Shown here: positions 1-64,000 of the stretch, piece by piece | Position numbering within the stretch: the stretch's first letter is position 1 | Layout of the letters: the number at the start of each line of letters is the position of its first letter | Virus record (IMG/VR): IMGVR_UViG_3300033997_000243 | Location: 186,001 to 250,000 of that record | DNA: 64,000 nucleotides | Reading direction: 5' to 3' (one strand) | Made by a program: the position numbers and the translations under genes | The notes under the pieces: generated by a model | What the model saw: the letters and a program-made list of their open reading frames with translations, nothing else | The model's database searches: none | Told to the model about the DNA's origin: nothing

Positions 1-230
1 CCGCTATCTATCTTCTGACTTTCTTGAGTTCTTTTCGGTAATAACAATCGATAGTTTTTGTTATCACACAATTGAATAGATGCAAGTTCAAATATATTAC
101 TGTAGCTAAATTTACCTTCGCTAACATTCATACTGTATACCAGTACGGAAATTTTTTGAGAGCAAACATCTACAATAATCTTTGGATAGTCATCTTCCTT
201 GTATGGGTTCTTATCGTACTCAAAGTGCAT
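1..230 (-). CDS. hypothetical protein, runs off the window edge (MHFEYDKNPY...)
   Basis: ATG at 230 with a GAGGG SD; frame open to the window start. Confidence 0.5.
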   Translation of the reverse strand, partial: MHFEYDKNPYKEDDYPKIIVDVCSQKISVLVYSMNVSEGKFSYSNIFELASIQLCDNKNYRLLLPKRTQESQKIDS

Positions 231-270
231 TAACTTTCCCTCTGAATATAACCTAAGCTTTTACACTCGC

Positions 271-732
271 TTACTGTTGGTTCGTACCTTCAACACCGCG
301 CTGTTTGCGATCTTGTGTTCGTGCATCCAACCAATGCAATGCACTTACAATATGTTGCAGCGCTTGTTCATTGGAATTACAAGCGAACGGGCCAGCTTGA
401 AAACCACGAAGTCGGTGAGCGCATATTACCAAAAGATCTTCCATTTGAATTCCATTGACACCATGTTCGTTGATTGGGCCATTTTGGAAATTAATGGCGG
501 CAAGACAAATACTTTGTTCACCGTTAAAAGCGCTTACACTGTAAACATGATTTGCATTACCGTGAGTTGGTAAATCGTCAGCAGTTACAATTGTGTACTC
601 TGTTTTACGAATAGCTAAAACAGCTTGCTTTTGTTCGGCATCGTAATCTTCCATTGCCTGTGTAATCTTTTCAGCAGTAACTTCACCATCTACTGCAATG
701 AAAATAGTTCCTTTTGTTGGATCATCACTCAT
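271..732 (-). CDS. tad1: Tad1-family anti-Thoeris (gcADPR / cyclic nucleotide sponge) protein
   Basis: GNANHVY, INFQNG and DLLVICAHRLRGFQAGPF..N..AL.H...AL.W...R..DR..RGVEGTN match the Tad1 consensus recalled from Clostridium phage Tad1. Confidence 0.8.
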   Translation of the reverse strand: MSDDPTKGTIFIAVDGEVTAEKITQAMEDYDAEQKQAVLAIRKTEYTIVTADDLPTHGNANHVYSVSAFNGEQSICLAAINFQNGPINEHGVNGIQMEDLLVICAHRLRGFQAGPFACNSNEQALQHIVSALHWLDARTQDRKQRGVEGTNQQ

Positions 733-1166
733 TCACTGACCTCGACTTCTTGCAATTGCTCTAAGGGTTCAAAAGTTGATTTGACTCCCATAAGCTTGCG
801 TACTTGATCCATTGCCATTTCACCACGAACAGGTGTAACGCTTAAATACAAATAGTTGTATTCAGTGTGATCTGGATCTTCTGGATTTACATACTGAAGA
901 AGTTCACCAGCTTTCCATTGATAATGATACATGCCAACGACTTTTGTTTCTTCCACTGGATTGCTACTGTTTGAAATAGCATTTACTACACGTTCAAACA
1001 GGTCGGCTGAATAACTGGCCTTTGGGTTGTTCAACCACAAACACTTTTTGTCGAAGTCAACATAAGCCGTGAAATCCGGTAAACTGTGGAGACAGTGAAC
1101 TTCTACAGTCCATCCAGCAGATTCTAAAGTTTCTTTGTGTTGCTCAATAATGCCTGAGTATGACAT
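729..1166 (-). CDS. hypothetical protein
   Basis: ORF with GAAGGA SD; overlaps the downstream start. Confidence 0.6.
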   Translation of the reverse strand: MSYSGIIEQHKETLESAGWTVEVHCLHSLPDFTAYVDFDKKCLWLNNPKASYSADLFERVVNAISNSSNPVEETKVVGMYHYQWKAGELLQYVNPEDPDHTEYNYLYLSVTPVRGEMAMDQVRKLMGVKSTFEPLEQLQEVEVSE

Positions 1167-1199
1167 TTGATTTTCCTTCTAATTGGTGGGTTAAAGTTA

Positions 1200-1991
1200 T
1201 TAAATTTTACAGGCTCCGCCTTCGCAATCTTCCATATCTTCATCTTGTGTTTGAATTTCGATTAAAACATCTGGTATTTCCAGAGAATCAAAATCAACTA
1301 AGGCAAAGTCATCGTCTTTACCTGCTTCAGCACTTAAAGGCAATGTTAATACAAGAACTGGTTGATTCATGTTCACATAAATGCCGAATTGTGCATTTAA
1401 GCATGAGTGAGTTTCACCATGATCGCTGACACTGTAACTACCTTCACGGGTAAATGTTCCTAAAGGAGTATCAGCTGGAAAAATGAAGATTTTGTTTCTC
1501 AGATTTTGCATGTGTTTGGGAAATAAGCCGTCTGTTACTAAAGACACTTCAATATCTTTAATTTTCAAATCAGCTATTTCACCATTCTGCACTAACAAAT
1601 GTTGGTTTTTCGGTTGAAAATGGTTAAACCAAGATTCTTGTTCACTGATAGATGAAAATCCAAGTTCACCAGCCAGCATAATAAATTCTACGCTGTCCTC
1701 AAAATCATCTACTGATTTAATAGCTTCGTAAATAGCATCAGGGGTGAATTGTTTTTCAAGATTAAATTGGTGACTCGCACCATCCAATGTCCAAGACATT
1801 ACTCGATTTTCAAATCCAACCCCAATTTGCTTGTCAGCTTCTGCCTCAAGATGTTCATTCGACATAACTATAGAATCACTTCTCGTTGTAATAAAGCCGT
1901 TCAGCTTAACTCGCTTAAAGAATCGGCGCAACAAATTTGCAGGTTGATCCAAGTTATTCAATACGTTAGTTAAAACAGTAGTTTTGTCCAT
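1200..1991 (-). CDS. hypothetical protein, possibly a degenerate major-capsid-like paralogue, with an NrdA-like C-terminal CEGGACKI tail
   Basis: GAGGTG SD; acidic tail ending DCEGGACKI; weak capsid-like motifs. Confidence 0.5.
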   Translation of the reverse strand: MDKTTVLTNVLNNLDQPANLLRRFFKRVKLNGFITTRSDSIVMSNEHLEAEADKQIGVGFENRVMSWTLDGASHQFNLEKQFTPDAIYEAIKSVDDFEDSVEFIMLAGELGFSSISEQESWFNHFQPKNQHLLVQNGEIADLKIKDIEVSLVTDGLFPKHMQNLRNKIFIFPADTPLGTFTREGSYSVSDHGETHSCLNAQFGIYVNMNQPVLVLTLPLSAEAGKDDDFALVDFDSLEIPDVLIEIQTQDEDMEDCEGGACKI

Positions 1992-2003
1992 TTCGCACCT
2001 CAG

Positions 2004-2360
2004 TTACAGAAAATTTCTGGAATTATTTAAAGGGAATTCTGTTTCTTCTTCGAGATTTTTAGCCGAAGTTATTCGTAGACCACTCATAGGTGAACGTCCA
2101 TTGGCATTCATATAGCGAGTATCTACATGATAATAAACTCTGTTTTCTGATACACGGTCTAAGGCTAAGAATATGGCAAGCACTGACACTAATTCAGGAT
2201 CTTGAGCAAGTTTTTCGTTAATACCGTTAAGTAATTCATCCAGCTTGTCTTTATTAAGTGGAAGGTTCGCATCAAAAACTTCTTGTAATTTTGAGTCAAA
2301 CTCGTATTGAAGATCTCTGTAATCTTCCAGAAAAGCAAACACTTGTTGATGGTTAGACAT
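2004..2360 (-). CDS. hypothetical protein
   Basis: ORF in a packed operon, AGGA SD. Confidence 0.6.
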   Translation of the reverse strand: MSNHQQVFAFLEDYRDLQYEFDSKLQEVFDANLPLNKDKLDELLNGINEKLAQDPELVSVLAIFLALDRVSENRVYYHVDTRYMNANGRSPMSGLRITSAKNLEEETEFPLNNSRNFL

Positions 2361-2368
2361 TTTTCTTC

Positions 2369-2719
2369 CTAAGATTCCTTTAATAAATCTTGTTGTCCTG
2401 AAATACCCTTTAGTAACTGTTCAGTTATCAAAGCGTTCGGTCTAGATCGAGCGTACATAAGTTCGACCAGATAATCATGCAGCGATTTCTCTGGTAAGCC
2501 GTGTTGATCATTTTCACTATCCCAAATAACCTTTCTATTAAAGGATATATAAAATGTCGATTCCACGTACTCAAGTGATAGTAGAGAATATGATTTCCAA
2601 TGATCTTTTGTTTGACCTGATTTTGCAAAACCATCAACTAATTGTTCTATATTGTTATTTATTCTGTCAATGACAGATACAAGTTCTTGCATAAGATTGA
2701 TTGCAGTTTGATTCATCAT
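2369..2719 (-). CDS. hypothetical protein
   Basis: ORF in a packed operon, AAGGA SD. Confidence 0.6.
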   Translation of the reverse strand: MMNQTAINLMQELVSVIDRINNNIEQLVDGFAKSGQTKDHWKSYSLLSLEYVESTFYISFNRKVIWDSENDQHGLPEKSLHDYLVELMYARSRPNALITEQLLKGISGQQDLLKES

Positions 2720-2728
2720 AATATTCCT

Positions 2729-3139
2729 TTAATAGATAAATAAGGGAAGCCAAATATCTGTGAACACTTTTTTAAAATGAGAAGAATGTTTTTCAGCGAA
2801 ACCTTCAAGGAATTCTTGTCGCTGTGCGATAGTTCCATCTGTAGGATCTGCAAATATAGAAACCAAATTACGAGGAAAAGGCTTACCGACCAATTGAGTA
2901 TGTTTTCGATCTAAGTAAGCGTAAATTTGCTTGTTTAGATTTCTACGTTGTTTTCTACGTTGATAAGTAGTCGGAAGTATTTCTTTTTCTTTTGGAAAAC
3001 GCACTAAACAGATATGAAGAGTTTCTGGATGTTTTGCCAAAATTTCTGGATCGACAAGACCTGCGTAGTAGAATACAGATTGTCCTTGCGCCGGAAAATG
3101 CACTTCGAGTGTTCTATCGTTAAGTTTTTTAAATTCCAT
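2729..3139 (-). CDS. hypothetical protein
   Basis: ORF in a packed operon, GGAG SD. Confidence 0.6.
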   Translation of the reverse strand: MEFKKLNDRTLEVHFPAQGQSVFYYAGLVDPEILAKHPETLHICLVRFPKEKEILPTTYQRRKQRRNLNKQIYAYLDRKHTQLVGKPFPRNLVSIFADPTDGTIAQRQEFLEGFAEKHSSHFKKVFTDIWLPLFIY

Positions 3140-3142
3140 TAA

Positions 3143-3493
3143 TTACTCCAGAGTAGAATTGATTTTTCTGTCGAGTGCTTCACGACTTATACCAACAGTA
3201 ATCAACATGTTCAAAACAGTTTCTGCGTGTGGCGCACTACAAACAGATTGCTCAAGATACTGTAATTCTTTTCGCATCTTTTCAATCAAACTTGTTGTGT
3301 ACTTAATGCTGACCATGTTTGCTTCAAAGTTGTTAGGTTTGTACGCTTGTAGCTGACTGACTGGTGGAGGAGTTTTACCTGCACGTATATAACGCTTTGA
3401 CCAAGATTCATATTCTTCAAGCAGCAGTCCAAAAGCTGTTGCCATGTGTTCTTCAGTAAACTGAACGTGTTTTTGTTTTGGATCTGCCGCCAT
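3143..3493 (-). CDS. hypothetical protein (start MAADP)
   Basis: GAGGA SD precedes the ATG at 3493. Confidence 0.6.
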   Translation of the reverse strand: MAADPKQKHVQFTEEHMATAFGLLLEEYESWSKRYIRAGKTPPPVSQLQAYKPNNFEANMVSIKYTTSLIEKMRKELQYLEQSVCSAPHAETVLNMLITVGISREALDRKINSTLE

Positions 3494-3504
3494 CTTATTT
3501 CCTC

Positions 3505-3603
3505 TTAAGACCAATCATCACCTTGACTTTCACGTTTATGTGTTTCGTCATCAGAATATTTTTTGTTGTCAGGATCTGGATATTCTTCATTCCGTTGGCA
3601 CAT
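3505..3603 (-). CDS. small acidic peptide, 32 aa (MCQRNEEYPDPD...)
   Basis: fills the gap between neighbours; GAGG SD; below the ORF-track cutoff. Confidence 0.3.
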   Translation of the reverse strand: MCQRNEEYPDPDNKKYSDDETHKRESQGDDWS

Positions 3604-4081
3604 TACGTTTTTCCTCGAAATCTGATGCCTTTCGTAAAATAATATCCCGCAGTTGAGAATTCAGTAGATAAAGATCTACATATTCTTGCGTATCTTTAAG
3701 ACGTTCACCTCGATTAGATCTCCAATCTTTCATTGGGCCACGATCAACAATTCCGATAAAGTTATCAACCGTATTGTGCATTCTTTCTATGGCCGCATGA
3801 GATACTGGAATTGGCTTACCTATAAAATCAGTTAAGGCTTTTCTTACTTCCAACGCAATAACTTCTTGTGAATTCTCAAACATTTCAAGAAGTTGTTCAC
3901 GAGTTTGTGGAGAAAGAATATTGACGTTAAGGTTTAATGCTTTACTTTCAGCAGACTTTACGGCTTGATCGCAAATTGTTTGTGTTTCTTGCAACAAGCT
4001 ATTGCCATACATCATAGGGTTCAAAGCAATTGACTTTAAATTCTTTTGAATGATCTCTAAAGCAGTTAAAATGTTTTCCAT
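3587..4081 (-). CDS. hypothetical phage protein
   Basis: ORF in the operon; DW...GERLKDT.EY motif. Confidence 0.6.
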   Translation of the reverse strand: MENILTALEIIQKNLKSIALNPMMYGNSLLQETQTICDQAVKSAESKALNLNVNILSPQTREQLLEMFENSQEVIALEVRKALTDFIGKPIPVSHAAIERMHNTVDNFIGIVDRGPMKDWRSNRGERLKDTQEYVDLYLLNSQLRDIILRKASDFEEKRNVPTE

Positions 4082-4082
4082 G

Positions 4083-5030
4083 CTACACCTTAAAATAATC
4101 TTCGGTAAAGATACGTTTATCCATCGGTAATCTTAATTCACCAATCAACTGACCTAGCAAAGAACTATTAACGATTAGCAAGTTTGGCTGGATATTAGGA
4201 TCTTGCTCAACTGTATAACGCTGTGCGTAATAAGCTTTCAGCATTACAATTCGTTGCAATAAATAAGGAATTTTGAAAGTGCTAAGTTGTTTAGGGCTAA
4301 AAGTGAAACGGCCATTGCACTTATTTATTAAATCTTGTGTAATGGTTGGAGGATCTATGCTGTCCTCAAATACCGAATCTGGAAAGAAAGCGGTTTCAGG
4401 GTCGAACATAGTAGAATCTTCTGATTGTTGACCATCTTCAAAATCGTTAACAAACTTTACACCAAGATTATTGGATTTTAGTGAGGGAGCAAATCGAGTC
4501 CCAAACTTAAAATTTTGATTTATGTAGTTGTGTATGCGGAATTCCAAATACTCCTTGTACAACCGCTCGTCCATAACAACCTTTACTTTTGGATGATCCA
4601 ACTTTTTTAAGGTTTCAAACAAGGAAAGTAAATACGCATGGCGGCCATGAACGAAACTTTCACTCACGAATATAAATGTTTGTGAGTTTTTTTCGGTAAG
4701 CAGTTGAATTTTACCTACTGCCTCCGTTTTAAATTCTTCAATCAGTTCATTGCTGTGACTAAAGGGAACTTCAACTTCCAAAAAATTCTTTGAACCTTCA
4801 GTTCCAAATAAATGAGTAAGGTCGTAGGAATGATCATATTGAATAGATGACTCTGAATCAACTTTCATAAGAACAGCAGCAACACTCATTAAGTCACCGT
4901 ACTTACTAAGTGCTTCAACGGAATTTGGTGTAAATGCTTCGGATGCGGCTGAAGCATTATTCACTAAACGATCTAAATAAGCATCACGCATAAAGCGCAA
5001 TTCAGGTAAAGACATTGGAATAATATTCAT
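4083..5030 (-). CDS. hypothetical protein
   Basis: 315-aa ORF in a packed operon. Confidence 0.65.
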   Translation of the reverse strand: MNIIPMSLPELRFMRDAYLDRLVNNASAASEAFTPNSVEALSKYGDLMSVAAVLMKVDSESSIQYDHSYDLTHLFGTEGSKNFLEVEVPFSHSNELIEEFKTEAVGKIQLLTEKNSQTFIFVSESFVHGRHAYLLSLFETLKKLDHPKVKVVMDERLYKEYLEFRIHNYINQNFKFGTRFAPSLKSNNLGVKFVNDFEDGQQSEDSTMFDPETAFFPDSVFEDSIDPPTITQDLINKCNGRFTFSPKQLSTFKIPYLLQRIVMLKAYYAQRYTVEQDPNIQPNLLIVNSSLLGQLIGELRLPMDKRIFTEDYFKV

Positions 5031-5032
5031 TG

Positions 5033-5473
5033 TTAGTTCTCCATTTGTATTTCGATGAATTCTGCTTGCATTCCAAGATTGGCAAGTATAATACTAACCT
5101 GTGTAATGTTTTCACTGGAAATAAATAAGTCACACAACTGGCCAGCTTGATCAGAAGTTTTTATAATGGCTTCCAATTGCTTAATAGCTAACTCAGGTTC
5201 TTGAAAGATTTCAGGATGTACAATAACAAAATCGAAGGGCTTAACATCTTCAGAGTGCAATCCAAGTGGAAGAAAACTGTCTACCATATACTGACTTCCA
5301 ATTTTAATCAGTGCGTTAGCAGCATCGAACAAGTTTGTGTATAGTAAACAATTAGTCCAATTTCTTCCCATAGCCATTGCAATTTGATTTGCCTCTAAGC
5401 CAGCAAACCAAGACATTTGACTTACGGCCAGTGGAAAGAAAGATTCTGGTGTAGTGGAGTGACGTATGATCAT
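5033..5473 (-). CDS. hypothetical protein
   Basis: ORF with ATGA overlap to the upstream gene. Confidence 0.6.
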   Translation of the reverse strand: MIIRHSTTPESFFPLAVSQMSWFAGLEANQIAMAMGRNWTNCLLYTNLFDAANALIKIGSQYMVDSFLPLGLHSEDVKPFDFVIVHPEIFQEPELAIKQLEAIIKTSDQAGQLCDLFISSENITQVSIILANLGMQAEFIEIQMEN

Positions 5474-6255
5474 TTAGATCTCTTTCCCTTATTTTTAGGT
5501 TCAATGTAGGTAACAAAATATTTTGAATTGTCACCAGTATAAAGCAGTGGTACGTTCAACCAATCACAAATGATTTTGCCGAGCTCTTGACCAGTAAGAG
5601 CAATTTCGCAGCCACTGTACATTTTGTTAGCAGCTTTTATGTCTGATCCAGTTGTTATTTTAAACGGAAGATCTTTTTGTGATAATACACGAGTAGGGCG
5701 TTCGCTGTATGGAGTTAGACGAATATCCATTAACTTGGCAATATCATGCAAACACAAATCTAGCATATCGCGCACAACCAACTTTCCAACAAAGAAAGAA
5801 CGGCCCCAATGGAATTCATCCATTAAAGTTTTGTAAAGCAAGTAGCGTTCATCTTTTTGATTCTTTACAAAATCAGGTGGGATAACCACTACTTGTCCAC
5901 GGCCTTTTGAAAAAGTTTCTTTGTAGTCTTGGTTTGTGTATACTGAGCTGGTTTGCAGCATTCCACCTTCAGTCATAATTTGCTGATGAATTATTTTACA
6001 TTCACGACTTGGATATAAAAAAGATTCCACAGAATGAAATTCGGCAATAAAACGAAGAAATACAACTTTCTTACCATTCTTATCGAAGTTGTGGCCGTAA
6101 GCTTTTCCAACTTTACCCCAACGATCTGATTTTGTTGTTATCACACAAATTGTATCGACCGGATTACCAGTCATTAATATGTTGTCGGTTAATTTGTTTT
6201 GCGTGGCAGCCTTGATAAATTCTTTGTATTCAGCTTTTTTAGATAGACTGATCAA
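5470..6255 (-). CDS. hypothetical protein
   Basis: TTG start with a strong GGAGGT SD. Confidence 0.6.
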   Translation of the reverse strand: MISLSKKAEYKEFIKAATQNKLTDNILMTGNPVDTICVITTKSDRWGKVGKAYGHNFDKNGKKVVFLRFIAEFHSVESFLYPSRECKIIHQQIMTEGGMLQTSSVYTNQDYKETFSKGRGQVVVIPPDFVKNQKDERYLLYKTLMDEFHWGRSFFVGKLVVRDMLDLCLHDIAKLMDIRLTPYSERPTRVLSQKDLPFKITTGSDIKAANKMYSGCEIALTGQELGKIICDWLNVPLLYTGDNSKYFVTYIEPKNKGKRSK

Positions 6256-6272
6256 AAACTACCTCCAATTGG

Positions 6273-6294
6273 AAAAGGTGGGACAAAGCCCACC
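6273..6294 (-). terminator. intrinsic terminator after thyA
   Basis: GGTGGG/CCCACC stem followed by a U-tract on the minus strand. Confidence 0.6.
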
Positions 6295-6301
6295 ACAAAT
6301 C

Positions 6302-7561
6302 TTAAATTGCTACATCAGCTGGAATATGACCGCAGTGTTGATAACCTACTACGCGATAGTTTTGTTTACCAAGACCACGCAGATCAGTTTTTTGTTGAGG
6401 GCCAACACCAAAAGTAATTAACAGCGGCAGCGATTTAGAGTTTTCCAGATTGCTACCTTGTGTTTTGAATGCTTCGATATGGTTTTTGTATATGTGAGTA
6501 TCACCAACAAAAATATCCAGTTTACGAGGAATCATTCCGGTGACGGCAGCAACATAGCCATTTAGCATTGCATAGCTTGCTATATTAAATGGAGCGCCCA
6601 AAAATAAATCTTGACTGCGCTGGTACATGGCTAAACTTAATTCGCGTTTAGTCTCAACAAGACCGCTCATTGAAGCCAGAATTTTTAGCAAACTTACTTC
6701 GGACATTTCATACAATTCATTTTCAGTATATTCTACTGGAAAACCGTTGATTGTTGTTTGACCGTCAATTGTGTAAACATTATGAATTGCACGTTCTCCC
6801 ATAATGTTTTCGCCAGCATCGGCAGAACCAAATTGGAAAATTGTGTGACAGGCAGGTAATGCTTGCTTACCAATTTCAACCTGATCTTTTGGTGGCAATC
6901 CATCAACAGGAATTACGTTTGGATTCCAAGCATCCACAATAATACGACGACAATCTGGATAGTTCTTTAAACGATAGATCGCGTTTTTGATCTGATCAAA
7001 TTTGCGAATGAAATAATGCGAACGTACTTGAGTAGCAGGGTTATCAAAATACTCGTAAGAATAAGTTGATTGGCCTTGCAAGCGTGAATCGTTTTGATCG
7101 CAAACATCATCTGACAATGAACGTAAGTAATCAAACTTTGTTTCAAAGTAAGGATCTGTTGAGACAACACGATGAATTTCTTCACGACCTCGCCACTGCT
7201 CACCGTATACTGGGCCAAGATCGCCATTAGCATTTGCCCAACCATCCCAAATGTGAACATCTTCATCCAAAAGTTCTTGGATGTTTGTTTTGCCATCTAA
7301 AAACCAATGTAACTCTTTTGCGGTTCCCCTTAAAAACAATTGTTTGGTTGTAGGCATTGGAAAGCCGCTAAACAGATCTAAAGCTAAATGTTCACCAAAA
7401 GTTTTAATGGTGTCTTGCTGAGTTCTGTTAGATGAAGATGTGCCGTTGTTCAGAATTTTTTCGGCAAGAGCTAAAAAGTCAAAGTCAAATTGGTTTGCAG
7501 GAACTGCGTCACCAAATAATGCGTAACCTTGTTTTAATTTTCCAGGTGGAGATTTAGTCAT
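6302..7561 (-). CDS. thyA: thymidylate synthase with two insertions
   Basis: TTK, GDLGPVYGEQWR, RRIIVDAWNP, LPACH (catalytic Cys), YQRSQD.FLG.PFNIASY and GDTHIY motifs. Confidence 0.95.
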   Translation of the reverse strand: MTKSPPGKLKQGYALFGDAVPANQFDFDFLALAEKILNNGTSSSNRTQQDTIKTFGEHLALDLFSGFPMPTTKQLFLRGTAKELHWFLDGKTNIQELLDEDVHIWDGWANANGDLGPVYGEQWRGREEIHRVVSTDPYFETKFDYLRSLSDDVCDQNDSRLQGQSTYSYEYFDNPATQVRSHYFIRKFDQIKNAIYRLKNYPDCRRIIVDAWNPNVIPVDGLPPKDQVEIGKQALPACHTIFQFGSADAGENIMGERAIHNVYTIDGQTTINGFPVEYTENELYEMSEVSLLKILASMSGLVETKRELSLAMYQRSQDLFLGAPFNIASYAMLNGYVAAVTGMIPRKLDIFVGDTHIYKNHIEAFKTQGSNLENSKSLPLLITFGVGPQQKTDLRGLGKQNYRVVGYQHCGHIPADVAI

Positions 7562-7571
7562 CGAAATTTCC

Positions 7572-7988
7572 TTAGTTGTTTTGAAGAATAAGATTGCGAA
7601 TTACGTCATCGCTTTTTAAAATGTTTTGGCGAACTGATTCCATGCAACCTGTAACCGTTGTTTCGAGTGCTTGCAAACTTTGTTTTATTGAAAGCGAATC
7701 AAATATGAGGACATTGATTTCTCTTTCAAGATCGTCCAGAATATCATCAGGATTAGTAGAGGATTCTAAAGCATGTTGGACAATCTGAATTATTTTTGAC
7801 TGAAGTTCAGTGTTGCAGTCTGCTTCCTGCATTATGGATTCTGGAAGTGGAACCATAACACAAGAATCTATTTTGGTAATTGTGTCTGTAAAATAATACT
7901 GAACAAATGGGCCTTCTGACAATACAGCAATTTCTAAATTGTCCTGTAATAAAGAAATGGACACAAGATAAGGTGTTAGTTTAACCAT
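7572..7988 (-). CDS. hypothetical protein
   Basis: AGGAG SD; upstream CTGTAAAT motif. Confidence 0.65.
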   Translation of the reverse strand: MVKLTPYLVSISLLQDNLEIAVLSEGPFVQYYFTDTITKIDSCVMVPLPESIMQEADCNTELQSKIIQIVQHALESSTNPDDILDDLEREINVLIFDSLSIKQSLQALETTVTGCMESVRQNILKSDDVIRNLILQNN

Positions 7989-8025
7989 TAGTTTTCTCCT
8001 GTATTAACCTTGGATTTACAGTATG
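7986..8025. repeat. 40-bp direct repeat, copy 1 (RBS plus putative promoter)
   Basis: cattagttttctcct-N10-tggatttacagtatg, repeated 460 bp downstream. Confidence 0.9.
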
Positions 8026-8028
8026 TTA

Positions 8029-8448
8029 TTAGGCAGGTACTTCAACATTTGCCCAAAATACAACAGTTCTTCTTACCGTATCTCCCTTCAATACCTTGTG
8101 TTTTGTATTAGGTGGCATCATTATAACGTAAGGTAGTTCACTACTTTGCATAAATAACAATGATCCGCCTTCCCGCCACAATCTTTTATCTTGCGTTAGT
8201 TCAATAATAAAAGTGTGTGCGTTTGGAAAGGCACTATCAATATGTTCACTAATATGATCATCAGGTGCATATTCATTGTATCGTGCGTGAATAATATCAG
8301 CACCTACAAGAGACTGCAACCGCTTATAAATTGGGTTGTCAGGCTTTATGTGATGATGTGAAAAAGATGCACTAAGTTTCTCACTGTTTTCTGTGTAACG
8401 ACACAACTTTTTGTTAGGTAATTCTTTTAACCAATCAGGCACTATCAT
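8029..8448 (-). CDS. 2OG-Fe(II) oxygenase superfamily protein
   Basis: Y..Y...HID (HxD), distal H and RRTVVFW motifs. Confidence 0.75.
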   Translation of the reverse strand: MIVPDWLKELPNKKLCRYTENSEKLSASFSHHHIKPDNPIYKRLQSLVGADIIHARYNEYAPDDHISEHIDSAFPNAHTFIIELTQDKRLWREGGSLLFMQSSELPYVIMMPPNTKHKVLKGDTVRRTVVFWANVEVPA

Positions 8449-8485
8449 TAGTTTTCTCCTTAATTACCTATGGATTTACAGTATG
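8446..8485. repeat. 40-bp direct repeat, copy 2
   Basis: identical 15-nt outer blocks shared with 7986..8025. Confidence 0.9.
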
Positions 8486-8518
8486 CGTATAACAAGAAAT
8501 GTTGAAGTGTACAGACAT

Positions 8519-8544
8519 AAAAAAAGCTGACCGAAGCCAGCTTT
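8519..8544 (-). terminator. intrinsic terminator closing the leader-family operon
   Basis: GCTGGC-TTCG-GTCAGC hairpin followed by 7 U on the minus strand. Confidence 0.8.
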
Positions 8545-8554
8545 AAATATTGGA

Positions 8555-8962
8555 TCATTGAAACTTAACGGTCTTACCCAAATCTTTTGTATTTACTGAA
8601 TACACGGAAGTGGATGGTGGACGTTTGAATTTAATTTCTTTTTGATCCACTGAAACAATTTGTACGGTAGCCACAGGTTTCCATGCTGGTTTTGCTTTGT
8701 CTGTGCCGATTTGTGCAAGTCTCTGCATTACATAAGTATTTCCAACTTTAGGTAACTTAGGTTTTGGCTTGCCTGTGACAGAAACTTTGTATTTATCGGC
8801 TTCTTTTATATCAGCCGCTAATTCTTTTTCAGCTTCTTTCAACTTGAGTTTGGCGTCAGATACTTTATCCTTAGACTTGGCAACTTTTGCCAAAAGTTGA
8901 GCATACTTTTTATCGTCCTTTAATTTGGATGGAACCGAACTTGTTGACACTAATACCTTCAT
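8555..8962 (-). CDS. leader-family protein (MKVLVSTSS), basic coiled coil plus small beta-barrel
   Basis: start reassigned to 8962 by the AAGGA SD and the shared leader. Confidence 0.75.
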   Translation of the reverse strand: MKVLVSTSSVPSKLKDDKKYAQLLAKVAKSKDKVSDAKLKLKEAEKELAADIKEADKYKVSVTGKPKPKLPKVGNTYVMQRLAQIGTDKAKPAWKPVATVQIVSVDQKEIKFKRPPSTSVYSVNTKDLGKTVKFQ

Positions 8963-8972
8963 TTTTATTTCC

Positions 8973-9470
8973 TTATTTCGATTTCTTAACATCTTTTAAA
9001 ATATAGGCAGCTAATTCAGCATACCCACCAGAATTTTTACCAGCACGATCTACTGGTTTGCGTAATTCAGTTAGTTTGTCAATTTGCTTTTCAACAGCAG
9101 ACAATTCTTTACGTAATTGTTTTTGTTTTTCCTTTAATGCTTTAAGTTTAGCATCATTCAGAATTTTGTCTGTGGTTTCAATATTCTTTTCCTCAGAACT
9201 TTGCTTTGAAGGTTTTACATAACTATCAAATATAAACTTAGATCCAATTTCAAGTATTGGTATAACTTTGGTCACACTGGAATTACCAAAAGCATTCTTT
9301 ACCGTAATTTTTCCAGCACGTATGCTTTTAACTCGCACAGCTTTTTCGTGTTTAATCCACTGTCCTACAGTGCGGCCTCTTACCGCAAACTCTTGCTTTT
9401 CTCTCAGCCAATAAACTTTTCCAACTTCAGGCATACTACGCTTAGCGCTTGTTGAGACTAGAATTTTCAT
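8973..9470 (-). CDS. leader-family protein (MKILVSTSA), small beta-barrel plus coiled coil
   Basis: shared leader; AAGGA SD. Confidence 0.75.
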   Translation of the reverse strand: MKILVSTSAKRSMPEVGKVYWLREKQEFAVRGRTVGQWIKHEKAVRVKSIRAGKITVKNAFGNSSVTKVIPILEIGSKFIFDSYVKPSKQSSEEKNIETTDKILNDAKLKALKEKQKQLRKELSAVEKQIDKLTELRKPVDRAGKNSGGYAELAAYILKDVKKSK

Positions 9471-10051
9471 TTTGATTCCTTGAGTTTTTTAAACATTGCC
9501 TGAATCTGTTTTTGCTTTGGAGCAAGTTCATCATGTAGACGATTAAACTCTTCTTCAGACTTTGCTTTAAGAATTTTATAATGATACTTGTGAATTTCGA
9601 TCAATCTCATTATAACTTCTTTTTCACGCTCTACAGCATTTGGGCCATTTAGAGCTTGTGTGATTTCTCTAAGTGCTTGCTGTGCGAGATTAATCCAACG
9701 TGTTTTATCAACGTCAGGCTCCCAAGTATAAACAGCTTCCATATATTCATCGGAAATTTTTTGACCAGCTGTTCTTGGTTTGTCAGTAGTGGCCTTTGGT
9801 TTTCTTTTATTTGGATCAAATGGAATAACAGAAGATTTACTTGAATAGCCACCTATCTGTTTGAATTCTTTTTCCTTTGATGCCCAAACTTTAATATCAG
9901 CTTCACTCATTCGTCTGGCTAAAAAATCGTCCATTGCACTATCTGCCAGCTTAGCCACTTGTCTATCTTCAGATAGTGTTTCGCGTTCAATAGCTTTATA
10001 CGCCAATTGTCTGATTGTAGGTCTAGCACTAACGCTGACTAAAATCTTCAT
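9467..10051 (-). CDS. leader-family protein (MKILVSVSA), helical
   Basis: shared leader; TGATG coupling to the upstream stop. Confidence 0.75.
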   Translation of the reverse strand: MKILVSVSARPTIRQLAYKAIERETLSEDRQVAKLADSAMDDFLARRMSEADIKVWASKEKEFKQIGGYSSKSSVIPFDPNKRKPKATTDKPRTAGQKISDEYMEAVYTWEPDVDKTRWINLAQQALREITQALNGPNAVEREKEVIMRLIEIHKYHYKILKAKSEEEFNRLHDELAPKQKQIQAMFKKLKESK

Positions 10052-10650
10052 CACACATCCTTTAATAAGTCTGCCGAAATGAACTGTCCTTTTTCGAGAA
10101 CAGTTTTGGGAACTATTTTAATACTGGAGTCTAAATATTTAGCAATCTTTTTTGTTGCATATATTGCCTCAAGTTTTCCTTTTCCTTTCCCTATTATTTC
10201 TTTTTCCTTCCACACCCAAGGTTCATCACGCCAGTCGAAAATTTTTGACACACTAGGATCTTTGTTCTTGCTGAGTGAATTCAGATGATCGATCAGAGAA
10301 TCTATATCGAATGCTCCAGCTTCGACATCAACTTTATAAAGTACACCAAAATCTTGCATCGATTTTGATCCGTTTATCTTTATCTTGGCGAATTCCTCAG
10401 CAACCTCACGATCAATAGAAAAACTAGAATCACCAAATACTGCGGTTCTTTTTAAAGTTTCAAATGATTTGGCCGGAAGTTTCATTCCTCTATAAGCTGT
10501 TTGTTTCATTTTAGTTATAAACATTGGAAACGCGGCTTTCATTTTGGGAACTAGATCTTTGTCATTTGTATGAATCCAATCAGACAATAACTCAATCTTT
10601 TCTTTGTTTAAGGATAAGGACTCTGAACTTAAATTTACTAAAATCTTCAT
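10051..10650 (-). CDS. ADP-ribosyltransferase (R-S-E clade) with MKILVNLSS leader
   Basis: AYRG, SSFS..REVAEEFA, GVLYKV and EKEII motifs; start at 10650 by GAGGA SD and ATGA overlap. Confidence 0.7.
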   Translation of the reverse strand: MKILVNLSSESLSLNKEKIELLSDWIHTNDKDLVPKMKAAFPMFITKMKQTAYRGMKLPAKSFETLKRTAVFGDSSFSIDREVAEEFAKIKINGSKSMQDFGVLYKVDVEAGAFDIDSLIDHLNSLSKNKDPSVSKIFDWRDEPWVWKEKEIIGKGKGKLEAIYATKKIAKYLDSSIKIVPKTVLEKGQFISADLLKDV

Positions 10651-10925
10651 TTCATTTCCTCGAAAACGACATTCCAATCTTGTTCAAGTTGATGACGATC
10701 TGGATCAGTATCATAATAAGCGGCAATCGCATAAACTAATTCGCCAATATCACCGGTCAACGTAAATGTTTTATCGACAATTGCCATTGCTTTTGGCATT
10801 CTGGAAATTTTTACCTTTCTACCAACTGCTTTTATTTCGTCTGAAATTTGTTGAGTCGATGAATTCTTTTTAGCCTTAACATGAGCAACAAAAGTACGAG
10901 CAGACAAACTAACTAAGATTTTCAT
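10647..10925 (-). CDS. leader-family protein (MKILVSLSA)
   Basis: start at 10925 with GGAG SD; shared leader. Confidence 0.7.
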   Translation of the reverse strand: MKILVSLSARTFVAHVKAKKNSSTQQISDEIKAVGRKVKISRMPKAMAIVDKTFTLTGDIGELVYAIAAYYDTDPDRHQLEQDWNVVFEEMK

Positions 10926-11238
10926 TAGATTCTCCAGAATAGTTTCCAAGACTTGAGTAACTATAATAAAGTGTTACACAAGTTGGACTGCCTGTACTAA
11001 TGTGACCATCATTTAATTGTGCGCCAAACTTTTCATTAAATTGCCTTGGAATATCAACACACATTAGTTGAGGCACCAACTCTTTCTGAATTTCACGATC
11101 AGTAACCAGCAGTGAAAGATAAATGGCTCCGCGTAAATCTTGTTTTGGTGGGTCAATAGCTACTTTTAAAAATGAAGCACCTACTTTACTAAGTGCTGGA
11201 ATGCTTGCAAATGCCTCAACTAATTTTTCTGTACTCAT
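10909..11238 (-). CDS. hypothetical protein (no leader)
   Basis: AAGGTG SD. Confidence 0.6.
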   Translation of the reverse strand: MSTEKLVEAFASIPALSKVGASFLKVAIDPPKQDLRGAIYLSLLVTDREIQKELVPQLMCVDIPRQFNEKFGAQLNDGHISTGSPTCVTLYYSYSSLGNYSGESNENLS

Positions 11239-11247
11239 ATCACACCT

Positions 11248-11736
11248 TTAATAACTATCAACAGCGGAATAGTCTATGTTATTCAAATCAAGTACGTGAG
11301 TAATGCCTTTAGCTACAGATAGATCGACTGGATCAATTGGATCATTAATTCGTATTGCTGCATTTATCAGATCATATGCAGACCTGAATTTATACTCATT
11401 GCTTACGGTTATAGTTAAATCTTGTAAAATTTCTTTAGCTTTATTAAATGCCGCAGCAGAAACTTCTTGACGGATTGTTTTAATTCTAGGAAACGACTCT
11501 CCTGTATGGAAATTTTTAATTGCTTCAGTTAATTCAGAGAATTGTTCAGGGAGAATTGTATGCAATCGTTTACCCAAAGAATTGCAAACTTTTTCAGTCA
11601 AATAGATAATGTTTCTTAACTCTGGAGTTGGCCCTTTGACTTTCTTAATAAGAGAACTTAATTGTTTATTGAATTTGGTAATCTGTTCACCTGTTGTTAA
11701 GTGCTTAGGTGCGCTTAAACTTACTAAGATCTTCAT
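11248..11736 (-). CDS. leader-family protein (MKILVSLSA), paralogue of 11781..12254
   Basis: shared leader; AFNKAKEIL and DPVDLS..KGITHVL match the neighbour. Confidence 0.75.
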   Translation of the reverse strand: MKILVSLSAPKHLTTGEQITKFNKQLSSLIKKVKGPTPELRNIIYLTEKVCNSLGKRLHTILPEQFSELTEAIKNFHTGESFPRIKTIRQEVSAAAFNKAKEILQDLTITVSNEYKFRSAYDLINAAIRINDPIDPVDLSVAKGITHVLDLNNIDYSAVDSY

Positions 11737-11752
11737 TTTTCTTTCCTTAACG

Positions 11753-11777
11753 AAAATATGGGCCGAAGCCCTATTTT
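11753..11777 (-). terminator. C(UUCG)G hairpin between genes (leaky terminator or stabiliser)
   Basis: GGGC-TTCG-GCCC followed by ATATTTT. Confidence 0.55.
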
Positions 11778-11780
11778 ATA

Positions 11781-12254
11781 CTACACCTTTATTCCGGCCA
11801 TTTTCAGTGCATCAGTAACGCCTTTATATTTTGAAAGGTCACTTACTGGATCTACGTTATCTAAAAGCCTTTTACAGGCGATTGCTAAATTTTTAGCGGT
11901 TTCCCAAGTTTCAGCTTCTGATCCAGTAAGCTTTGTTTGTGCAACAATTTCTTTCAATTTTTTGAAAGCTGTTTGACCTAACTTCAAAAACTTCGGATCT
12001 ACATTGCTGTAATCAGGAGTTATATTTGAGGCACTTGTATCACGAACTTGATCTGTAATTTCCACCATCAAATCGTAAGATTTTTTCAGGGAAGGGTGGC
12101 CACGAAATCCATTACACAACATTGTGCAATTGTTTAATATTGCCCAATGATCAGAATCAAAATGCTTAAACTTTTTGAAATACTTTTTAACAGCGGCATC
12201 TGTCGTAGCCAAAGTAACTTCAGATTTTGCACTTAAGCTTACTAAAATTTTCAT
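11781..12254 (-). CDS. leader-family protein (MKILVSLSA), paralogue of 11248..11736
   Basis: shared leader; AFKKLKEIV and DPVSDLSKYKGVTDAL. Confidence 0.75.
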   Translation of the reverse strand: MKILVSLSAKSEVTLATTDAAVKKYFKKFKHFDSDHWAILNNCTMLCNGFRGHPSLKKSYDLMVEITDQVRDTSASNITPDYSNVDPKFLKLGQTAFKKLKEIVAQTKLTGSEAETWETAKNLAIACKRLLDNVDPVSDLSKYKGVTDALKMAGIKV

Positions 12255-12273
12255 TTATTTTCCTTAATGAAAT

Positions 12274-12289
12274 AGGGGCCGAAGCCCCT
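12274..12289 (-). terminator. C(UUCG)G hairpin between genes
   Basis: AGGGGC-TTCG-GCCCCT. Confidence 0.6.
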
Positions 12290-12293
12290 TGTA

Positions 12294-13328
12294 TTAATTG
12301 TTACCCAAGAAATCTGCTGTAGTAATATGGCTTACTTCAACAACATTGCTTGTTTGTTTATTTGTTGCAACAAGTTTAGCAACGAATGTACCTTCAACCG
12401 CAGCAGTCGGCTGAACGGGTGGCGTAAGTACAGGTTTGAACCAAGCCAAACTTGTACTGTTCTGCACACAACGGAATTGTGGATCGCTTCCACTGTCAAC
12501 AACGTCAGGAACTGCCGCACCAATATCAGTTGTAAGACGCAGAATATATTTCGCACCATCCCACAACAAACGCCAGATCAGCGGATTGGTTTCAGTACCA
12601 TCTGCACTACGATACATAATCAAATCGACATCGTAAAGTTCTGTAATGTTTGTGATAGTTTCGTGTTTACTACCAACACTCCAAGTTACATTCCACTGCT
12701 CGTTATTATTAGCTAACGTCAGAACAGAAGTATTCTCAGACATTACACGACCTTGATCCCATTGACTACGACGATAACTTGTTAACGCCAATTCAATCAA
12801 ATCGTTTTTAGCAATTGAGTATTTCGTACCTGGAATTCCAGTTCCAACATAAAGCGTTGGAGTACCACCAGCTTTAAGGAAACGGCTATCAATTGGTGCA
12901 ATCAAACCGTAAACAGTTTCACCTTCTGGAATAATTGGTTCGGGAGTAACGGGCACAACGATTACACCAGCTTCCTCGATCACTTGTTGAATTTCTTCTT
13001 CATAGTATTCGTTTAAGAAATTTTGAACAGCAGAATTTAATACTGTTGTTTGGCCAGCCGAAGTTGTATTAAACTTCTCTGAAATATCTAACCAATTTTC
13101 AACAATGTTGTTGCGTAATGCTTCAATATCCTCTGGAATTACAGGAGGAAAGCTTTTAGCATCAGTCAAGGCAACTTGTACGGCTCGTCCACCAACTTGT
13201 TGTCCAACAAACATAACTGGATTAAGTAACGGCACTACTTTAATATCGGACGCAGTAATCTTTTTAAGTTTGGCCAATTGATCAAAGCCAGAAATGATTA
13301 CTGTTGCGTATTGAAAACTAACTTTCAT
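12294..13328 (-). CDS. hypothetical protein, probable virion structural protein
   Basis: 344 aa; beta-rich C-terminal domain after a PVTPEP linker; GGAG SD. Confidence 0.5.
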   Translation of the reverse strand: MKVSFQYATVIISGFDQLAKLKKITASDIKVVPLLNPVMFVGQQVGGRAVQVALTDAKSFPPVIPEDIEALRNNIVENWLDISEKFNTTSAGQTTVLNSAVQNFLNEYYEEEIQQVIEEAGVIVVPVTPEPIIPEGETVYGLIAPIDSRFLKAGGTPTLYVGTGIPGTKYSIAKNDLIELALTSYRRSQWDQGRVMSENTSVLTLANNNEQWNVTWSVGSKHETITNITELYDVDLIMYRSADGTETNPLIWRLLWDGAKYILRLTTDIGAAVPDVVDSGSDPQFRCVQNSTSLAWFKPVLTPPVQPTAAVEGTFVAKLVATNKQTSNVVEVSHITTADFLGNN

Positions 13329-13362
13329 TGTTCCGCTCCATTTGTGTAGGTTCCAACTTAAA

Positions 13363-13869
13363 TTATGTAGATAGGGCCGAAATTAGATTCTGCACAAACT
13401 TTTCATAATCAACTTGACCTGTTTTGGTAGCGCTTGCTGTCCTTGCTAATAAATCTGCTTTGTCATTTCCTTCTATTCCGCTGTGACCTTTTACCTTTGT
13501 CATTATTAATCGACCAGACTTATAAAGCTCGTATAATGGTTTGATCAATTCTAAATTTTTGTAGGTTCCGCCTTCAGGTTTTCTCCAATTGTTTTTGGCC
13601 CAACCTTTTGCCCACACAGTAACGCAATTGATTGCATATTGACTATCTGTTAATACTTCAATAACGCAAGTTTTATCCTTAGACAATTTGAAAGGATATA
13701 AACACGCAAGCAACTCCATCTGATTATTTGTAGCATGTCTAAAGCCTTTTGAATATTCTTTTGTTAGTGTTTTACCAGATTTTTCTTTTATCAAAAATAA
13801 TCCAATTCCAGAAGGTCCGGGATTGTTGATGGATGAACCATCAGTATAAGCCAGTATTTTAGACATCAC
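13363..13869 (-). CDS. rnhA: ribonuclease HI
   Basis: YTDGS..NPG, TNNQMEL, TDSQY, KVKGHSG..GN..AD.LA motifs. Confidence 0.95.
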   Translation of the reverse strand: MMSKILAYTDGSSINNPGPSGIGLFLIKEKSGKTLTKEYSKGFRHATNNQMELLACLYPFKLSKDKTCVIEVLTDSQYAINCVTVWAKGWAKNNWRKPEGGTYKNLELIKPLYELYKSGRLIMTKVKGHSGIEGNDKADLLARTASATKTGQVDYEKFVQNLISALST

Positions 13870-13885
13870 ATATTTTCCGTTGTCG

Positions 13886-13911
13886 CTAATTTATAATCAT
13901 ATATTTACAGT
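13886..13911. promoter_or_regulatory. divergent control region: plus-strand TAATTTATA and minus-strand ACTGTAAAT candidate promoters
   Basis: both motifs recur upstream of other genes on their respective strands. Confidence 0.45.
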
Positions 13912-13924
13912 TTCGAGGTGAACT

Positions 13925-14215
13925 ATGGGACTTCCAGTAATAGTAAAGGGAAATAACAGCACAGGCCATCCACCTGGTTTTCCACCAACTCCAGCCGTTC
14001 AAGCAAGTACAAAAGTATTTGCTGCAAAACAACCTATTGTGCGTCAAGGTGACAAATATAAAATACATTGCTTTAACGGCAGTTGTCATGTGCCTACAGT
14101 GGTAAAAGCAAGTACAAAAGTTTTCATTCAAGGAAAAGGTTGTACACGATTGGGCGATAAACTTAGCTGCGGTGATACAGCAAGTGGTGGAATTTCAAAT
14201 GTGAGGGCAGGTTAA
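13925..14215 (+). CDS. PAAR-repeat spike tip protein (T4 gp5.4-like)
   Basis: GH..FPP, three PAAR-like repeats (STKVF..K.PIVRQGD), H/C metal ligands, RLGD.LSCG. Confidence 0.9.
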   Translation: MGLPVIVKGNNSTGHPPGFPPTPAVQASTKVFAAKQPIVRQGDKYKIHCFNGSCHVPTVVKASTKVFIQGKGCTRLGDKLSCGDTASGGISNVRAG

Positions 14216-14649
14216 TGTTCTTTCCTTCAGTTAAATTGGTTAATACGTCTGTAGAGCAAGCTGTGTTTTCTTTTAGATACAGTGACGCTAACCTTGATTT
14301 CGATTCTCAGCCTGATGAATTCATCTATGATATAGATGCAGTCATTCAGGCTTTTCTGCTTTTATTGGCCACTTCAAAAAGAGAACGCTGGTGGCGGCCA
14401 GAATATGGAACATACGATCTTGAAAGATTATTGTTTGAGCCTTTCGATATTGTTACTGCCGACAGAATTGCAGAATCTATTAGGTCTACGAATGAACTAA
14501 GAACAAATGGAAATACTCGCATAGAAATAAGTGGTGTTTCTGTTCAACCTGTTTACGATTCGCAATCTTATTATACAACATTGAGAATAAGTGTGCCTTC
14601 ATTGAATGCAGAAAAGTCTGTAAGTTTTACACTAAGACGGCCAACTTGA
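14215..14649 (+). CDS. baseplate wedge / sheath initiator, gp25-like
   Basis: LL.T...ER.WRPEYG....LLFEP motif. Confidence 0.9.
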   Translation: MFFPSVKLVNTSVEQAVFSFRYSDANLDFDSQPDEFIYDIDAVIQAFLLLLATSKRERWWRPEYGTYDLERLLFEPFDIVTADRIAESIRSTNELRTNGNTRIEISGVSVQPVYDSQSYYTTLRISVPSLNAEKSVSFTLRRPT

Positions 14650-14663
14650 TATAGGGGAATTTT

Positions 14664-16127
14664 ATGGTACGTGCAACAAATTTAAGTAAAGCCGTTGGGT
14701 TCCAACAACACGTAAATGCCATACTAGAAGATTTCAAAAAAGAATATGTGTGGGCCGATAAAGAAAAAAGTAGTTTAGCAATTTTCCTTGTAGATGCTTT
14801 GGCTGGTATAAGTGAAGTTGGACAAACCCACACAATGTTTGCGCTGCGTGAAGCATTTTTAAGAAAGGCCCGAAGAAATAGTAGCATTCTTGCTAACGTA
14901 AAGTTCTTGGGCGTAGAGTTATCAAGAAAAAGTGGATCAGCTACTTTAGCAAACTTACGCAATAACAGTGATACTTCTATACCAGTCGGAGCTTTCACAC
15001 AATTCTCTATTGGTGGCAGAAATTTCTACAACAGTCAAGGTTTCGTACTTGACGCAAAATCAAATAAAAGCGTTGTGCTGAAACAAGGCACGGTGGCAGA
15101 GAAGAATTTCAATTTAGCCAATTACGATCTTACATTTCCCGAAATATATTTAGGTGTTCCAAACTTCATTGTTTCATCAGAAGATCTTCAGGTTCGTGTA
15201 ATAGAATCGAATGGTGTAAGTACGTTGTGGACAAAACATACTGACACACTCTACGAAATGCGCCCTACCTCCAACAGTTATATTGAAAGCACAACTGAAA
15301 ATGGTGATGTTAGTTTTCTGTTTGGTAATGGTACTTATGGACGTAAACTTCCGCCAGATGCAACATTAAATGTTCGTTACATTATTAATGAAGGTGCTGT
15401 TGGTAATATCGGAAGTCCAGGTTCTCGCGTTACCGTAAATACAATTGGTGCTATAAGCGGTGTAACTGAAGAAGCAGCTGTTGGTGGATCTGATCAAATT
15501 GATTCAAATTTTTATAAATTGTATGGATCAAGTTTGTTTGAATCTCGTGGAACATTAATTCGTCAAGCGCATTGGGATGCACTGCAAAGTAGTTATCCTG
15601 ATATAGCGGATTTAGTTGTTCAGGGACAAAGAGAATTGGCTCCAGACGATCCAAGCTGGATGACTACAGTACGTCTTTGTGTGCTGCCAAAAAATAGTAG
15701 CAGTTGGGGCGGTTCAAACCCTAACCCTCAATCTGCTCAGTGGTCGCGCTTTTTAAGTTATGTGCAAGCTCGTTGTGGCAAACTTACTTTGGTGCCACAC
15801 AATCCAGAAAAAATTCTGATAGATGTATTGGTTGATGTTTATATATTTGACGACCAAGATGCCAGTTTAATGGAAGCTACTTTAACAGAAGTAGTTAAAA
15901 AGTTTTTCAGTCGTCGTACTGGAATACTTGGCCGCAAATTTGTTCCAAGCAGCGATTTAGGTGACAGCATCAAATATGAAGCTGATGGATCTAAACGCGA
16001 AGGAATAGATTATATTACTATTCTTCAACCAGACAGACCAATAACACCTGATTCTAAAGTTGCGTATGTTACACCACGTTCAATTAAAGTGCGTGTTAAA
16101 TATACTCAACGTAAACGGGATGCGTAA
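14664..16127 (+). CDS. baseplate wedge protein (gp6 / baseplate J-like)
   Basis: EAFL..ARR.SSI, FG.G.YG..LP, Y....G..GN and GGSD motifs; synteny. Confidence 0.85.
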   Translation: MVRATNLSKAVGFQQHVNAILEDFKKEYVWADKEKSSLAIFLVDALAGISEVGQTHTMFALREAFLRKARRNSSILANVKFLGVELSRKSGSATLANLRNNSDTSIPVGAFTQFSIGGRNFYNSQGFVLDAKSNKSVVLKQGTVAEKNFNLANYDLTFPEIYLGVPNFIVSSEDLQVRVIESNGVSTLWTKHTDTLYEMRPTSNSYIESTTENGDVSFLFGNGTYGRKLPPDATLNVRYIINEGAVGNIGSPGSRVTVNTIGAISGVTEEAAVGGSDQIDSNFYKLYGSSLFESRGTLIRQAHWDALQSSYPDIADLVVQGQRELAPDDPSWMTTVRLCVLPKNSSSWGGSNPNPQSAQWSRFLSYVQARCGKLTLVPHNPEKILIDVLVDVYIFDDQDASLMEATLTEVVKKFFSRRTGILGRKFVPSSDLGDSIKYEADGSKREGIDYITILQPDRPITPDSKVAYVTPRSIKVRVKYTQRKRDA

Positions 16128-19100
16128 TGAAAAGATTAAATGACTTAATGGTAGGTATTCTGAAAGAAAATCCTTTAATGGAAAGTTCACACAGAATAAT
16201 CGATGAATATTTTGTTCGTAATGTAACAAAATTTACTGAACAATTAGAAAGCATACGTACCATAACTCAAGAGACTCCGCAAGAAATTGTGGATGACAGC
16301 ATTCGTCAAATTGGTTTTGATATTCCAAGTTGGATAATGAGAACAAACGGTGAAAATATTCGCCGTTGTTTTTATCACTTGACTCAAGTTTATCAAATTA
16401 ATGGAACTCCTAATTACCCTAAATTTTTAGAGTTCCTTTTAGATCGTGGAATGCGTGTTGTAAATTTATATACGCAAGACTACGTTGAATTTTTCCCACA
16501 ACCGCTAGGTCGTTTAGTTAGTGAAGGTGGTTCTTGGTTTTTAACCACTCACGTAGATCTTGCGGTAATGGCAAATGGAATTCTTGGTCACTATCCTCTG
16601 GAATTGAATGAGCAAGATATTGCTTGGATCAAAACCAACTTAAACTATGAAGCGGCTGAACAGTGGCAAAAAGATGACATCGACTTTGATATTGATCGAA
16701 TGGTGTCTGCTGGAACAGTGTATGGTGTTAATGATGCACTGTATGCTTACATGGTGTTGGATAAGCGAATCATTGATTTGTTTTATCAGTTTGCTCCAAT
16801 AGAAGAAGTGGTACGTGGTATTTACATGACCATTACTGCTCAAGCTAACTTGTACATAACTGGAAGTTTGATTGAAGAACAAATTGATTTCATAGAACTA
16901 AATGGCCCATATCCAACGCAATCAGTTCTTGAATTAAATAGCATGTTAAGTGCAGGACAAGAATATCCTGTATATGGCCGAGTTGTCTGGTCTAATGGAA
17001 TGCAAACTCCAGAAACAGCGGTTATCACTTGGGCAGACCACGGCTATACAATAACCGAAGAAAACAAAATAATATTCGATGAAGTTGAAGCACAATTACG
17101 CAAGGATGTAATCGTCGAATACAAAATTTTAGGTGTTGTTGAAACAACAAGAATAACTTTGTACCAAGGTGATGTCGAATTAGTTCCTTCATCTCTTGTT
17201 ATAAAGGGGCCGAATGTTGTTGCCGAAAATAACACTGTTGCTTTTAACATCATTGGGGATTTTCGTGGGCCGCAAGGTGATGCGAAATTCCGTGAGATCT
17301 ATGATGTAGAAAACGTAAAATTGACTACAAATAGTTCAGATGTAATCATCGAAGGTTTTGATCTTACTGTTAAAAGAATCTTTGAAGATAAAAACATAGT
17401 TGTTCAAGCAGAGTATGAAACAAGTGAAGGTACAAAACTTTATCAGACATTTCCGCTGGTACTTCGTGCTCTACCTAAGCCAATTATTCCAATAGGTGTT
17501 GAATTTGCATTTACTCAAGTTATTTATAACTCTGAAGGTATTATTGTAAACGAAACTCCTCACATTGGCGATTTATTGCAAAACAATTATTACCGTATCA
17601 AAACTACTTTGATCTATAGCGACAATAGTTTAGTTCCAACCGACATGGAAGTAAATTGTTCTAGCTTAGCTATTGTTGTTGAAGCAGACAGAACATTTTT
17701 TGCAAGCGTTGTGAATAGTGACTATGAAAACATTTTTAGTGTTAAGTACACTGAAGGTGAGGAAGTAGTGACGGCTTCTGTCAGCAAGCTTGTTGTTTTT
17801 CCAAAAATAGTTTTGAATAGTTTGGAAATTGTTGGGCCAGATGTTTTGATGGAAGGCAAAACAGAAAACTATTCTGTTCTTGCTCACTGGAGTAATGGCC
17901 AAGTAAGTTCGGTTCCAGAAGCTCAATTGGTAAGTCGTGAAGCATTATTAGGTTCCGAATTTTTATATCCAGTGACTATTGATCGCGGCAGTGTAACTGC
18001 TCCAGTATTAGGAATGACAGCACGATCTCAGTTAACGGCCAGCGTTCAGCGTTATACAGATGGGCATTGGGTTGAAGTTACAAAACTTCTTACTATTAAG
18101 AATAATGATCGTATTGCATCTTCAATAGCAACCATCATGGCAGATCAGGTAACGGAAGGAAACAGAATAGCAATAAACTTCTATGTTACATGGACAGACG
18201 ACAAAGTAACACAAGTTATGCCAACTGCCGTGCGTTTAATAAAACAGGAGAATGGTGTTATTCACAGTGAGGCAGTGCGTGTAGATCCAGATGTTGATAC
18301 AGAAATTGTAGAAACTGGATTTGGCCCACTTCGCATTAAAATGCACCCAACTCAAACTTTTATTGAAACTGAAACTGGATTAGAATGCAGATCTTTAATG
18401 ATCGAGTATGAAGAAAGCGATACGAGTCTTAATGGTTTGTTTAGCATGGAATTCGATTATGATGATCCGTATTCTGCAAATTTAATTTCGGCAAATCGTT
18501 TATTTACAACCGCAGAAAAATTCGTAGGAAGTGAAAGTGTTACTATTCACGTACCTGACGAAATGGCTGAAGGTTCACGACACTTTGCTAAGGCCGTAGT
18601 TCGTTTTGAAAATGGTCTGGATAAAGAAGTTGAAGCCAATTGGAGTGTAGAAGATATTGAAGGTGAGACAGATGATGTTGGTGCTGATGTAAGCGTTAAC
18701 ACATATACCTTACAAAAAATAGTTTATAGCTTAATTGCTTTAGATGAAACAACGCTAATGGATATGTCATTGTCTAACCAAGATTTGACTGCGTTCCAAA
18801 TACGCAATCTTATAAATGGAGATTCAATATTTGCTGAAATGTCAAATCAACCGATTCCAGGACAAACTTGGCCACAAAAACTTTTAATTTTGTTCGCTCA
18901 ATATCCTGAACCTCTTGCCCGTTGTTTAATTCAAACTCGTTTTATAGCCGAAGATGAATTATTTGTATTACGTTGCGGTTTCTTTGCAAAACAAGATGCA
19001 CGTACAATCAAAATCATTAACCGTCCGGTTGAGCCAGATACTCCAATTTTAAGTTGGTACATAACTGGCCCAGTCGAAATAGAAGCGAATCTTTACAACT

Positions 19101-20782
19101 TTTATTCTTACGGTTTAAGTGTTCAATATGCTGATAATGGTGTTGAGTATTTAGTAAGTAATGATTGGGAAGTTGAATTGTATTCCGATGAAACTTTTGA
19201 CCAACGGCGTGAATTGATTCGCACCATTGTATTGCGTGACGGTGACGGAATACTTCCAATGGATAACGATGGAAGTGGCCGTAAAAAAGATGTTGATGAA
19301 CTAACTGCGGAAGAACTGTTAGAGGTTTTACCAACAAGCAGCGTTGTTGACATCGATCAAAATGGTTACTTGTATCCACGTTTAAATGAAAATGCGCGTA
19401 TTGTAGTTACAGCCGTTTATAATGATGGACAACAGCAATTCAGAGAAAATCTTCCAGTTTACATTCGCAAACAAAATACTAGATTGCAGAAAATAGAGGT
19501 AGCTTTAGTTGGGCCAACTGGATCAATAACATTTGACTTTAAAGACAAATTGTTAGATGAACCAAACGCTTGGTCAAACTTGAGTTTGGATGGAGTTGTT
19601 TATTATCAATTCCGTGCTTATTTAACGCGATTTGGAGATCCTGCTCAATACGAATTGGTTGAAAATCTTTTCTGGAAAGCTGAACCTGTAGGCAGTGGCG
19701 TAAGCTTTGACGAGCAAAGCGGCCGACTTTATATTCTTCAACAAACTAACGACAGTGATGTAACAATTGTTGCTTCTTATGAAGAAGAATTTAGAGAAAG
19801 CGAAACAAGTTCAACAGTATTTTTGGAGAGTATAAAGTCATATTCTCTTGTAAAAATAACTGCGACCAAAGCGCTAGATGTTATTGATATTCTTGGTAGT
19901 ACGTTTACAACAAGTGATACAACTTTTTATCCATCTTACCAAGTTTCTCGCCGTGACGGATCTTTGGCAAGTGTTGATGTTGTTTCCTTATCAATAGTTG
20001 AAGCACCTTTAGATATTTCCATAAGTATTGACGGTAAGGGAATAGTAATTCCAAAACGATCAACGGATATAATCATTAAGATTCGTGCTACAGCTGTTGA
20101 AGGTTTACGTACAATCTACAAGGATTTTACGGTAACTATTTTGGCAAGCTTTGTTCCGTTAGAACTACACATAAACAGTAATCCAGCTGGTATTCGTGAT
20201 AATGGAGAATTTTACCTAAAAGCATTTTTAGAAATGCGTGATGGATCTACTTATGATGCAACAACAGATTCTTACTGGCTGTTGGAAACAAAATTGGCAG
20301 GTCTTGAATTAGGTAATAGAACTGGCTTATTGAAAGTTCCTTATGTTGATAAAGACACTGAAATAACCTTTAAAGTTGTGTACACTAGAAACGAGATCGT
20401 GTTTGAAAAAACTCACACAATGATCATTCAATCTAGTTATCCAATTTACTGGGAAGATCCAGTGGCTGCAATCAACGCAACTTATTTCCAGAATGTCATT
20501 GGAAGTGACGAATTCAAAAGATTATTAAGTACAACAGGCGGAAGATTCACTTCATATCCAGCTGCTGCTGAGTATCTTTACTTTGCACATCCGAAAAGTT
20601 TTGGTTTAGCTACGTTCGCCATTATTCCAAGTACAACTGGAGCAATCAATTGGGGCAACATGCAGACACCTGTAGAAGTAACGCGCACCTATATTAATGG
20701 TGTGACTGAACCTTGGTTGATTTATCGTACAGTCAATCGCGGTTTTACTTTAGGTGAATTCAGTGTGGTATATGGGCAGTAA
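16127..20782 (+). CDS. large baseplate wedge protein (gp7-like N-terminus) with tandem Ig-like repeats
   Basis: follows the gp6-like gene; repeated L.I.GP..V.E strands; 1551 aa. Confidence 0.7.
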   Translation: MKRLNDLMVGILKENPLMESSHRIIDEYFVRNVTKFTEQLESIRTITQETPQEIVDDSIRQIGFDIPSWIMRTNGENIRRCFYHLTQVYQINGTPNYPKFLEFLLDRGMRVVNLYTQDYVEFFPQPLGRLVSEGGSWFLTTHVDLAVMANGILGHYPLELNEQDIAWIKTNLNYEAAEQWQKDDIDFDIDRMVSAGTVYGVNDALYAYMVLDKRIIDLFYQFAPIEEVVRGIYMTITAQANLYITGSLIEEQIDFIELNGPYPTQSVLELNSMLSAGQEYPVYGRVVWSNGMQTPETAVITWADHGYTITEENKIIFDEVEAQLRKDVIVEYKILGVVETTRITLYQGDVELVPSSLVIKGPNVVAENNTVAFNIIGDFRGPQGDAKFREIYDVENVKLTTNSSDVIIEGFDLTVKRIFEDKNIVVQAEYETSEGTKLYQTFPLVLRALPKPIIPIGVEFAFTQVIYNSEGIIVNETPHIGDLLQNNYYRIKTTLIYSDNSLVPTDMEVNCSSLAIVVEADRTFFASVVNSDYENIFSVKYTEGEEVVTASVSKLVVFPKIVLNSLEIVGPDVLMEGKTENYSVLAHWSNGQVSSVPEAQLVSREALLGSEFLYPVTIDRGSVTAPVLGMTARSQLTASVQRYTDGHWVEVTKLLTIKNNDRIASSIATIMADQVTEGNRIAINFYVTWTDDKVTQVMPTAVRLIKQENGVIHSEAVRVDPDVDTEIVETGFGPLRIKMHPTQTFIETETGLECRSLMIEYEESDTSLNGLFSMEFDYDDPYSANLISANRLFTTAEKFVGSESVTIHVPDEMAEGSRHFAKAVVRFENGLDKEVEANWSVEDIEGETDDVGADVSVNTYTLQKIVYSLIALDETTLMDMSLSNQDLTAFQIRNLINGDSIFAEMSNQPIPGQTWPQKLLILFAQYPEPLARCLIQTRFIAEDELFVLRCGFFAKQDARTIKIINRPVEPDTPILSWYITGPVEIEANLYNFYSYGLSVQYADNGVEYLVSNDWEVELYSDETFDQRRELIRTIVLRDGDGILPMDNDGSGRKKDVDELTAEELLEVLPTSSVVDIDQNGYLYPRLNENARIVVTAVYNDGQQQFRENLPVYIRKQNTRLQKIEVALVGPTGSITFDFKDKLLDEPNAWSNLSLDGVVYYQFRAYLTRFGDPAQYELVENLFWKAEPVGSGVSFDEQSGRLYILQQTNDSDVTIVASYEEEFRESETSSTVFLESIKSYSLVKITATKALDVIDILGSTFTTSDTTFYPSYQVSRRDGSLASVDVVSLSIVEAPLDISISIDGKGIVIPKRSTDIIIKIRATAVEGLRTIYKDFTVTILASFVPLELHINSNPAGIRDNGEFYLKAFLEMRDGSTYDATTDSYWLLETKLAGLELGNRTGLLKVPYVDKDTEITFKVVYTRNEIVFEKTHTMIIQSSYPIYWEDPVAAINATYFQNVIGSDEFKRLLSTTGGRFTSYPAAAEYLYFAHPKSFGLATFAIIPSTTGAINWGNMQTPVEVTRTYINGVTEPWLIYRTVNRGFTLGEFSVVYGQ

Positions 20783-20794
20783 TACTGCCCTTTT
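20774..20794 (+). terminator. intrinsic terminator
   Basis: GGGCAGT-AAT-ACTGCCC followed by TTTT. Confidence 0.7.
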
Positions 20795-20834
20795 ACATAA
20801 TTTATAAGCATGTGGTTTTACGGGAAATATAAAA

Positions 20835-23189
20835 ATGATTCCAGATCGTTTGATTTTAACACCAGAAGGCGAAGCAGCACTGTTATCCGCAAGTGAGGGT
20901 GGCGTGTTTATTCGCCCTTCTTCGTTTGTTGTAGGAAATTTTTCAGGAACTGAGCCTGAAACAGTTTCAAGCGTTGTACTAGGTGATGTTATTTATTCTG
21001 GCCAACTTTTCTATGTAGAAGTGTTGAATGGCAATACTGCACGTTTCACAATAGAATTACCTGTACTTCCAAACACTGTTAGCATTACAGAAGCCATTGT
21101 TTATTTGGATGATAATGTTCCGCTTGGCCGTGTACGTACAACAGTTCCATATGAAAAAGCTGCGGGGCGCAAAATGCGTTTAAGCTTTATGCTGCATTTG
21201 GATCAAGATCTTGCAAGTGTAATCGATGTTACTTTAAGTACATTCGGATCAGTTCCTGCTTGTGTTGGTGTTGATTTTCTTCCACCAGCTGGAACAGCAA
21301 TAACAAATGCTGTTTTAGTTTTAGATCTGCAAAGCAATGCTGATGGTGAATATTCTCCTGAATTAGCATATCGCTATGGTGCAGGTGGAAATGTTTGGGG
21401 CTTTAGCGGCTATTCAAGATTACACAGCGGAAACGTAACTCCGGTTGATGGCGCAAACTTTTCTGCGGATAGTGTTGTAGAAGATTTTGAATTAGAAAAC
21501 GATGACGAAGTTATTTGTAGCATTAGTGCTGGTAAAGGTGCTGGCGAAACTCGTCGTTTCAAAATTGTAGCTGGAGCATTTGCAGCAACTAATATTGGAT
21601 TTTCTGATATTGATTCTGGAAGTGTCATTCACATCTGGAAACAAATTGTAGGTGCTGGAAGTTCTGGTAGTGGTTTACCAGATCGTAATGGTGTTGGGCC
21701 AGATTGGGTTTTAGCTGCTGGTGAACAAAATGCACAACCTCGCTGGATTCCTCAAAGCGTAGGTAAATCAAGAACTCGTGGTAATATTTATAATCCTCCG
21801 GGAAAATTAAAGATTACACAAATTACCTTGACTCCAACACAAGCGCAAAGAACATTTTTGCTTTACAACGAAGATCCTTTAACAACTGCTGATCCAGAAA
21901 GTTGGATTCATCGTTATAGCTATAGAAAAAATAACAACTATAGCATGATAAGTTTGTCTGGTGCTAATCAACAACGTACCGCATATACATTGGCAAACAA
22001 CAGACTTGAGTTCACTGAAGATGTCCCAGTCGAAGTTACAATCGACGCTCGTTTATTTGAGTTAGAGCCAAGTACAGGATCTCGAATTGATATTCGTAGT
22101 CGTGAACATACTGGTGATGGAATTACACGCGAATTCGATTTACCAGCTATTCCAGAAGATCCAACAAAAGTATTAACTTTCTTTGAACGTACTTTAACTA
22201 ATCCAGCATCATACACAATTGATCTGGTTCGAGGTAAAATTGTTTTCCTTGAAGCAATTGGTATTGGATTACGCTTTGAAGTAAATGTGATAATTCACGA
22301 AGCAGTTGAAAACTTCGCTACGCTAATGCACTCACATTTGGTTACTGTTAGAGATCGTGCTAATGTTTTCGTTCTTCCATTTACACCAAGCAGCAAAGAA
22401 AATGTATTCATTAACGTGAGCGGTTTACACGTTTATAAATCAGAATACGTTTTGGTTGGAAACAAAGTTGTTATGAACAACGATGTTGATCTTGATGTTC
22501 CAATAGAATTCATGATCTTTGAAAACGTAAGATCTGAAGGCACTCCTGATACTGCTTTACGTGGAATGGTTGTTGATGCCATGCTAAGTGGTAACTCAAT
22601 TGAAATGGTACGAAGCGGTGCTGACAGTTTACGCATAGAATTGCCTGAAATAAAATTGTTGAGTGGCAAGAACTGCAAAATCGCCGGACAATTTCCAGAG
22701 TTTGAAGTAAGTTTTGATGCTGGCTCTGAAGTCGGTGGCGGTTACACAGCAATATCGCTTAGTGAATCTGGTGACTCAATTGGTGAGCTGACGTTAACAC
22801 ATCGAATCGATGTTAAAAAAGATTTGTTGGTTAATATCAATGCACATTTTGAAGCGCAGTTGGGTCCTGGTTTTAAATCAAGTTCTGGTACAGAAGAAAT
22901 GCAATTTGCATTAGGTTTCAAAACTTTATCAACAAAAGAACCTGAATTTGGCAGAAACTTAAAGGGTACAGGAACAGCCGGTTTTGCGGTAAGTGCTCCA
23001 GATTCAACCGGAAAAATGGCAATGGCGAATGGTTCAGTAGGTGATGCCGTTACTTTAATTGCTGCGAATAATCCACAAGGTTACGTGGAGATAATTGCAA
23101 AAGTTAAAATAATAGGTGCGGAACTTAGTTCGTATGAATCAAAAATTCGTATATCATTGAATGGTATTGTTGTGCCTATTATTAATTAA
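20835..23189 (+). CDS. baseplate-anchored tail fibre / fibre base protein
   Basis: N-terminal LT..G..AL typical of fibre anchors; GDG.TREFDLP-type repeats. Confidence 0.65.
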   Translation: MIPDRLILTPEGEAALLSASEGGVFIRPSSFVVGNFSGTEPETVSSVVLGDVIYSGQLFYVEVLNGNTARFTIELPVLPNTVSITEAIVYLDDNVPLGRVRTTVPYEKAAGRKMRLSFMLHLDQDLASVIDVTLSTFGSVPACVGVDFLPPAGTAITNAVLVLDLQSNADGEYSPELAYRYGAGGNVWGFSGYSRLHSGNVTPVDGANFSADSVVEDFELENDDEVICSISAGKGAGETRRFKIVAGAFAATNIGFSDIDSGSVIHIWKQIVGAGSSGSGLPDRNGVGPDWVLAAGEQNAQPRWIPQSVGKSRTRGNIYNPPGKLKITQITLTPTQAQRTFLLYNEDPLTTADPESWIHRYSYRKNNNYSMISLSGANQQRTAYTLANNRLEFTEDVPVEVTIDARLFELEPSTGSRIDIRSREHTGDGITREFDLPAIPEDPTKVLTFFERTLTNPASYTIDLVRGKIVFLEAIGIGLRFEVNVIIHEAVENFATLMHSHLVTVRDRANVFVLPFTPSSKENVFINVSGLHVYKSEYVLVGNKVVMNNDVDLDVPIEFMIFENVRSEGTPDTALRGMVVDAMLSGNSIEMVRSGADSLRIELPEIKLLSGKNCKIAGQFPEFEVSFDAGSEVGGGYTAISLSESGDSIGELTLTHRIDVKKDLLVNINAHFEAQLGPGFKSSSGTEEMQFALGFKTLSTKEPEFGRNLKGTGTAGFAVSAPDSTGKMAMANGSVGDAVTLIAANNPQGYVEIIAKVKIIGAELSSYESKIRISLNGIVVPIIN

Positions 23190-23201
23190 GGTCGGTGCGG
23201 T

Positions 23202-24725
23202 ATGGATGATATTACAATTCGTATTGAAGCATTTGAAAACAGATCTGATCTTGATGGAGCAAGAGCAAAAACTTCAGAATTCGGATCAGATGTTGCTTTC
23301 GTACAAGTAGAAGAACCAGATCCGCTTAATATAAAATTTGCGTACAATGCCCAATCAGGTGTTTTATCTTTAATCCGTGGGCCTGATGATATTATTCAGG
23401 CCACTGGTTTTCTTACGCAAAAAAGTTTGGGAACTGGAAGAAGAGGAAAGAAAGGAAAAAGAGGCAAAGACGGTCGTGATGGGAAAACTGGTTACGATGG
23501 TCGTGATGGAAAATCTGGATGTCCTGGAATTCAAGGTGTAAAAGGAAAGAAAGGACTTCCAGGTCGTGATGCTGATGATGGCCCAATTGGGCCAATAGGT
23601 AAAGCTGGTTGTGGTGGTGCTGAAGGTGAAGAAGGTGAAAGAGGAAATAAAGGAATAATCGGCAATGAAGGATCTCAAGGTTTAATGGGATCTAGTTGCA
23701 AGCAAGGGCCGGATGGCCCTGACGGTGAAAAACCTTTGGAAACAGTTTTATTTTCTGACGTTCCACCAGTAGATAATCTGCTTGCTTTTATTTGGGCAAA
23801 ACCTGTCAACAGAGATCAAGTAGATCCAACAGATCCATTGCCGCCAATAGATACTCCGTCACCTTTAAATGGAAGAGTAGATAGTTTATCAATGAATGTT
23901 CCTCCGGTCGGTGCTGGTTGGTATCAAGCAATTCTTTATTTTAAAGTGAATTCTTTAAGTGGTGGAGTTGGGCCTTTTAACTATAAATGGTCTGGTGATT
24001 TTTCGACAAACGCAAATCTTTCAGTAGTTGATACTGGAATGACATCTGCAAACTTGAATTTGAAGTGTAGAATTTATATTGCTGGAACAGAAACCAGAAA
24101 AATTACTGGTGGAATTCGTTGTACAGTAACAGACGTAGGTAACGGCAACAATCCACTACTGTTAGATGCCACTTACACATTCAACATTGTTGCGACGGCT
24201 TCTGGAGGCGGTGACAGTGGAGGCGGTGGTGGAGGCTGTATCGTTTTTGGTCAACGTGTTAATTTAGTAAATGGTGAGCAAATTCAAGTTCAATCTATTT
24301 TACACGGTGACAGTTTAATCGGCGCAAGCATAGAAAGTTTGCCGGACAGCTCTAATGGAAACTCTAAATTTTTAGATTGGTTCACTTCTGATCTTAAATC
24401 GAAAAATACAACTGTCACGGCTATGTCTGTTAAACACGGAACTTACCATAGTTACTACAAAATAAATAATGTTTTGAAAATAACTTTGGAAGAGAACATG
24501 CTTTGCTTGCGCGGAGGCTATTGGTCTTTTAGACGAGTTAAAGATCTTCGTGTTGGAGACTATTTATATCATCGAACAGAAGGTGCTAAAGAAATTCTCA
24601 GCATTGAACAAATAAGTGAACAAGTTAAGACAGTATCTTTAGATGTTGAGACATCAGACACTTACTATGTTGAAGATTATTTAGTTCACAATCTGGATGT
24701 CGGTGGGCCTGTGATTAAGAAATAG
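23202..24725 (+). CDS. collagen-like tail fibre protein with a C-terminal Hint domain
   Basis: about 33 Gly-X-Y triplets, a beta domain, poly-Gly linker, then CIVFG...LVHN. Confidence 0.8.
   Translation: MDDITIRIEAFENRSDLDGARAKTSEFGSDVAFVQVEEPDPLNIKFAYNAQSGVLSLIRGPDDIIQATGFLTQKSLGTGRRGKKGKRGKDGRDGKTGYDGRDGKSGCPGIQGVKGKKGLPGRDADDGPIGPIGKAGCGGAEGEEGERGNKGIIGNEGSQGLMGSSCKQGPDGPDGEKPLETVLFSDVPPVDNLLAFIWAKPVNRDQVDPTDPLPPIDTPSPLNGRVDSLSMNVPPVGAGWYQAILYFKVNSLSGGVGPFNYKWSGDFSTNANLSVVDTGMTSANLNLKCRIYIAGTETRKITGGIRCTVTDVGNGNNPLLLDATYTFNIVATASGGGDSGGGGGGCIVFGQRVNLVNGEQIQVQSILHGDSLIGASIESLPDSSNGNSKFLDWFTSDLKSKNTTVTAMSVKHGTYHSYYKINNVLKITLEENMLCLRGGYWSFRRVKDLRVGDYLYHRTEGAKEILSIEQISEQVKTVSLDVETSDTYYVEDYLVHNLDVGGPVIKK
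24237..24692 (+). other. Hint (intein-like) domain 1
   Basis: block A C-I-V-F-G; block F/G VSLDVE...YYV..YLVHN; residue after HN is Leu; block B His replaced (TLEE). Confidence 0.85.
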
Positions 24726-24736
24726 GTAGGTATTTT

Positions 24737-25381
24737 ATGTTGACGAAAGTTCCAACTAAATTAATTTCAGCGCCTCAAGGAACAAACGGTCAAAGTCTTG
24801 TTGTTCAGGATAAAAGAATAACAGCTCAATCTACTGCAACTCAAACAGTTTCACCTATAGAAGATTGGTTTTATGATGCAAGCGTTGGTGTTCTCACAAT
24901 TCGTTTGTTGAATGGAACAACTCAAACTTTAGGTGGATTTCCAATATTATCTGATATTCCTGAAGGCCCACAAGGAGCACAAGGAGAACCAGGAATTGAT
25001 GGAAAAGATGGTCGTGATGGTCGTGATGGTCGTGATGGCGAAGCTGGTTGTGTAGGTGCAGCTGGTGAAAAAGGTGATGACGGTGATGATGGCCGTGACG
25101 GATTAGAAGGGCCAGTTGGCCCACCAGGTATTCAAGGATGTGAAGGCCCAAGAGGAAAACGTGGGCCAAAAGGTGAAGATGGAGATCAAGGCCCACCTGG
25201 AAAACAAGGTCTTCCAGGAATTGAAGGGCCACCTGGAAAAATGGGAAAACAAGGGCCACCTGGAAGAATAAATATTATTGTAAGTGAAACTGATCCAGGT
25301 CCAAGTTTAGGTAATGGTGGAATTTGGGTTAATCCTTTAATTGGTCAGATAGATGATGATACTGATCAATTTTTTACGTAA
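24737..25381 (+). CDS. collagen-like fibre protein
   Basis: about 33 Gly-X-Y triplets; (GGTCGTGAT)3 DNA repeat; C-terminal DPG...G.IWV. Confidence 0.85.
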   Translation: MLTKVPTKLISAPQGTNGQSLVVQDKRITAQSTATQTVSPIEDWFYDASVGVLTIRLLNGTTQTLGGFPILSDIPEGPQGAQGEPGIDGKDGRDGRDGRDGEAGCVGAAGEKGDDGDDGRDGLEGPVGPPGIQGCEGPRGKRGPKGEDGDQGPPGKQGLPGIEGPPGKMGKQGPPGRINIIVSETDPGPSLGNGGIWVNPLIGQIDDDTDQFFT

Positions 25382-25393
25382 GGAATTTTTAGC

Positions 25394-25888
25394 ATGAGTG
25401 GTTTAACAAAATTAAACTTATCTATGGTAAGTCCACCACTTCAAAATGGCGGAGTTATTGCGTCAGGCCAAAGTCTCACTGTAGATCCAAAAACAATAGA
25501 TCTTTCTGAATTTAGTGGCTACTATGATCGTACACAAGGAATACTAACTTTAAATATTCCTACGATTGGAAAAATTAATATTGGAAATTTTCCAACATCT
25601 GCGGATATTGGTACAGGACGCACAGGGCCAAGTGGTCGGGATGGTGTAGCAGGTGTTGATGGTTTAATCGGTGAAACTGGTCAAAAAGGTTTGCAAGGTT
25701 GTCGTGGGCCAGAAGGCCCACAAGGTCGTCAAGGTGAACGTGGGCCGCGAGGTCTAACTGGGCCGCAAGGTGAACAAGGTATTCAAGGTATTCAAGGCAA
25801 TGACGGTCGTGATGGACGAGTTTTAATTTTTGTTCAAAGTGAAGATCCCGGAAGCGTTGGGGCTGGTGCGCTCTGGGTACGGCCCTAG
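25394..25888 (+). CDS. collagen-like fibre protein
   Basis: about 22 Gly-X-Y triplets; paralogous N- and C-terminal caps. Confidence 0.85.
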   Translation: MSGLTKLNLSMVSPPLQNGGVIASGQSLTVDPKTIDLSEFSGYYDRTQGILTLNIPTIGKINIGNFPTSADIGTGRTGPSGRDGVAGVDGLIGETGQKGLQGCRGPEGPQGRQGERGPRGLTGPQGEQGIQGIQGNDGRDGRVLIFVQSEDPGSVGAGALWVRP

Positions 25889-25945
25889 TAGGTTTGGTTC
25901 TCTCTGGATTATTTAGATCCGAATTTAATTTAAGGAAAATTTAAG

Positions 25946-26410
25946 ATGAAACAACGCAAATTATTTCTACAATCTAGATCGTCTGAATCAGTTGAAAATT
26001 TCATTCAGACAGTAAATTCTCTGGCTCTTAATATGCGTAAAGAACTAAAGAAATTATTTCCAAAATTTATTACGGATGTTCGGGTAAGAAATGACGAGTT
26101 AGGTCGATACATTCTGATTGATTTTATAAATGTAGATCCAAGCGAAGCAACAACTCGTAATAAAGAGGAAGCCAGCGCTAGATTCAGATTTATAGTAAGC
26201 TTTGCTGATTTTATGAATAATCCAAATTCAGTTAAAGGTTTTGAAGTAGAGCCTTTAATGGGTGTGAAAATTAAACATACCAAACATGGATTAGATTATA
26301 AACATATCTCAGATAAAGATATGGGTCGAACACTAGACTTACTGTTAAGCTGGTTTAAATCTCAACGCAACGCCCTGAACAAACTGACACCGAAAGATAA
26401 GGATTTATGA
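25946..26410 (+). CDS. hypothetical protein, paralogue of 26407..26889
   Basis: LFPKF, IDFIN and WFKSQ..AL..L shared with the neighbour. Confidence 0.7.
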   Translation: MKQRKLFLQSRSSESVENFIQTVNSLALNMRKELKKLFPKFITDVRVRNDELGRYILIDFINVDPSEATTRNKEEASARFRFIVSFADFMNNPNSVKGFEVEPLMGVKIKHTKHGLDYKHISDKDMGRTLDLLLSWFKSQRNALNKLTPKDKDL

Positions 26411-26889
26411 TGAAACTTTTCTCGCTATGTATGGATTCACAAACACTGACAAGTTTATCCTTGGATGCAGCTGAAGCCAAATTGAATGCTGAAAATGCTT
26501 TGGAAGAATTCAAGAGCAAAATGAAAATTCTTTTTCCAAATTTTATGCTCAGCGCTAAAATCAAAAACATAATGTCTGGTGAATCACTTGTAATTGATTT
26601 CGCAAATATCTCTGACAAAGATCAGGCTCCACATGGAATTCTTCACAATGTTAGCGGCTTCTTCACAATCATAATGGATGTGAATTACAGCGGTAAAATG
26701 TCGAAACCTATAGAAACATTTCAGATGGAAATGATTCGTGGTGGTGTAAGTCGTAGAGTTCAAAGTTACGGTGTTAAACAATTCAGAAAAATTTCTGGTA
26801 ATTCACCTAGCGAATGTTTATCAAAATTGTTTAAATGGTTTGAGAAAAACGCTGAAGCATTACGCAGTTTGCCTGTTAGCGTTTATTAA
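26407..26889 (+). CDS. hypothetical protein, paralogue of 25946..26410
   Basis: LFPNF, IDFAN and WFEKN..AL..L. Confidence 0.7.
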   Translation: MMKLFSLCMDSQTLTSLSLDAAEAKLNAENALEEFKSKMKILFPNFMLSAKIKNIMSGESLVIDFANISDKDQAPHGILHNVSGFFTIIMDVNYSGKMSKPIETFQMEMIRGGVSRRVQSYGVKQFRKISGNSPSECLSKLFKWFEKNAEALRSLPVSVY

Positions 26890-26909
26890 GTTGTTTAGGG
26901 GAAATAAAA

Positions 26910-29900
26910 ATGGCTCGATTACGCATAAGATCAATTTATAACAACAAATGGCTTGATGTTTGTAATCATCCAGTGTCTTTTAGATCTCCAGACAACAGAT
27001 CTTGGATTCCATTTGACATTAAGCGTATGAGTGTGCGTGACGGTGGCAATTTAAACTGGTTAGAAATTGATTGTAAACCCGATCCACTTTTTGATGAACC
27101 GTGTGCGTTCAAACAAATTGGTAGTGTCAATTGTCCAACTGGAATTGACACTATGGAGTTGGGAAGTGGTGATGGAACTGGAAGTGATGGATTACCTTTT
27201 GATCTTATAACAGGTTATCCAGCGGGTTATGATATGCCAGATGCTGGTGACACAGGTTTTATGTTAGAACGTGCGATAGGAAGTCCTCGCGGTTTTGCAC
27301 TTAAAAGACCTGCATTAAACTATGCTCTTGAATATTACGATCCAGAAGGTGTTACAAGTAATCTAGGTCGTGGCAATTATGCGAACCCAAACTATTTGTG
27401 GGCAACTACTTTTAGTGGTGGCGCTCAAATCACTGAAACAATTTATGATCTTGGTCAAGTTGCTGGATGGTACGAAGTAATATTTGCTTCATACGACGAT
27501 GTAGGTATTAGTGTTGACGTTTATTATTTAGGTCAACGTATCGCAACAACGTGTGGTCGTATTAAAGATCGTTACAAAATTGAATTCTTTTTTGATGCAC
27601 TTGCTGGCGAAGGTGAAAGTCGTGTAATGATACGTGTTCGCGGTCAAGAAAGTACACGTTGGACATACATGGTAACTGGGCCAAAACAAATGCTCAGTGT
27701 TTATGGTTTAGATTTAGAAGATCCACTGCATCAGGTTTTAATCAGAACAGATGAATACAGTGGAACTCCTTTATTTCCTGCACCGTGCCACGCAACAGTT
27801 TTTCCTCGTGACTACAAAACAAATGATGGCAAATGGTTTTACGAATTTCACCACTATGTAGGTGAAAATGCAGATCCAAACGAACTTGCCTTAATGGTTA
27901 TTGATTACACAAGTTGGATGAACCTTGATAAATTTGAAGTTTATCACGGAGGCTTGCGTATCGGTAGCACAATGGATCCAAAAAGTTTGTTGGGAATGAT
28001 TCAATTTTTGTGGGAACCAAATCGTTTTAGTATTCCCGTTCCAGATTTAATGATTCGTGTGAGTGCTGATGTTCGTCAATACGGCGAAGATATTATGAGT
28101 TGGTACTACACATTATTCTGTCAAAACACTCCTGGATACAGAGAAAATCCTTGGGACTGTGAAACTCCTGTTGCTGGTTTAAGTAGCATGGGTCACGGTA
28201 GCACCGAAGATAACTATGACATGGATAACGGTGTTGAGAACGGAGTAGTCAGTATTAAAGCAACAGGTTACGGAGATTTTACTTATACTGTAACCGTCTT
28301 TGACATTGACGGAAAATTAGTTGCGTATACTGAAGGTAAGAGAACTACATTTACTCAATTTTTTATAAAGGCGGCTGAACATGGTGATACTCGTAAACGC
28401 ATTGCTGTACGTATTGATGCACCAATCGGAAGTTCTTGGACTTACTTTGTAGGATGTCCAGTAGAATTACTTGATATTGAATTAGATGATAAAACAATTC
28501 CAGTTTGTAATGATGAATTTGAGATCACTGTTAATGATGTGCAGTGTGTAAAAAGTGATTTTGCTACATTTACAGTTACTTCGAGCTTACCGGTTCCAAA
28601 TGATGTTCATGTAAGTGTTTCGACGCAAGACGGAACTGCGAAAAGTTCTGGCGGTGCAGGATCTGATTATGCTGGATTACCAGACATTTATGGTATTTTT
28701 CAGGATAATGATTCACCCACAGAAACCTCAAACTTCGATAGTAAGACACTGCGTTTTGGTGTACAGAATTGGCCGAATGCTAGTGTTGTATTTGATAATG
28801 GTTGGGGAAATTTGGCAAACCCTGAGCATAAAAATGCTGCGTCTACAAATGATCCTTCTCATATAATGGGAAGAAACACCAACTACTGGCAAAACTTGGA
28901 AACAAGTTCATTCGCTAATCTTTCGCCTGATGCAAAATTAGTTGTGAATGCTTGGAAACATCGTTTAGGAAATTTGAATGGCAAAAGTTGGATTATCTTA
29001 ACGGATAGTGCAGATCCTGCTGGTGATTTTTCTGAAATATGTTCCAACTTTATTCAAAGCATGATAAACATTTATGGCATGAATGTTCATGTTGTGCGTG
29101 ATGATTATACAACTCAAAATTTTACACCATATGATATTATTACGATTGCGAATAGTAGACGTTGGGGTGAAGTTGGTCAATTCAGTGCGGCTGGTGTGCA
29201 TTATATGGCGCGGGTACTTCAAGGATATAAAAGTCCTGTTGGTATTGCCATTGCAGATCAAGTTAAACAAAATCGAGTGCTTCATTGTTATTTTAGAGCG
29301 ACAAACCAACGTCTTGCCCAAAACATTTTAATTCGTGATGTAATGAATTGTTTTGTTGGTGTAAAGTTTTACTGGAACGAGCAGCTGACAAAAAATCCGA
29401 CTAATGCTGATGTTACGCTTGGTCGTCATCTTGCTCAATATCCTGATACTCCATTGTTGACAGGTATTTCTGAAGCAAAAGCTGATTCAGATTTTACTGT
29501 ATTGGATGTTCTTTATATTCCAGCACCGACAACAGTTGATCCTGATTACGTTGCGAAATCTGAAATAGTTACTATACCAACTGGGGCAACTTCAGCTCAA
29601 GTTAAGGTAACAACTTTAGATCCAAAAGCAAGCCCTATTGGGAAAAATTTCTATTTGAACTTAACTGGAACTGACAGCGGAACAATTGTAGATGCTCAAG
29701 GTATTGCAACTTTTGCTAACTCCAATACTTCACCACAACCAGTAGGTGATTTGAACTTCTCACCCTCTTATTTTACTTCACACAGTAAAAATACTTGGGA
29801 TAACTCCGGTGTTAGAGTTTATGGAAGTGCGGTTGCGTTTGCAATAGATTATTCCGGCTTTCCTACCCAAACAAATCCAGGTGGCGTAGAACAGCCTGGA

Positions 29901-30269
29901 AAAATTGCTGTTGTTGAAGCAAATGGTGGTATGGGTACGCAAGCTCAACTTAATAAATACTATACTGCTGGTGATTATCCGTATGATCCTGCACTTACTT
30001 ATGTTTATAAGTGGGAATACTCAGTTAAATTTAATGATGGAAATAGAAAGCTTACTGTTCCGTCGATAGCAACTACTTACGATGTAATGAACAGAATAAC
30101 ATCGTTTGCTGTGAATCAATCGAACGAAGAACATAGCGGATCAGGTTACTCGCTTGTTGTAGAGGCAATATTATGGATCAAAGCAAGTAATGGTGTTGAA
30201 ATGAAAAGTAACTTGGTTACAATCAATATTGTTAGTGATCCAATTTTTGCAGGTGGAAACATTCCGTAA
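26910..30269 (+). CDS. multidomain virion/fibre protein: three beta-sandwich repeats plus a split Calx-beta domain
   Basis: repeated ...V(Y/F).G..IA.T...IRV...W.Y...P modules; T.DGTAKS ... DY...V.IP.G. Confidence 0.7.
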   Translation: MARLRIRSIYNNKWLDVCNHPVSFRSPDNRSWIPFDIKRMSVRDGGNLNWLEIDCKPDPLFDEPCAFKQIGSVNCPTGIDTMELGSGDGTGSDGLPFDLITGYPAGYDMPDAGDTGFMLERAIGSPRGFALKRPALNYALEYYDPEGVTSNLGRGNYANPNYLWATTFSGGAQITETIYDLGQVAGWYEVIFASYDDVGISVDVYYLGQRIATTCGRIKDRYKIEFFFDALAGEGESRVMIRVRGQESTRWTYMVTGPKQMLSVYGLDLEDPLHQVLIRTDEYSGTPLFPAPCHATVFPRDYKTNDGKWFYEFHHYVGENADPNELALMVIDYTSWMNLDKFEVYHGGLRIGSTMDPKSLLGMIQFLWEPNRFSIPVPDLMIRVSADVRQYGEDIMSWYYTLFCQNTPGYRENPWDCETPVAGLSSMGHGSTEDNYDMDNGVENGVVSIKATGYGDFTYTVTVFDIDGKLVAYTEGKRTTFTQFFIKAAEHGDTRKRIAVRIDAPIGSSWTYFVGCPVELLDIELDDKTIPVCNDEFEITVNDVQCVKSDFATFTVTSSLPVPNDVHVSVSTQDGTAKSSGGAGSDYAGLPDIYGIFQDNDSPTETSNFDSKTLRFGVQNWPNASVVFDNGWGNLANPEHKNAASTNDPSHIMGRNTNYWQNLETSSFANLSPDAKLVVNAWKHRLGNLNGKSWIILTDSADPAGDFSEICSNFIQSMINIYGMNVHVVRDDYTTQNFTPYDIITIANSRRWGEVGQFSAAGVHYMARVLQGYKSPVGIAIADQVKQNRVLHCYFRATNQRLAQNILIRDVMNCFVGVKFYWNEQLTKNPTNADVTLGRHLAQYPDTPLLTGISEAKADSDFTVLDVLYIPAPTTVDPDYVAKSEIVTIPTGATSAQVKVTTLDPKASPIGKNFYLNLTGTDSGTIVDAQGIATFANSNTSPQPVGDLNFSPSYFTSHSKNTWDNSGVRVYGSAVAFAIDYSGFPTQTNPGGVEQPGKIAVVEANGGMGTQAQLNKYYTAGDYPYDPALTYVYKWEYSVKFNDGNRKLTVPSIATTYDVMNRITSFAVNQSNEEHSGSGYSLVVEAILWIKASNGVEMKSNLVTINIVSDPIFAGGNIP

Positions 30270-30272
30270 TCA

Positions 30273-30292
30273 AAAGGGGCTTCGGCCCCTTT
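30273..30292 (+). terminator. C(UUCG)G hairpin, possibly bidirectional terminator
   Basis: AAAGGGGC-TTCG-GCCCCTTT. Confidence 0.65.
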
Positions 30293-30311
30293 CACCAAGA
30301 AGAAGAATTTT

Positions 30312-33300
30312 ATGGCAGGAACTCCATTCACAACTATTTACGAAAATTTAGGATCTAATGCGACAACTGTTCCTGGAATTTCGTGGAAGTTTGACCATGA
30401 ATACATTATCTACACGATTGAAAGAAACGCAGATGATGAAGTAGGTGTTGTTTATATAAATACACATGCGGCTTCTCTTCGAGCTATTGATCGTGGATTT
30501 TTAGCTGTAACGGTTGACGCATGGATTGTTCTTGATCGTCAAACAATGCAGATTAAAAGCGAATCACGTAAAGGTGATGCTTGTCCAATTTTAAAAGTTT
30601 TAGAGCGCCCGATTACAGTTGGCGTATCGGACTTTACTTCAGAAAATTGGGAAGTTTATTATTCAGGCCCTGGAGTTGTACAATTAAATATTGACTGGCC
30701 TGATGATTATGAATACGTTATCTTTGTTCACGCAACAGAGCCTCCTGGTCGCTATCCAGATCTTAAGTGGTCTATATGCGCTCACTTCTTTTGTCCGGCA
30801 GCAATGAATGCGAGTGATATAAATGGCGGTGGTTATTTAAAACCGATTGAAGGTGCGTCAGGTGTAATGATGTATCGTGGTCGGTTTTCTAGTCCAACTG
30901 GCAGACATATTCGTAGATTCGACAAAGGTGATGGTTTAATAGCGTATATACTTCGCAGAAAATTTAGAACTGATACCAAAGCAACAACTGAATTTAATAG
31001 TTGGAAGCAACACACGTTTGCACTTCCTAATGGCATACAAGCTGGTGGAAATTGGCGTGATGCTAAACCTTATGCTTGGCCTGATGATACTGAAATAATG
31101 GTAGTGTCACAAGATCCTAAAGGTAGCACAGAAATGGCTACTTCTTATTATTTCACAGATTCAAACATTCAGAATACAACTCAAATAAATTGGCGTGAAC
31201 GCGGTTTATTGTATGATGCGGGTTATGATCATTATATAGAGTTGTTGAAACCTATTTGGCAAAACCGTGGAACCAAACATATCCGTTCAAGTGATGGAAG
31301 AATTTTTGCAGCGTGGGAAAAACTACCCACGTTAGATGTTCCACCGCCAGAACCTCCACCGCCAGTTGATCCTGTAATTGATTGTCGCGCTTGCGTACCA
31401 GCTGGATCTTTGTGGGAGCAAACTGCAAGTATTGAAGTTCGTTTTGTTAAGCCTGATGATTGGCAATTACGCAATTATCGCTATGATTGGCACGGTGACA
31501 TCGGCAACGGTTCTGTGGAATTAATTGGAACCGAAGCTAATGGAAGAATTGCAAAAATTCGTTTTGTAAAAATGTTAGAACCTACCGATGATGGAATAAT
31601 GTTTCCTATCAATGTGGCGGTTACAGTTTATGATATGGATTATGCTTCGGCTGGAGTACAAGATAGTGATACAGCAATCATCGAATTTGAATTACCTTGT
31701 ATTGTAGTGGCGAATCAGCCGGATATAAGTATAGAGGATATTACTGTACTTGAGCAAGACATCAATCATGTCGTACAGGTTACAGTTTCTTTGTCTGAAC
31801 CAGCAACTGCGGAAGCACTAACAGTAGATTGGCAAACTCGTGATGGTACTGCGAAAAGCGATCTGAGTGTTAAAACACTTGCTAGGGATGATTTAGGTAA
31901 TCCATTTATAACCGTTATAGAAAGTTTAGATAGTAAAGTCAGGACTTATATAGATGGTTGTTTTCCAAAATGGTATGCTGCAAGTTTTTACGACAGATTG
32001 AATACACCTAAATTTCAAACAACATTTTTATTCACGCAAAACATAATTAACTGGTTATCCAGAAATAAAGTTGGAGGTCAAGTTTTATTATTAGGTGATA
32101 AGACGAACGATCCTTACAATGTTAAACTATCTAACGCAAATGATTTTTTCCCTGTATTCGATGCCGCAGCAACAGCCACAGGAAGAACTTTAGTTGTTGA
32201 ATATGTCTATGATATAGTTCCATCTAAAGCATATTTCGATTCCTTCGATTGCATTATTTATATAGGCAGTCACTATACAGGCGATCAAGTTAATTCACCT
32301 GAATTTATTACTGCACTTGTAGAAAGTCATTTAGGTGGAATCGGAGCAGCATTTATATCTGATCATGGTGTTGATGATATTAATGGGGCTGGTTTTTTCA
32401 AAGGCGTTAATGAAGTTTTGATCAATGCTTTTGGTATAGGACTAAAGGGCAATATAGATCGCGGATCTATGGTACTTACTGTGGAAAACGCAAAAGCTAC
32501 TTTAGGTGATCATCCATTGTGGGCCGGATTAAGCGGCCAAATAGATGCAGGATCTTCAGAAGCGTATGTTGATGCAATAGATAGTGAACCGGATTATATA
32601 AGTGGTCGAGGAACTTTAGTCTTTGCTGTCGGTGAGCAACACAAAATAATCGAGGTTACAATTGTTGGTGATACTACAATTGAGAATGACGAATATTTTG
32701 AAATAATGATCTCGAATAATAGTCGAGGTCAGATAGTAAAAAATGTTGGTCGTGTTACACTTCAAGATGATGATGCTCAACCTTGCGGTGTCACAACAGG
32801 ATCTGGTGGTACTGGTGTCACAGAAACAGTTCATAATATGGGATCTGAATCAGGCCAAGTAACAGTTGGTTTTGATATGTTCGGTGTTCCAGATATGATG
32901 GAAATTTTTTACGATGGAGTACGCGTAGCCGCAACAAGCAGAGATTTAAGTAATCCATACCCAAGTGGAACTGGACGCTATTACAATCTTCCAAATGGAA
33001 ATAAAGATCTTCCAACTGAAGTAAGTGGTGCTGGTACTCTATCATTTTATTATGAAGGGCCACCAAACAAACCTTCAACAATCATGATTCGTATGACTGG
33101 GCCAGACGGAACTGCATGGAATTACAATTTAGATTGTCCGATTCCTGTTGAGGAGCCGCCACCGCCAGCAGTAACAATTGCTGGAATAAGATTTAGAAAT
33201 TTAGATCCAGCACCTGGAGCAGGAGCAATTGCAATAGGTTATATTGATTTTATAAAATCGGATAGCACTATTTACGATTTTGGTAATGTACTGCAAGATA

Positions 33301-34226
33301 ACTATGTAAATTGTACTTTTGAGCATGGATATACAGAAGGACAACCTGTGCAATATCAAAATAGTTATAAGCCGCGTCAAGCAATTAATGGCTATCAAGA
33401 AGGATCTCAATGCAGTCACCGCGATTACTATGGCCCATTCACAAATGATGCGTACTTATTAATTCGTTTATCTCAAATGACGGATATAATAGGTTTCAAC
33501 ATGATGGATTGGCATTATTGTAATGACAATGGCGCTCCAGTGTTTCGCGCTCCAGCACTTCCATACAGCATAGATCTTTTAGATCAAAATGATAATGTGA
33601 TTTGCACACAAACAGTAACAAGTTATGTTAGTCCGGCGGCAGATACAGTTGGTTACGTTCCAATACAATTCCCTTGCGATCCTGTAATTGGTGGAACAAG
33701 TGTAGGTGGCGGAAGTGCAGATTGTTTTGCATACGGAACTTTGATAACTATGTCTGACGGTTTTGAAAAAGAAATCGAAGATATTGTTATTGGAGAAACA
33801 GTTAAAACTTTTTCCATAGAAGGATTAACTGATGCAAATGCTGAAAATCCTGTGGACTATTTAACTTGGTCAACTTACGATCTGCAAATAAAAGAATCTA
33901 CTGCCGCAGTAACATCAGTTTCTTATCACGAAACTAATCTACATCATAAGATTTGGATAGAAGGCAAAATAGATCCTATAAGGGTCACTGCGGAACATCC
34001 ATTCTTAGTTAAGTTTTCTGATAGAAATGATTGGGTATTTGATTACGCTCGTTATCTTAAAGCAGGTGATACTGTTTTAGATTCAAGTGGTCGGCAAATA
34101 AAAGTTCTATCGAATCAATTGATATACGGAAATATTAAAACTGTCCGTCTGGATGTTGAAACGCTAGATACTTATTTTGCTGGTGGAATTCTTGTACACA
34201 ACAAAGATACTACAATACAACAGTAG
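30312..34226 (+). CDS. multidomain fibre/adhesin protein with a split Calx-beta domain and a C-terminal Hint domain
   Basis: Pro linkers; ISIEDITVLE..DGTAKS / DY..G.L.FA.GE..K.I.V.I.GD...E.DE.F; ends CFAYG...LVHN. Confidence 0.8.
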   Translation: MAGTPFTTIYENLGSNATTVPGISWKFDHEYIIYTIERNADDEVGVVYINTHAASLRAIDRGFLAVTVDAWIVLDRQTMQIKSESRKGDACPILKVLERPITVGVSDFTSENWEVYYSGPGVVQLNIDWPDDYEYVIFVHATEPPGRYPDLKWSICAHFFCPAAMNASDINGGGYLKPIEGASGVMMYRGRFSSPTGRHIRRFDKGDGLIAYILRRKFRTDTKATTEFNSWKQHTFALPNGIQAGGNWRDAKPYAWPDDTEIMVVSQDPKGSTEMATSYYFTDSNIQNTTQINWRERGLLYDAGYDHYIELLKPIWQNRGTKHIRSSDGRIFAAWEKLPTLDVPPPEPPPPVDPVIDCRACVPAGSLWEQTASIEVRFVKPDDWQLRNYRYDWHGDIGNGSVELIGTEANGRIAKIRFVKMLEPTDDGIMFPINVAVTVYDMDYASAGVQDSDTAIIEFELPCIVVANQPDISIEDITVLEQDINHVVQVTVSLSEPATAEALTVDWQTRDGTAKSDLSVKTLARDDLGNPFITVIESLDSKVRTYIDGCFPKWYAASFYDRLNTPKFQTTFLFTQNIINWLSRNKVGGQVLLLGDKTNDPYNVKLSNANDFFPVFDAAATATGRTLVVEYVYDIVPSKAYFDSFDCIIYIGSHYTGDQVNSPEFITALVESHLGGIGAAFISDHGVDDINGAGFFKGVNEVLINAFGIGLKGNIDRGSMVLTVENAKATLGDHPLWAGLSGQIDAGSSEAYVDAIDSEPDYISGRGTLVFAVGEQHKIIEVTIVGDTTIENDEYFEIMISNNSRGQIVKNVGRVTLQDDDAQPCGVTTGSGGTGVTETVHNMGSESGQVTVGFDMFGVPDMMEIFYDGVRVAATSRDLSNPYPSGTGRYYNLPNGNKDLPTEVSGAGTLSFYYEGPPNKPSTIMIRMTGPDGTAWNYNLDCPIPVEEPPPPAVTIAGIRFRNLDPAPGAGAIAIGYIDFIKSDSTIYDFGNVLQDNYVNCTFEHGYTEGQPVQYQNSYKPRQAINGYQEGSQCSHRDYYGPFTNDAYLLIRLSQMTDIIGFNMMDWHYCNDNGAPVFRAPALPYSIDLLDQNDNVICTQTVTSYVSPAADTVGYVPIQFPCDPVIGGTSVGGGSADCFAYGTLITMSDGFEKEIEDIVIGETVKTFSIEGLTDANAENPVDYLTWSTYDLQIKESTAAVTSVSYHETNLHHKIWIEGKIDPIRVTAEHPFLVKFSDRNDWVFDYARYLKAGDTVLDSSGRQIKVLSNQLIYGNIKTVRLDVETLDTYFAGGILVHNKDTTIQQ
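33723..34202 (+). other. Hint (intein-like) domain 2
   Basis: block A CFAYGT.I.M.DG..K.IEDI..G; block B TAEHPF; block G LVHN; residue after HN is Lys. Confidence 0.9.
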
Positions 34227-34323
34227 TGTTTTTAAAATGGCAAAACCTGCTAATTTAAAGTTATAGACAAAACTTCTTCTGTTTCATTGTATTCAGAAGA
34301 AGTTTGTGTACTGGGAGTTTAAA

Positions 34324-34545
34324 ATGCCAAAGGCAGTTGTTTTGAGAGTCAGGGACGTTAAAAACGTCCTTGATCCTTTTCATATAAAGAATTTTCATTT
34401 AGGTGGCTGGCGTGTTCGTCATGAAAACAAATGGATCAGAATGGTTCCAGAAAATACTCTGATTAAAAATCCAGATCATGATCCGGCTGTACACGCACCA
34501 GATGATACTGAATTTCCGTTATATACACAGGTGGTATCAGAATGA
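34324..34545 (+). CDS. small virion-associated protein (start MPKAV)
   Basis: GGGAG SD; R..N.W pattern like the N-terminus of 26910. Confidence 0.55.
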   Translation: MPKAVVLRVRDVKNVLDPFHIKNFHLGGWRVRHENKWIRMVPENTLIKNPDHDPAVHAPDDTEFPLYTQVVSE

Positions 34546-35315
34546 TAACTAGACTACCTTTAGCAATGATCAACGCTGGATCAACAAGTTTAGCAGGACA
34601 AAATGTTACAGTTGTTCAGCCGGGAGTATTAGCTGCACAAGATCCGTCTGCAACTGTTCAACCTGCTGTTATACAAGGAACGTATGACGCGGATAGTGGA
34701 ACAGTTACAATAGTCAATGCTGATAATTCGATAGTTTTAATTTCTGGTTTTCCAACAATAAGAAGTTTACCAACTGGACAACGTGGGCCAGAAGGTAAAC
34801 AAGGTATTTCTGGAGTAGCAGGAAGAAATGGTCGTGATGGTCGTCCTGGAGAACAAGGTTGTCCTGGAGTAAAAGGTGATCGTGGCTTGCGAGGCCCAAT
34901 TGGGCCAGAAGGCCCACGAGGGCCGCAAGGAGAAATCGGCCCCAAAGGTGACAAAGGTGACAAAGGTGACAAAGGTGATGCAGGTATTGATGGCCTTGAA
35001 CCAGAATATGTAAAGACAAGTCGTGGAGCATCTATTTATTTACAAAGAAGCGGTGGAACAATTCAAAGTGGATTTTTTGAAAATGCTCTACAAGACAGAA
35101 CAATAACTTTACTGTTTCCGAGAAATTTAATAAACGGTGTTGTAAGTATTGTATTGTTCTTTAAGAATCCAAGTAGCTACCAAGCTCTGAATTATGAAAT
35201 AGGTGAATATTTCTACGATGATTTAGAAATTGGTGGTGTAACAATAACTCTTAAAGGAACTCCACCTGCACAGCTTGAGCCTTGGCAGTTCTGGTGGTTT
35301 GTAATGGGCGATTAA
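34542..35315 (+). CDS. collagen-like fibre protein with a C-terminal globular domain
   Basis: about 25 Gly-X-Y triplets; (AAAGGTGAC)3 repeat; shared N-cap. Confidence 0.85.
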   Translation: MITRLPLAMINAGSTSLAGQNVTVVQPGVLAAQDPSATVQPAVIQGTYDADSGTVTIVNADNSIVLISGFPTIRSLPTGQRGPEGKQGISGVAGRNGRDGRPGEQGCPGVKGDRGLRGPIGPEGPRGPQGEIGPKGDKGDKGDKGDAGIDGLEPEYVKTSRGASIYLQRSGGTIQSGFFENALQDRTITLLFPRNLINGVVSIVLFFKNPSSYQALNYEIGEYFYDDLEIGGVTITLKGTPPAQLEPWQFWWFVMGD

Positions 35316-35317
35316 TC

Positions 35318-35821
35318 ATGCAACAATCTAAGTACCTTAGTTACGATCCAACTGTTGAAACTGGCCCGAATATTCGCGGTCAATATTCAACAAAAGAACT
35401 GGCTGGAAAAAATCATATTCTTGTCACAGCTCTTGAAGTAGAGCAATTTAGAAAAAACCCAAATGGATTCAGAGTTACACTTGGTAAGTTGGAAAAGATT
35501 AATCAGCCAAACATTTCAACTGTCCAAAGAATGCAGACAGAAAAAGAAATAACAAAAACAACAATCACAAGTCCTTTAGAAATAGAGCACGGTGATGCAA
35601 AATTTGTATATATTCCAGATATGACTTTGCAACTAAATACAGCACTCGGTTTGCATTTATGTATTCACGATAAAAATAAAACGGTAAGTTTGCCTTGTAA
35701 AGTTGTGGAATCAGATACTTGGATATTTCGAGATCACACATATGAAGATCTAGTGCGACTGGCTACTGCTATCAATGATCGCCGTGAATCCATCAGTTCA
35801 GGTGCTTACGAAACTTTGTAA
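35318..35821 (+). CDS. putative tail fibre assembly/accessory protein
   Basis: start MQQSK just after the fibre gene; position typical of fibre chaperones. Confidence 0.45.
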   Translation: MQQSKYLSYDPTVETGPNIRGQYSTKELAGKNHILVTALEVEQFRKNPNGFRVTLGKLEKINQPNISTVQRMQTEKEITKTTITSPLEIEHGDAKFVYIPDMTLQLNTALGLHLCIHDKNKTVSLPCKVVESDTWIFRDHTYEDLVRLATAINDRRESISSGAYETL

Positions 35822-35833
35822 TAGGGTAGATCA

Positions 35834-36748
35834 ATGGACACACTATTAATAGGGCTAGTTAGTGAGTGTTTGAGTAAAGCTGTAGCTTTGGGACTGACGG
35901 CATCCAATAAAATAGTTTTAGCTGTAGGATCTACACAAAACGAAACAGCTTTAATTTATGTCAGTGCTGTTGAACCCACTGGGCCAGAACTTCCACTAAA
36001 TTTTATGTGGATAGTTTCAGATTCTAACAGTGCAGATTATCAGAAGATTCTGAGAAGAACTTCAAAGACTGCAAACTTTCCTTACCAAAATACTTACGAA
36101 TATCCAACGGTATATGCAAACGTAATAAATACATTTCCTGTATATGATGCTGTTGACGGTTTTATTCGCCCTGCATTAGAAAATCATAGATATTCTGTAG
36201 GAAATGCTCATGCTGCTACTCCAACTCAAATTGGAGCAGTTAATATAAATGGCGATACAATGCTTGGCAGTTTAAAAGCCAGAGCAAATTGGAGATCTGT
36301 TCCATTACAACCAGAAGAATTTATTCCTCTGCAAAAAATGACAGATAGCCTTAATAGTCAGACTCAAGGCTTTTACACTATTCTAATGCAGTTATTTAAT
36401 AGAATAGGTGCAGTAGAAACAACTAACGCTCAGTTAGCTCAAAGAATTACAGCTTTAGAGACAACTGGTGGTGGCCAAATAGATCCAAATCTTGTTCCAC
36501 GTACTTATGTACATGAACAAGCAGAAGCAGAACCTACTTGGATTATAAATCACAATCTAGGTACTCAATTCTTAATTGTACAACATTGGGTTCATATTAA
36601 TACACCTGATGGGATAAAATTGGAATTGGCTGGAGCGGAACAAGTTGTTATAGTAAATGACAATTTTGTTTTAATTGATCATACGATACCAGCAACAGGA
36701 ATAGTTGTGTTGTTGGAAGCAGGGTTAGAAGTAGTTCCAGAGGAATAA
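35834..36748 (+). CDS. virion structural protein with H.Q...W.I.HNLG domain
   Basis: GN.H..TP.QIGA..GD.M.G.L fibre motifs, coiled coil, HNLG domain. Confidence 0.65.
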   Translation: MDTLLIGLVSECLSKAVALGLTASNKIVLAVGSTQNETALIYVSAVEPTGPELPLNFMWIVSDSNSADYQKILRRTSKTANFPYQNTYEYPTVYANVINTFPVYDAVDGFIRPALENHRYSVGNAHAATPTQIGAVNINGDTMLGSLKARANWRSVPLQPEEFIPLQKMTDSLNSQTQGFYTILMQLFNRIGAVETTNAQLAQRITALETTGGGQIDPNLVPRTYVHEQAEAEPTWIINHNLGTQFLIVQHWVHINTPDGIKLELAGAEQVVIVNDNFVLIDHTIPATGIVVLLEAGLEVVPEE

Positions 36749-36752
36749 GATC

Positions 36753-37691
36753 ATGCGTTATTTGATAGGTGCATTATTTTTAGCGTTTCAGACTTTTGCC
36801 AACCCTTTGTTGTCTACTGAAAAACCTATCATTTATTACGTAACTCAAAATCCAATCAGCACACATTATGGAGATCCGATAGCCAGTTATTTAGCGTCCA
36901 GATTCAATAGCCATCAAGTTCTTGCATATTATATGCAAATGGATGTTGGAGGTTCAAGATCTAATGAAAAGTATTTACTGGATATTGTAGTTCGTGATGT
37001 GCAAAATGTTAAACCAGCTTATGTGTTTGTGTACAATTCTGGAATAGCTGCTGATTTGAAGCGAGAGCTAGGAAATAAATTTATTGTAGCTGATTTTTCT
37101 ATAGTATCTTCCAGCACAGATATTGTTATTGAGAATCCTATAGCTAAATTGCTACACGTTTTATCTGAATTCGATTATGAATACGGCAGGGTTCATATCT
37201 TAACAGATCAAACAAATCAAAGTGGGCGCAATGCTAGACTTTACAAAACTCTGTTACTAAATCAAGGCATAAAGGAAAATTTGGTTGAGATTCATAAATT
37301 TGAGAATGTCAAACAACTGGAATTGAAGCTAAGATCTTTAAATGCAGAGCCGCACGGAATTATTATAAATGCGATGTATGTTCTAAAGGATCAGGAACTA
37401 AGTAAGTTTAGTTATGCGGTCGATCTAAAAAACATTGTTGTACGCATTAACCGAAAACACATTGATGTAAATGGTTATCTAAGCCCTGAAGAAAACGAAG
37501 CGCTAATATTTTCAATTGACACAAAAACGGCTGGTGATTATTTTGCAAATAGTGTTTTAGGAACCAAAACTAAACTCAGTGGTACTGTTAAATTTAGAGT
37601 CACATTAAATGCAAAGCGCATGAATGAACTTGGCTTTAAAGATAACTATCTTCGCGGCCTTCATAATGTGGATGCACTAACAAATGACTAA
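36753..37691 (+). CDS. secreted periplasmic-binding-protein-like (ABC_sub_bind-like) protein
   Basis: signal peptide MRYLIGALFLAFQTFA; alternating alpha/beta pattern; C-terminal LNAKRMNELG like the family IN.K.A..LG motif. Confidence 0.55.
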   Translation: MRYLIGALFLAFQTFANPLLSTEKPIIYYVTQNPISTHYGDPIASYLASRFNSHQVLAYYMQMDVGGSRSNEKYLLDIVVRDVQNVKPAYVFVYNSGIAADLKRELGNKFIVADFSIVSSSTDIVIENPIAKLLHVLSEFDYEYGRVHILTDQTNQSGRNARLYKTLLLNQGIKENLVEIHKFENVKQLELKLRSLNAEPHGIIINAMYVLKDQELSKFSYAVDLKNIVVRINRKHIDVNGYLSPEENEALIFSIDTKTAGDYFANSVLGTKTKLSGTVKFRVTLNAKRMNELGFKDNYLRGLHNVDALTND

Positions 37692-37977
37692 CTTTAGCCA
37701 AAAACAAGTTAAGTGGATTTTCCTTATATTGCTTTTATTTGTTCTCGGTGTTGTGTTCGGTGATTTTTATTTAAACCGAGAAGATGACAAACAAAAAGCA
37801 ATACGAGAAGAATTCGTACTTTGTGTCAGCGCTGTATGCTTAAATAAAAAAGTTGGGCAACAGTGTGTAGAAATGGCTCCTGTTATTGCTCGTGTTGTTG
37901 TGGCTGAAGATTCTGTTGAACGTGATGCTAAAAGGTTAATCATTGAGACTGGTAATGAATGCTCAGTACACAACTAG
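37684..37977 (+). CDS. small single-TM protein with a 4-Cys soluble domain (antiholin-like topology)
   Basis: N-terminal hydrophobic helix; four Cys. Confidence 0.55.
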   Translation: MTNFSQKQVKWIFLILLLFVLGVVFGDFYLNREDDKQKAIREEFVLCVSAVCLNKKVGQQCVEMAPVIARVVVAEDSVERDAKRLIIETGNECSVHN

Positions 37978-37992
37978 ATAAAGGGTTGACGG

Positions 37993-38526
37993 ATGGGCGG
38001 CTTTTTTGAGTATTTATCAAGTTCAGCCCCAAGCACAGTGATACTTGCAGTATTACTTGTTGCCTGTGGTTGGTATTTGTATAGCCACGGCTTACCTGCT
38101 ATTCAAAACCAAAAGACGTTCGAGGAAGAACGGGAAAAGTGGCAGAAAGAAAAAGATGAATTAAATGAGGTTATTAAAAACCACGTAACGCAAGATTCGA
38201 CAGAACAACTTCTGTTAGATCTAATAAAAACATGCCAAGCAACTCACGAAATGGTATCTAGCTTAGTAGTAGAAACTGATAAAGAGTTTGTTGAATTGGC
38301 AGGTAAACTGGATAAACTTATCGGTACATTGAAAGAAGTTTCGGCAAGCAGTGATAGCACATTATTGCGAAGGGTAGAAGGACTAGATGCCGAACTCAGG
38401 CTTATAACCCAACAAGTCAGTGCAGTAAGTTACCGATTAGCAACAATAACTGGTTTGTTGATCGGAAATCAACAGAGGTCTGCGCTATCTGATTTAATGG
38501 GGAACGACGTAAAGGATCTCAAATGA
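37993..38526 (+). CDS. single-TM coiled-coil membrane protein
   Basis: TM segment VILAVLLVACGWYLY followed by heptads. Confidence 0.6.
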   Translation: MGGFFEYLSSSAPSTVILAVLLVACGWYLYSHGLPAIQNQKTFEEEREKWQKEKDELNEVIKNHVTQDSTEQLLLDLIKTCQATHEMVSSLVVETDKEFVELAGKLDKLIGTLKEVSASSDSTLLRRVEGLDAELRLITQQVSAVSYRLATITGLLIGNQQRSALSDLMGNDVKDLK

Positions 38527-39254
38527 AAGATCTTGCATTTAAAGCCATTGTCAGTTTAGCAAATAGCCATGTTGAACAAAAGAAACATCATTTGATTACA
38601 ATGTTTTTAAACAGTCAAAGATATAAATTTTCGGAAACAAGTTTGTTTGTACTTGAGTCTGAAATAGATTTACTCAGTGAAACAATTCGTTGCATGGAAA
38701 ACGAATTTCTAAATAATTTAGACATAGAGGCTGCGAGAGTAAATATCATCAATGATCTGCAAAGAGCAATGACATATCAAATTGCAAGCTTAAAATCTAG
38801 GTCTGAGTTAGATCCAAAATTGCGTCTTGTGTACTTGAACATAAAGCAAAAGTACATAAGGGTCGTGGCGGAACGTGTCAATTCTTTGATACAGTCTAGC
38901 CGAGAAGCAAGCTACACAGAAACCGCAAACTTTTTGTGTAGCGTTTTAAACCATGTTGGTTTTATTTTAAGTGAAATCGACTATCTGGTTTTTTGTAAAT
39001 CTCAAGAAAATTTTGATCCTTTTATCACACTTGATTATTTAGATCTCATATTCACAAGAGATATAGATAAAACATTTGTTGTAGAAAGATTGAAATTCTA
39101 TAAGGACAATGGACTTTTGAGAGACAAATTTCTTTGTGTGAAATCGTATTTAAACGCTGAGCGGTTGGAAAGTGATCAAACGCTCAACGATACTTACGAG
39201 TTGACACTAGAGGAAATAAAGAAGTGCGGGTTTGAAATTGTTTGTATTCTTTAA
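38523..39254 (+). CDS. hypothetical helical protein
   Basis: ATGA-coupled ORF. Confidence 0.6.
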   Translation: MKDLAFKAIVSLANSHVEQKKHHLITMFLNSQRYKFSETSLFVLESEIDLLSETIRCMENEFLNNLDIEAARVNIINDLQRAMTYQIASLKSRSELDPKLRLVYLNIKQKYIRVVAERVNSLIQSSREASYTETANFLCSVLNHVGFILSEIDYLVFCKSQENFDPFITLDYLDLIFTRDIDKTFVVERLKFYKDNGLLRDKFLCVKSYLNAERLESDQTLNDTYELTLEEIKKCGFEIVCIL

Positions 39255-39277
39255 TCACATTACCGAGGTAAGTTTTC

Positions 39278-40972
39278 ATGTCTAAACAATATGGTTCTTT
39301 AACTTTTATGGGCCAAGGCCAAATCAAAAATTTCACACCTGAGAAACTGGTAGCTGATCCAGCTGGCGCAGGTTTGTGGGAAGGTCGTGTATGGACAAAC
39401 ACAACTGACAATGTTATTCGCTTTTATTTAGATGGCGAAGTAAAACAATTTGCCGAAGGTGGTTCACTGGACGATTATTTACGTCGTGACGGTTCACTGG
39501 CAATGTTAGGTGCTTTGCTGTTAGACAGCGATGATCAAAGTGCTGCTACTGATTTAACTGCAATCAGTAAAGGTCACTTAGATACTCAATTAGCTACCAA
39601 ACAAAACACTATCACTGGTGCTGCCACTTCAATCACTACCGCTGATTTAACTGCTGAGCGTGTTGCTGTTTCTGATGCTTCAGGTAAAGTTGCAGTTTCT
39701 ACTGTAACAACTACTGAATTAGGTTATGTTGGTGGCGTTACTGGCCCAATCCAAACTCAATTGGATGGAAAACAAGCTGATTTAGGCTTCACTCCAGTAA
39801 ACCGTGCTGGCGACAGCATGACTGGTCAGTTAGCAATGAACGACAATCGCATTAGTGGTGTTGGTGCGCCGTTGAATGCAACTGATGTCGCTCGTAAAAT
39901 CGATTTAGAAACTGCCATTGCAAATCTGAACTGGCAAGATGATGTGTTAGCAATTCAAGTTGATAACACATTAGTTCCACAGACTGTTGAAGGTGCTCGC
40001 TATATCGTTACTGATGTTGCGAATCTGAATGCAGGTTTCGGAACTATCGCTGGTGTTGGTGACAACGACATCGTTGAATATATGGATGGATCTTTCGTAG
40101 TTGCCTACGATATTTCTACAGCTGGTGCAAATGCCGCTGGTACTTTTGCTACCAACTTAGATGATGGTTCATTCTATCGTTACAACGGCGCTTGGGCACG
40201 TTTTGAAGGTGTCGATTCAATCGTTGCGGGTATCGGTTTAGTTCGTAGCGGAAATACTTTCAACGTAAACATGGGTGCTGGTATTTCTCAGTTACCTACT
40301 GATGAAGTTGGTATTGATGTTCGCGCTAACAGCGGTTTATTCTTAACTGTTGATGGTTCAACTGCTTCTACTGATACTTCTGCTGCTTTAGCTGTTTTAT
40401 TACAGTCTGCTGGTGGTTTAAGTTTCGGTGTCGATGGTGGCGTACAAATCGCTTCGCAAGGCGTTACTGCTGCAATGTTAGGTGCAGTTGTTGGTAACGG
40501 TTTAGCTGGTGGTAACGGTGTTGCGATTTCTGTTACTGCTGGTGATGGTATCACTGTTGATGGTTCTGGTGTAAGTGTTGACGAAACTTTCTTAGATGGT
40601 CTGTATGCACGTTTAGATGGTGCGGATTTCACTGGTGCTGTTACAGTTCAAGCTCCGACTGTTGATGCAAACCCTGCTCGTAAACTGGATCTGGATAACT
40701 TAGATACAGAATTAAGTGGCGCAATCAACGATGTGAACACGCGCATTTCTGCTGGTTACTTCGTTTATGATGGTACTGCAACAGCTGCTTCTACCCACAC
40801 TGTAACACACGGTATGGGCCAGAAATATGTCGGTGTAACTGTTGTAGATGAATTCGACAACGTAGTTGGTGTTGACGAAATTACTTTCGTTGATGCAAAC
40901 AGCTTTACTGTTGACGTAATTCCTGCAAGTAAAATCCGTGTTATCGCTGTCGGTGCTGCACCTTTAATTTAA
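39278..40972 (+). CDS. abundant fibre/whisker-like structural protein
   Basis: GD.MTG.L and G.GL repeats; strong GGT/GCT/TTA codon bias; C-terminal HGMG domain. Confidence 0.7.
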   Translation: MSKQYGSLTFMGQGQIKNFTPEKLVADPAGAGLWEGRVWTNTTDNVIRFYLDGEVKQFAEGGSLDDYLRRDGSLAMLGALLLDSDDQSAATDLTAISKGHLDTQLATKQNTITGAATSITTADLTAERVAVSDASGKVAVSTVTTTELGYVGGVTGPIQTQLDGKQADLGFTPVNRAGDSMTGQLAMNDNRISGVGAPLNATDVARKIDLETAIANLNWQDDVLAIQVDNTLVPQTVEGARYIVTDVANLNAGFGTIAGVGDNDIVEYMDGSFVVAYDISTAGANAAGTFATNLDDGSFYRYNGAWARFEGVDSIVAGIGLVRSGNTFNVNMGAGISQLPTDEVGIDVRANSGLFLTVDGSTASTDTSAALAVLLQSAGGLSFGVDGGVQIASQGVTAAMLGAVVGNGLAGGNGVAISVTAGDGITVDGSGVSVDETFLDGLYARLDGADFTGAVTVQAPTVDANPARKLDLDNLDTELSGAINDVNTRISAGYFVYDGTATAASTHTVTHGMGQKYVGVTVVDEFDNVVGVDEITFVDANSFTVDVIPASKIRVIAVGAAPLI

Positions 40973-40989
40973 TTTTTACGGCTAATAAC

Positions 40990-41022
40990 AATTGGGGCGG
41001 CATTTGACTGCCCCAATTTTTT
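40990..41022 (+). terminator. intrinsic terminator
   Basis: AATTGGGGCGG...CTGCCCCAATT followed by TTTT. Confidence 0.75.
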
Positions 41023-41047
41023 ATCATTTTCTTTAATGAGGAAACCT

Positions 41048-41656
41048 ATGAAAGTCTTAGGTAGAACAAACTTCATGGGAAACGCCGTAAAAAATTTGGC
41101 CTTTAGTGCTGACGACGATGGTGTCGAATTTGCAGGTGAAGGTCGAATAGTGCGTGTCCAAGGTCGTCTGCTTATGGGTGTAACTATTGTTGATGGTCAA
41201 ACAACTTCTTTAGGTTGGGTGCAACTTCTGCAAGAGAAAAATACTTATACGCACGAACAACAAACTCCATCGACAGTTTGGACAGTGCAACACAATATGA
41301 ACAGTACACGTTTAATTGTGCAGCCTTGGCCGGATGGTGAAGTTGCTACAGCGCAAGAAATTATTACATTAGATGCTGACACAGTTCAGATTACATTTAA
41401 CGTAGCAGTTTCTGGTGTTGCAACAATTATGGTTGGTAACATTGATGGTTTAGCTAAACCAGATATTCGTTATGAGCAACCGTTCACCAGTCAAACAACT
41501 GTTACGGTAAATCACAACTTAGGTTATGATCCAGCAATTCGCGTTCTGAACGCTTACGGAATGGAAATTTTGAATTACGAATTATCCAGTCCTTCAGTGA
41601 ATCAAAGTGTGCTGACGTTTACAACTTCTTCAACTGGAACAGTTTACTGTTTATAA
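41048..41656 (+). CDS. virion protein with two HNxG domains
   Basis: THEQ.TPS..W...HNM and VNHNLG; start by GAGGA SD. Confidence 0.7.
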   Translation: MKVLGRTNFMGNAVKNLAFSADDDGVEFAGEGRIVRVQGRLLMGVTIVDGQTTSLGWVQLLQEKNTYTHEQQTPSTVWTVQHNMNSTRLIVQPWPDGEVATAQEIITLDADTVQITFNVAVSGVATIMVGNIDGLAKPDIRYEQPFTSQTTVTVNHNLGYDPAIRVLNAYGMEILNYELSSPSVNQSVLTFTTSSTGTVYCL

Positions 41657-41666
41657 GGAGTAAGTT

Positions 41667-41897
41667 ATGGCATCAGTTCGTTTGGTAGGTCAAGGTGGCT
41701 ATACTCACACGCAACAAACTCCAAGTACAATGTGGTTGGTTGAGCACAATTTAGGTCGTGTTCCATTGTTGGAAGTGTTTGTAAATCACCAAGGCATTCT
41801 GCAAAAAATTCAGCCAAAATCTATAGAGCAACAATCTGGTAATATTACCAAGATTCATTTCTCTGTTCCGATGACTGGCAATGTTCGCGCATTGTAG
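41667..41897 (+). CDS. stand-alone HNLG-domain virion protein
   Basis: YTHTQQTPSTMWLVEHNLG. Confidence 0.7.
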   Translation: MASVRLVGQGGYTHTQQTPSTMWLVEHNLGRVPLLEVFVNHQGILQKIQPKSIEQQSGNITKIHFSVPMTGNVRAL

Positions 41898-41907
41898 GAG
41901 AAATTAA

Positions 41908-42456
41908 ATGTTATTAGATGGCGCTTCTTTGCTTGATGGAAGTACGCTGGAAATTTCACCTGTTGAAGAAGGTGCAAGTTTTCCAGCGTCACCAACTGAC
42001 GGCAAACGCTTTAAGAAAACTGGAACAGGTGCAGGCAATTATGTGTACTCCGCATTTTTGTCAACTTGGATTCTGGTAACAAACGTAGCCTTTAACAGCT
42101 ATGATATTAGTTCGAGCATTTTTGATCGTCCACGTAGCAGTGATGTTGTGGTCAGACATTTAGCAGCAAGAACTTTTTATCTAAAGGCTGGATTGGCTGG
42201 ATGTTCTGCAAGAGCAAACGTAGCTGCAACAGCACAAACAGTATTTACTATTAATGCTGTTCGTAGTGGCGTAACAACTCAAATAGGAACCTTAACTTTT
42301 GCAGCTGGTGCAACTGTTGGTGTTTATGCGAGTTTAGCTGGTGCAAACTCTATTATCTTTGGTGTAGGTGATGAATTAACGATTGTAGCTCCGGCCACTC
42401 GTGATACAACACTGTCAACAATTGCTATTACAATGGCAGGACTTTTATTCGTCTGA
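41908..42456 (+). CDS. virion fibre-associated protein
   Basis: FP.SP.DG motif; beta-sandwich ending GD.L.I.AP...D.TL. Confidence 0.6.
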   Translation: MLLDGASLLDGSTLEISPVEEGASFPASPTDGKRFKKTGTGAGNYVYSAFLSTWILVTNVAFNSYDISSSIFDRPRSSDVVVRHLAARTFYLKAGLAGCSARANVAATAQTVFTINAVRSGVTTQIGTLTFAAGATVGVYASLAGANSIIFGVGDELTIVAPATRDTTLSTIAITMAGLLFV

Positions 42457-42463
42457 GGTTAGT

Positions 42464-43384
42464 ATGGATCTTATACAGTGGGAAAAGTCAGCACTTACAA
42501 ATTTGACGGGTAACACAAATGGAAATACTGATTGGCTATTTGGCTACCTAAATACAGCGCAGACGGACTTGCTGCTAGAAGATCCTGTCTCGCTTTCTTC
42601 TTTTGAATTCATGTCACAAAATTGTATTGCAAGTAGATTAATTAGCTTGCGTAATATATATCCAGCGGTAAATCCTTACGCTGATTTAATTTTTGCAGAT
42701 AGCGGAAGATTATTTCACCACAGAGGTACGCTGGATATTTCAGGTTCAAACTTAAGACGCGCAATACCAACTCGTATTTATTTTGAAGGTGTAACTGATT
42801 CGCAATGGAATGCTACACTTACCCCGTTTTATACCCCAACACTTCTGGCCGGAATTTCTCGATTACAGCGAGTTAGTATTCCGATCACTGCTTTTGTTAT
42901 CTACGAATTTCAGAACCCAACAACTATAAAGAATATTGCTTACGCTCACTTTGCAGGAAGTGCGGCAAACTCAAGACCTTTAGGTCTTTCAGTTCAATAC
43001 AAAGTTGGCGATCAATGGTTTTCTGCTGATACCATTACTTTAACAGATGCCAACACGAACATAGTAAATAAAGTCTTTGATATTCCTGAATGTACTGCAA
43101 TTAAAATAGGCACTATAAATTCAGGAAGTAAAATAGGTTGGCAATTTAGTTATCTGACATTTGAGACAGATTCCGATTATATATTGGAGGAGACAGTTGA
43201 ATCTTTAATTGTCTGCCCTATGCCTATAGCTGGACACACTTCACCTGCAACTTGGGAACCGAGCAGCGTAAGAATATTTTCTTATGATTTAAGTGAAATC
43301 AAATTGAATACACTTCAAACAAATCGTTTCATTGAAATGAATTTGATTGCGGGTCGTATGGAAGCAAGGGCCACATTAACATGA
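42464..43384 (+). CDS. array member, long type (discoidin-like insert)
   Basis: start MDLIQ by GAGG SD; YEF..P..I...L.VQY..G..W pattern. Confidence 0.55.
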   Translation: MDLIQWEKSALTNLTGNTNGNTDWLFGYLNTAQTDLLLEDPVSLSSFEFMSQNCIASRLISLRNIYPAVNPYADLIFADSGRLFHHRGTLDISGSNLRRAIPTRIYFEGVTDSQWNATLTPFYTPTLLAGISRLQRVSIPITAFVIYEFQNPTTIKNIAYAHFAGSAANSRPLGLSVQYKVGDQWFSADTITLTDANTNIVNKVFDIPECTAIKIGTINSGSKIGWQFSYLTFETDSDYILEETVESLIVCPMPIAGHTSPATWEPSSVRIFSYDLSEIKLNTLQTNRFIEMNLIAGRMEARATLT

Positions 43385-43887
43385 AAATGAATAAAGCCGC
43401 TGCTAGTTTATTGTACCAAAGAAATTTGGGCACTACTGCTTTAAGGTATCACATAATTTTTGTTCGTGGTAATACACACACGACGACAGAGTTAGATACA
43501 CTGTTCAATGCAACAAACGGAATCTTTACCAATATAGCAACCTTGATAACTCAGATAGGTTCGCGTGGCGGTGCTGTGTTAGCACAAGCAGAATTAATAA
43601 CAACGCAAAATCCAGCAATGAAAGCAAACTTTCCTAGCTTATTAGATTTTGATTGGAGTAAAGTAGCGCCAACTGTTATGGTTTCAGGTCAACCTGATTG
43701 GTTTTTGATTTATCCAAGAACAACAAACGTAGCTTACAATGCTAATGGTGCGTCAAACTTTTTAATACGTGGCAGCATAACAGATTTTTCAGGTGACGGT
43801 GATTTGCGTGTTGGAAATCGCAACATGACAGTTGGTGAAATTTATGAAATGACAAACTGCAAAATAAGGCAGGTAGGTCATGAATAA
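43381..43887 (+). CDS. array member, short scaffold type
   Basis: MKMNKA start; G.PDWF; GSI.D..G.GDL. Confidence 0.6.
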   Translation: MKMNKAAASLLYQRNLGTTALRYHIIFVRGNTHTTTELDTLFNATNGIFTNIATLITQIGSRGGAVLAQAELITTQNPAMKANFPSLLDFDWSKVAPTVMVSGQPDWFLIYPRTTNVAYNANGASNFLIRGSITDFSGDGDLRVGNRNMTVGEIYEMTNCKIRQVGHE

Positions 43888-44272
43888 TTTAATCAAAGAC
43901 GTCAATTATTTTGACAAAAATTTCGATCAGAATAAATTTGTGTTTTTTCCAAAACAAGTCACTTGGGATCTATCTTTAAACGGCACTAATGTAATTCAAG
44001 GTAACAACCCTCAAGTTGATTATGTGCCGACGCCAGAAATAGTAAATTTAATTCATCCTGTTATAAATGCTGGATTAATTTACTCGGCTGGATTGCCAAG
44101 TATTTCTATTTTTGTACAACCTCAGTTCATTGATATGCCTTTTGTGGCTACGCAGCTTAACTCGAATGTTGTATTTCAAACGTATACAGCCATCATAAAT
44201 TTTGAAGCAACTACATTGCCAACTTTAAATGTAATGAATGCTGCTTTCTTTACACTTCAGATAGGGGTATGA
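43880..44272 (+). CDS. array member, type C (paralogue of 48316)
   Basis: YF...FD...FP..VT.D. Confidence 0.5.
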   Translation: MNNLIKDVNYFDKNFDQNKFVFFPKQVTWDLSLNGTNVIQGNNPQVDYVPTPEIVNLIHPVINAGLIYSAGLPSISIFVQPQFIDMPFVATQLNSNVVFQTYTAIINFEATTLPTLNVMNAAFFTLQIGV

Positions 44273-44273
44273 A

Positions 44274-45266
44274 ATGAAAACTTTTGGAATGAATCCAACT
44301 TTAGTTGAATCATTTAAGAACATTATGCCAACAAGGAATCTTGCGTATTTCTTTGATGGCACAATGCCAGCGGATTTTAATTCATTAGGTTTTCCGCAAA
44401 CAGCAGCAGGTTTAATTGAAAACTGTAAGAACGCTTGTGTCATTACAAGCTACTTCACAGACAACCGCAACGTGAATTTTGTGAATGCAGGATCATTAAT
44501 AAAGTCTGGCGATTTGGTTGCTGTATATCGCGGTGAAGTTGTGTCAGTTAAAGACGGAGCAAGTAATCCAACAGCTTTTGATGATCATTTGATTTATTAT
44601 CCAAGAAAAATCACCTGCAAAAATGACTACAGAGATCACAACACTTTTATGTCTGTCATGTATAAAATGCAAGGTGATTATGGTTTTGACGGATTAGATA
44701 CTTTCATTGCGCGTACAACAGAAAATGATGAAACTATCGAATTTGAATACGATACACCAAGAGCAGTAAACTGTTTTGGTATCAAGCAAAGCACAACAGC
44801 CGCGCAAGTAATGTATCAATTTCACATTGAATATTGGAATGGATCTGCTTGGACATTGATTGATACAAGTCCAATAAATCAAATTGGCTATTGGATAGTT
44901 AAATTTGCTGAGATAACGGCTACTCGTTTCAGAATCCGTAAAGTAAGTACAACTGGGACAGCCGCGAATATAGATTTAGCTTTCGCTTATTTTGGTAAGT
45001 TTGGATTCAGTGCCGGTGACATTCGTAAAAACGTAGCTGTTCCACAATACGCCATTATTGTTCCAGAGCATATTAGTGCGGCTACCTACACAAACTTGTT
45101 ATCAAAACAAAACGACACTTATGGAAACCGTAATCAAAATACTGAACATCTTATAATGTGCAGTGCAGGTCTGCCAAGCCAAAGCGTTTACATGAAAATG
45201 AACGCACCTACAACAGACGAATACAACAAATACAACTACTATTTAGTAGTTGGGCAGATTATATAA
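44274..45266 (+). CDS. array member, long type with F5/8 type C (discoidin)-like domain
   Basis: FDGTMP; IEFEYDTP..VN...IEYWNGSAW...ITATRFRI. Confidence 0.65.
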   Translation: MKTFGMNPTLVESFKNIMPTRNLAYFFDGTMPADFNSLGFPQTAAGLIENCKNACVITSYFTDNRNVNFVNAGSLIKSGDLVAVYRGEVVSVKDGASNPTAFDDHLIYYPRKITCKNDYRDHNTFMSVMYKMQGDYGFDGLDTFIARTTENDETIEFEYDTPRAVNCFGIKQSTTAAQVMYQFHIEYWNGSAWTLIDTSPINQIGYWIVKFAEITATRFRIRKVSTTGTAANIDLAFAYFGKFGFSAGDIRKNVAVPQYAIIVPEHISAATYTNLLSKQNDTYGNRNQNTEHLIMCSAGLPSQSVYMKMNAPTTDEYNKYNYYLVVGQII

Positions 45267-45275
45267 GGCGGCCTT

Positions 45276-46409
45276 ATGTTGAATGCAGGATTAAACGATA
45301 CTGTATTTAGATCTATCGAGAACAATATTACAATTGAAGGGTTGTCCATATCAAACACGGTTTATCTATTCAGTGGAGATCCTCCAATAGATATAAGTGA
45401 TATGATGCTTACATTGACTGGGAATTTGGATGTAGATACTTCTTATTTAGTTAATAGGGCTGACGCTATATTAGATCTTGATTTTTCGGTAACACGAGAT
45501 TCTACATCTATAAAATTTAATATAGCAAATGGATTTTTTGGAAATTATTTTGAAAAATTTTTAGCATATAAAGGTAAGCCTGACTTAAATGTTTATGATA
45601 CTGGATTAGCGGCTTACAGAAATCTTGGAGACTGTATAGTATATTACGCAAACAGTATAGCTTCAAACTATTCAGTAAGTTCAGGACTGCCTTCAGTAAC
45701 CATACCCACAAGACAGTCTCCTAATGTGAGAAATGATACTCATATAGAAAATTCTGCATTCTCAGGCAAATATCTAAGAGGCAGATATAACATTAGCAGT
45801 TGGTATTTCTATATGGGCCGCAGAGCCAATAATAAAAATGCCAGTGGTCAAGACTTGCCAACTAATAACCATCGTGGTCATGGTATGGTCATATTCGATT
45901 CTCCCATTGAGGCTGATTTTATTATGTTCAGCCTTGTGCATGATGGAACGACTATATATAATACCAACTTATCTAGTCTCAGTCTTATACTTGAAGATAA
46001 TACTTTTGTTGAACTTCCAGTATTTGGCGTCAGTCCGTCAGGAATCATATATTTAGTTCCATTTGCGAAAAGAACTATAAAGGGCGTGAGAATGGCAAAT
46101 GCCTACCAGCCTATAAATACTTCTACTCAAACTTTCTGTAACTACTATTGTCCGATTTTTACTGTAGGTCTTTCTGAATACCAGACAACAGATTTGGCAA
46201 ATCCAACAAGAGATATTATAACTCATGCACTTGTAGTGCCGACCTTAAATCCTGTAAGACAATCTCAAGCTACAAAGAGTCAACCTTTGATGTTGCTTAG
46301 TGTGGGAAATGAGGAAAGTTCAGCAGAACTTAAAGTTCAAGCACCTGATAGTATGTACATATCTTCTAGCAGTGTTGTAGATAAAACACTAATGGAATTG
46401 CCAAAATAA
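45276..46409 (+). CDS. array member, long type (close paralogue of 51719)
   Basis: MLNAGLND, LFSG.PP, R.LGDC, H...FD.P..ADF. Confidence 0.65.
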   Translation: MLNAGLNDTVFRSIENNITIEGLSISNTVYLFSGDPPIDISDMMLTLTGNLDVDTSYLVNRADAILDLDFSVTRDSTSIKFNIANGFFGNYFEKFLAYKGKPDLNVYDTGLAAYRNLGDCIVYYANSIASNYSVSSGLPSVTIPTRQSPNVRNDTHIENSAFSGKYLRGRYNISSWYFYMGRRANNKNASGQDLPTNNHRGHGMVIFDSPIEADFIMFSLVHDGTTIYNTNLSSLSLILEDNTFVELPVFGVSPSGIIYLVPFAKRTIKGVRMANAYQPINTSTQTFCNYYCPIFTVGLSEYQTTDLANPTRDIITHALVVPTLNPVRQSQATKSQPLMLLSVGNEESSAELKVQAPDSMYISSSSVVDKTLMELPK

Positions 46410-46492
46410 ACTGGGTTTAAAGTTTTGAATAAATAAGTTATTATCATCCAAGTAGATAAGATCTTAATAATCAAACAATTTTGGAAATAAAC

Positions 46493-47059
46493 ATGAAAAT
46501 TAATAAAGCTTTTGCTGATCAGATGCTACTTATCTATGGGCAGAATTATGCAGCCACAACTTTGACTCAAACTTCAGGAGTTATATTTAGTTTGTGGAGT
46601 GGGGCAGAACTTTCTCAGACTGAAATGAATGTCATTCGTGACACATTCACAGACGCAAATGGAATTATTGCAGGTAATTGGCCAGCTACTTTAATGGGGC
46701 CAAATGGAAGAGTTGAATTGGCACGTTTATACGTACCAACTTTCTCGCAAAGATCGGATAATAGCGAACCTAATGCTCTAAGAAAAAAATTTGAACTATC
46801 AAAAATAACAAGTTTAATGACTATTCTTGCGGCGGGTAACGCAGGATCATTTACATTATCCATAACAGGATCTAGTTGGACTGGATGGACATCTGCCGCA
46901 GCAAACTCTAGCCGTGTTATATATAATGGTTCAGTAGGAAATTTAGAAAGTAATGCTGATATTAAGTTTCCTACAACTTCAATAGCTTTGGATAGTAAAA
47001 TTAAACCTACCGACATAAATTTCCAATTTAATTTCCCAAGTTTAGAAATGATTTGGTAA
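46493..47059 (+). CDS. array member, short scaffold type
   Basis: start MKINKA; SLWSG; GSVG...S.ADI. Confidence 0.6.
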   Translation: MKINKAFADQMLLIYGQNYAATTLTQTSGVIFSLWSGAELSQTEMNVIRDTFTDANGIIAGNWPATLMGPNGRVELARLYVPTFSQRSDNSEPNALRKKFELSKITSLMTILAAGNAGSFTLSITGSSWTGWTSAAANSSRVIYNGSVGNLESNADIKFPTTSIALDSKIKPTDINFQFNFPSLEMIW

Positions 47060-47074
47060 TAGAGGCGACACACA

Positions 47075-47602
47075 ATGAAAATGAATACTGGTGCTTTATT
47101 AGCAAGTACATATGCTTTGCACAGAAACGATCTTGCAAATACTACGGCTGTTTCAGTTAGTTTGTTTACTGGTGGCCCATTAACTCAAGCCGAAGAAGAT
47201 TATATAAACAGTGCTACTGTTACAGCAGCTTCAACAGGTTTGATTAGTCACAGTTTAGCCAGAACAAATTTAATTTCAACACGTACTGAACTTGGTCAAC
47301 TGTTTTTACCTACTTTCACTCAGAAGAAAATAGGTGGGAATGTACATGAACGCATTTGGATGTTCACACAACGCACAGAAGAAATGACTGGATTAGCTAA
47401 TGGAGATCCAACACTTGCAATGATTTCACTTCATGGTGGTGCAGCTGTTTATACAGCTGGAAACATTTGCAGAATGTTAATGTTGTGTTCAGTAGGTAAC
47501 GTAGGTTCAGGTGCTGAATTTGAACACAATGGCCCAATAGTAACTGGACAGCGTTACAAAATAAACGACTTCAAGTTTACCATTCAAAACTTGTTAGGTT
47601 AA
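47075..47602 (+). CDS. array member, short scaffold type
   Basis: SLFTGG; ELG.L.LPTF.Q shared with 46493; SVG..GSGAE. Confidence 0.6.
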   Translation: MKMNTGALLASTYALHRNDLANTTAVSVSLFTGGPLTQAEEDYINSATVTAASTGLISHSLARTNLISTRTELGQLFLPTFTQKKIGGNVHERIWMFTQRTEEMTGLANGDPTLAMISLHGGAAVYTAGNICRMLMLCSVGNVGSGAEFEHNGPIVTGQRYKINDFKFTIQNLLG

Positions 47603-47606
47603 GTTT

Positions 47607-48242
47607 ATGGGAAATGTTTATACTCATAATCATGGAACGGAACCTAAAGTCGTTCAAGTATACAAGCCATTTTTCAACAATAGCTTAGCTAACGGCCCAT
47701 TACGTCAATTTATTTCCTACCCACAATCAAGCGCACCTACTGCACGAATAGGTCAGTTTGATGGATATGAGTGGGGATATAACACAGACGGATCGCAGTA
47801 CGGAATAGTGCGATTTAATGGAGTAGCAGTCCCAAATCAAGCTGAAACTTTTGCTATGTTGCAATCAAAATATTCGATTGGTGTAAATCAAAATATTAAT
47901 ACCAATCCGATATTTTATTCAGTTTACGCAAAGACTGATCTGGAAGATCCAATAGAGAGTGTTGTATGCGAATATAATGCTTCCAACCACAAAGTATTTT
48001 CATATTCAAATGGAACAAGAACTTGGTCAGCCACTATAGATGGAATAACTTATGGATGGCGCAGCTATTCTAACATAGAAGGTGCGGCTGGCTACTTGAA
48101 TGATTTTACGATTAACGGTCAAGGCTCTGCTAATATTGCAGTGCGAGATTATATTTTAAATTTATGCACTGTAGGTTCAGTTGTTCAATCTGGTGAGCCA
48201 ATAAGAAGTGCCGTCTGCGTTAAAACGTATTCGGTATCTTAA
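47607..48242 (+). CDS. hypothetical aromatic-rich protein with an internal duplication
   Basis: A.I..FDGYEWGY and ATIDGITYGW repeats. Confidence 0.55.
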   Translation: MGNVYTHNHGTEPKVVQVYKPFFNNSLANGPLRQFISYPQSSAPTARIGQFDGYEWGYNTDGSQYGIVRFNGVAVPNQAETFAMLQSKYSIGVNQNINTNPIFYSVYAKTDLEDPIESVVCEYNASNHKVFSYSNGTRTWSATIDGITYGWRSYSNIEGAAGYLNDFTINGQGSANIAVRDYILNLCTVGSVVQSGEPIRSAVCVKTYSVS

Positions 48243-48315
48243 ATAACGATAACGGATTAAAATAAAACTGGGAAAATGAAACGCAGTATGTTCTGCATTT
48301 AATAGGAGACATCTG

Positions 48316-48777
48316 ATGCCTAGTGTATATGTCGCGGCATACTATGCAAACAGATTTGATCCAGATACATTGTTTCCTGAAACGGTCACGATTGATGGCG
48401 ATCAAGTTTTTTTGTCAGACGGAAATCCTTCATTGGCACAAAGAGGTCAGTACAATATAGATCAAAGCTTTTTAAGTTTCTTGAGTCTAACTTATCTGAA
48501 CATGCCAGAAGTATTTTTCGATCAAGTAGCGACTACAGTTGAACGACCTTTAGTTCCACAAGCAAGTTCATACTTGTTAAGTAGTTCAATAAATGAATTG
48601 CAAATACCATACACTGTAGTAGAAGTTAAATCAAATTTTGGACAAGTATTTGTACAGAATTCTCTGCATACAGTTAGTGTGTTATTGCCTCAAGATCCTG
48701 ATTTAGATTTTAATGCTACTGCATTTGTGCAGTACAATCTGATGAATGAATCTACATTAACCTCAACTTTGATATAA
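48316..48777 (+). CDS. array member, type C (paralogue of 43880)
   Basis: YY.NRFD...LFP.TVT.D. Confidence 0.5.
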   Translation: MPSVYVAAYYANRFDPDTLFPETVTIDGDQVFLSDGNPSLAQRGQYNIDQSFLSFLSLTYLNMPEVFFDQVATTVERPLVPQASSYLLSSSINELQIPYTVVEVKSNFGQVFVQNSLHTVSVLLPQDPDLDFNATAFVQYNLMNESTLTSTLI

Positions 48778-48787
48778 GGGCGCAGTT

Positions 48788-49738
48788 ATGTATTTTGCAG
48801 CAGAAAATGCGAATATGGTAAGTATGCAAGCGCAAGCTGGCACACAATGGAATCTTTTTCTGATGACTGGTGATGTTCCAACTTCAGTAAATGAAGTTCA
48901 TACAGAAATCGGCTTGTCAGATATGAAAGGCATTTATGCAAATGCCATTGCAGGTTTACGTTTACTGTCTGTAAACAGCACAACATACGGAACAGAATTA
49001 GTTGCATTTGAAAACGTAGCTCAACTTTTCACACTTAAAATGCACGGTGCAAGATCTACTAATGGTCTGGCTGGCATTCAACTGTTACCACAATCTATTG
49101 ATTCAAACATTCAAGGACTGGAAAAACCAGCTGGTTTTGTGAATGGATTAGAATCTATGGCACTGGCTCCAGCAACAGCCACAACTCATATAACAACTGA
49201 TGGTTGGATTGAATATGATTTTGGTGATGCTGTTAGTGTGAACCGTGTTGTATACGGAAATTTTGTTACTACCACAAGAAATCCAAGCACAATGGCGATT
49301 GAATATTTGAACGGAAGTGCTTGGGTTGTAGCAGCCACAGGCATCGCTGTTAAAACGTACAATGCCGCTGGTATTGAATCAACTTTTGCTCCAATAAGTG
49401 CGCGTCGTTGGAGAGTTCGTTTTCTGGATAACACCGGAACTGTTGCAGCAAATACATTAGTGTATAACTATATTCGCTTCTTTGCTTCGGCAGTACCAAG
49501 TAATGTAATGTCAAAAGAAAATATTCCTGTAACCTGGGGTATTTTAGTTCCGGCAGCTCCAGTAGCTTCTATCTACGAAAGTTTGTTTGCTCAACGTGTA
49601 CCCGCATTTATTTTTACATTAGGTGGGCCAGCTGACGGTGGCGTGGGTTTATTAAACCGCAGTAGCGGAACAATCGAAGATATTTTTAGTGTTATCAGTC
49701 TTAAACTTAAAACTGCTGTAGTCACGGAGGTAGCATAA
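48788..49738 (+). CDS. array member, long type with F5/8 type C (discoidin)-like domain
   Basis: LMTG.VP; WIEYDFG..V.V...IEY.NGSAW...ISARRWRV. Confidence 0.7.
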   Translation: MYFAAENANMVSMQAQAGTQWNLFLMTGDVPTSVNEVHTEIGLSDMKGIYANAIAGLRLLSVNSTTYGTELVAFENVAQLFTLKMHGARSTNGLAGIQLLPQSIDSNIQGLEKPAGFVNGLESMALAPATATTHITTDGWIEYDFGDAVSVNRVVYGNFVTTTRNPSTMAIEYLNGSAWVVAATGIAVKTYNAAGIESTFAPISARRWRVRFLDNTGTVAANTLVYNYIRFFASAVPSNVMSKENIPVTWGILVPAAPVASIYESLFAQRVPAFIFTLGGPADGGVGLLNRSSGTIEDIFSVISLKLKTAVVTEVA

Positions 49739-50274
49739 TGTTATTAGCAACTGATGCGATGATTCCACTGTTGAATCAATCACCAATTTTAGGTGTAACA
49801 AACCGCAAAATGCTTACTCTGTATGATGGCACCATGCCAACAAAAGAAGATTTGGAAGCTGCTTTATATTCCACTACTTCAGGATCAGGTATTGCAAGTA
49901 CAACTCGCGGTTTGTATCGTCAAGATCTTATTCACAATCTTGCACTTGCAAAAGGCGGGATATTACGTGGTTACGTAAACTATCCAACAAACTTTGCACT
50001 TCAAATGCAAGGTGCAAACAAATTGCGCTTTCCATTATCCGAACGTCCAGAAGAATTGATTAAGTCTGCGATTGGTAACGTAACTTATTTTATTCTGGCA
50101 GTTGTTGCCAGTACAGTTGTTGCCCCAACAACTAACGGTGCAGTTCACTGGGTAGGTATTGGTACTGTTGGTGCGGCTGGAAGTGGGGCTGATATGATTT
50201 TGTTCGGCGGCGCAATTGATAATACACGCGCAGTTAAAATGAATGATCAAATATTCACTTTTGACGGAGTATAA
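49738..50274 (+). CDS. array member, short scaffold type
   Basis: LYDGTMPT; GTVG..GSGADM. Confidence 0.6.
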   Translation: MLLATDAMIPLLNQSPILGVTNRKMLTLYDGTMPTKEDLEAALYSTTSGSGIASTTRGLYRQDLIHNLALAKGGILRGYVNYPTNFALQMQGANKLRFPLSERPEELIKSAIGNVTYFILAVVASTVVAPTTNGAVHWVGIGTVGAAGSGADMILFGGAIDNTRAVKMNDQIFTFDGV

Positions 50275-50276
50275 CC

Positions 50277-51185
50277 ATGATATTCCATTCAGGAGTTAAC
50301 GCACCCAATAGTATTCAAGACTATTTCGGTGCTTCTGGATGGCATTCATTTTTCTTTTCGGCAGCGGATTTGGGTTTAACTCTTCCAGTTAGTTTTGAGG
50401 AATTGACGGAAGAGTTTTTAAAATTCAATCCGCACGATGTAGATGCGTTGATTAATAACTGTCGAGCAGTATCATTACTGACCTCAAGTGTTGTTAATGG
50501 AAACTTGGTATATAATCACGCATCTTCATTAATTCCTATGAGAAAAATGGGGCCAGATGTTTCCAATCCAAGATACGGCAATGATCCCCTTTATCAAGGC
50601 CGCATTTTAAATGTTTGGAGTACAGGAGACAGAACTCAATTTACTTTTGCTGAGAAATGTGCGCTACTTGGTAGACAATCAACTTATGTGACTTTTGCTC
50701 AAACAGCATTAGGTCATAAAATAGAATTAGACTGTTCCGCGCAAAAGATAAATTTTATTGACATGGATTTTGGTTCTGTTGTTCCAAACTTCAATATCAA
50801 AACCGTGGCTAATGGAGTAGAGCTTGAACACGTTGTTACTAAAGTAGCGAACAATCGTTTCATGTTCAATAACACAAGAACAGATGTAACTAAAGTTATT
50901 ATCGAGTTTACAGCCGGACAACCAGCTTTTGATCTAAAATCTATTAAGATCATGACAGATAATATTAATGGACATTCAGCAGTATCAATTAATTTTGCTC
51001 TGTTACGTCCAGTAAGTGTAACCGGCAGTTTATTACCAGTAGGTGCAGATTATCCTTTCATGGTAATATCTTCTGGTGGAACAAATGCAACAACGGAAAT
51101 GCGTTTAGACATAGGAACAAAGCAATCTGGCGAAGATGTTGTTGTAATGCACTGTCAAATTCGTCCTCAAGTAGTGGAGATTTAA
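50277..51185 (+). CDS. array member, long type
   Basis: MIFHSG.N start; beta-sandwich insert; G......E.RL end. Confidence 0.55.
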   Translation: MIFHSGVNAPNSIQDYFGASGWHSFFFSAADLGLTLPVSFEELTEEFLKFNPHDVDALINNCRAVSLLTSSVVNGNLVYNHASSLIPMRKMGPDVSNPRYGNDPLYQGRILNVWSTGDRTQFTFAEKCALLGRQSTYVTFAQTALGHKIELDCSAQKINFIDMDFGSVVPNFNIKTVANGVELEHVVTKVANNRFMFNNTRTDVTKVIIEFTAGQPAFDLKSIKIMTDNINGHSAVSINFALLRPVSVTGSLLPVGADYPFMVISSGGTNATTEMRLDIGTKQSGEDVVVMHCQIRPQVVEI

Positions 51186-51187
51186 TT

Positions 51188-51679
51188 ATGATTGGATTAT
51201 CCACTAGCATGAAAGCTTTACTTGGAGCCAAGTACGAACAAACAGCTGTAGCTAAAAAAGTAATGTGGGTTATGGGAGGCACTATGCCAACTCAAGCTCA
51301 AATTGCTGCATTAGTTCAGGCTGATGGTTCAATAAGTAGTAACGCATTAAAAGCATTAGGTACTTTAAGATTAAGTGTTACATATCCAGCCACTGTTGTT
51401 CCATTACGTACCGGAATAAACCTAGTAAGTTGGTTATTAAGTCAACGCGGTGAAACTTTCACAGTTAACTCACCTGGTGCTGCCGATTGGTTTGTTTTTA
51501 TGTATGTGCAAACTAACATCAACGAACCGAACTACACAACAGACGCCAAGATTTATCAATGTTTCATCGGTAAAGTTGGTGACATAGGTGAAACTGGAGT
51601 CGATATGGAATTATTAGGTTCAATGATTGAATCTGATAAACTATATAAAACTACAGACTTTGAAATTAAATCTATATAA
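51188..51679 (+). CDS. array member, short scaffold type
   Basis: MGGTMPT; G.ADWF; GKVGD...G.DM. Confidence 0.6.
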   Translation: MIGLSTSMKALLGAKYEQTAVAKKVMWVMGGTMPTQAQIAALVQADGSISSNALKALGTLRLSVTYPATVVPLRTGINLVSWLLSQRGETFTVNSPGAADWFVFMYVQTNINEPNYTTDAKIYQCFIGKVGDIGETGVDMELLGSMIESDKLYKTTDFEIKSI

Positions 51680-51685
51680 GTATTT

Positions 51686-51699
51686 GGGGCTTCGGCCCC
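51686..51699 (+). terminator. C(UUCG)G hairpin
   Basis: GGGGC-TTCG-GCCCC with no clear U-tract. Confidence 0.45.
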
Positions 51700-51718
51700 T
51701 CTACTTAAGGAAAAATTT

Positions 51719-52849
51719 ATGCTGACCGCAGGATTAAATGAAAACTTAGTAAGAACATTAATTAACACTGCAACAATTAATTCCATAACACATCAAAGTG
51801 TTTTGTATATGTTTAGCGGTTCAGTTCCACCAAGTCTTGAATCATTAGATTTGAATGTAGGTTCCTTGACAGAAAATCTCAAGTCGCTACTTCAAAGCGC
51901 CGATGGTGTATGTTTTCCAAATATAGCTCTGGATAAATCAGATGGTTTGAAAATAAAGGCAAATATATCAAGCGGTGATTTTGGTGGAATAAGAGAAAAG
52001 ATTGGGACAAAGAAAGGAGCTTATATTCCAGATATTTCACAACAAGTATTTGATCTTAATACTTCTGGAAATAGAGCTTTAGGTGATTGTGTCTTATATA
52101 GATTAAATAATGCTTGGGCAGATTGGCAAGCTGGAACGGGCTTGCCTGCACTCGTTATTCCTCCTGTGTTACCTCCACTGGATTCAGTAAATTCATTATT
52201 GCAGATGACTGGAATAAATTGTCAATCGGGTCAAAAAATACGTACATTTGAACAATTGGATTCTTATGGAACTTATTTAGGCCGTAGAGGATCTACAACA
52301 GCAGGTGTTACTAACGATAGCCACAGAGCACACACTGCTATAGTGTTTGATGAACCAGTTCAAGCGGATTTTCTTTTATTCAGAATGCTTTGCCAAAATA
52401 ACGTGGCTACAAGAACTTTTTCAAACGTATCTTTAATTTTGCCAAATAATTCGATAGTGGAATTGCCTACATTCACGGCAACACAAAATATAAGTTACGT
52501 ACTCAACTTTACAAAAACTTTGATAAAGGGTTTACGTTTGGCAACAACACATCAAACTTTTAGTTCAACCCAAGCCAGATTCTATGCAACTTACTTTACG
52601 GCAGGTCTTAAAGATTGGGAATTAGAATCTGACTTAAGTGATAACACGAGAAATCCTTTTACTTGGGGTATTTTAGTGCCAACACCAGATCCAACTGCTT
52701 CGGCCTTAACCGAAAGAAAATTACCTTTAGCCTTGGTTACAATAGGTGATCCAGCAAGCGGCGCTGATATAGAATTCAATGGAAGATCTGAACATTATAT
52801 CAGACCAAATTGCATTGTAAACAAACAATTGTTTGAACTTAATTTATAA
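51719..52849 (+). CDS. array member, long type (close paralogue of 45276)
   Basis: MLTAGLNE, MFSG.VPP, RALGDC, H...FDEP..ADF, IG...SGADI. Confidence 0.65.
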   Translation: MLTAGLNENLVRTLINTATINSITHQSVLYMFSGSVPPSLESLDLNVGSLTENLKSLLQSADGVCFPNIALDKSDGLKIKANISSGDFGGIREKIGTKKGAYIPDISQQVFDLNTSGNRALGDCVLYRLNNAWADWQAGTGLPALVIPPVLPPLDSVNSLLQMTGINCQSGQKIRTFEQLDSYGTYLGRRGSTTAGVTNDSHRAHTAIVFDEPVQADFLLFRMLCQNNVATRTFSNVSLILPNNSIVELPTFTATQNISYVLNFTKTLIKGLRLATTHQTFSSTQARFYATYFTAGLKDWELESDLSDNTRNPFTWGILVPTPDPTASALTERKLPLALVTIGDPASGADIEFNGRSEHYIRPNCIVNKQLFELNL

Positions 52850-52863
52850 CATAAGGAAATAAA

Positions 52864-53211
52864 ATGGAGCAAGTAACAGCAACTCAACTACTTGGCCCAC
52901 TGATGAAATATTCATGGGATTATCTTATCTTAGCCTACGCATTTACTTTGCTTGGTGTAGCAATACACTGGGTTAAAAAATGTGTGCAGGATAAACTGGA
53001 CTTTGTGAAATACTGGACTTGCAACAAGCAAAGCAGTATTTTAGTTGTCTTAACTACAACAGCTGGTTATTTTACCACGCTTATCATTGATCCGAATCCA
53101 AATTTAATGACGTTTATTGGTATTAGTTATATGGCCGATAGCATATTAAACAGGGACGGTGGCCCAAAGGTGAATCCAAATGTCAGAACTCCAGACGAAC
53201 CAAGTTATTGA
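52864..53211 (+). CDS. putative holin
   Basis: small protein with 2-3 TM helices and a charged C-tail at the head of the lysis cluster. Confidence 0.6.
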   Translation: MEQVTATQLLGPLMKYSWDYLILAYAFTLLGVAIHWVKKCVQDKLDFVKYWTCNKQSSILVVLTTTAGYFTTLIIDPNPNLMTFIGISYMADSILNRDGGPKVNPNVRTPDEPSY

Positions 53212-53542
53212 AGTTAAAGAAGTGTGGTATAAAAAGTGGGGTAAGTATATTCTTATGGGATTACTTGCTATACTTACACTGGGCGCGTATGCTTATGCAG
53301 CGCGTTCAAAAAACCCTACGGCTACAACTGATAAACTTGATGAAATCGACAGAGATATTATTGAGGATAAAATTGTTGATGCGAATGCTGTAGGAAAAGA
53401 AATAGAGGCAGAGCAATCCGATATGCAACAAATTAAGGTTGCTGGTCAAGATGCTTTTGATTCTGTTGCAGATCAAGCAGTTAATAAAACCGATGATCAA
53501 AAGATTGCGGATTTTAATGCAAGTATGAAAAAACGGAGATAG
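53180..53542 (+). CDS. putative inner-membrane spanin (i-spanin)
   Basis: basic N-terminus, one TM, helical periplasmic part. Confidence 0.55.
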   Translation: MSELQTNQVIEVKEVWYKKWGKYILMGLLAILTLGAYAYAARSKNPTATTDKLDEIDRDIIEDKIVDANAVGKEIEAEQSDMQQIKVAGQDAFDSVADQAVNKTDDQKIADFNASMKKRR

Positions 53543-53545
53543 TCA

Positions 53546-54055
53546 ATGGCTACAGAAAATTACTTGGTAAAACATTCAGAGCAAATTTCTGTAGCCAATG
53601 CCTTCTCTGCGAAATTTCACAATAGTCTGAAAATCGAAGCACATGATGGCGGCTACAAGTTTAATTTACTTGCAGATTTTAGTATGGATTTTTGTTGGGA
53701 CATAGAAAATAATTGCCCTATACTTCCAACAGATAATAAGTTACGTAAGTTCAAGATCGCGACGTTAACAGCAAGAGAAGGTTTTGAATCTGATCTTATT
53801 AGTAGTCCTCGATTCCTATGGTCGCTGTTTCCTCCATTTGGTAGTGGACTAAAGGCATCGGTTATTCATGATCTACTTTATAGAAATGATATTCCTTCTC
53901 CATCAGGGCAATTTTACACGCAGAAAGATGCGGACTTAATTTTTAAAATAGGTTTAATTGTTGAAGGCGTAACCGACAGAAAATCTTGGGCAATGTACAA
54001 TGCACTTCGTTTAGTTGGATTTCGTGCTTGGGAAGAAAACAGGGGAATGAAATGA
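53546..54055 (+). CDS. DUF1353-family protein
   Basis: GF.SDL.S.PR..W..FPP.G....A.V.HD.LY and AD..F...M..A.R..G. Confidence 0.85.
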   Translation: MATENYLVKHSEQISVANAFSAKFHNSLKIEAHDGGYKFNLLADFSMDFCWDIENNCPILPTDNKLRKFKIATLTAREGFESDLISSPRFLWSLFPPFGSGLKASVIHDLLYRNDIPSPSGQFYTQKDADLIFKIGLIVEGVTDRKSWAMYNALRLVGFRAWEENRGMK

Positions 54056-54516
54056 AATACGCTCTAATTGTTTTATCAATGTTTCTTTTTGGATGTGCTA
54101 GTGCGCCAGAGCCAAGAGAAATACAGACCAAAAAGATTGCAGAATTCGTACACAAAGAAGTAACTCCTGTGAGTATTCCAGAAGCCTTCACGCATGATGT
54201 AGGTAAGTACAAAGACGCCAACGGTAAAACATGGGCGCTTGTTGATCCAGATGATTTGGTAAAAATAGAGCAAGCGTATATCAGTGCTGAATCTAATGCA
54301 GCACTTGTGGAACAGGCCAATTTAATTTTAGAATTAACTGTCCAACGCGCAAACTTAATTCGTGAGCTTGCAGAGCTAGAGGAATACAGAGCATTGAAAA
54401 TGGAAGTTGTTTTAAAGGATGAAAGGGAAAGCAGAAGGGAAGAACAGTTGCGGAATAGTATTGAAAGCATAACACTGAAAATAATTACTGCACTTGCATT
54501 AGTCGTAGCAATATGA
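54052..54516 (+). CDS. lipoprotein, putative outer-membrane spanin
   Basis: start MKYAL at 54052; lipobox LFG-C; coiled coil; hydrophobic C-terminus. Confidence 0.6.
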   Translation: MKYALIVLSMFLFGCASAPEPREIQTKKIAEFVHKEVTPVSIPEAFTHDVGKYKDANGKTWALVDPDDLVKIEQAYISAESNAALVEQANLILELTVQRANLIRELAELEEYRALKMEVVLKDERESRREEQLRNSIESITLKIITALALVVAI

Positions 54517-54551
54517 GAAAGGGGAGCCATTACGGTTCCCTTTTCTTTTTT
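54517..54551 (+). terminator. terminator ending the late operon at the convergent junction
   Basis: GGGGAGCC...GGTTCCCT hairpin with a long U-tract. Confidence 0.75.
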
Positions 54552-54563
54552 CAACAAGTAAAT

Positions 54564-55397
54564 TTAAACTCGTGATCCAAAATCACGCATGGCTCCTGTA
54601 GGATCTGCGATGAATAACTCTCCAAGTAAAGATCCTTTTATATTTGGGTTGACTTCCCAAGTAGCGCGACGTATGAATAAATTAACGCGACATTTTAAAA
54701 AGGTATCATCATCGAAAACCGAACTTATCGAAATAAAGAGAGGTGCATTATGTGCAATGCTCGACATCTTTAAAGAATTAAGTCGGTCAATTGGATTCAT
54801 TGATTTATTTTTTACTGCTTTATATCTCCAAGCTAACTCTTCAGATATATAACCAATACATCTTCCAAGTTCAAAATAATCAGCGTTTCCTGAATTTGGA
54901 ATACCATCACACAAAACCACGGTGAATCCAGAATTCATTAGAATTCGTGCAGCTGTCTGATTTCCTGATTCAAACATTTCCACAGTAAAGGCTGCTTTAA
55001 AGGCTGTTAAAGTTTCACATATACTTCTTACATGATCTTCAACATTTGCATTCGGCACATCAATATGAAAATAATCTTTTGACTGTGTAGAATTCTGACC
55101 TAAATTAAATTCTTCTGAGAAGCTAGATATATAGCTCACTAAAGCTCTTAACAAATAAGATTTACCGGATCTTTGACCTATAAGAAGGCTAGATGTCAAA
55201 GCCTGTTCCCTGTAGTAACTAGCATCTAACTGCAAGTTACCAACATCTAAATAAGTGCAAGGTTTCGGAATGTTTATACCGTCTCTTTTTAAGAATTCAT
55301 CAGGCTTAACTTGACCGAATATCTGACTTCCAATCAAAATTAAATCAGGCCACATTCCATCATGGTATTTTGTACAAAATTGGAAAAAAGATTGCAT
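54564..55397 (-). CDS. truncated terminase-large-subunit-like ATPase domain
   Basis: Walker A GQRSGKS, degenerate Walker B (YISEELA), ISISS and TWEVNP...DP..A.RDFG; no nuclease domain. Confidence 0.6.
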   Translation of the reverse strand: MQSFFQFCTKYHDGMWPDLILIGSQIFGQVKPDEFLKRDGINIPKPCTYLDVGNLQLDASYYREQALTSSLLIGQRSGKSYLLRALVSYISSFSEEFNLGQNSTQSKDYFHIDVPNANVEDHVRSICETLTAFKAAFTVEMFESGNQTAARILMNSGFTVVLCDGIPNSGNADYFELGRCIGYISEELAWRYKAVKNKSMNPIDRLNSLKMSSIAHNAPLFISISSVFDDDTFLKCRVNLFIRRATWEVNPNIKGSLLGELFIADPTGAMRDFGSRV

Positions 55398-55406
55398 AAT
55401 TTACCC

Positions 55407-56279
55407 TCAGTCATTCAATATTTGTTTATTGAATATAAATAAGTATTCATTGTCTGATGGAACAGGGCTACCGAACTCACACTGAACAACCTTTGGAAAT
55501 GCAATTCCTTGTAAGCAAAAACCAATTGAGTCCAAGTCCAAAGCTTCCGTCAGCTCTACTATATTATTCAAATCTTTTGAGTTTGGTGCAATTCGAGTTA
55601 CCCAAAATTTAGTCTGTCTCTTATCAAGTTTAATGCCTTCAAAGATGCCAGTGATTCTTTCTATAGTGGTATAAGAATCCAAGAAAAACAGTTTTGGTTG
55701 TTTTTCGCGCCACTCTTTATATACCCTTATATCCAGCAATGTAGGATCTGCTGGAATAACTGCTGAAATAGATTTAACGCTGATTGCGAAATATTCCGAA
55801 GATGCAGTTCCCATGTGAAAAGCAAAGGAAATAGGTGCGTTAAAGAAATCACACAATTTCTTAGTAACGTGCTTTATCTTTGGTCGATTTAAAATTTCTT
55901 GATTTTGTGAATAAGAAATATGTTTGGCCAAATGTGCAGGTTTTGTATTATGCTTAGCACGAATAGCCTCAATATTATTTTCAGCGCGATTTATTTCACT
56001 TTTAAAAATTGATTCAAGTGAAACGCTATGCAAATCACACACTGATAATAATGTAATCAGTGTACCTGCTGCTTCCTGGTCTACTTCACCTTTTGGTCGG
56101 CTGTAAACGTGATCTAAAATACTATCCATTTGATCCCGCGATAATCCTATAGCCTGACACAATTCTACACATTCTTCTGCAAAACGAAAACTGCGTTCAC
56201 TCTTGTCATTTGTGTGTTCAACACCAAAACAATTAGTAAGCCAGTTTCTAACCCTGACTTTCATCTGCTGTAAATTCAT
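55407..56279 (-). CDS. MazG-like nucleotide pyrophosphohydrolase fused to an unknown domain
   Basis: RF.EE..EL.QA and V.QE..G motifs; start MNLQQ by GGAG SD. Confidence 0.7.
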   Translation of the reverse strand: MNLQQMKVRVRNWLTNCFGVEHTNDKSERSFRFAEECVELCQAIGLSRDQMDSILDHVYSRPKGEVDQEAAGTLITLLSVCDLHSVSLESIFKSEINRAENNIEAIRAKHNTKPAHLAKHISYSQNQEILNRPKIKHVTKKLCDFFNAPISFAFHMGTASSEYFAISVKSISAVIPADPTLLDIRVYKEWREKQPKLFFLDSYTTIERITGIFEGIKLDKRQTKFWVTRIAPNSKDLNNIVELTEALDLDSIGFCLQGIAFPKVVQCEFGSPVPSDNEYLFIFNKQILND

Positions 56280-56769
56280 CAACTTTCTCCTGTGTGCCAA
56301 TCACATCCGACATAAATTGTTTTGCTTTTAACACAACATGAGTGCAGCCTTGTTGCTCAACACAACTGGTTAAAAAGTTTGCCCAGTTCTTGTTCATCAT
56401 GGTTAAGAATTCTTTTGGAGATCCGCGCTTAGCGTAACGCTGCATATACTCCACTTTTAAATTCTTTTCAGGATAAACCAGAGTGAAGTCAATTCCAGCA
56501 TCTACCAAAGCTTGACGCACAGCATCATGCGAACTAACAAGCAAATAATCACATTGGTAACGAGCTTCTTCAATGTGTTTAATGTAATTTGCCGGAAAAT
56601 CATCTTTAGGGAATTTTGAACTGTCGCTATCCATAACAGTAAAGCCTAATTCCTGTTGACGATTGAAAAAGTGAGTTTTGCCAATCCCAGGAAATCCACA
56701 AATAATTTGAGCGCTTTTTTGCGGAACTGACTTAGGTTTGTTTTTGTTTAATGATACCAAAATTTTCAT
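56248..56769 (-). CDS. P-loop nucleotide-kinase-like protein with MKILVSL leader
   Basis: IICGFPGIGKT, DSDSS.F and R...RG motifs. Confidence 0.75.
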   Translation of the reverse strand: MKILVSLNKNKPKSVPQKSAQIICGFPGIGKTHFFNRQQELGFTVMDSDSSKFPKDDFPANYIKHIEEARYQCDYLLVSSHDAVRQALVDAGIDFTLVYPEKNLKVEYMQRYAKRGSPKEFLTMMNKNWANFLTSCVEQQGCTHVVLKAKQFMSDVIGTQEKVDEFTADESQG

Positions 56770-56783
56770 AATTGTTTCCTTCC

Positions 56784-56990
56784 CTAGTTTTTAACAAGAG
56801 GAATATTAATCGATAAATCTTGCACAGTGGCGTCACGATATACTTTGTGTTGATTCATATTTGAAGCCAACTCAATTTGATATACAAGTAAAACAGTGCC
56901 ATCTTCTAAAGTGTGAGGGCGCAATCGTGAATTTCCTGTAGGAAAATATTTAGTTTCTGGATGCGGTGGAACATTAGAGCTTGTTGACAT
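56784..56990 (-). CDS. small hypothetical phage protein
   Basis: AAGGA SD; packed operon. Confidence 0.6.
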   Translation of the reverse strand: MSTSSNVPPHPETKYFPTGNSRLRPHTLEDGTVLLVYQIELASNMNQHKVYRDATVQDLSINIPLVKN

Positions 56991-57003
56991 TAAATTAATT
57001 CCT

Positions 57004-57519
57004 TTAACAGACTAATTGCTGCGGTTGAGGTTTTAATTCCAAAGAGTTTAACGCATCCATTGCTGGAATGCTGTGCCAACTGTAAACTAAAGCCCTTAAC
57101 TTCACATCAGGTTGAATGCACTTGTTTTGTTTAACAAGTTTAATCACGCTTGCAATAAAGTTGTCTATCATTGCCGTTTTCGCGTTTGGATCAGATTTTA
57201 ACGCAAGCTCAGCAACAAATTTATAATTACGTGCAGCAAACGGACGTTGCATTAAAATCCAATCACGCGAAGATGAAGCAATACGTAACTGAATTATCTC
57301 ACGATCCGAATAACCATAGGCTATACATAAATCAGCGTGATATTTAGTGTAGCGCTTTACACCATCAAAAACAACTGGAATACTCACACCATATTTAGCA
57401 GCGGATTCACTAACAGACAGGCTACCACACAAGACGTCATGCACAGCATGTACACTTTTACTTATTACAGGCTTGGCCTTGATCATGTTGTAAATTGTCC
57501 AAAATTGATCTGAAGTCAT
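57004..57519 (-). CDS. HTH DNA-binding protein (TrfB/KorA-like N-terminus)
   Basis: MT..QF...A..DVL..G.S..E.A.KYGVS...V...VKR. Confidence 0.55.
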   Translation of the reverse strand: MTSDQFWTIYNMIKAKPVISKSVHAVHDVLCGSLSVSESAAKYGVSIPVVFDGVKRYTKYHADLCIAYGYSDREIIQLRIASSSRDWILMQRPFAARNYKFVAELALKSDPNAKTAMIDNFIASVIKLVKQNKCIQPDVKLRALVYSWHSIPAMDALNSLELKPQPQQLVC

Positions 57520-57534
57520 AGAGTGCCGTAACCT

Positions 57535-57663
57535 TTAATCTAGTTCTTTTGCTACATAACTGAGTGCGTTGCTTGCCACGAGTAAAGTAGATACTACAAT
57601 TGTACTTGCAATGTAAATAAGTACAGCACGAATAAAAGGATTCATCTTTTTCATATACATCAT
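57535..57663 (-). CDS. small membrane peptide, 42 aa (MMYMKKMNPFIRAVLIYIAS...)
   Basis: ATGA overlap with the upstream stop; one TM helix; not in the ORF track. Confidence 0.5.
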   Translation of the reverse strand: MMYMKKMNPFIRAVLIYIASTIVVSTLLVASNALSYVAKELD

Positions 57664-57878
57664 TTTGTTTGTTTTCCCTGATCTCCACGCCACACTAAAG
57701 CATCAGCTTGTCCAGTAAATACTTTCCAAGCTAAACTTAAACGAGTACGTAAACTTGGAAGCGATAATGGACGAGAAGCAGTCCAACAACTTGCACCCTG
57801 ACGAGTAATTTGTGTTTGCGTTTCAGAGTCCCGAATATCATCGGCTTGAAACAATTGAGGAGTTTGATACTCAAACAT
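57660..57878 (-). CDS. small conserved-type phage protein
   Basis: W..SRP...RL..AW.VFTG.ADA..W; GGAG SD before MFEYQ. Confidence 0.65.
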   Translation of the reverse strand: MFEYQTPQLFQADDIRDSETQTQITRQGASCWTASRPLSLPSLRTRLSLAWKVFTGQADALVWRGDQGKQTK

Positions 57879-57896
57879 AATAATCTCCAATAGGAA

Positions 57897-57914
57897 ACGA
57901 GGCCGAAGCCTCGT
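57897..57914 (-). terminator. C(UUCG)G hairpin terminator
   Basis: ACGAGGC-TTCG-GCCTCGT followed by TT. Confidence 0.6.
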
Positions 57915-57917
57915 ATA

Positions 57918-58724
57918 TTAAATGCTGAATGCGCTCAACCGATTCTTTTTACCAGTACGCGCAGTTTCTGTTGTGCTAATATGAACCCAACCAGTAAATG
58001 CACCCATATTTGGTTTATGGAATTCAAGAATCAACTGATCATACTGAATCTTACTATCATTTTTGATCCAGTTGAATAAAGATCCATTACTTCCACTCTT
58101 AGTAACTTCAAGATCAACAGCTTCACCTAACGGATGCTGCTTGCCAGCGTAATAGCGATCCCAAAGTTCTAAAATAATCGCATACGTGTGAGTTTTTGAA
58201 TTCAGTGCATTCCGAACTAAATCACGATGATACATAGTTGAATTAATTATGGTAACTAATTCAGCGGCTGTAGGCTCACTGTTGTTGCTGCGACGATAAG
58301 ACTTTGTAACGTATTTACTAAAGCCGTCTTTATAGGTAGCCATGTACTCAACTTCAGGGCCGCGATACCAACTGTTAGGTGTAAAGCCGCCAAACTTATT
58401 GCGGATAACTTCCAAACAAGTTTTAGCTGTGTAACGTGCATTTTCAACAATGTGAATCATGTTGGCAGGTACACGATTTTCAAGGCCATACTTAGTGGCG
58501 TTATCACTACGAATCAACTCTTTATATTTAAAGTTGTCGCTTAAAAGTTCGTCAGGATTAATATCTAAGTAACCATCACCATCTTTATCACGGTAACGAT
58601 CTAAAAGAGTTTGATGTACTTCTTCGGCACTTACCTGCTGTTCAACCAAAATAAATCCTTTTGGATTCAAGTTCACTTTGGCTTCAGTAGCGGTCATATA
58701 CGGATTTGAGTTTGTGAAAAACAT
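57918..58724 (-). CDS. peptidase M15-family protein (candidate endolysin) with an insertion
   Basis: LS.NF...EL.RS, LE.IR..FG...NSWYR, QH..GEAVD, DQLILE and WVHIS. Confidence 0.8.
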   Translation of the reverse strand: MFFTNSNPYMTATEAKVNLNPKGFILVEQQVSAEEVHQTLLDRYRDKDGDGYLDINPDELLSDNFKYKELIRSDNATKYGLENRVPANMIHIVENARYTAKTCLEVIRNKFGGFTPNSWYRGPEVEYMATYKDGFSKYVTKSYRRSNNSEPTAAELVTIINSTMYHRDLVRNALNSKTHTYAIILELWDRYYAGKQHPLGEAVDLEVTKSGSNGSLFNWIKNDSKIQYDQLILEFHKPNMGAFTGWVHISTTETARTGKKNRLSAFSI

Positions 58725-58727
58725 GAA

Positions 58728-59408
58728 TTATCCTCTCTCAATGTTATCAAAAATATCGGCAGGTTTTGCCCTACGTTTAACGCTACGTGCTTGCGCGGCA
58801 GAATTACATTTTGCCTTATCCACCAAGTAATTTTCAAGCTTAGGAAGTGTATTAAACGCCTGAAGAATTTTCTTCAGTATAATATCGTATTCCTTTTTAA
58901 TTTTCTCAGAAGGTTCTTTATTTGATTTGCCGTGAGAAACATTTTTATCTATGAATAAAATTCTTAGATAGTGATCATGCAGCTTGTATAAAACTTCTGG
59001 ATCTTCAATGTCTTTCATTAGCGACCAAGGAACATTTATTCTATTCCCGATCTCTAAAAGATCATAGTGATGTCCGTGGTATTCAATATAATCACGGCCA
59101 AGATCGCGTAACATACCTTTAATATCAGCACCATAAATTCCATAGTATGCAGCTATATAAACTGGTGAACAATCAAAAGCAGAAGCAAGTTCATCAATAG
59201 TGCATAACCGATTTCCATAACGAATACGAACATAAGGACTTGCGTACTGAGATTTTTCAGGTAATTTAATCAATTCATTTGGAATAGATTCAAGTCGTTT
59301 TTCGCACTCACAAACAACACCCATCGTTGTATTGAATTTTGAGTTTGCTGTGCGGTGAACAATGCTGTAACACTTTCCGTACTCAGCTAATAGTTGTTTT
59401 GCTTTCAT
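58728..59408 (-). CDS. DNA-binding protein resembling homing-endonuclease accessory modules
   Basis: CEC motif and two I.Y.G....L.E...... HTH-like repeats; no HNH core seen. Confidence 0.4.
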   Translation of the reverse strand: MKAKQLLAEYGKCYSIVHRTANSKFNTTMGVVCECEKRLESIPNELIKLPEKSQYASPYVRIRYGNRLCTIDELASAFDCSPVYIAAYYGIYGADIKGMLRDLGRDYIEYHGHHYDLLEIGNRINVPWSLMKDIEDPEVLYKLHDHYLRILFIDKNVSHGKSNKEPSEKIKKEYDIILKKILQAFNTLPKLENYLVDKAKCNSAAQARSVKRRAKPADIFDNIERG

Positions 59409-59409
59409 C

Positions 59410-59865
59410 TTAGTTTAGCCTGTGAGGAATAAATTCTGGAATATCAGATAACAATTCATCTAACTGCGTTTTGACAGTGGTAAGAACAGTTTTTCTTATA
59501 CCAACTACATCAGGACTTACTGTAGTCTGATCAATAACAAGAGGAATTTCAATTTGAGCAAATAATTCGCCGTCTTGTTTTTCCATTATCACAGTAGCTA
59601 CTGTCATAAACAAAGTGCAATCTTCAAGACGTTCTGCACCATAATTAAAAATATTTCCTTCATCTATAAAAGATTGAAGATACTCATTGTAACTCTGCGA
59701 CTCTTGATCTTCAGGATCTTGAATCAACTCAAGCTTACCCCAATGCTTGGATGTACTTACAGGAAACTCTGTCAACTGAACATCGACAAGCAAAAGATGG
59801 GAAGGCAGCGATTGATTTAAAATATCACGCCACCAAGTTGTACTTGAATAAGGTTGTATCTGCAA
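59410..59865 (-). CDS. hypothetical protein
   Basis: TTG start with GGAGG SD. Confidence 0.55.
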   Translation of the reverse strand: MQIQPYSSTTWWRDILNQSLPSHLLLVDVQLTEFPVSTSKHWGKLELIQDPEDQESQSYNEYLQSFIDEGNIFNYGAERLEDCTLFMTVATVIMEKQDGELFAQIEIPLVIDQTTVSPDVVGIRKTVLTTVKTQLDELLSDIPEFIPHRLN

Positions 59866-59867
59866 AA

Positions 59868-60701
59868 CTAAGCCTCCATTATGGCTTCTACTTGATTTAA
59901 AATATGAAGATAATGCAAGTCGTGATGTCTTGGGCTTGAATTACTTACAATGCGTAAATGCCCGTCAATAGACTTAATGCAAACTCTGTCGTGATTTAAT
60001 CCAAAATATTTACCGCTCAAGCTAGTGCAAATATCAAGGTCGTAAGTTCTGTATATGAAAAGAGCATATTCATTCATCCAAGATGTCAAACGCCAAATAT
60101 CCATTTCGTCAGAGGTGGATTTGTTTTCGGCTCTGCTTTCAATTAAATCAAATGAATATTTCATTTCAAGCAAAGACTGTACGTTCAACATAAGAGTCTG
60201 ATCTTTTATCAGAAAAATTTTACCTATGCCCGACACATCAAGCTGAGAATCAATTAAGCGATTTAACTTTGAACAAATTGGAAATCCAAAAGATGTTAAC
60301 GCTTTATCAGAAATAGAATCTTTATGGCCATATTTGAAATACCAAGTATCTTCTATTTTTGTAACGGTAACAAAGCTTTCTGTAAAATTGCTTCTCAATG
60401 TATTTATTAATTCACTATGCTCGATAAGTCTAGCCAGCCTGTCAGTTAAAGAATTTGAGGAAGCAGGAACCAAATAGCAAGGAATATCATATCCATGATA
60501 AAGCACGGCATTCATAACTCGTGTCATGCTTGTACTAAAGCAATCAATACGATCTTTAGTTACCTTGAAGATATAAGTACGATTGTATTTTGTTGTGAGT
60601 CTCTCTAAAGCCTCCGAATTATCTTCTAACAAAGACAAGTCTGAGGACTCTTGACTTATAAAACAACGAACAGCTTCATTAGCTGAAAATTGAGTGATCA
60701 T
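59868..60701 (-). CDS. hypothetical protein
   Basis: 277-aa ORF, AGGTG SD. Confidence 0.6.
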   Translation of the reverse strand: MITQFSANEAVRCFISQESSDLSLLEDNSEALERLTTKYNRTYIFKVTKDRIDCFSTSMTRVMNAVLYHGYDIPCYLVPASSNSLTDRLARLIEHSELINTLRSNFTESFVTVTKIEDTWYFKYGHKDSISDKALTSFGFPICSKLNRLIDSQLDVSGIGKIFLIKDQTLMLNVQSLLEMKYSFDLIESRAENKSTSDEMDIWRLTSWMNEYALFIYRTYDLDICTSLSGKYFGLNHDRVCIKSIDGHLRIVSNSSPRHHDLHYLHILNQVEAIMEA

Positions 60702-60728
60702 GATTCACCTGTTATCAGAACTAACAGG

Positions 60729-60748
60729 TTGGGAGCCTAAGCCCCCAA
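60729..60748 (-). terminator. intergenic hairpin
   Basis: TTGGGGGC-TTAG-GCTCCCAA on the minus strand. Confidence 0.4.
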
Positions 60749-60753
60749 ACTTT

Positions 60754-61428
60754 TTAGTTTTTGTTTTTGACTTTGCTGTAATACTTAGGAACTGAAGTCA
60801 AACTCAGTCTTTTGAAAAAATTATGATCTCGAACAACAGATGCAGGAAGGAAAACTGTTAAGTTGTGGCGAGTACCATCAAAAGACCGATTTAAAGCATC
60901 TTCTATTTCTTCCCAAGGTGTACCATAAGAAGAATCGTTACCGAAAAAATAAAGTCCGATGTTGGTCGGTTTATCAAAATCTTCCAACAATTGATTAAAG
61001 CCAGATTCTACAGAATCCAGATCAACGTGGTGAACTTTATTATCTGGAACTTTGTGTCCAAAAGTATTTTGCACGAATATTGTAGTAATATCGAGTTTGC
61101 GTCCGGCATTTCTCTGGTCAACTATGTTAGGTAACTCTGAAGCCGGATAGCAAGAATATTTAAAATGCTTTCCTAGTGCAGTACGTCCGGTGAATTTGCA
61201 AGCAGCTTCTGCTTTAATAAGTTCAGGTATAAACTTATGCAAAGAACCCACAAGACCTTTAGGAACATGGGACGTATTTGAGGCAACAACCAAATCAGAA
61301 AAATTATTTCTTACGCTGTGTACTATAGCGTCCAAGAAATGATCGGTTATCATATAGTTAACTGAATTTGTTTTGCAGCCCAAGCCACCTTTAACCAGCT
61401 GTTGAAGTCTTTGTTCTAATGTTGTCAT
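60754..61428 (-). CDS. divergent macro-domain protein
   Basis: VV.SN....KGL...L, LG, FVQ..FG, D.D....F..L, G.PW..I...L and LTVF match the Poa1p/TARG-like macro fold. Confidence 0.55.
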   Translation of the reverse strand: MTTLEQRLQQLVKGGLGCKTNSVNYMITDHFLDAIVHSVRNNFSDLVVASNTSHVPKGLVGSLHKFIPELIKAEAACKFTGRTALGKHFKYSCYPASELPNIVDQRNAGRKLDITTIFVQNTFGHKVPDNKVHHVDLDSVESGFNQLLEDFDKPTNIGLYFFGNDSSYGTPWEEIEDALNRSFDGTRHNLTVFLPASVVRDHNFFKRLSLTSVPKYYSKVKNKN

Positions 61429-61442
61429 AATATTTCCCCTCG

Positions 61443-62411
61443 CTAACAGTTGAATGTTTCTTTGAACTCAAACTGTTTTTCTACAGAACGAACTTTTCGT
61501 TCGACTTTTTTAGACCAAGGTTCCAACAGATAGGTCGATAATCGTGTATCTACCTTTAAGTCTTTCTTGATCTCAACTAAATCTCTGCACATAAAACAAA
61601 GATCTTGATAAAATGGATCTTTGAGTTTTTTTCCCAAAGCGCCTTTATGTTCTGCTTGGAATATAGAATCAAGATCTTCATACTGCATCAACAATTCGAT
61701 AGCTGTTTTATCTCCGACGCCTGGAATGCCTGGAATGTTATCGCTCTGATCTCCTGTCAGTGCCAAAAGATCCACAAACATTGGAGGAATAACGCCATAC
61801 TTTTCAAGACAACTTTGATATGTAATATCTTGTTCTTCACTGTTGTCTTGTTTTGGTAAACGTAACCTTGTATCAGGTTTTAATAACTGAGCGAAATCAC
61901 CGTCACGACTCCAAATATATTTACGACATTTTAGTTGGAAACACAAGCTTCCTATAATATCGTCGGCCTCACCGTGAACAGAAGTTATAGGGTGAATTCC
62001 ACGCGCAGTCAAAATATCAATAATCATTTTTAATTGTGGGCGAAGTGCAATACTTTTAGCATCGTCACCGTCAGAAAAACGATTACCTTTATAACCACTT
62101 AAATATTTTTCTGGAAATTTAGCAGCATCTTCTCCGCGTAAACGCTTTTCCATGAAATCGCGCATTATTTTCTTGCGCTTGTCCGAACCTTTTTTGTGGT
62201 CAAATACAACAGCTAAAATAACTTGACCTCGTGACGCTAATCTTCTGCGAATAAGAGCATTTAGCATAACGCAAAAAGTTTTAGCTGCTCCAGTAGGTGT
62301 TCCGTCTTTTAACGTCATTCCCTTATTTTTTAAACTGGAGTAATATGCTCGATTGAGCCAATTGTGGCCGTCAATAATATCTATAACCGGATTAGGTTTG
62401 ATTTTACTCAT
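61443..62411 (-). CDS. 5'-3' exonuclease / flap endonuclease (PolI N-terminal, T5 D15-like)
   Basis: IDG.N...RAYY, YK.NR, EADD.IG, SRDGD..QL and GD.SDNIPG.PGVG.KTA. Confidence 0.95.
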   Translation of the reverse strand: MSKIKPNPVIDIIDGHNWLNRAYYSSLKNKGMTLKDGTPTGAAKTFCVMLNALIRRRLASRGQVILAVVFDHKKGSDKRKKIMRDFMEKRLRGEDAAKFPEKYLSGYKGNRFSDGDDAKSIALRPQLKMIIDILTARGIHPITSVHGEADDIIGSLCFQLKCRKYIWSRDGDFAQLLKPDTRLRLPKQDNSEEQDITYQSCLEKYGVIPPMFVDLLALTGDQSDNIPGIPGVGDKTAIELLMQYEDLDSIFQAEHKGALGKKLKDPFYQDLCFMCRDLVEIKKDLKVDTRLSTYLLEPWSKKVERKVRSVEKQFEFKETFNC

Positions 62412-63109
62412 TTGATTATCCCATGTTCGGATAGTTGAATTCTTTCCAATTTATCCGAATCGACCATTAGATTGTATACTAATGGATTTACAGTTTGCGC
62501 TACGTAAGGAGTTTCAGTTTCTTTAGATGCTTTTAACCAACGTAAAGATTTAGCATTTACGTGAACAACTCGTTTTGGCTTAACTTGTGTAATAAGCCAC
62601 TTTTCAAAAAAGCAACCAACGCTGCGATGACACTCAGCAAATTCTTCAAGCTTTTTCGGAGCGAGTATTCCAGAAAGCGTTTTGTATTCTGAAATAATAG
62701 ATCCATTTTCTACTGTATGTATGTCCACAAACTGAAAACTTTTTCCTATAGTCCCCATATTCATAGGAACGCCAGCAAAAATAAAAGATCTTATGTCCGA
62801 TTCTGTTTTCATGTTTTCTAACAACAGACAGAGAACTTTATTCCCACCAAAGAAATGCTTTATGTTTTCAACAGTCAGGTCATAAATATTGTTTATGACA
62901 ACAAGATCTGTTATCACAGGTTTGAACGGCACATCTTCTGGATTAGCGCATAAATAAACGGAATACTTATCACGCACAAATTTTCTTTTCTTTAAAGGAT
63001 TTGGCCAGCTGCCTCTGATTATATATTGCCTTCCATGTATGTCACAGAAATCTGGCCCTTGCTTTTTAGCTGTGTTACTGCAACCACACGAATATAAAGT
63101 GCATATCAT
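62408..63109 (-). CDS. hypothetical protein with an N-terminal Zn-binding motif
   Basis: CGC...C..H; AGGAG SD. Confidence 0.6.
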   Translation of the reverse strand: MICTLYSCGCSNTAKKQGPDFCDIHGRQYIIRGSWPNPLKKRKFVRDKYSVYLCANPEDVPFKPVITDLVVINNIYDLTVENIKHFFGGNKVLCLLLENMKTESDIRSFIFAGVPMNMGTIGKSFQFVDIHTVENGSIISEYKTLSGILAPKKLEEFAECHRSVGCFFEKWLITQVKPKRVVHVNAKSLRWLKASKETETPYVAQTVNPLVYNLMVDSDKLERIQLSEHGIIK

Positions 63110-63147
63110 AAATCTCTCCTATTACTAAAGAAAGATTTACAGTTTTA

Positions 63148-63450
63148 CTAATGCCACTCGGCTCGTTGGTTAATTAATTTCTGGTCTGGATGATTTTGAA
63201 TAAAGGTAGAAAGGTTCCTGTGTAGCTTTCTGCAATTAAGGCGTCCATTTGTATAGCAATAGCAACTTAACTTATCTGGAACCATAAGCGGCATTACCTG
63301 TTGGACTTTCTTTTTAAAGGTTTCCATATAGCGCTGCGCTTCTAGTGTATCGCTTGTATCACATAAAACAACAGTAAGTTCTCCTGCCATTTGATTGCGT
63401 ACAAAATGATTAACGGTTAAAACTGAGGAATGTACAAGTTGAATATTCAT
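63148..63450 (-). CDS. hypothetical protein (start MNIQL)
   Basis: AGGA SD before the ATG at 63450. Confidence 0.55.
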   Translation of the reverse strand: MNIQLVHSSVLTVNHFVRNQMAGELTVVLCDTSDTLEAQRYMETFKKKVQQVMPLMVPDKLSCYCYTNGRLNCRKLHRNLSTFIQNHPDQKLINQRAEWH

Positions 63451-63465
63451 AATGAAATTCCTAAT

Positions 63466-63492
63466 AAAAAAGGGCGACACTGGGCCGCCCTT
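63466..63492 (-). terminator. intrinsic terminator
   Basis: AAGGGCGG...TCGCCCTT followed by a U-tract on the minus strand. Confidence 0.65.
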
Positions 63493-63506
63493 CCTTGGGT
63501 TAACTG

Positions 63507-63884
63507 TTATTCAAAGTCATCTTCTTCAGATTCAGCATCTTCAAAGGACGGTATGATTGTAATCAAAATGGTTTGACGAGTACCAAGCGCTAATAACGTA
63601 ACGCCTGAAATCATTGCAATGTTTTCAACGCCATCTTCTTCAGCTGAAGATTCGTCACCAACATACAATTCGTTTTCTTCCTGAAATTCACCAAAAGCAT
63701 CCACTAAAATTTCAGCTGTTTCGTAGTTAACGATCTCACCAAGATTTACGTATTTATCGTACTCTTGTTCAAAGCGTTTTAAGGTTTCCAGATCTTCCCC
63801 ATTGAAATTTCCAACAGGTAATATAACCAGTGCAGGGGCAGAACTCAAATCAACCTGAGAAAAATCAAACAAAGTTTCCATCAT
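63507..63884 (-). CDS. acidic hypothetical protein
   Basis: AAGGA SD; D/E-rich. Confidence 0.6.
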   Translation of the reverse strand: MMETLFDFSQVDLSSAPALVILPVGNFNGEDLETLKRFEQEYDKYVNLGEIVNYETAEILVDAFGEFQEENELYVGDESSAEEDGVENIAMISGVTLLALGTRQTILITIIPSFEDAESEEDDFE

Positions 63885-64000
63885 TACTTCCTTTACTTTT
63901 TAAGTTGAGATAAAACTGCTTGCATAAGCAGTTTGTTCGGTATGGTTGCCATCATAAAATAAAACAAGTAAGCATCTTGTTGACTAGAAGGCAACTTATA

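What the first reader, a model, noticed from the sequence alone, without database searches (positions are those of the whole stretch)
33690..34226. Second, apparently intact Hint domain terminating the 1304-aa adhesin
Seen: GGGSAD-CFAYG...TAEH...VHN-KDTTIQQ. It shares an insert (S(I)E(G/S)L.D...(Y/F)L.W...DL) and KTV.LDVET.DTY with Hint 1, so the two are paralogues. The residue after HN is Lys and there is no endonuclease, so it is not a mobile intein. Two fibre genes keeping the same C-terminal autoprotease suggests a domesticated fibre maturation or ligation system.
Basis: partly seen in the sequence, partly recalled or inferred. Interest (0 to 1): 0.7.

Follow-up and report, generated by a model that had tools for sequence, protein, structure and literature searches.

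The report
Self-cleaving Hint cap on phage fibre
The last 167 residues of a 1304-residue tail-fibre-like protein of a 320-kb jumbo phage form an intact intein-like (Hint) self-processing domain; it is not a mobile intein, belongs to a large unstudied family that ends many phage tail proteins, and most likely cuts itself off the finished fibre.

Summary
ORF 30312-34226 ends in a 160-residue Hint domain (Cys1138 to Asn1297). It follows a Gly-rich linker and is followed by only 7 residues. The fold is confident (pLDDT 90). The nearest solved relatives are bacterial intein-like (BIL) domains, not canonical inteins. An exhaustive search found 1717 relatives. Of the best 150 cluster representatives, 99 carry the domain at the extreme C-terminus, with tails of 0-20 residues. 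In that set Cys1 is kept in 100/105 and the block-B His in 102/105. No Cys/Ser/Thr nucleophile is conserved after His-Asn, and the upstream linker is Gly-rich. The domain is under purifying selection (dN/dS 0.085). Phage NCTB's orthologue of the neighbouring Hint-less 1119-residue protein carries a Hint, and the Hint-less versions end exactly at its poly-Gly linker. That fits a removable cassette. The best reading is self-removal through a thioester at Asp1137-Cys1138 during fibre maturation. Thioester-driven ligation, as in BUBL BIL2, is not excluded. The "shared insert" is family-wide, and the two Hints are not close paralogues. Hint 1 also has Glu in place of the block-B His. Cleavage itself is untested. 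I found no paper on this architecture.

The parts
30312..34226 (+). Gene for the 1304-residue tail-fibre/adhesin-like virion protein (passenger plus Hint)
   Evidence: ORF. Whole-gene dN/dS is 0.061 against syntenic relative L004. It lies in a tail module with a baseplate wedge protein, tail proteins and collagen-like fibres.
32589..32771 (+). Calx-beta domain (residues 760-820)
   Evidence: Pfam PF03160, E 9.6e-10, 39 bits against a cut-off of 27.
33147..33689 (+). Variable region of the passenger just before the linker (residues 946-1126); all-beta, fold undetermined
   Evidence: Orthologues P0002, P0019 and P0004 align only up to about residue 945. ESM features point to a discoidin-like domain, a lead only. 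The AF2 model has pLDDT 53 and found no fold match.
33690..33722 (+). Gly-rich linker GGTSVGGGSAD ending at the predicted scissile bond Asp1137|Cys1138
   Evidence: In the family, positions -1, -2 and -3 are Gly in 56, 40 and 52 of 105 sequences. The linker has pLDDT below 50 in the model.
33723..34202 (+). Hint (BIL-A-like) domain, Cys1138 to Asn1297
   Evidence: Pfam; AF2 pLDDT 90; Foldseek top hits 6Y75/6TMM BIL2 and 2LWY BIL; family profile against PDB gives E 1.3e-23 and 2.7e-22 to the same chains; dN/dS 0.085.
33987..33998 (+). Block B motif TAEH (Thr1226, His1229)
   Evidence: In the family Thr is kept in 94 (plus 9 Ser) and His in 102 of 105.
34197..34202 (+). Block G His1296-Asn1297
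   Evidence: It is invariant in alignments A1 and A2 and also present in the 9 single-domain hits that were not selected on it.
34203..34226 (+). Seven-residue tail KDTTIQQ plus stop; the +1 residue is Lys, not a nucleophile
   Evidence: Family +1 residues are K27, A20, L7, N6, S6, V6, F5, T4 of 105, and tails run 0-20 residues.
23202..24725 (+). 507-residue collagen-like fibre protein carrying 'Hint 1' (Cys346 nt 24237; TLEEN nt 24483; Asn497 nt 24690; 10-residue tail)
   Evidence: The block-B His is replaced by Glu here and in L004, L005 and P0133. dN/dS of the Hint part is 0.022.
26910..30269 (+). Hint-less 1119-residue protein whose orthologue in phage NCTB (gp132) ends in a Hint
   Evidence: BLASTP gives 39% identity over 678 residues, E 5e-146. 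This protein and its L004 and L005 orthologues end at the position of NCTB's poly-Gly linker before Cys1.

Best explanation
The feature is a catalytically intact Hint domain of the bacterial-intein-like (BIL, A-type / PT-HINT-like) kind. It is fused by a flexible Gly-rich linker to the C-terminal end of a tail-fibre/adhesin-like protein of a 319.5-kb jumbo myophage of the Y3/Yoloswag/NCTB lineage. The proposed mechanism is as follows, and each step is inferred from family chemistry, not shown here. After folding, Thr1226/His1229 strain the Asp1137-Cys1138 peptide bond. Cys1138 performs an N-to-S acyl shift, which leaves the passenger attached by a thioester. Because there is no +1 Cys/Ser/Thr and only a 7-residue tail, splicing of two functional exteins is impossible. 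The thioester is resolved mainly by hydrolysis. That releases a mature 1137-residue fibre protein ending in ...GGGSAD and a 167-residue Hint by-product. Asn1297 cyclisation may also shed the heptapeptide. The domain therefore acts as a self-removing C-terminal pro-domain that is present during folding and assembly and absent from the finished fibre. It is functionally analogous to, but unrelated in fold to, the S74 intramolecular-chaperone domains of tailspikes. It is a portable cassette found on many unrelated phage tail proteins.
For: The Hint fold and its motifs are present. The nearest solved relatives by sequence profile and by structure are BIL domains, ahead of canonical inteins and Hedgehog. 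The terminal architecture is the rule in this family: 99 of the best 150 representatives end 0-20 residues after HN. The residues needed for thioester formation are conserved (Cys1 100/105, block-B Thr 94 and His 102 of 105), while the +1 position is not a nucleophile. Purifying selection on the domain is about as strong as on the passenger (dN/dS 0.085 against 0.061 for the whole gene, at dS about 1). The cassette moves between passengers: NCTB gp132 is the orthologue of the window's Hint-less 1119-residue protein, and the Hint-less versions stop at the aligned poly-Gly linker, where cleavage would leave the NCTB protein. Family passengers include collagen, Calx-beta, Ig/fn3, BACON and tail-collar domains. 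One sits after an NlpC/P60 tail gene, and several sit in syntenic jumbo-phage tail modules. The genome holds only these two Hint domains. BIL A-type domains are reported to cleave at their N- or C-terminal ends (PMC7765530).
Against: No cleavage was observed, so everything about the chemistry is inferred. The strict conservation of His-Asn, which self-removal at the N-terminal junction does not need, is unexplained by simple hydrolysis. Two family members end exactly at HN, where Asn cyclisation cannot matter. I could not read virion proteomics of the cultured relatives (Y3, Yoloswag); the Y3 paper is not held. Retention of the domain in virions is therefore not excluded. Hint 1 lacks the block-B His yet is even more constrained (omega 0.022), so the domain may have a role beyond catalysis. 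The set of 105 was chosen on a terminal HN, which biases the HN count, although not the Cys1 or block-B counts.
Confidence: 0.55

Rival explanations
1. Thioester-driven ligation. The Hint generates a C-terminal thioester on the fibre, and an amine resolves it. The amine could be Lys1298 at +1, the alpha-amine of the released tail, a lysine of another virion protein, or a nucleophile on the host surface. The result is a covalent (iso)peptide link instead of a free C-terminus.
For: The closest solved structures are BIL domains. The structure providers of BIL2 of the Tetrahymena BUBL1 locus report that it forms a Lys-epsilon isopeptide and conjugates its upstream ubiquitin-like domain to substrates without ATP (PMC8616854). 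Lys is the commonest +1 residue in the family (27/105) and is nearly universal at junctions of tandem arrays, VHN-K-GG-C. The Gly-rich -1 to -3 positions resemble a ubiquitin-like GG end. Ligation would explain why His-Asn is invariant.
Against: The +1 residue is highly variable (Ala 20, Leu 7, Val 6, Phe 5) and the tails are unconserved between orthologues: KDTTIQQ here, NDGSPINKD in L005, SENTETPKEPIG in P0004. No acceptor protein was identified. Hint-less orthologues of the neighbouring protein function with a plain C-terminus. The review read states that A-type BILs cleave with Asn but cannot ligate their flanks.
Confidence: 0.2
2. The Hint is retained in the virion as a structural or binding domain at the fibre tip, and the catalytic-looking residues are kept for folding reasons; there is little or no processing.
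For: Hint 1 has lost the block-B His yet is under very strong purifying selection. RefSeq labels the Yoloswag and Y3 homologues 'virion structural protein'. Intein fusion precursors can be stable, which I state from general knowledge.
Against: Cys1 and block-B Thr/His are conserved at 90-97% across very divergent passengers, which is hard to explain without catalysis. A flexible poly-Gly tether suits a leaving group better than a load-bearing tip. Hint-less orthologues end at the linker.
Confidence: 0.15
3. A decaying or stranded mobile mini-intein, a selfish element that has lost its endonuclease and its C-extein.
For: There is sequence similarity to genuine mini-inteins, for example the helicase intein of Vibrio phage PS65A.1 at 29% identity, and to many intein structures.
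Against: It has no endonuclease, no +1 nucleophile and no C-extein, and it is not inserted in a conserved site. dN/dS is 0.085. The same terminal architecture occurs in about 100 independent clusters. It is closer to BIL domains than to inteins.
Confidence: 0.03
4. A pre-toxin HINT of a polymorphic-toxin-like protein that releases a C-terminal effector.
For: The best Pfam match is PT-HINT, and 51 of 92 family members match PT-HINT.
Against: Only 7 residues follow the domain. The score of 27.1 bits is below the curated cut-off of 27.7. No toxin or immunity genes lie nearby; the context is a phage tail module.
Confidence: 0.02

Closest known systems
A-type bacterial intein-like (BIL) domains (Amitai et al. 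2003; Dassa et al. 2004; solved example 2LWY from Clostridium thermocellum)
   Same: Both have the Hint fold, Cys1, block-B TxxH and a C-terminal His-Asn, lack a +1 nucleophile, and sit next to the variable part of a non-conserved surface protein. 2LWY is the best sequence match in the PDB (E 0.0031 with the single sequence, 2.7e-22 with the family profile) and a top fold match (TMt 0.84).
   Different: The described BILs are bacterial and mostly internal, with a real C-terminal flank. Here the domain is the end of the protein (tail of 0-20 residues) and the carriers are phage tail proteins. The domain also has a family-specific insert of about 25 residues (I.GL...W) between blocks A and B.
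BIL2 of the Tetrahymena thermophila BUBL1 locus (6Y75, 6TMM)
   Same: It is the top hit by profile (E 1.3e-23) and by structure (TMt 0.83). Both have a Gly-rich junction before Cys1.
   Different: BIL2 lies between two ubiquitin-like domains and transfers the upstream one onto lysines. Here there is no ubiquitin-like passenger and no downstream domain. Only the chemistry may be shared.
Pfam PT-HINT (PF07591), the pre-toxin HINT of polymorphic toxins
   Same: It is the best Pfam model for this domain and for 51 of 92 relatives.
   Different: No toxin domain follows, and this protein scores 27.1 bits against a cut-off of 27.7.
Peptidase S74 intramolecular-chaperone domains of tailspikes and fibres (endosialidase, T5 pb1)
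   Same: The logic is the same: a C-terminal domain of a phage fibre that cuts itself off after assembly (PMC7824862; PMC4690869 abstract).
   Different: The fold and chemistry are unrelated (a Ser-Lys dyad and an obligate trimer). No S74 match was found here. A trimer prediction for the Hint gave no answer.
Hedgehog C-terminal autoprocessing domain (1AT0)
   Same: Both are terminal Hints that cleave at their own N-terminus through a thioester that an external nucleophile resolves. The fold match has TMt 0.77.
   Different: Hedgehog lacks His-Asn and carries a sterol-recognition region after the Hint. Here the Hint ends with HN plus 7 residues.

Membership tests
HINT superfamily | Hint beta-fold | tested here: met
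   The AF2 model has pLDDT 90 and pTM 0.85. Foldseek probability is 1.00 to BIL, intein and Hedgehog structures.
HINT superfamily | N-terminal nucleophile (Cys/Ser) and block-B Thr-x-x-His | tested here: met
   Cys1138 and T1226-A-E-H1229 are present and conserved in relatives.
Canonical (mobile) intein | +1 Cys/Ser/Thr on a C-extein, so that two extein halves of a host protein are spliced | tested here: not met
   The +1 residue is Lys and only 7 residues follow. The family +1 position is mostly K, A, L, N or V.
Canonical (mobile) intein | Homing endonuclease domain, or insertion at a conserved site of a conserved protein | tested here: not met
   The domain is 160 residues with no endonuclease model hit. 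It follows a variable tip region.
A-type BIL domain | Conserved C-terminal His-Asn without a conserved downstream nucleophile | tested here: met
A-type BIL domain | Closer in sequence to BILs than to inteins or Hog domains | tested here: met
   Family profile against PDB: BIL chains at E 1e-23 to 3e-22, the best intein at 7e-16, and Hedgehog not listed.
A-type BIL domain | Location in variable regions of non-conserved secreted or surface proteins | tested here: met
   The passenger region 946-1126 is not conserved among orthologues, and passengers across the family are heterogeneous.
A-type BIL domain | Demonstrated autocleavage at the N- and/or C-terminal junction | not testable with these tools
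   This needs protein expression and mass spectrometry.
Pfam PT-HINT (PF07591) | Score at or above the curated gathering threshold | tested here: not met
   27.1 bits against 27.7. This is marginal: 51 of 92 relatives match at E<=1e-3.
Pfam PT-HINT (PF07591) | A C-terminal toxin domain downstream of the Hint | tested here: not met
   The stop codon lies 7 codons after Asn1297.
Hedgehog Hog domain | Sterol/adduct-recognition region after the Hint | tested here: not met
   There is no sequence beyond the 7-residue tail.
Peptidase S74 intramolecular chaperone | S74 fold with a Ser-Lys dyad | tested here: not met
   No Pfam match, and the fold is Hint.

The most novel reading that the evidence does not exclude
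The terminal Hint is a single-use ligase. It converts the fibre's C-terminus into a thioester that couples covalently to a lysine of another virion component, for example to anchor the hair-like fibres of this phage lineage, or to a nucleophile on the host surface. That would be a BUBL-like, ATP-independent protein conjugation system used to build a virus particle or to attach it.
Probability: 0.15. Interest if true: 0.85.

Novelty: new variant of a known kind. Interest (0 to 1): 0.55.

Why it matters
If the cleavage is real, phages have a second, widespread kind of self-removing C-terminal pro-domain on their fibres, built on intein chemistry and distinct from the S74 chaperone. This matters for annotating and engineering receptor-binding proteins, because the mature C-terminus is not the one encoded. 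It also matters for interpreting virion proteomes of jumbo 'hairy' phages, whose hair proteins remain unidentified (PMC6143709). And it offers a large natural library of compact, endonuclease-free, Cys1 Hint domains with a Gly-tolerant -1 position. If the thioester is used for ligation, it would be a new route to covalent virion assembly.

Tried and rejected
1. A homotrimer prediction of the Hint, meant to test a trimerising chaperone role like that of S74, returned 'no answer' and is not evidence either way.

2. I tried to identify the passenger region 946-1137. ESM features suggested a discoidin/F5_F8_type_C domain at 0.84-0.87, which is a lead only. The AF2 model built on 3 sequences reached pLDDT 53. 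Foldseek found nothing at E<=1e-3. The fold stays undetermined.

3. The search for related loci with the family alignment failed because no stretch was conserved enough. With the single sequence it found only one 98% relative in IMG/VR.

4. Megablast of the gene against GenBank phages found no match.

5. Literature searches found inteins in phage terminases, polymerases and helicases, but nothing on terminal Hint domains of tail fibres. The Y3 paper is not held.

6. I rejected the idea that the conserved Hint DNA serves as a recombination handle for swapping tips. At 30-45% protein identity between Hints there is no usable nucleotide homology.

7. I rejected the mobile-intein and pre-toxin readings; see the rival explanations.

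Full report
**What is there.** The window is part of a 319,518-bp virus record with direct terminal repeats. Its GC content is 37.6%.

Positions 14.6-40 kb encode a contractile-tail module. It holds a baseplate wedge protein, a 1551-residue tail protein, several collagen-like fibre proteins and two very large proteins of 1119 and 1304 residues.

The gene order and protein families match the jumbo 'hairy' myophages Yoloswag, Y3 and AD1 and the uncultured phage NCTB. The proteins that form the hairs in that group are still unidentified (PMC6143709).

ORF 30312..34226 ends in this order:
- linker GGTSVGGGSAD
- Cys1138
- block B TAEH, residues 1226-1229
- VHN, with Asn1297
- tail KDTTIQQ, then the stop codon

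**Is it a Hint domain?** Yes.
- Pfam gives PT-HINT at E 5.6e-6 (27.1 bits, just under the 27.7 cut-off), plus the N-terminal Hom_end_hint block.
- An AlphaFold2 model built on 101 relatives has pLDDT 90 and pTM 0.85. Only the linker and the tail are disordered.
- Foldseek places it next to BIL2 of the Tetrahymena BUBL1 locus and the Clostridium thermocellum BIL domain (TM 0.83-0.84 on the target). Mini-inteins and Hedgehog follow.
- A profile of the family finds the same BIL chains at E 1e-23 and 3e-22, ahead of every canonical intein.
- The domain is 160 residues long, with no endonuclease.

**The family.** HMMER read all 1.84 billion representatives and found 1717 relatives at E<=1e-3.
- Of the best 150, 99 end with His-Asn 0-20 residues before the stop. 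Total protein lengths run from 151 to 3399 residues.
- In an alignment of 105 such ends, Cys1 is present in 100, block-B Thr in 94 (plus 9 Ser) and block-B His in 102.
- The residue after Asn is K27, A20, L7, N6, S6, V6, F5 or T4, so no splicing nucleophile is conserved.
- Positions -1 to -3 are mostly Gly.
- The exceptions are N-truncated fragments, two proteins without Cys1, the free-standing NCTB gp135, and the Hint 1 lineage.
- His-Asn is also present in the nine single-domain hits with longer tails, which I had not selected on HN.
- Passenger parts are heterogeneous and mostly unannotated. Where recognisable they are collagen, Calx-beta, BACON, Ig/fn3 and tail-collar domains, and they match PHROG tail-fibre families.
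- Genomic contexts include syntenic jumbo-phage tail modules and a gene that follows an NlpC/P60 tail gene.

**Selection and mobility.** I compared the window with the syntenic 329-kb relative L004. The Hint has dN/dS 0.085 at dS about 1, against 0.061 for the whole gene. Hint 1 has 0.022. Both domains are therefore maintained by selection.

The cassette is not tied to one passenger:
- NCTB gp132 (1304 residues, Hint-terminated) is the orthologue of the window's Hint-less 1119-residue protein (39% over 678 residues, E 5e-146).
- With the window's own 1304-residue protein, NCTB gp132 shares little beyond the Hint and a short Calx-like segment.
- The Hint-less versions in the window, L004 and L005 stop exactly where NCTB gp132 has its poly-Gly linker before Cys1. 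This is the end that cleavage would produce in NCTB.
- Orthologues of the 1304-residue protein (P0151, P0002, P0019, P0004) all keep a terminal Hint. The roughly 180 residues before it are not conserved between them.
- Hint 1 is only about the 62nd closest of 100 sequences to Hint 2. The two are family members, not recent duplicates.

**Mechanism.** Two things are shown: the residues for an N-to-S acyl shift at the passenger-Hint junction are present and conserved, and splicing of two exteins is impossible. The rest is inferred: a thioester forms at Asp1137-Cys1138 and is resolved.

I favour hydrolysis, meaning self-removal of a C-terminal pro-domain (0.55), for three reasons:
- the domain is always terminal;
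- the tether is flexible;
- Hint-less orthologues end at the linker.

The main rival is aminolysis (0.2). The providers of the BIL2 structure report Lys-epsilon isopeptide formation and substrate conjugation (PMC8616854). Lys is the commonest +1 residue. Ligation would also explain the invariant His-Asn. Against it, tails and +1 residues vary freely and no acceptor is known.

The other readings are weaker:
- retention as an uncleaved tip domain, 0.15;
- a decaying mobile intein, 0.03;
- a pre-toxin Hint, 0.02.

**Comparison with what is known.** By its tested features the domain is an A-type BIL-like Hint. GenBank and UniProt already label its phage homologues as 'intein domain' or 'Hint domain' proteins. 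What I did not find described in the literature available here is:
- the terminal architecture as a large, coherent family on phage tail proteins;
- its conservation pattern;
- the evidence that it is a removable cassette.

I therefore rate it a new variant of a known kind, of moderate interest, with a higher-interest ligation reading still open.

**Things that led nowhere.** These were the trimer prediction, the fold of the region before the linker, the wider IMG/VR retrieval, and access to the Y3 paper.

Noticed in passing
P0003, P0006, P0009, P0015, P0063, P0091 (hits): About 40 of the best 150 hits are proteins with 2-7 Hint domains placed back to back, with junctions of the form VHN-K-G(G)-C. 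Several start with signal-peptide-like N-termini. Related ones carry a Tim44-like PF04280 C-terminal domain. Such tandem Hint arrays look like a separate, odd architecture.
   Followed up: partly
window 34200-34545: The last 26 nt of the gene, the intergenic region and a 73-residue ORF (34324-34545) are almost identical to L004 and L008, although dS is about 1 inside the big gene. The region contains a hairpin at 34270-34305 (dG -18.6 kcal/mol, z -3.6) that has a compensatory T>A/A>T pair in L004.
   Followed up: partly
window 24237-24692 (Hint 1): Hint 1 and its orthologues in L004, L005 and P0133 have Glu in place of the otherwise near-invariant block-B His. They keep Cys1 and His-Asn, and dN/dS is 0.022. 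This points to either compensated catalysis or a changed role.
   Followed up: partly
L003:744-1205 (phage NCTB gp135): This is a free-standing 153-residue Hint-like ORF next to the Hint-terminated collagen fibre gene. It lacks Cys1 and the block-B Thr/His but ends in VHN-KVD. The window has no counterpart.
   Followed up: no
alignment A1 / family profile A2: Pfam AXH (ataxin-1/HBP1 module, PF08517) matches 13 of 92 terminal-Hint proteins, down to E 2.4e-36. Ataxin-1 AXH chains match the family profile at E about 2e-4. This is either a cross-hit or a real AXH-Hint relationship.
   Followed up: no
window 26910-30269 and 30312-34226: The 1119- and 1304-residue proteins share a repeated module of about 110 residues that ends in ...MIR(V/M)...W.Y...CP. 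It occurs several times in the 1119-residue protein and once (residues 828-943) in the 1304-residue one, and it is part of phrog_26008. Its function is unknown.
   Followed up: no
window 23202-25888 and 34542-35315: Four separate collagen-repeat fibre genes (507, 214, 164 and 257 residues) lie in one tail module. They are candidates for the hair-like appendages of this phage lineage.
   Followed up: no

What the first reader, a model, noticed from the sequence alone, without database searches (positions are those of the whole stretch)
36753..39254. Four-gene envelope module: periplasmic binding protein, Cys-rich TM protein, TM coiled coil and soluble protein
Seen: tightly coupled genes inserted among fibre genes; the first has a signal peptide and ABC_sub_bind-like ending, with no permease or ATPase nearby. 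Known: this fold also acts as the sensor domain of signalling proteins, and T4 RI/T/RIII sense periplasmic cues to delay lysis. Inference: a phage-encoded periplasmic sensing system that controls lysis timing or superinfection exclusion.
Basis: inference. Interest (0 to 1): 0.7.

Follow-up and report, generated by a model that had tools for sequence, protein, structure and literature searches.

The report
Conserved jumbo-phage envelope module with orphan binding protein
Four tightly linked genes in the tail-fibre operon of a 320-kb phage encode a secreted protein with the fold of a bacterial nutrient-binding protein, two single-pass membrane proteins and a cytoplasmic protein of unmatched fold; the set is kept in the same order across a whole group of giant phages, some of them cultured, and nobody knows what it does.

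Summary
Four co-directional, translationally coupled ORFs sit at the stated coordinates. P1 (312 aa) has a signal peptide that is conserved in every relative. Its confident AlphaFold model is a type I periplasmic-binding fold, and its four best solved matches are exactly the PF04392 (ABC_sub_bind) structures. The whole 319.5-kb genome has no matching permease and no ABC ATPase above the Pfam cut-off. P2 is a bitopic protein with four invariant cysteines. P3 has an acidic N-terminus, one TM segment and a long helical region. P4 is a soluble protein with no fold match.

All 16 IMG/VR relatives, phage NCTB, Pseudomonas phage PaBG and Dickeya phage JA11 keep P1-P4 directly upstream of the same 564-aa tail protein, which was detected in PaBG virions. 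The module is therefore ancestral, not an insertion. P1-P2-P3 also recur beside sheath, tube and baseplate genes in more distant myovirus contigs.

The function is untested. The anatomy fits an envelope-spanning, binding-protein-dependent sensor. Nothing links it to lysis timing or superinfection exclusion. A separate holin/spanin-like cassette lies 13.6 kb downstream. Complex prediction gave no answer.

Verdict: a real, conserved, undescribed module whose mechanism is inferred only. Interest 0.6.

The parts
36753..37691 (+). P1: secreted protein with a type I periplasmic-binding fold, a remote PF04392/ABC_sub_bind relative (312 aa, no Cys)
   Evidence: ORF. AF2 model with pLDDT 87 and pTM 0.84. 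VIA-align top four matches are 3lft, 6hni, 3lkv and 6hnj at Z 14.8-16.1. Foldseek matches PBP-fold proteins at E about 1e-6. In the ESM Atlas, 99 of the 100 nearest clusters carry PF04392, and TM is 0.72-0.73. There is no Pfam hit for the protein itself.
36753..36803 (+). Predicted Sec signal peptide of P1 (about residues 1-17)
   Evidence: A basic n-region, hydrophobic core and small residues are conserved in 16 lineages, PaBG and NCTB. The model shows an isolated N-terminal helix at residues 2-14 followed by a low-confidence linker. No SignalP run was possible.
37684..37977 (+). P2: bitopic membrane protein (97 aa) with a basic N-terminus, one TM segment and a C-terminal domain with four invariant Cys (C47, C52, C61, C93) and invariant D76
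   Evidence: HMM matches in all relatives. No family or fold assignment.
37993..38526 (+). P3: bitopic membrane protein (177 aa) with an acidic N-terminal tail of about 13 aa, one TM segment, invariant Pro35, a long helical/coiled-coil region and a conserved C-terminal ...DLK/GLR end
   Evidence: K+R count is 4 before the TM against 35 in the 15 residues after it, over 16 sequences. Only weak coiled-coil-type hits to SMC/Rad50 and Rz-like families.
38523..39254 (+). P4: soluble, presumably cytoplasmic protein (243 aa, 6 Cys) with a five-helix bundle plus a small alpha/beta domain; the fold is unmatched
   Evidence: AF2 pLDDT 92.7, pTM 0.89. No PDB match by Foldseek (best E 0.12) or VIA-wide (best Z 8.5, within helical noise). 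One AFDB cluster of unknown function at TM 0.77. The PHROG label 'ABC transporter' has no support: no TM segment and no ABC-family hit in Pfam or NCBIfam.
39278..40972 (+). 564-aa tail/fibre protein, always immediately downstream of P4
   Evidence: phrog_16122 at 1.4e-114. Its PaBG ortholog gp257 is a virion protein by mass spectrometry (PMC7412058 Table 1). It co-occurs with P1-P4 in 16 of 16 IMG/VR loci.
34542..36748 (+). Upstream part of the same conserved block: collagen-like protein (257 aa), a 167-aa protein and a 304-aa fibre-like protein
   Evidence: Pfam Collagen at 1.5e-13; PHROG tail-fibre hits. The same order is seen in relatives.
34348..34374 (+). Terminator-like hairpin upstream of the block
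   Evidence: 12-bp stem. This is a consensus scan only.
40990..41018 (+). Terminator-like hairpin 18 nt after the 564-aa gene, the likely end of the transcription unit that contains P1-P4
   Evidence: 11-bp stem with 6 GC pairs and a T-run. This is a consensus scan only.

Best explanation
P1-P4 form an envelope-spanning module made late in infection together with the tail fibres. P1 is exported by its signal peptide and acts in the periplasm as a ligand-binding, Venus-flytrap-type protein descended from the PF04392 solute-binding family. It has no transporter of its own. It is proposed to dock on the disulfide-bonded periplasmic domain of P2, in the way orphan binding proteins dock on membrane sensors (XylFII-LytS, LuxP-LuxQ, TorT-TorS). 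P2 pairs in the membrane with P3. P3's short acidic tail faces the periplasm, and its long helical region and conserved C-terminal tail face the cytoplasm, where they engage P4. The module would thus pass a periplasmic cue (a small molecule or an envelope state) to a cytoplasmic effector that adjusts a late step of infection. Lysis timing is the most plausible output.

Shown here: the four genes, their coupling, the export signal, the PBP fold, the lack of a transporter, the membrane segments and the strict co-conservation. Inferred: every protein-protein contact, the topologies of P2 and P3, ligand binding and the output.
For: Fold and export of P1. No permease and no above-threshold ABC ATPase in the 319.5-kb genome.

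Topology hints for P3: K+R count of 4 before the TM against 35 after it. A distant ortholog carries an Arg-rich DRR-repeat C-terminal region that is unlikely to be exported (L044).

P2: a basic N-terminus, and Cys pairs conserved even in distant versions. P4 has no TM segment or signal peptide and is Cys-rich.

Translational coupling. The four genes are kept together in the same order in 16 of 16 IMG/VR relatives, NCTB, PaBG and JA11. P1-P2-P3 are kept together in five further myovirus lineages in different tail-gene neighbourhoods, which points to one functional unit. The module proteins diverge about twice as fast as the adjacent virion protein, 20-30% against 40-54% identity, as is typical of envelope and conflict-facing proteins.

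Precedent, from general knowledge: PBP-fold proteins signal through membrane partners, and 5xsj (XylFII-LytS) is among the fold matches. T4 holin gene t sits next to tail-fibre gene 38.
Against: No interaction was shown; complex prediction scored 0.00 and returned 'no answer'. There is no kinase, HAMP, anti-sigma or other recognisable signalling domain in P2-P4. There is no similarity to RI, T or RIII.

Conserved P1 residues could not be placed in the binding cleft. A crude test of enrichment near strand C-termini was negative, P = 0.44.

P2's topology is ambiguous by K+R counts, 36 against 51.

A separate candidate lysis cassette exists, so the module is not needed for lysis itself. Universal conservation inside tail-gene clusters could equally reflect a morphogenetic role.
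Confidence: 0.33

Rival explanations
1. Superinfection exclusion or injection block. The periplasmic and inner-membrane proteins recognise or obstruct the tail tip, ejection proteins or an inner-membrane entry factor used by phages of the same tail type. P1 could act as a decoy binding protein that occupies a host permease or receptor. The genes stay with the tail genes because their specificity must track them.
For: Envelope location of three of the four proteins. Constant linkage to tail, baseplate or fibre genes in several lineages. Fast divergence. Precedents from general knowledge: T5 llp lies next to the receptor-binding protein gene, and cor lies next to the tail-fibre genes in T1/phi80.
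Against: The module is a universal core feature across phages of Pseudomonas, Dickeya, Erwinia, Yersinia and environmental hosts, unlike typical exclusion morons. It sits inside a late structural unit bounded by terminator-like hairpins, whereas exclusion genes are usually early. P1 is not a lipoprotein and cannot mask an outer-surface receptor. There are no PADLOC hits.
Confidence: 0.18
2. Morphogenetic role. The module is a membrane-anchored platform or chaperone set (the P3 coil and P4 in the cytoplasm, anchored and stabilised by P2 and P1) on which the neighbouring fibres or baseplate parts are assembled or tethered until lysis.
For: The module is always embedded in tail, baseplate or fibre clusters and is always directly upstream of the virion protein in the Lu11/PaBG group. 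It appears to be co-transcribed with the fibres. P4 is the most recognisably conserved protein of the module, by profile E-values in the most distant relatives.
Against: Known fibre chaperones are soluble cytoplasmic proteins. A Sec-exported PBP-fold protein and a disulfide domain have no obvious part in cytoplasmic assembly. gp253-256 are not among the PaBG virion bands, although only 14 abundant proteins were identified.
Confidence: 0.17
3. Part of the lysis machinery itself. P3 would be a single-TM holin or an i-spanin-like protein, with P1, P2 and P4 as its partners or antiholins.
For: P3 has one TM segment plus a charged helical domain. P2 and P3 have weak PHROG hits to Rz-like spanins, E 0.05-0.06. 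The module is probably expressed late. No classical endolysin family was found elsewhere in the genome.
Against: A holin-like 2-TM protein, a 1-TM protein and a lipoprotein with a C-terminal TM (unimolecular-spanin architecture) lie together at 52864-54516. There is no lipoprotein partner next to P3. P3's acidic N-terminus and K/R-rich C-flank suggest the opposite topology to i-spanins and to T4 T. The spanin hits are not significant.
Confidence: 0.1
4. Auxiliary metabolic gene. P1 is an orphan solute-binding protein that feeds a host ABC importer (aromatic amino acids, by analogy with PF04392) during infection, as cyanophage PstS does for phosphate.
For: The nearest solved structures bind L-Trp, L-Tyr and L-Phe (PMC10443332). 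P1 has a signal peptide.
Against: P1 is too diverged to hit the Pfam model, so it is an ancient phage lineage and not a recent host capture. It is never found without P2 and P3. It is conserved across unrelated hosts whose permeases differ. It lies in a late structural operon.
Confidence: 0.06

Closest known systems
PF04392 (ABC_sub_bind) solute-binding proteins: S. pneumoniae 3LFT (L-Trp), C. difficile CD0873 6HNI/6HNJ (L-Tyr), V. cholerae 3LKV (L-Phe)
   Same: Two-lobe type I periplasmic-binding fold over about 255 residues. These are the top four structural matches, Z 14.8-16.1, above all other PBP families. P1 has an export signal. Protein-language-model neighbours are almost all PF04392. 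From my memory of the family consensus, the C-terminal strand-helix motif (N-x-K/R-x-x-x-x-L-G) also resembles it.
   Different: About 10-12% identity. There is no Pfam HMM hit to P1, and only 1 of 31 family members hits it weakly. No partner permease or ATPase is present. P1 is fixed next to three non-transport proteins in a phage tail operon.
Orphan binding proteins that signal through membrane partners (XylFII-LytS, LuxP-LuxQ, TorT-TorS, ChvE-VirA) and PBP-type sensor domains of histidine kinases
   Same: A PBP-fold protein without a transporter is encoded beside membrane proteins. XylFII (5xss/5xsj) is among the fold matches. The ESM Atlas structural neighbours include PBP-type sensor domains of histidine kinases, TM by query 0.67-0.72, some carrying PF04392.
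   Different: The partners here are two small bitopic proteins and a soluble protein of unmatched fold. There is no kinase, HAMP, GGDEF or receiver domain. No interaction was demonstrated.
Phage T4 lysis-inhibition set RI / holin T / RIII
   Same: The set combines an exported periplasmic protein, a single-pass membrane protein and a cytoplasmic protein. From general knowledge, T4 gene t lies next to tail-fibre gene 38.
   Different: No sequence or family similarity. RI is a small SAR-anchored protein, not a PBP. T is N-in/C-out, whereas P3 looks N-out/C-in. A separate holin-like gene exists here.
Receptor-blocking and exclusion proteins encoded beside tail genes (T5 Llp, T1/phi80 Cor; T4 Imm and Sp as envelope exclusion proteins)
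   Same: Envelope proteins are encoded next to receptor-binding or fibre genes.
   Different: Those are single small lipoproteins or membrane proteins, accessory and host-specific. This is a four-gene core module conserved across a whole phage group.
Two-component spanins (Rz/Rz1)
   Same: P3 has an N-terminal TM segment followed by a long helical region.
   Different: There is no adjacent outer-membrane lipoprotein. The charge distribution suggests the opposite topology. Hits are not significant. A unimolecular-spanin-like lipoprotein lies elsewhere in the window.

Membership tests
PF04392 ABC_sub_bind (solute-binding protein of an ABC importer) | Match to the Pfam model above the gathering score | tested here: not met
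   No hit at E<=1 for P1. No hit at E<=10 in the six-frame scan of the whole genome. One of 31 relatives hits at 6.7e-6, and one distant relative (L048) carries a weak precomputed hit.
PF04392 ABC_sub_bind (solute-binding protein of an ABC importer) | Type I two-lobe periplasmic-binding fold that is closest to solved PF04392 members | tested here: met
   Model pLDDT 87. 3lft, 6hni, 3lkv and 6hnj rank 1-4 at Z 14.8-16.1. TM 0.72-0.73 to Atlas PF04392 clusters.
PF04392 ABC_sub_bind (solute-binding protein of an ABC importer) | Export signal (signal peptide or lipoprotein anchor) | tested here: met
   A Sec-type N-terminus is conserved in all lineages, judged by inspection. No dedicated predictor was available.
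PF04392 ABC_sub_bind (solute-binding protein of an ABC importer) | Partner permease (BPD_transp_2) and ABC ATPase in the same genome or operon | tested here: not met
   PF02653: none. PF00005: only two sub-threshold P-loop matches, both far from the locus.
PF04392 ABC_sub_bind (solute-binding protein of an ABC importer) | Conserved ligand-binding cleft for an aromatic amino acid | tested here: inconclusive
   Conserved polar residues exist (Y60, D152, N206, D213, E215, N233, H236, R289).
T4-type lysis inhibition (RI/T/RIII) | Homology to RI, holin T or RIII | tested here: not met
   No Pfam or PHROG hit to these families for P1-P4.
T4-type lysis inhibition (RI/T/RIII) | Delay of lysis on secondary infection that depends on the genes | not testable with these tools
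   This needs phage genetics in PaBG or Dickeya/Erwinia phages.
Two-component spanin | An i-spanin (N-in TM, periplasmic coiled coil) with an adjacent or embedded outer-membrane lipoprotein | tested here: not met
   No lipobox in P1, P2 or P4. P3's flanking charges favour N-out/C-in. PHROG spanin hits have E 0.05-0.06.
SBP-dependent membrane sensor (XylFII-LytS type) | Orphan PBP encoded with its membrane partner | tested here: met
   P1 overlaps P2 by 8 nt and is never separated from P2 and P3.
SBP-dependent membrane sensor (XylFII-LytS type) | Physical docking of the PBP on the partner's periplasmic domain, and a recognisable output domain | tested here: inconclusive
   Complex prediction gave no answer. 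No known output domain was found in P2-P4.

The most novel reading that the evidence does not exclude
Large myoviruses carry a previously undescribed, ancient envelope-spanning signalling device: a secreted PF04392-derived binding protein, two bitopic membrane proteins and a cytoplasmic effector with a new fold. The device reads a periplasmic cue and sets the timing of late events (lysis or release) in a way unrelated to the T4 RI/T/RIII system.
Probability: 0.25. Interest if true: 0.8.

Novelty: new variant of a known kind. Interest (0 to 1): 0.6.

Why it matters
Three of the four proteins in this conserved late-gene module are targeted to the envelope, and none has an assigned role. The module is present in every member found of the Lu11/PaBG/NCTB group of jumbo phages, and in reduced form in other large myoviruses.

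If it is a sensor, it would be a new example of a lytic phage reading the periplasm, and a new use of the solute-binding fold outside transport and bacterial signalling.

It is directly testable, because cultured phages carry it: PaBG on P. aeruginosa PAO1, and the Dickeya, Erwinia and Yersinia jumbo phages.

It also corrects database labels. P4 is labelled 'ABC transporter' and the upstream fibre-like protein 'HNH endonuclease'; neither label is supported.

Tried and rejected
- **Pfam, NCBIfam and PADLOC scans of P1-P4:** nothing significant.
- **PDB sequence-profile search with the P1 family:** noise only.
- **Complex prediction of all four chains with family alignments:** score 0.00, 'no answer'. 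This is not evidence either way.
- **P4 fold searches** (Foldseek PDB, AFDB clusters, VIA-wide, ESM Atlas): no credible match, apart from one uncharacterised AFDB cluster.
- **P2 Atlas search:** only weak pilin-like and LolA-like shapes, not significant.
- **Enrichment of conserved P1 residues near strand C-termini** as a proxy for the cleft: negative, P = 0.44.
- **Searches for the module in bacterial genomes** through the fibre protein: none found. Searches that needed conserved peptide words in A2 or A4 failed for lack of such words.
- **Endolysin families** Phage_lysozyme, SLT and Amidase_2 in the phage genome: none.
- **Wastewater 'RNA-Seq' libraries:** related strains are present, but transcription cannot be told from carried-over DNA.
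- **Literature:** no paper in the library describes this module.
- **Rejected ideas:** a type I secretion apparatus for the 'RTX-like' fibre, because P4 has no ATPase or TM segment and PaBG gp257 is a virion protein; and a type IV pilin-like P2, because it has no prepilin cleavage motif.
Full report
**Where the window comes from.** The window is bases 186,001-250,000 of a 319,518-bp virus record with direct terminal repeats. The run index traces it to subsurface metagenomes, and near-identical strains occur in wastewater libraries. The + strand from about 14.2 to 54.5 kb is one long late block. It holds a baseplate wedge gene, large tail proteins, several collagen-like fibre proteins and further fibre-like proteins. 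The only GenBank genome with clear DNA or protein similarity around the finding is phage NCTB. NCTB is a 258-kb jumbo myovirus that the literature places with Lu11, PaBG and the Dickeya and Erwinia jumbo phages (PMC7412058).

**The observation.**
- P1: 36753-37691, 312 aa
- P2: 37684-37977, 97 aa
- P3: 37993-38526, 177 aa
- P4: 38523-39254, 243 aa

They are packed as one translational unit. P1 starts 4 nt after the upstream stop, behind a GAGGA. P1 and P2 overlap by 8 nt. P2 and P3 are 15 nt apart with an AAGGG. P3 and P4 overlap as ATGA. Terminator-like hairpins at 34348-34374 and 40990-41018 bracket a unit made of a collagen-like protein, a 167-aa protein, a 304-aa fibre-like protein, P1-P4 and a 564-aa tail protein (consensus scan only). 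Minus-strand ORFs in the region are short and have no support.

**P1.** No Pfam model matches P1. PF04392 also finds nothing in a six-frame scan of the whole genome. A profile search of 1.84 billion representatives found 47 relatives. With 31 of them as the alignment, AlphaFold gave a confident model (pLDDT 87.1, pTM 0.84) of alternating strands and helices in two lobes. Foldseek matched hundreds of type I periplasmic-binding and LacI-type structures at E about 1e-6. Realignment with VIA-align put the four PF04392 entries (3lft, 6hni, 3lkv, 6hnj) in ranks 1-4 at Z 14.8-16.1, ahead of every other binding-protein family. Independently, 99 of the 100 nearest ESM Atlas clusters by sequence features carry PF04392, and structural neighbours at TM 0.67-0.73 include free PF04392 proteins and PBP-type sensor domains of histidine kinases. 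The three PF04392 structures with ligands bind L-Trp, L-Tyr and L-Phe (PMC10443332).

All 16 distinct lineages, plus NCTB and PaBG, begin with a basic n-region, a hydrophobic core and small residues before the likely cut. Almost all P1 proteins lack cysteine. In Dickeya phage JA11 the annotated start removes this signal, but a GTG 117 nt upstream restores it. The genome has no BPD_transp_2 permease, and only two sub-threshold Walker-A-type matches to ABC_tran, both far from the locus. It is a remote relative by fold, not a member by the Pfam criterion.

**P2, P3 and P4.**
- *P2* has a short basic N-terminus, one hydrophobic segment and a C-terminal domain with four invariant cysteines and one invariant aspartate. 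Distant versions keep at least one cysteine pair. That fits a disulfide better than a zinc site, and so fits a periplasmic domain. The K+R counts alone do not settle its orientation, 36 against 51.
- *P3* has an acidic N-terminal tail of about 13 residues almost free of Lys and Arg, one TM segment, an invariant proline just after it, a long helical region and a conserved C-terminal end of the type ...DLK or ...GLR. Over 16 sequences there are 4 Lys/Arg before the TM and 35 in the 15 residues after it. A distant ortholog has an Arg-rich DRR-repeat tail (L044). I infer N-out/C-in with moderate confidence, about two in three.
- *P4* has no hydrophobic segment and several cysteines. It folds confidently (pLDDT 92.7) into five long helices plus a small alpha/beta domain. 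Neither Foldseek nor an exhaustive VIA-align pass finds a credible solved relative; the best Z is 8.5, within the noise for helical bundles. One uncharacterised AlphaFold DB cluster matches at TM 0.77. The PHROG name 'ABC transporter' for its family has no basis in the sequence.

**Co-conservation.** Metagenomic contigs carrying P1 relatives at 64%, 48%, 36% and about 20-24% identity all show the same order: collagen-like, about 165 aa, about 300 aa, P1, about 100 aa, about 180 aa, about 250 aa, about 565 aa. I built HMMs for each of the four proteins and fetched every IMG/VR locus that encodes a full-length relative of the 564-aa protein. All 16 have P1, P2, P3 and P4 in order immediately upstream. 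The same is true of NCTB, of Pseudomonas phage PaBG (PaBG_00253-00256 before gp257) and of Dickeya phage JA11 (gp087-084). P4 relatives also appear in Erwinia and Yersinia jumbo phages.

PaBG gp257 is one of 14 virion proteins identified by mass spectrometry. gp253-256 are not among them, but that survey saw only abundant bands. The module proteins retain 20-30% identity where the 564-aa protein retains 40-54%.

Weaker P1 relatives lead to other myovirus contigs. There, P1-like, P2-like and P3-like genes (HMM E from 1e-30 to 1e-6; weaker for the L041 P2-like and P3-like genes and the L049 P3-like gene) again lie together. In most of these contigs a Cys-rich protein of about 300-411 aa follows. 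They sit next to sheath, tube, gp15-like terminator or baseplate genes. The module is thus ancestral and behaves as one unit. It is not an insertion among fibre genes.

**What it is not.** The module is not a transporter. It has no similarity to RI, T or RIII, to known defence or exclusion proteins, or to spanins beyond non-significant coiled-coil-type hits. The window holds a better candidate for the lysis genes at the end of the same late block:
- a 115-aa protein with two hydrophobic segments
- a 120-aa protein with one TM segment
- a DUF1353 protein
- a 154-aa lipoprotein (lipobox LFGC) with a C-terminal TM segment, the architecture of a unimolecular spanin

This makes it unlikely that P3 is the holin or a spanin. 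It leaves a regulatory role open.

**Mechanism.** The parts suggest a chain across the inner membrane: an exported ligand-binding protein, a membrane protein with a small disulfide-bonded periplasmic domain, a membrane protein whose bulk is cytoplasmic, and a cytoplasmic protein. Orphan binding proteins that dock on membrane sensors are well known in bacteria, so I favour an SBP-dependent sensor whose output acts on a late step, most plausibly lysis timing. Every contact and the output are inferred. The one computational test of contacts gave no answer, and I could not show that the conserved P1 residues line the cleft.

The rivals are a tail-type-specific block to secondary infection, a membrane-anchored assembly or tethering platform for the neighbouring fibres, a direct role in lysis, and nutrient scavenging. 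Universal conservation across hosts weighs against exclusion and scavenging. The export of P1 and the P2 domain weighs against pure assembly. The downstream cassette weighs against a direct lysis role.

The functional reading remains a hypothesis. No paper in the searchable library describes the module, and public annotations call the genes hypothetical or mislabel them. I rate it a new variant of a known kind (binding-protein-dependent membrane sensing, or phage envelope regulators), with roughly a one-in-four chance that it is a truly new phage signalling device. Cultured hosts exist for PaBG and the Dickeya, Erwinia and Yersinia phages, so the question can be settled at the bench.

Noticed in passing
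window 52864-54516 (+): Candidate lysis cassette at the end of the late block: a 115-aa protein with two hydrophobic segments (holin-like); an overlapping 120-aa protein with one N-terminal TM segment; a 169-aa DUF1353 protein (Pfam 3.7e-16; PHROG 'tail assembly chaperone'); and a 154-aa lipoprotein (lipobox LFGC) with a C-terminal TM segment, i.e. unimolecular-spanin architecture (phrog_23384 at 2.5e-9, Rz-like spanin at 0.003). No classical endolysin family was found in the genome.
   Followed up: partly
window 39979-40191 (inside the 564-aa tail protein gene): In contigs of three wastewater libraries (two spanning the site, one broken at it), this 211-nt segment is replaced by about 217 unrelated letters while the flanks stay about 97-99% identical. 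It looks like a swappable variable cassette, possibly the specificity region of the fibre.
   Followed up: no
window about 38,774-38,880 (inside P4): In three 'RNA-Seq'-labelled wastewater libraries the contig depth rises 3- to 10-fold from here through the fibre gene. A sigma-70-like site lies at 38769-38796. This could be an internal start for the fibre mRNA, or only better assembly of the more conserved gene. These libraries may contain DNA.
   Followed up: no
window 30312-34226 (+): A 1304-aa fibre-like protein whose NCTB ortholog is annotated 'large intein domain protein'. Its C-terminal part hits phrog_38766, a virion structural protein family shared with collagen-like fibre proteins. 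Its domains were not analysed here.
   Followed up: no
window 35834-36748 and 38523-39254; L039 (Dickeya phage JA11): Database labels look wrong. The 304-aa fibre-like protein falls in a PHROG called 'HNH endonuclease', and P4 in one called 'ABC transporter'. RefSeq copies both names. The annotated start of JA11 gp087 (the P1 ortholog) cuts off the signal peptide, and a GTG at L039:3268 restores it.
   Followed up: partly
L041, L044, L048, L049, L050: More distant P1-P2-P3 modules occur in other myovirus-like contigs beside sheath, tube, gp15-like and baseplate genes. In most of them the fourth gene there is a Cys-rich protein of about 300-411 aa (up to 11 Cys) that the P4 HMM does not hit. 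In L041 the P1 relative has a signal-anchor instead of a cleavable signal. In L044 the P3 relative carries Arg-rich DRR repeats.
   Followed up: partly
window 23202-25888 and 34542-35315: Four separate collagen-repeat proteins lie in the tail block, in line with the 'hairy' whiskered tails that I recall being reported for relatives of this phage group.
   Followed up: no

What the first reader, a model, noticed from the sequence alone, without database searches (positions are those of the whole stretch)
42464..52849. 10-kb array of about 13 paralogues: bare scaffolds alternating with scaffolds carrying discoidin-like inserts
Seen: five short proteins (43381, 46493, 47075, 49738, 51188) mostly share (L/F)..G..P near the N-end and G.VG..(G/S).A(D/E) near the C-end. 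Six long ones (42464, 44274, 45276, 48788, 50277, 51719) mostly keep similar ends around a beta-sandwich, clearest as F5/8C in 44274 and 48788. Two type-C genes (43880, 48316) recur with them. Inference: a combinatorial glycan-binding appendage built from hetero-oligomers and expanded by duplication to broaden host range.
Basis: partly seen in the sequence, partly recalled or inferred. Interest (0 to 1): 0.65.

Follow-up and report, generated by a model that had tools for sequence, protein, structure and literature searches.

The report
Lectin-loaded garland-protein gene array, jumbo phage
A 319-kb phage carries a 10-kb row of 14 genes, 11 of them diverged copies of a small tail-baseplate "garland/arm-segment" protein and six of those with a sugar-binding-type domain inserted mid-chain; it is probably a multi-lectin adhesive network at the tail tip, and nobody has described it.

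Summary
Window 42464-52849 has 14 tightly packed + strand genes in the late baseplate/tail-fibre module of a 319.5-kb jumbo phage.

- **Short genes.** Five (163-188 aa) form one family, phrog_17152. The model of 49738 (pLDDT 90) best matches the virion "garland" protein gp014 of Agrobacterium phage 7-7-1 (Z 9.8). It matches A511 gp105 and a phage 812 baseplate chain more weakly (Z about 5). Intermediate sequences link the family to gp014's family, phrog_3758.
- **Long genes.** Four of six carry the same N- and C-ends split by an insert, shown by an excision test. 50277 joins through profile comparison. 42464 shares only the central domain.
- **The insert.** In the model of 51719 it has a CBM32/discoidin fold (Z 9.6).
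- **Other genes.** The two "type-C" genes are not detectably related to each other.

The array recurs in Erwinia phages Yoloswag and Y3, in phage NCTB and in metagenomic relatives, everywhere unannotated. Its content varies: 45276 is present or absent between co-occurring strains.

Most likely function: paralogous dimers strung on a baseplate scaffold that display lectin domains for host glycan binding. Presence in the virion, dimer formation and sugar binding are inferred, not shown.

The parts
42464..43384 (+). Long member 'LC' (306 aa). Probably has a discoidin-like central domain; scaffold ends not detected.
   Evidence: Orthologues at 85% (L003) and 43-45% (L017, L019). Family hhalign to the 48788 family is 62% and to the 44274 family 46%, central region only. 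The excision test gave 5.2 bits, within the control range. The ESM Atlas model is low-confidence and resembles F5/8C clusters over residues ~92-238; this is a lead only.
43381..43887 (+). Short scaffold member (168 aa); its start overlaps the stop of 42464 by 4 nt.
   Evidence: The four-member short profile finds it at E 5.6e-5 over full length. The deep HMM gives 3e-36. Its orthologue clade has bootstrap 100.
43880..44272 (+). Small gene 'C1' (130 aa); not a member of the family; function open.
   Evidence: No Pfam or PHROG hit. No hhalign match at 10% or more to any array family. It is the most diverged gene against L003, at 47%.
44274..45266 (+). Long member 'LB1' (330 aa): split scaffold with a discoidin-like centre.
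   Evidence: BLAST to 48788 gives 2e-7. Family hhalign to the 45276/51719 family is 97% over full length. Excision test 14.8 bits against a control maximum of 7.8.
45276..46409 (+). Long member 'LA' (377 aa); a strain-variable copy.
   Evidence: 31% identical to 51719, E 7e-61. Excision test 21.7 bits. Absent from close relative L003. A contig of a co-occurring strain joins 45262 to 46492 and so lacks the gene.
46493..47059 (+). Short scaffold member (188 aa). In relatives, members of the same orthologue clade carry C-terminal lectin domains.
   Evidence: phrog_17152 at 2e-6. L017_11088 and L020_9001 fall in the same clade and carry Laminin_G_3 or F5/8C C-terminal domains. A diverged patch at 46766-46994 differs between strains.
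47075..47602 (+). Short scaffold member (175 aa).
   Evidence: phrog_17152 at 1e-5. BLAST to 46493 gives 3e-9.
47607..48242 (+).
   Evidence: No family hit. Only 42% identical to its L003 counterpart. In a wastewater variant, 1357 different letters stand in its place. Its C-terminal half has a paralogue at genome positions 115387-115716(-).
48316..48777 (+). Small gene 'C2' (153 aa); not a family member and not detectably related to 43880.
   Evidence: hhalign C1 against C2 gives 4%. Orthologues exist in L003, L005 and L020.
48788..49738 (+). Long member 'LB2' (316 aa): split scaffold with an F5/8C-like centre.
   Evidence: Pfam F5_F8_type_C_2 at E 1.2e-5, 26.3 bits against a cutoff of 27.8. 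Its C-end matches the C-end of 51719 at 4e-5. Excision test 15.3 bits.
49738..50274 (+). Short scaffold member (178 aa), the one folded. Its ATG overlaps the stop of 48788.
   Evidence: AF2 model with pLDDT 90 and pTM 0.85. Best solved match is 9rkv_A, which is 7-7-1 gp014: Z 9.8, 132 of 139 residues aligned. A511 gp105 (6hhk_A) gives Z 5.0 and 812 baseplate chain 9euj_H gives Z 4.9.
50277..51185 (+). Long member 'LD' (302 aa).
   Evidence: Family hhalign to the 48788 family is 95% over full length, and to the short family's C-end 75%. The direct excision test is not significant at 5.9 bits. The ESM Atlas gives an F5/8C-like lead only.
51188..51679 (+). Short scaffold member (163 aa).
   Evidence: phrog_17152 at 4e-4. 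BLAST to 49738 gives 7e-12.
51719..52849 (+). Long member 'LA' (376 aa), the one folded: scaffold N part, inserted CBM32/discoidin-like domain at about 120-303, scaffold C part.
   Evidence: AF2 model with pLDDT 75.8. VIA gives Z 9.6-8.1 to 24 CBM32, F-lectin and F5/8C chains over residues 120-303. Foldseek gives 22 hits at E <= 1e-3. Split HMM match. Excision test 34.5 bits.
39278..42456 (+). Conserved four-gene set (564, 206, 76 and 182 aa) that precedes the array in most relatives. Context only.
   Evidence: 39278 hits phrog_16122 'virion structural protein' at 1e-114. The C-end of 41908 matches tail-fibre family phrog_7049. The same gene order is seen in L003, L017, L019, L020, L021, Yoloswag and Y3.
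40990..41018 (+). Strong intrinsic-terminator-like hairpin (11 pairs plus a T run). Probably the 5' boundary of the transcription unit that holds the array.
   Evidence: No comparable + strand terminator lies inside the array.
16127..20782 (+). 1551-aa tail protein in the T4 gp7 / arm-scaffold position. Candidate 'string' for the dimers; this is inference only.
   Evidence: Gene order is gp25-like 14215 (Pfam E 2e-5, below threshold), then gp6-like 14664 (phrog_219, 2e-51), then this gene (phrog_14098 'tail protein').

Best explanation
The array encodes 11 diverged paralogues of a small beta-rich virion protein. That protein belongs to the garland / arm-segment / tail-fibre-network connector class: 7-7-1 gp014, Milano gp125 and gp127, A511 gp105, phage 812 gp118 and T4 gp8.

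Five paralogues are the bare ~170-aa module. Six have a ~180-aa discoidin/CBM32-like lectin domain inserted between the N-terminal and C-terminal parts of the module.

By analogy with solved virions, the modules would form homo- or heterodimers. These dimers would be strung by beta-strand addition onto extended linkers of a large baseplate or fibre protein, or would wrap the distal ends of the fibres. The result would be a peripheral network at the tail tip that displays many different lectin domains and binds host surface polysaccharide by avidity.

Gene loss and gain, cassette replacement and uneven divergence retune the set between strains.

Shown here: paralogy, split-scaffold topology, fold assignments, position in the late tail module, conservation across the lineage, and strain variation.

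Inferred: presence in the virion, dimer formation, threading on a scaffold, sugar binding, and any effect on host range.
For: Scaffold fold.
- The model of 49738 (pLDDT 90) has 7-7-1 gp014 (9rkv_A) as a clear top match: Z 9.8, 132 of 139 residues aligned, Foldseek probability 1.00.
- The next matches are phage tail, neck and baseplate chains, including A511 gp105 (Z 5.0) and an 812 baseplate chain of 172 aa (Z 4.9).

Sequence bridge to the garland family.
- gp014 and its paralogue gp012 are phrog_3758 (E 1e-35 and below).
- Intermediates from the short-family search hit both families. P0135 gives phrog_17152 at 1e-10 and phrog_3758 at 8e-8; P0143 also hits both.
- The G.VG..S.A motif aligns between the short family and gp014.
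- PDB chain 44nx_B, 'Structural protein', matches the short-family profile at E 6e-4.

What is published about this fold.
- Milano gp125/gp127 were fitted as homo- or heterodimers, with a fold like T4 gp8 and A511 gp105 (PMC10811340).
- Six dimers of the 812 arm-segment protein are strung on linkers of the arm scaffold and carry the receptor-binding proteins (PMC13433997).

Split scaffold.

Insert fold: and Pfam.

The same scaffold joined to lectins in other ways.
- N-terminal short domain plus two Laminin_G_3 domains (P0014, P0016, P0022) or plus F5/8C (P0034, P0037).
- Array members of relatives carry above-threshold F5/8C (43.9 and 33.2 bits) and Ig-like repeats.

Context.
- The array lies at the end of a + strand baseplate/tail-fibre module and before a lysis-like gene set.
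- It is tightly packed and follows a strong terminator.
- Three long-short gene pairs have overlapping or near-overlapping stop and start codons.

Conservation and turnover.
Against: - There is no proteomic or structural evidence that any array protein is in a virion. All homologues in isolated phages are annotated 'hypothetical'.
- Matches to A511 gp105 and the 812 chain are only Z about 5, a range the tool itself calls common. T4 gp8 did not appear in any list.
- Direct hhalign of the short family against gp014 gives only 5.5% probability.
- The complex prediction for 48788 with 49738 gave no verdict.
- The model of 51719 is of moderate confidence (pLDDT 75.8; the other four models scored 56-63). 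I could not superpose its scaffold part on the short model, so the exact insertion point rests on secondary-structure order and profile matches.
- 42464 shows no scaffold ends, and 50277 shows them only by transitive evidence.
- Between the window and L003, divergence in 51719 is higher in the N-terminal 120 residues than in the lectin domain. That does not fit a simple picture in which the lectin tip evolves fastest.
- No sugar-binding residues were examined.
Confidence: 0.58

Rival explanations
1. The array proteins build the curly 'hairs' along the tail, or the unclear structures at the tail base, that define this second lineage of 'hairy Myoviridae'. They would do so by polymerising as beads on a string into flexible lectin-studded filaments, not into a compact baseplate garland.
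For: - The array is present in Y3 and Yoloswag, and Dickeya phage JA13 has proteins of the short-family fold. Y3 and the JA phages are described as hairy, and Yoloswag groups with them.
- A511 gp105-type dimers form beads-on-a-string filaments in crystals (PMC10811340).
Against: - No localisation data exist.
- PaBG, a member of the same lineage, has no detectable phrog_17152 gene. Whether PaBG is hairy could not be established.
- All solved homologues sit at the baseplate or fibre ends, not along the sheath.
Confidence: 0.15
2. The proteins are not virion components. The short ones would be assembly chaperones or adaptors for the neighbouring long ones, as with tail-fibre and Tfa/gp38 pairs, or the whole set would act inside the cell or be released at lysis.
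For: - Long and short genes alternate with overlapping stop and start codons at 42464/43381 and 48788/49738, and with a 2-nt gap at 50277/51188.
- No virion proteomics exist.
- The Pfam and PHROG entries concerned carry no functional name.
Against: - Short and long proteins share the same scaffold, so they are paralogues and not an enzyme-chaperone pair.
- The scaffold's closest solved relative is a protein modelled in a virion.
- phrog_3758 is annotated 'virion structural protein'.
- The short domain is itself fused to lectin domains in relatives.
Confidence: 0.12
3. They are decoration proteins of the neck, collar or head, in the manner of Hoc or whiskers, and not of the baseplate.
For: - Second-tier fold matches are to neck and connector chains: Sf14 neck 9c39_K at Z 6.2 and Bas63 connector 9mt4_I at Z 5.9.
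- Lectin and Ig-like domains are common on capsid decorations.
Against: - The top match by a clear margin is the garland protein at the fibre tips (Z 9.8).
Confidence: 0.08

Closest known systems
Garland proteins of Agrobacterium phages 7-7-1 (gp014, PDB 9RKV chain A; paralogue gp012; phrog_3758) and Milano (gp125/gp127)
   Same: - Small size and fold: Z 9.8, with nearly the whole chain aligned.
- A shared C-terminal G.VG..S.A motif.
- Sequence intermediates that hit both PHROG families.
- Genes lie next to tail-fibre genes.
- Two paralogues per phage, proposed for Milano to form homo- or heterodimers.
   Different: - Those phages have one or two bare paralogues of ~140 aa. This phage has 11 (163-377 aa) in one array.
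- Six of the 11 carry an inserted lectin-type domain.
- Direct sequence similarity is not significant (hhalign 5.5%).
- Virion location is unknown here.
Arm-segment / BW3-TFN connector proteins: phage 812 gp118, A511 gp105 (PDB 6HHK), T4 gp8
   Same: - Overall fold over the full length (Z about 5).
- These proteins form dimers that are threaded on linkers of a gp7-like scaffold and hold the receptor-binding proteins.
- The window has a gp25-like, gp6-like, then very large protein gene order that could supply such a scaffold.
   Different: - The structural match is weak, and T4 gp8 was not recovered.
- In those phages a single protein species is used in many copies.
- Their gene lies next to the scaffold gene. 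Here the array is ~22 kb downstream of the candidate scaffold.
F5/8 type C (discoidin) / CBM32 / F-type lectin domains
   Same: - The fold of residues 120-303 of the 51719 model (Z 9.6-8.1 to 24 chains).
- Near-threshold Pfam hits in 48788.
- Above-threshold hits in array members of relatives.
   Different: - The domain is inserted inside another domain, not appended.
- Sequence is very diverged, and most members have no Pfam hit.
- Ligand-binding residues and the calcium site were not examined.
Branched multi-receptor-binding-protein systems of large myoviruses (CBA120 tailspikes; Rak2-like phiKp24 hyperbranched fibres)
   Same: Many different receptor-binding modules are encoded in a row and mounted on one baseplate to widen recognition. 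This comparison rests on general knowledge and on citations within PMC12796354.
   Different: Those systems use large trimeric tailspikes or fibres with depolymerase domains, docked through dedicated adaptor domains. This one uses small dimer-type modules with lectin inserts and no enzymatic domain.

Membership tests
Garland / arm-segment (T4 gp8-like) virion protein class | Shared three-dimensional fold | tested here: met
   The model of 49738 matches 9rkv_A (7-7-1 gp014) at Z 9.8, rmsd 4.0, 132 of 139 residues; 6hhk_A (A511 gp105) at Z 5.0, 119 of 172; and 9euj_H (812 baseplate) at Z 4.9. T4 gp8 was not listed.
Garland / arm-segment (T4 gp8-like) virion protein class | Detectable sequence homology to a family member | tested here: inconclusive
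   Direct hhalign against gp014 gives 5.5% probability, E 0.007, with the motif aligned. Indirectly, P0135 and P0143 hit both phrog_17152 and phrog_3758 at 1e-5 to 1e-10. PDB 44nx_B 'Structural protein' matches at E 6e-4.
Garland / arm-segment (T4 gp8-like) virion protein class | Forms homo- or heterodimers | tested here: inconclusive
   Complex prediction on 48788 with 49738 gave no verdict. Homodimers were not tested.
Garland / arm-segment (T4 gp8-like) virion protein class | Located in the virion at the baseplate periphery or fibre tips | not testable with these tools
   Only gene context is available: the end of the baseplate/tail-fibre module.
phrog_17152 | Profile match | tested here: met
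   49738 at 7e-13, 46493 at 2e-6, 47075 at 1e-5 and 51188 at 4e-4. 43381 matches only through my own family profiles.
F5/8 type C / CBM32 (galactose-binding-domain-like) | Pfam gathering threshold | tested here: not met
   In the window the best hit is 48788 at 26.3 bits against 27.8 (PF22633) and 22.5 against 28.2 (PF00754). The other five long proteins have no hit. The threshold is met in relatives' array members: L020_9001 at 43.9 bits and L021_4501 at 33.2 bits.
F5/8 type C / CBM32 (galactose-binding-domain-like) | Beta-sandwich fold of the family | tested here: met
   Model of 51719, residues 120-303: Z 9.6 (5xnr_A, 8hgg_C), 9.4 (7blg_A), 9.3 (1k12_A); 24 chains at Z >= 8. Foldseek gives 22 hits at E <= 1e-3. 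This was tested for one protein only.
F5/8 type C / CBM32 (galactose-binding-domain-like) | Carbohydrate-binding site residues or bound calcium | not tested
   No coordinates were available to inspect, and no ligand-site analysis was done.
Tail-fibre assembly chaperones (considered for the short genes) | Similarity to known chaperone families | tested here: not met
   No Pfam or PHROG chaperone family hits any array gene. The only 'tail assembly chaperone' label (phrog_1158/DUF1353) belongs to 53546, which lies outside the array.

The most novel reading that the evidence does not exclude
The array is the long-sought genetic basis of the 'hairs', or of the undefined tail-base structures, of the Y3/Yoloswag/JA lineage of hairy jumbo myoviruses. 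Paralogous gp8-like dimers, half of them with inserted lectins, would polymerise on an extended string into flexible, combinatorially variable adhesive filaments. That would be a new kind of modular phage adhesin, built from connector proteins and not from trimeric fibres.
Probability: 0.15. Interest if true: 0.8.

Novelty: new variant of a known kind. Interest (0 to 1): 0.62.

Why it matters
Garland and arm-segment proteins have so far been seen as one or two plain structural connectors per phage.

- **A new role for the fold.** An 11-member array in which the connector fold itself hosts inserted or appended lectin domains would make the connector network a host-recognition surface in its own right.
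- **Annotation.** It would give about 10 kb of "hypothetical" genes a testable role in a whole lineage of jumbo phages. That lineage includes isolated Erwinia and Dickeya phages studied for biocontrol.
- **Open questions it could address.** It offers concrete candidates for the unknown "hair" or tail-base structures. It may also explain why host range in these phages does not track the annotated tail fibres: JA11 and JA13 have identical fibres but different host ranges (PMC6143709).
- **Evolution.** Strain-level gain, loss and replacement of array genes suggest that this is where host adaptation happens.

Tried and rejected
- **Complex prediction.** Complex prediction on 48788 with 49738 (neighbouring long and short genes with their own alignments) scored 0.00 twice and returned 'no answer'. 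It is not evidence either way.
- **DNA search.** megablast of the array against 50,697 phage records found nothing. tblastn of 49738 against phages found nothing at 1e-3, although NCTB does hold ~28%-identical homologues. The failure was one of sensitivity.
- **Word-based protein search.** It found only 3-6 relatives of the 376-aa family. The profile search of representatives was far richer for the short family, with 234 clusters.
- **Pfam on 29 long proteins** from the window and relatives: only 3 show F5/8C.
- **ESM Atlas look-ups of 50277 and 42464.** The Atlas's own models are poor (pLDDT 0.46-0.50) and feature scores are below 0.9. The F5/8C-like and 'SU10 adaptor' rows are leads only. 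The Atlas shape search with the 51719 model gave TM below 0.4.
- **'Type-C' paralogy of 43880 and 48316** is rejected at the sequence level.
- **Fast-evolving lectin tips.** The per-block identity profile between the window and L003 does not show divergence concentrated in the lectin domain, so I make no such claim.
- **Literature.** I found no virion proteome or description of this array.
- **Chain identity.** Whether chain b of 9EUF (Z 5.7) is the arm-segment protein could not be confirmed. Chain 9euj_H is 172 aa, close to A511 gp105's chain (172 aa), but it was not verified either.

Full report
**Setting.** The window is bases 186001-250000 of a single 319,518-bp virus contig with direct terminal repeats, so the source is a jumbo phage.
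- No close DNA relative exists among 50,697 phage records.
- By protein, the nearest named relatives are phage NCTB (51% identity on the 564-aa virion protein 39278-40972), Pseudomonas phage PaBG, and many Erwinia and Dickeya jumbo phages.
- Day et al. place Y3, Yoloswag, the JA phages and PaBG in a second lineage of 'hairy Myoviridae' and say the hair proteins 'remain unknown' (PMC6143709).
- The DNA occurs in subsurface metagenomes, with partial matches in wastewater and drinking-water runs.

**Gene context.** The + strand block from 14.2 to 54 kb is a baseplate/tail-fibre module.
- It opens with gp25-like 14215 (Pfam E 2e-5, below threshold), gp6-like 14664 (phrog_219, 2e-51) and a 1551-aa tail protein.
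- Collagen-like tail-fibre proteins and the 564-aa virion protein follow.
- A strong terminator-like hairpin lies at 40990-41018. After it come three conserved small genes (206, 76 and 182 aa; the last has a tail-fibre-like C-end), then the array.
- After the array come two membrane proteins, a DUF1353 protein and a lipoprotein.

**The observation.** Between 42464 and 52849 there are 14 + strand genes. Gaps are -8 to +15 nt except for three of 39-83 nt.

**The short family.** The five short proteins are one family.
- Pairwise E-values reach 7e-12.
- A four-member profile finds the fifth at 5.6e-5 over full length.
- Four of the five hit phrog_17152.
- A profile search of 1.84 billion representative proteins found 234 clusters at E <= 1e-3, nearly all 160-190 aa.

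**The long proteins.** They form a connected set.
- 45276~51719: E 7e-61.
- 44274~48788: E 2e-7.
- With orthologues added, hhalign gives the 44274 family against the 45276/51719 family 97% over full length. It gives the 48788 family against the 50277 family 95% over full length, and the 44274 family against the 48788 family 97%.
- The 42464 family joins only through the central region (62% and 46%).

**Do short and long share ends?**
- The deep short-family HMM matches 51719 and its kin as two collinear pieces, residues ~3-47 and ~288-356.
- Half-profiles give E 1e-7 to 1e-10.
- hhalign of the short family against the C-end of the 45276/51719 family gives 86%, and against the C-end of the 50277 family 75%.
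- As a control test I removed internal segments in silico (locally only) and scored what remained against the short-family HMM. Scores were 51719 at 34.5 bits, 45276 at 21.7, 48788 at 15.3 and 44274 at 14.8. The best of 49 similar-length ORFs from the same genome scored 7.8. 50277 (5.9) and 42464 (5.2) did not pass.
- So the split scaffold is shown directly for four long genes, is transitive for a fifth, and is not shown for 42464.
- No further family member lies elsewhere in the genome.
- The two 'type-C' genes and 47607 match nothing, including each other.

**What the scaffold is.**
- The AlphaFold2 model of 49738, built on 125 sequences, has pLDDT 90.
- Its best solved match stands well clear of the rest: 9rkv_A at Z 9.8, with 132 of 139 residues aligned and Foldseek probability 1.00.
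- I confirmed that this chain is gp014 of Agrobacterium phage 7-7-1. [quoted passage not shown]
- A second look also lists A511 gp105 (Z 5.0) and a 172-aa chain of the phage 812 baseplate (Z 4.9), both aligned over their full length.
- The Milano paper states that garland proteins gp125/gp127 fit the map as homo- or heterodimers and share the fold of T4 gp8 and A511 gp105 (PMC10811340).
- At sequence level, gp014 and gp012 are phrog_3758, and intermediates from my search hit both phrog_17152 and phrog_3758. A PDB 'Structural protein' (44nx_B) matches the short profile at 6e-4 with the motif aligned.
- Direct hhalign against gp014 is weak at 5.5%.

**What the insert is.**
- The model of 51719 (11 sequences, pLDDT 75.8) has a CBM32 / F5-8C / F-type-lectin beta-sandwich at residues 120-303. 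VIA gives Z 9.6-8.1 to 24 chains, and Foldseek gives 22 hits at E <= 1e-3.
- The flanking parts repeat the secondary-structure order of the short model. This places the insertion roughly between short-protein residues 100 and 115. That is an inference, because coordinates could not be superposed.
- Pfam sees F5/8C only in 48788 and just below threshold.
- ESM Atlas leads for 42464 and 50277 point the same way but are weak.

**The same scaffold meets lectins in other ways.**
- Some proteins have an N-terminal short domain plus two Laminin_G_3 domains, or plus F5/8C.
- Array members of relatives carry above-threshold F5/8C and Ig-like repeats.
- In the tree of short domains, the bare 46493 sits in one clade with lectin-fused forms from L017 and L020.

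**Distribution and turnover.**
- The array follows the same conserved four-gene set in metagenomic relatives L003, L017, L019, L020 (a 286-kb contig) and L021, and in Erwinia phages Yoloswag (gp84-gp70) and Y3 (Y3_093-079). L005, whose contig begins inside the array, has the same kinds of genes.
- NCTB has the array at another genomic site. PaBG has no detectable member.
- All these genes are annotated 'hypothetical'.
- Each of the window's five short paralogues has its own orthologue clade with bootstrap 99-100, so the duplications are old.
- Content differs between phages. L003 lacks 45276, and L005 has five copies of the 376-aa type.
- A co-occurring strain in the same study joins 45262 to 46492, which removes 45276. 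In a wastewater variant, 1357 other letters stand in place of 47607.
- Against L003, identity ranges from 43-47% (47607, 43880) through 66-68% (50277, 51719, 46493) to 91-96% (four of the short genes).

**Interpretation.**
- Most likely (about 0.58), the array encodes virion proteins of the garland/arm-segment kind that dimerise and assemble on an extended scaffold at the tail tip. They would present many diverged lectin domains for multivalent binding of host surface glycans.
- The 1551-aa protein in the gp7 position is a candidate scaffold. The non-family small genes are candidate linkers, by analogy with Milano gp126. Both points are speculation.
- The rivals are tail 'hairs' (0.15), non-virion chaperones or adaptors (0.12), and neck or head decoration (0.08).
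- The single complex prediction gave no verdict and counts for nothing.

**Novelty.** The fold class and discoidin domains in jumbo phages are both known (PMC7824862). I found no description of a multi-paralogue array of this connector fold, or of lectin domains inserted into it. I therefore rate it a new variant of a known kind.

Noticed in passing
It is the least conserved slot of the array, and a wastewater variant has a different 1357-nt insert in its place.
   Followed up: partly
window 39278-40972 (C-end), 41036-41656 (two copies), 41667-41897, 35834-36748: A ~55-60-aa domain (phrog_21918/28944/30556; also hit by the probably mislabelled 'HNH endonuclease' phrog_24148) recurs in several genes just upstream of the array. 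In NCTB a 138-aa protein with this domain heads the relocated array. It may be a docking or adaptor repeat.
   Followed up: partly
window 30312-34226: The 1304-aa protein has Calx-beta (39 bits) and, at its C-end, HINT/intein-like signals (PT-HINT 27.1 bits, just below threshold; Hom_end_hint). The NCTB homologue is annotated 'large intein domain protein'.
   Followed up: no
window 52864-54516: A lysis-like gene set follows directly after the array: two small membrane proteins (115 and 120 aa), DUF1353 (58.9 bits) and an ORF with an internal lipoprotein signal (…LFGC…). Yoloswag and Y3 have a membrane protein and a lipoprotein at the same place.
   Followed up: no
window 44000-49999, as seen in run X3: Two strains coexist in one subsurface sample. 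The window's type has depth ~79. A more abundant variant (~180-250) lacks 45276 and differs at 47607 and in a patch of 46493 (46806-46994).
   Followed up: partly
L016 10001-11083 (metagenomic relative): In one relative a single 360-aa member of the 45276/51719 family sits far from the usual site. It lies next to RNase H and thymidylate synthase genes, opposite the start of the baseplate module, so array members can relocate.
   Followed up: no
window 23202-24725 and 34542-35315: Two proteins share a collagen-like/tail-fibre segment (phrog_8745, 5073, 1806). These are probably the conventional fibres of this phage.
   Followed up: no
window 46615-47073 (-): A 152-aa antisense ORF lies wholly within 46493-47059. 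It has no support and is most likely spurious.
   Followed up: no
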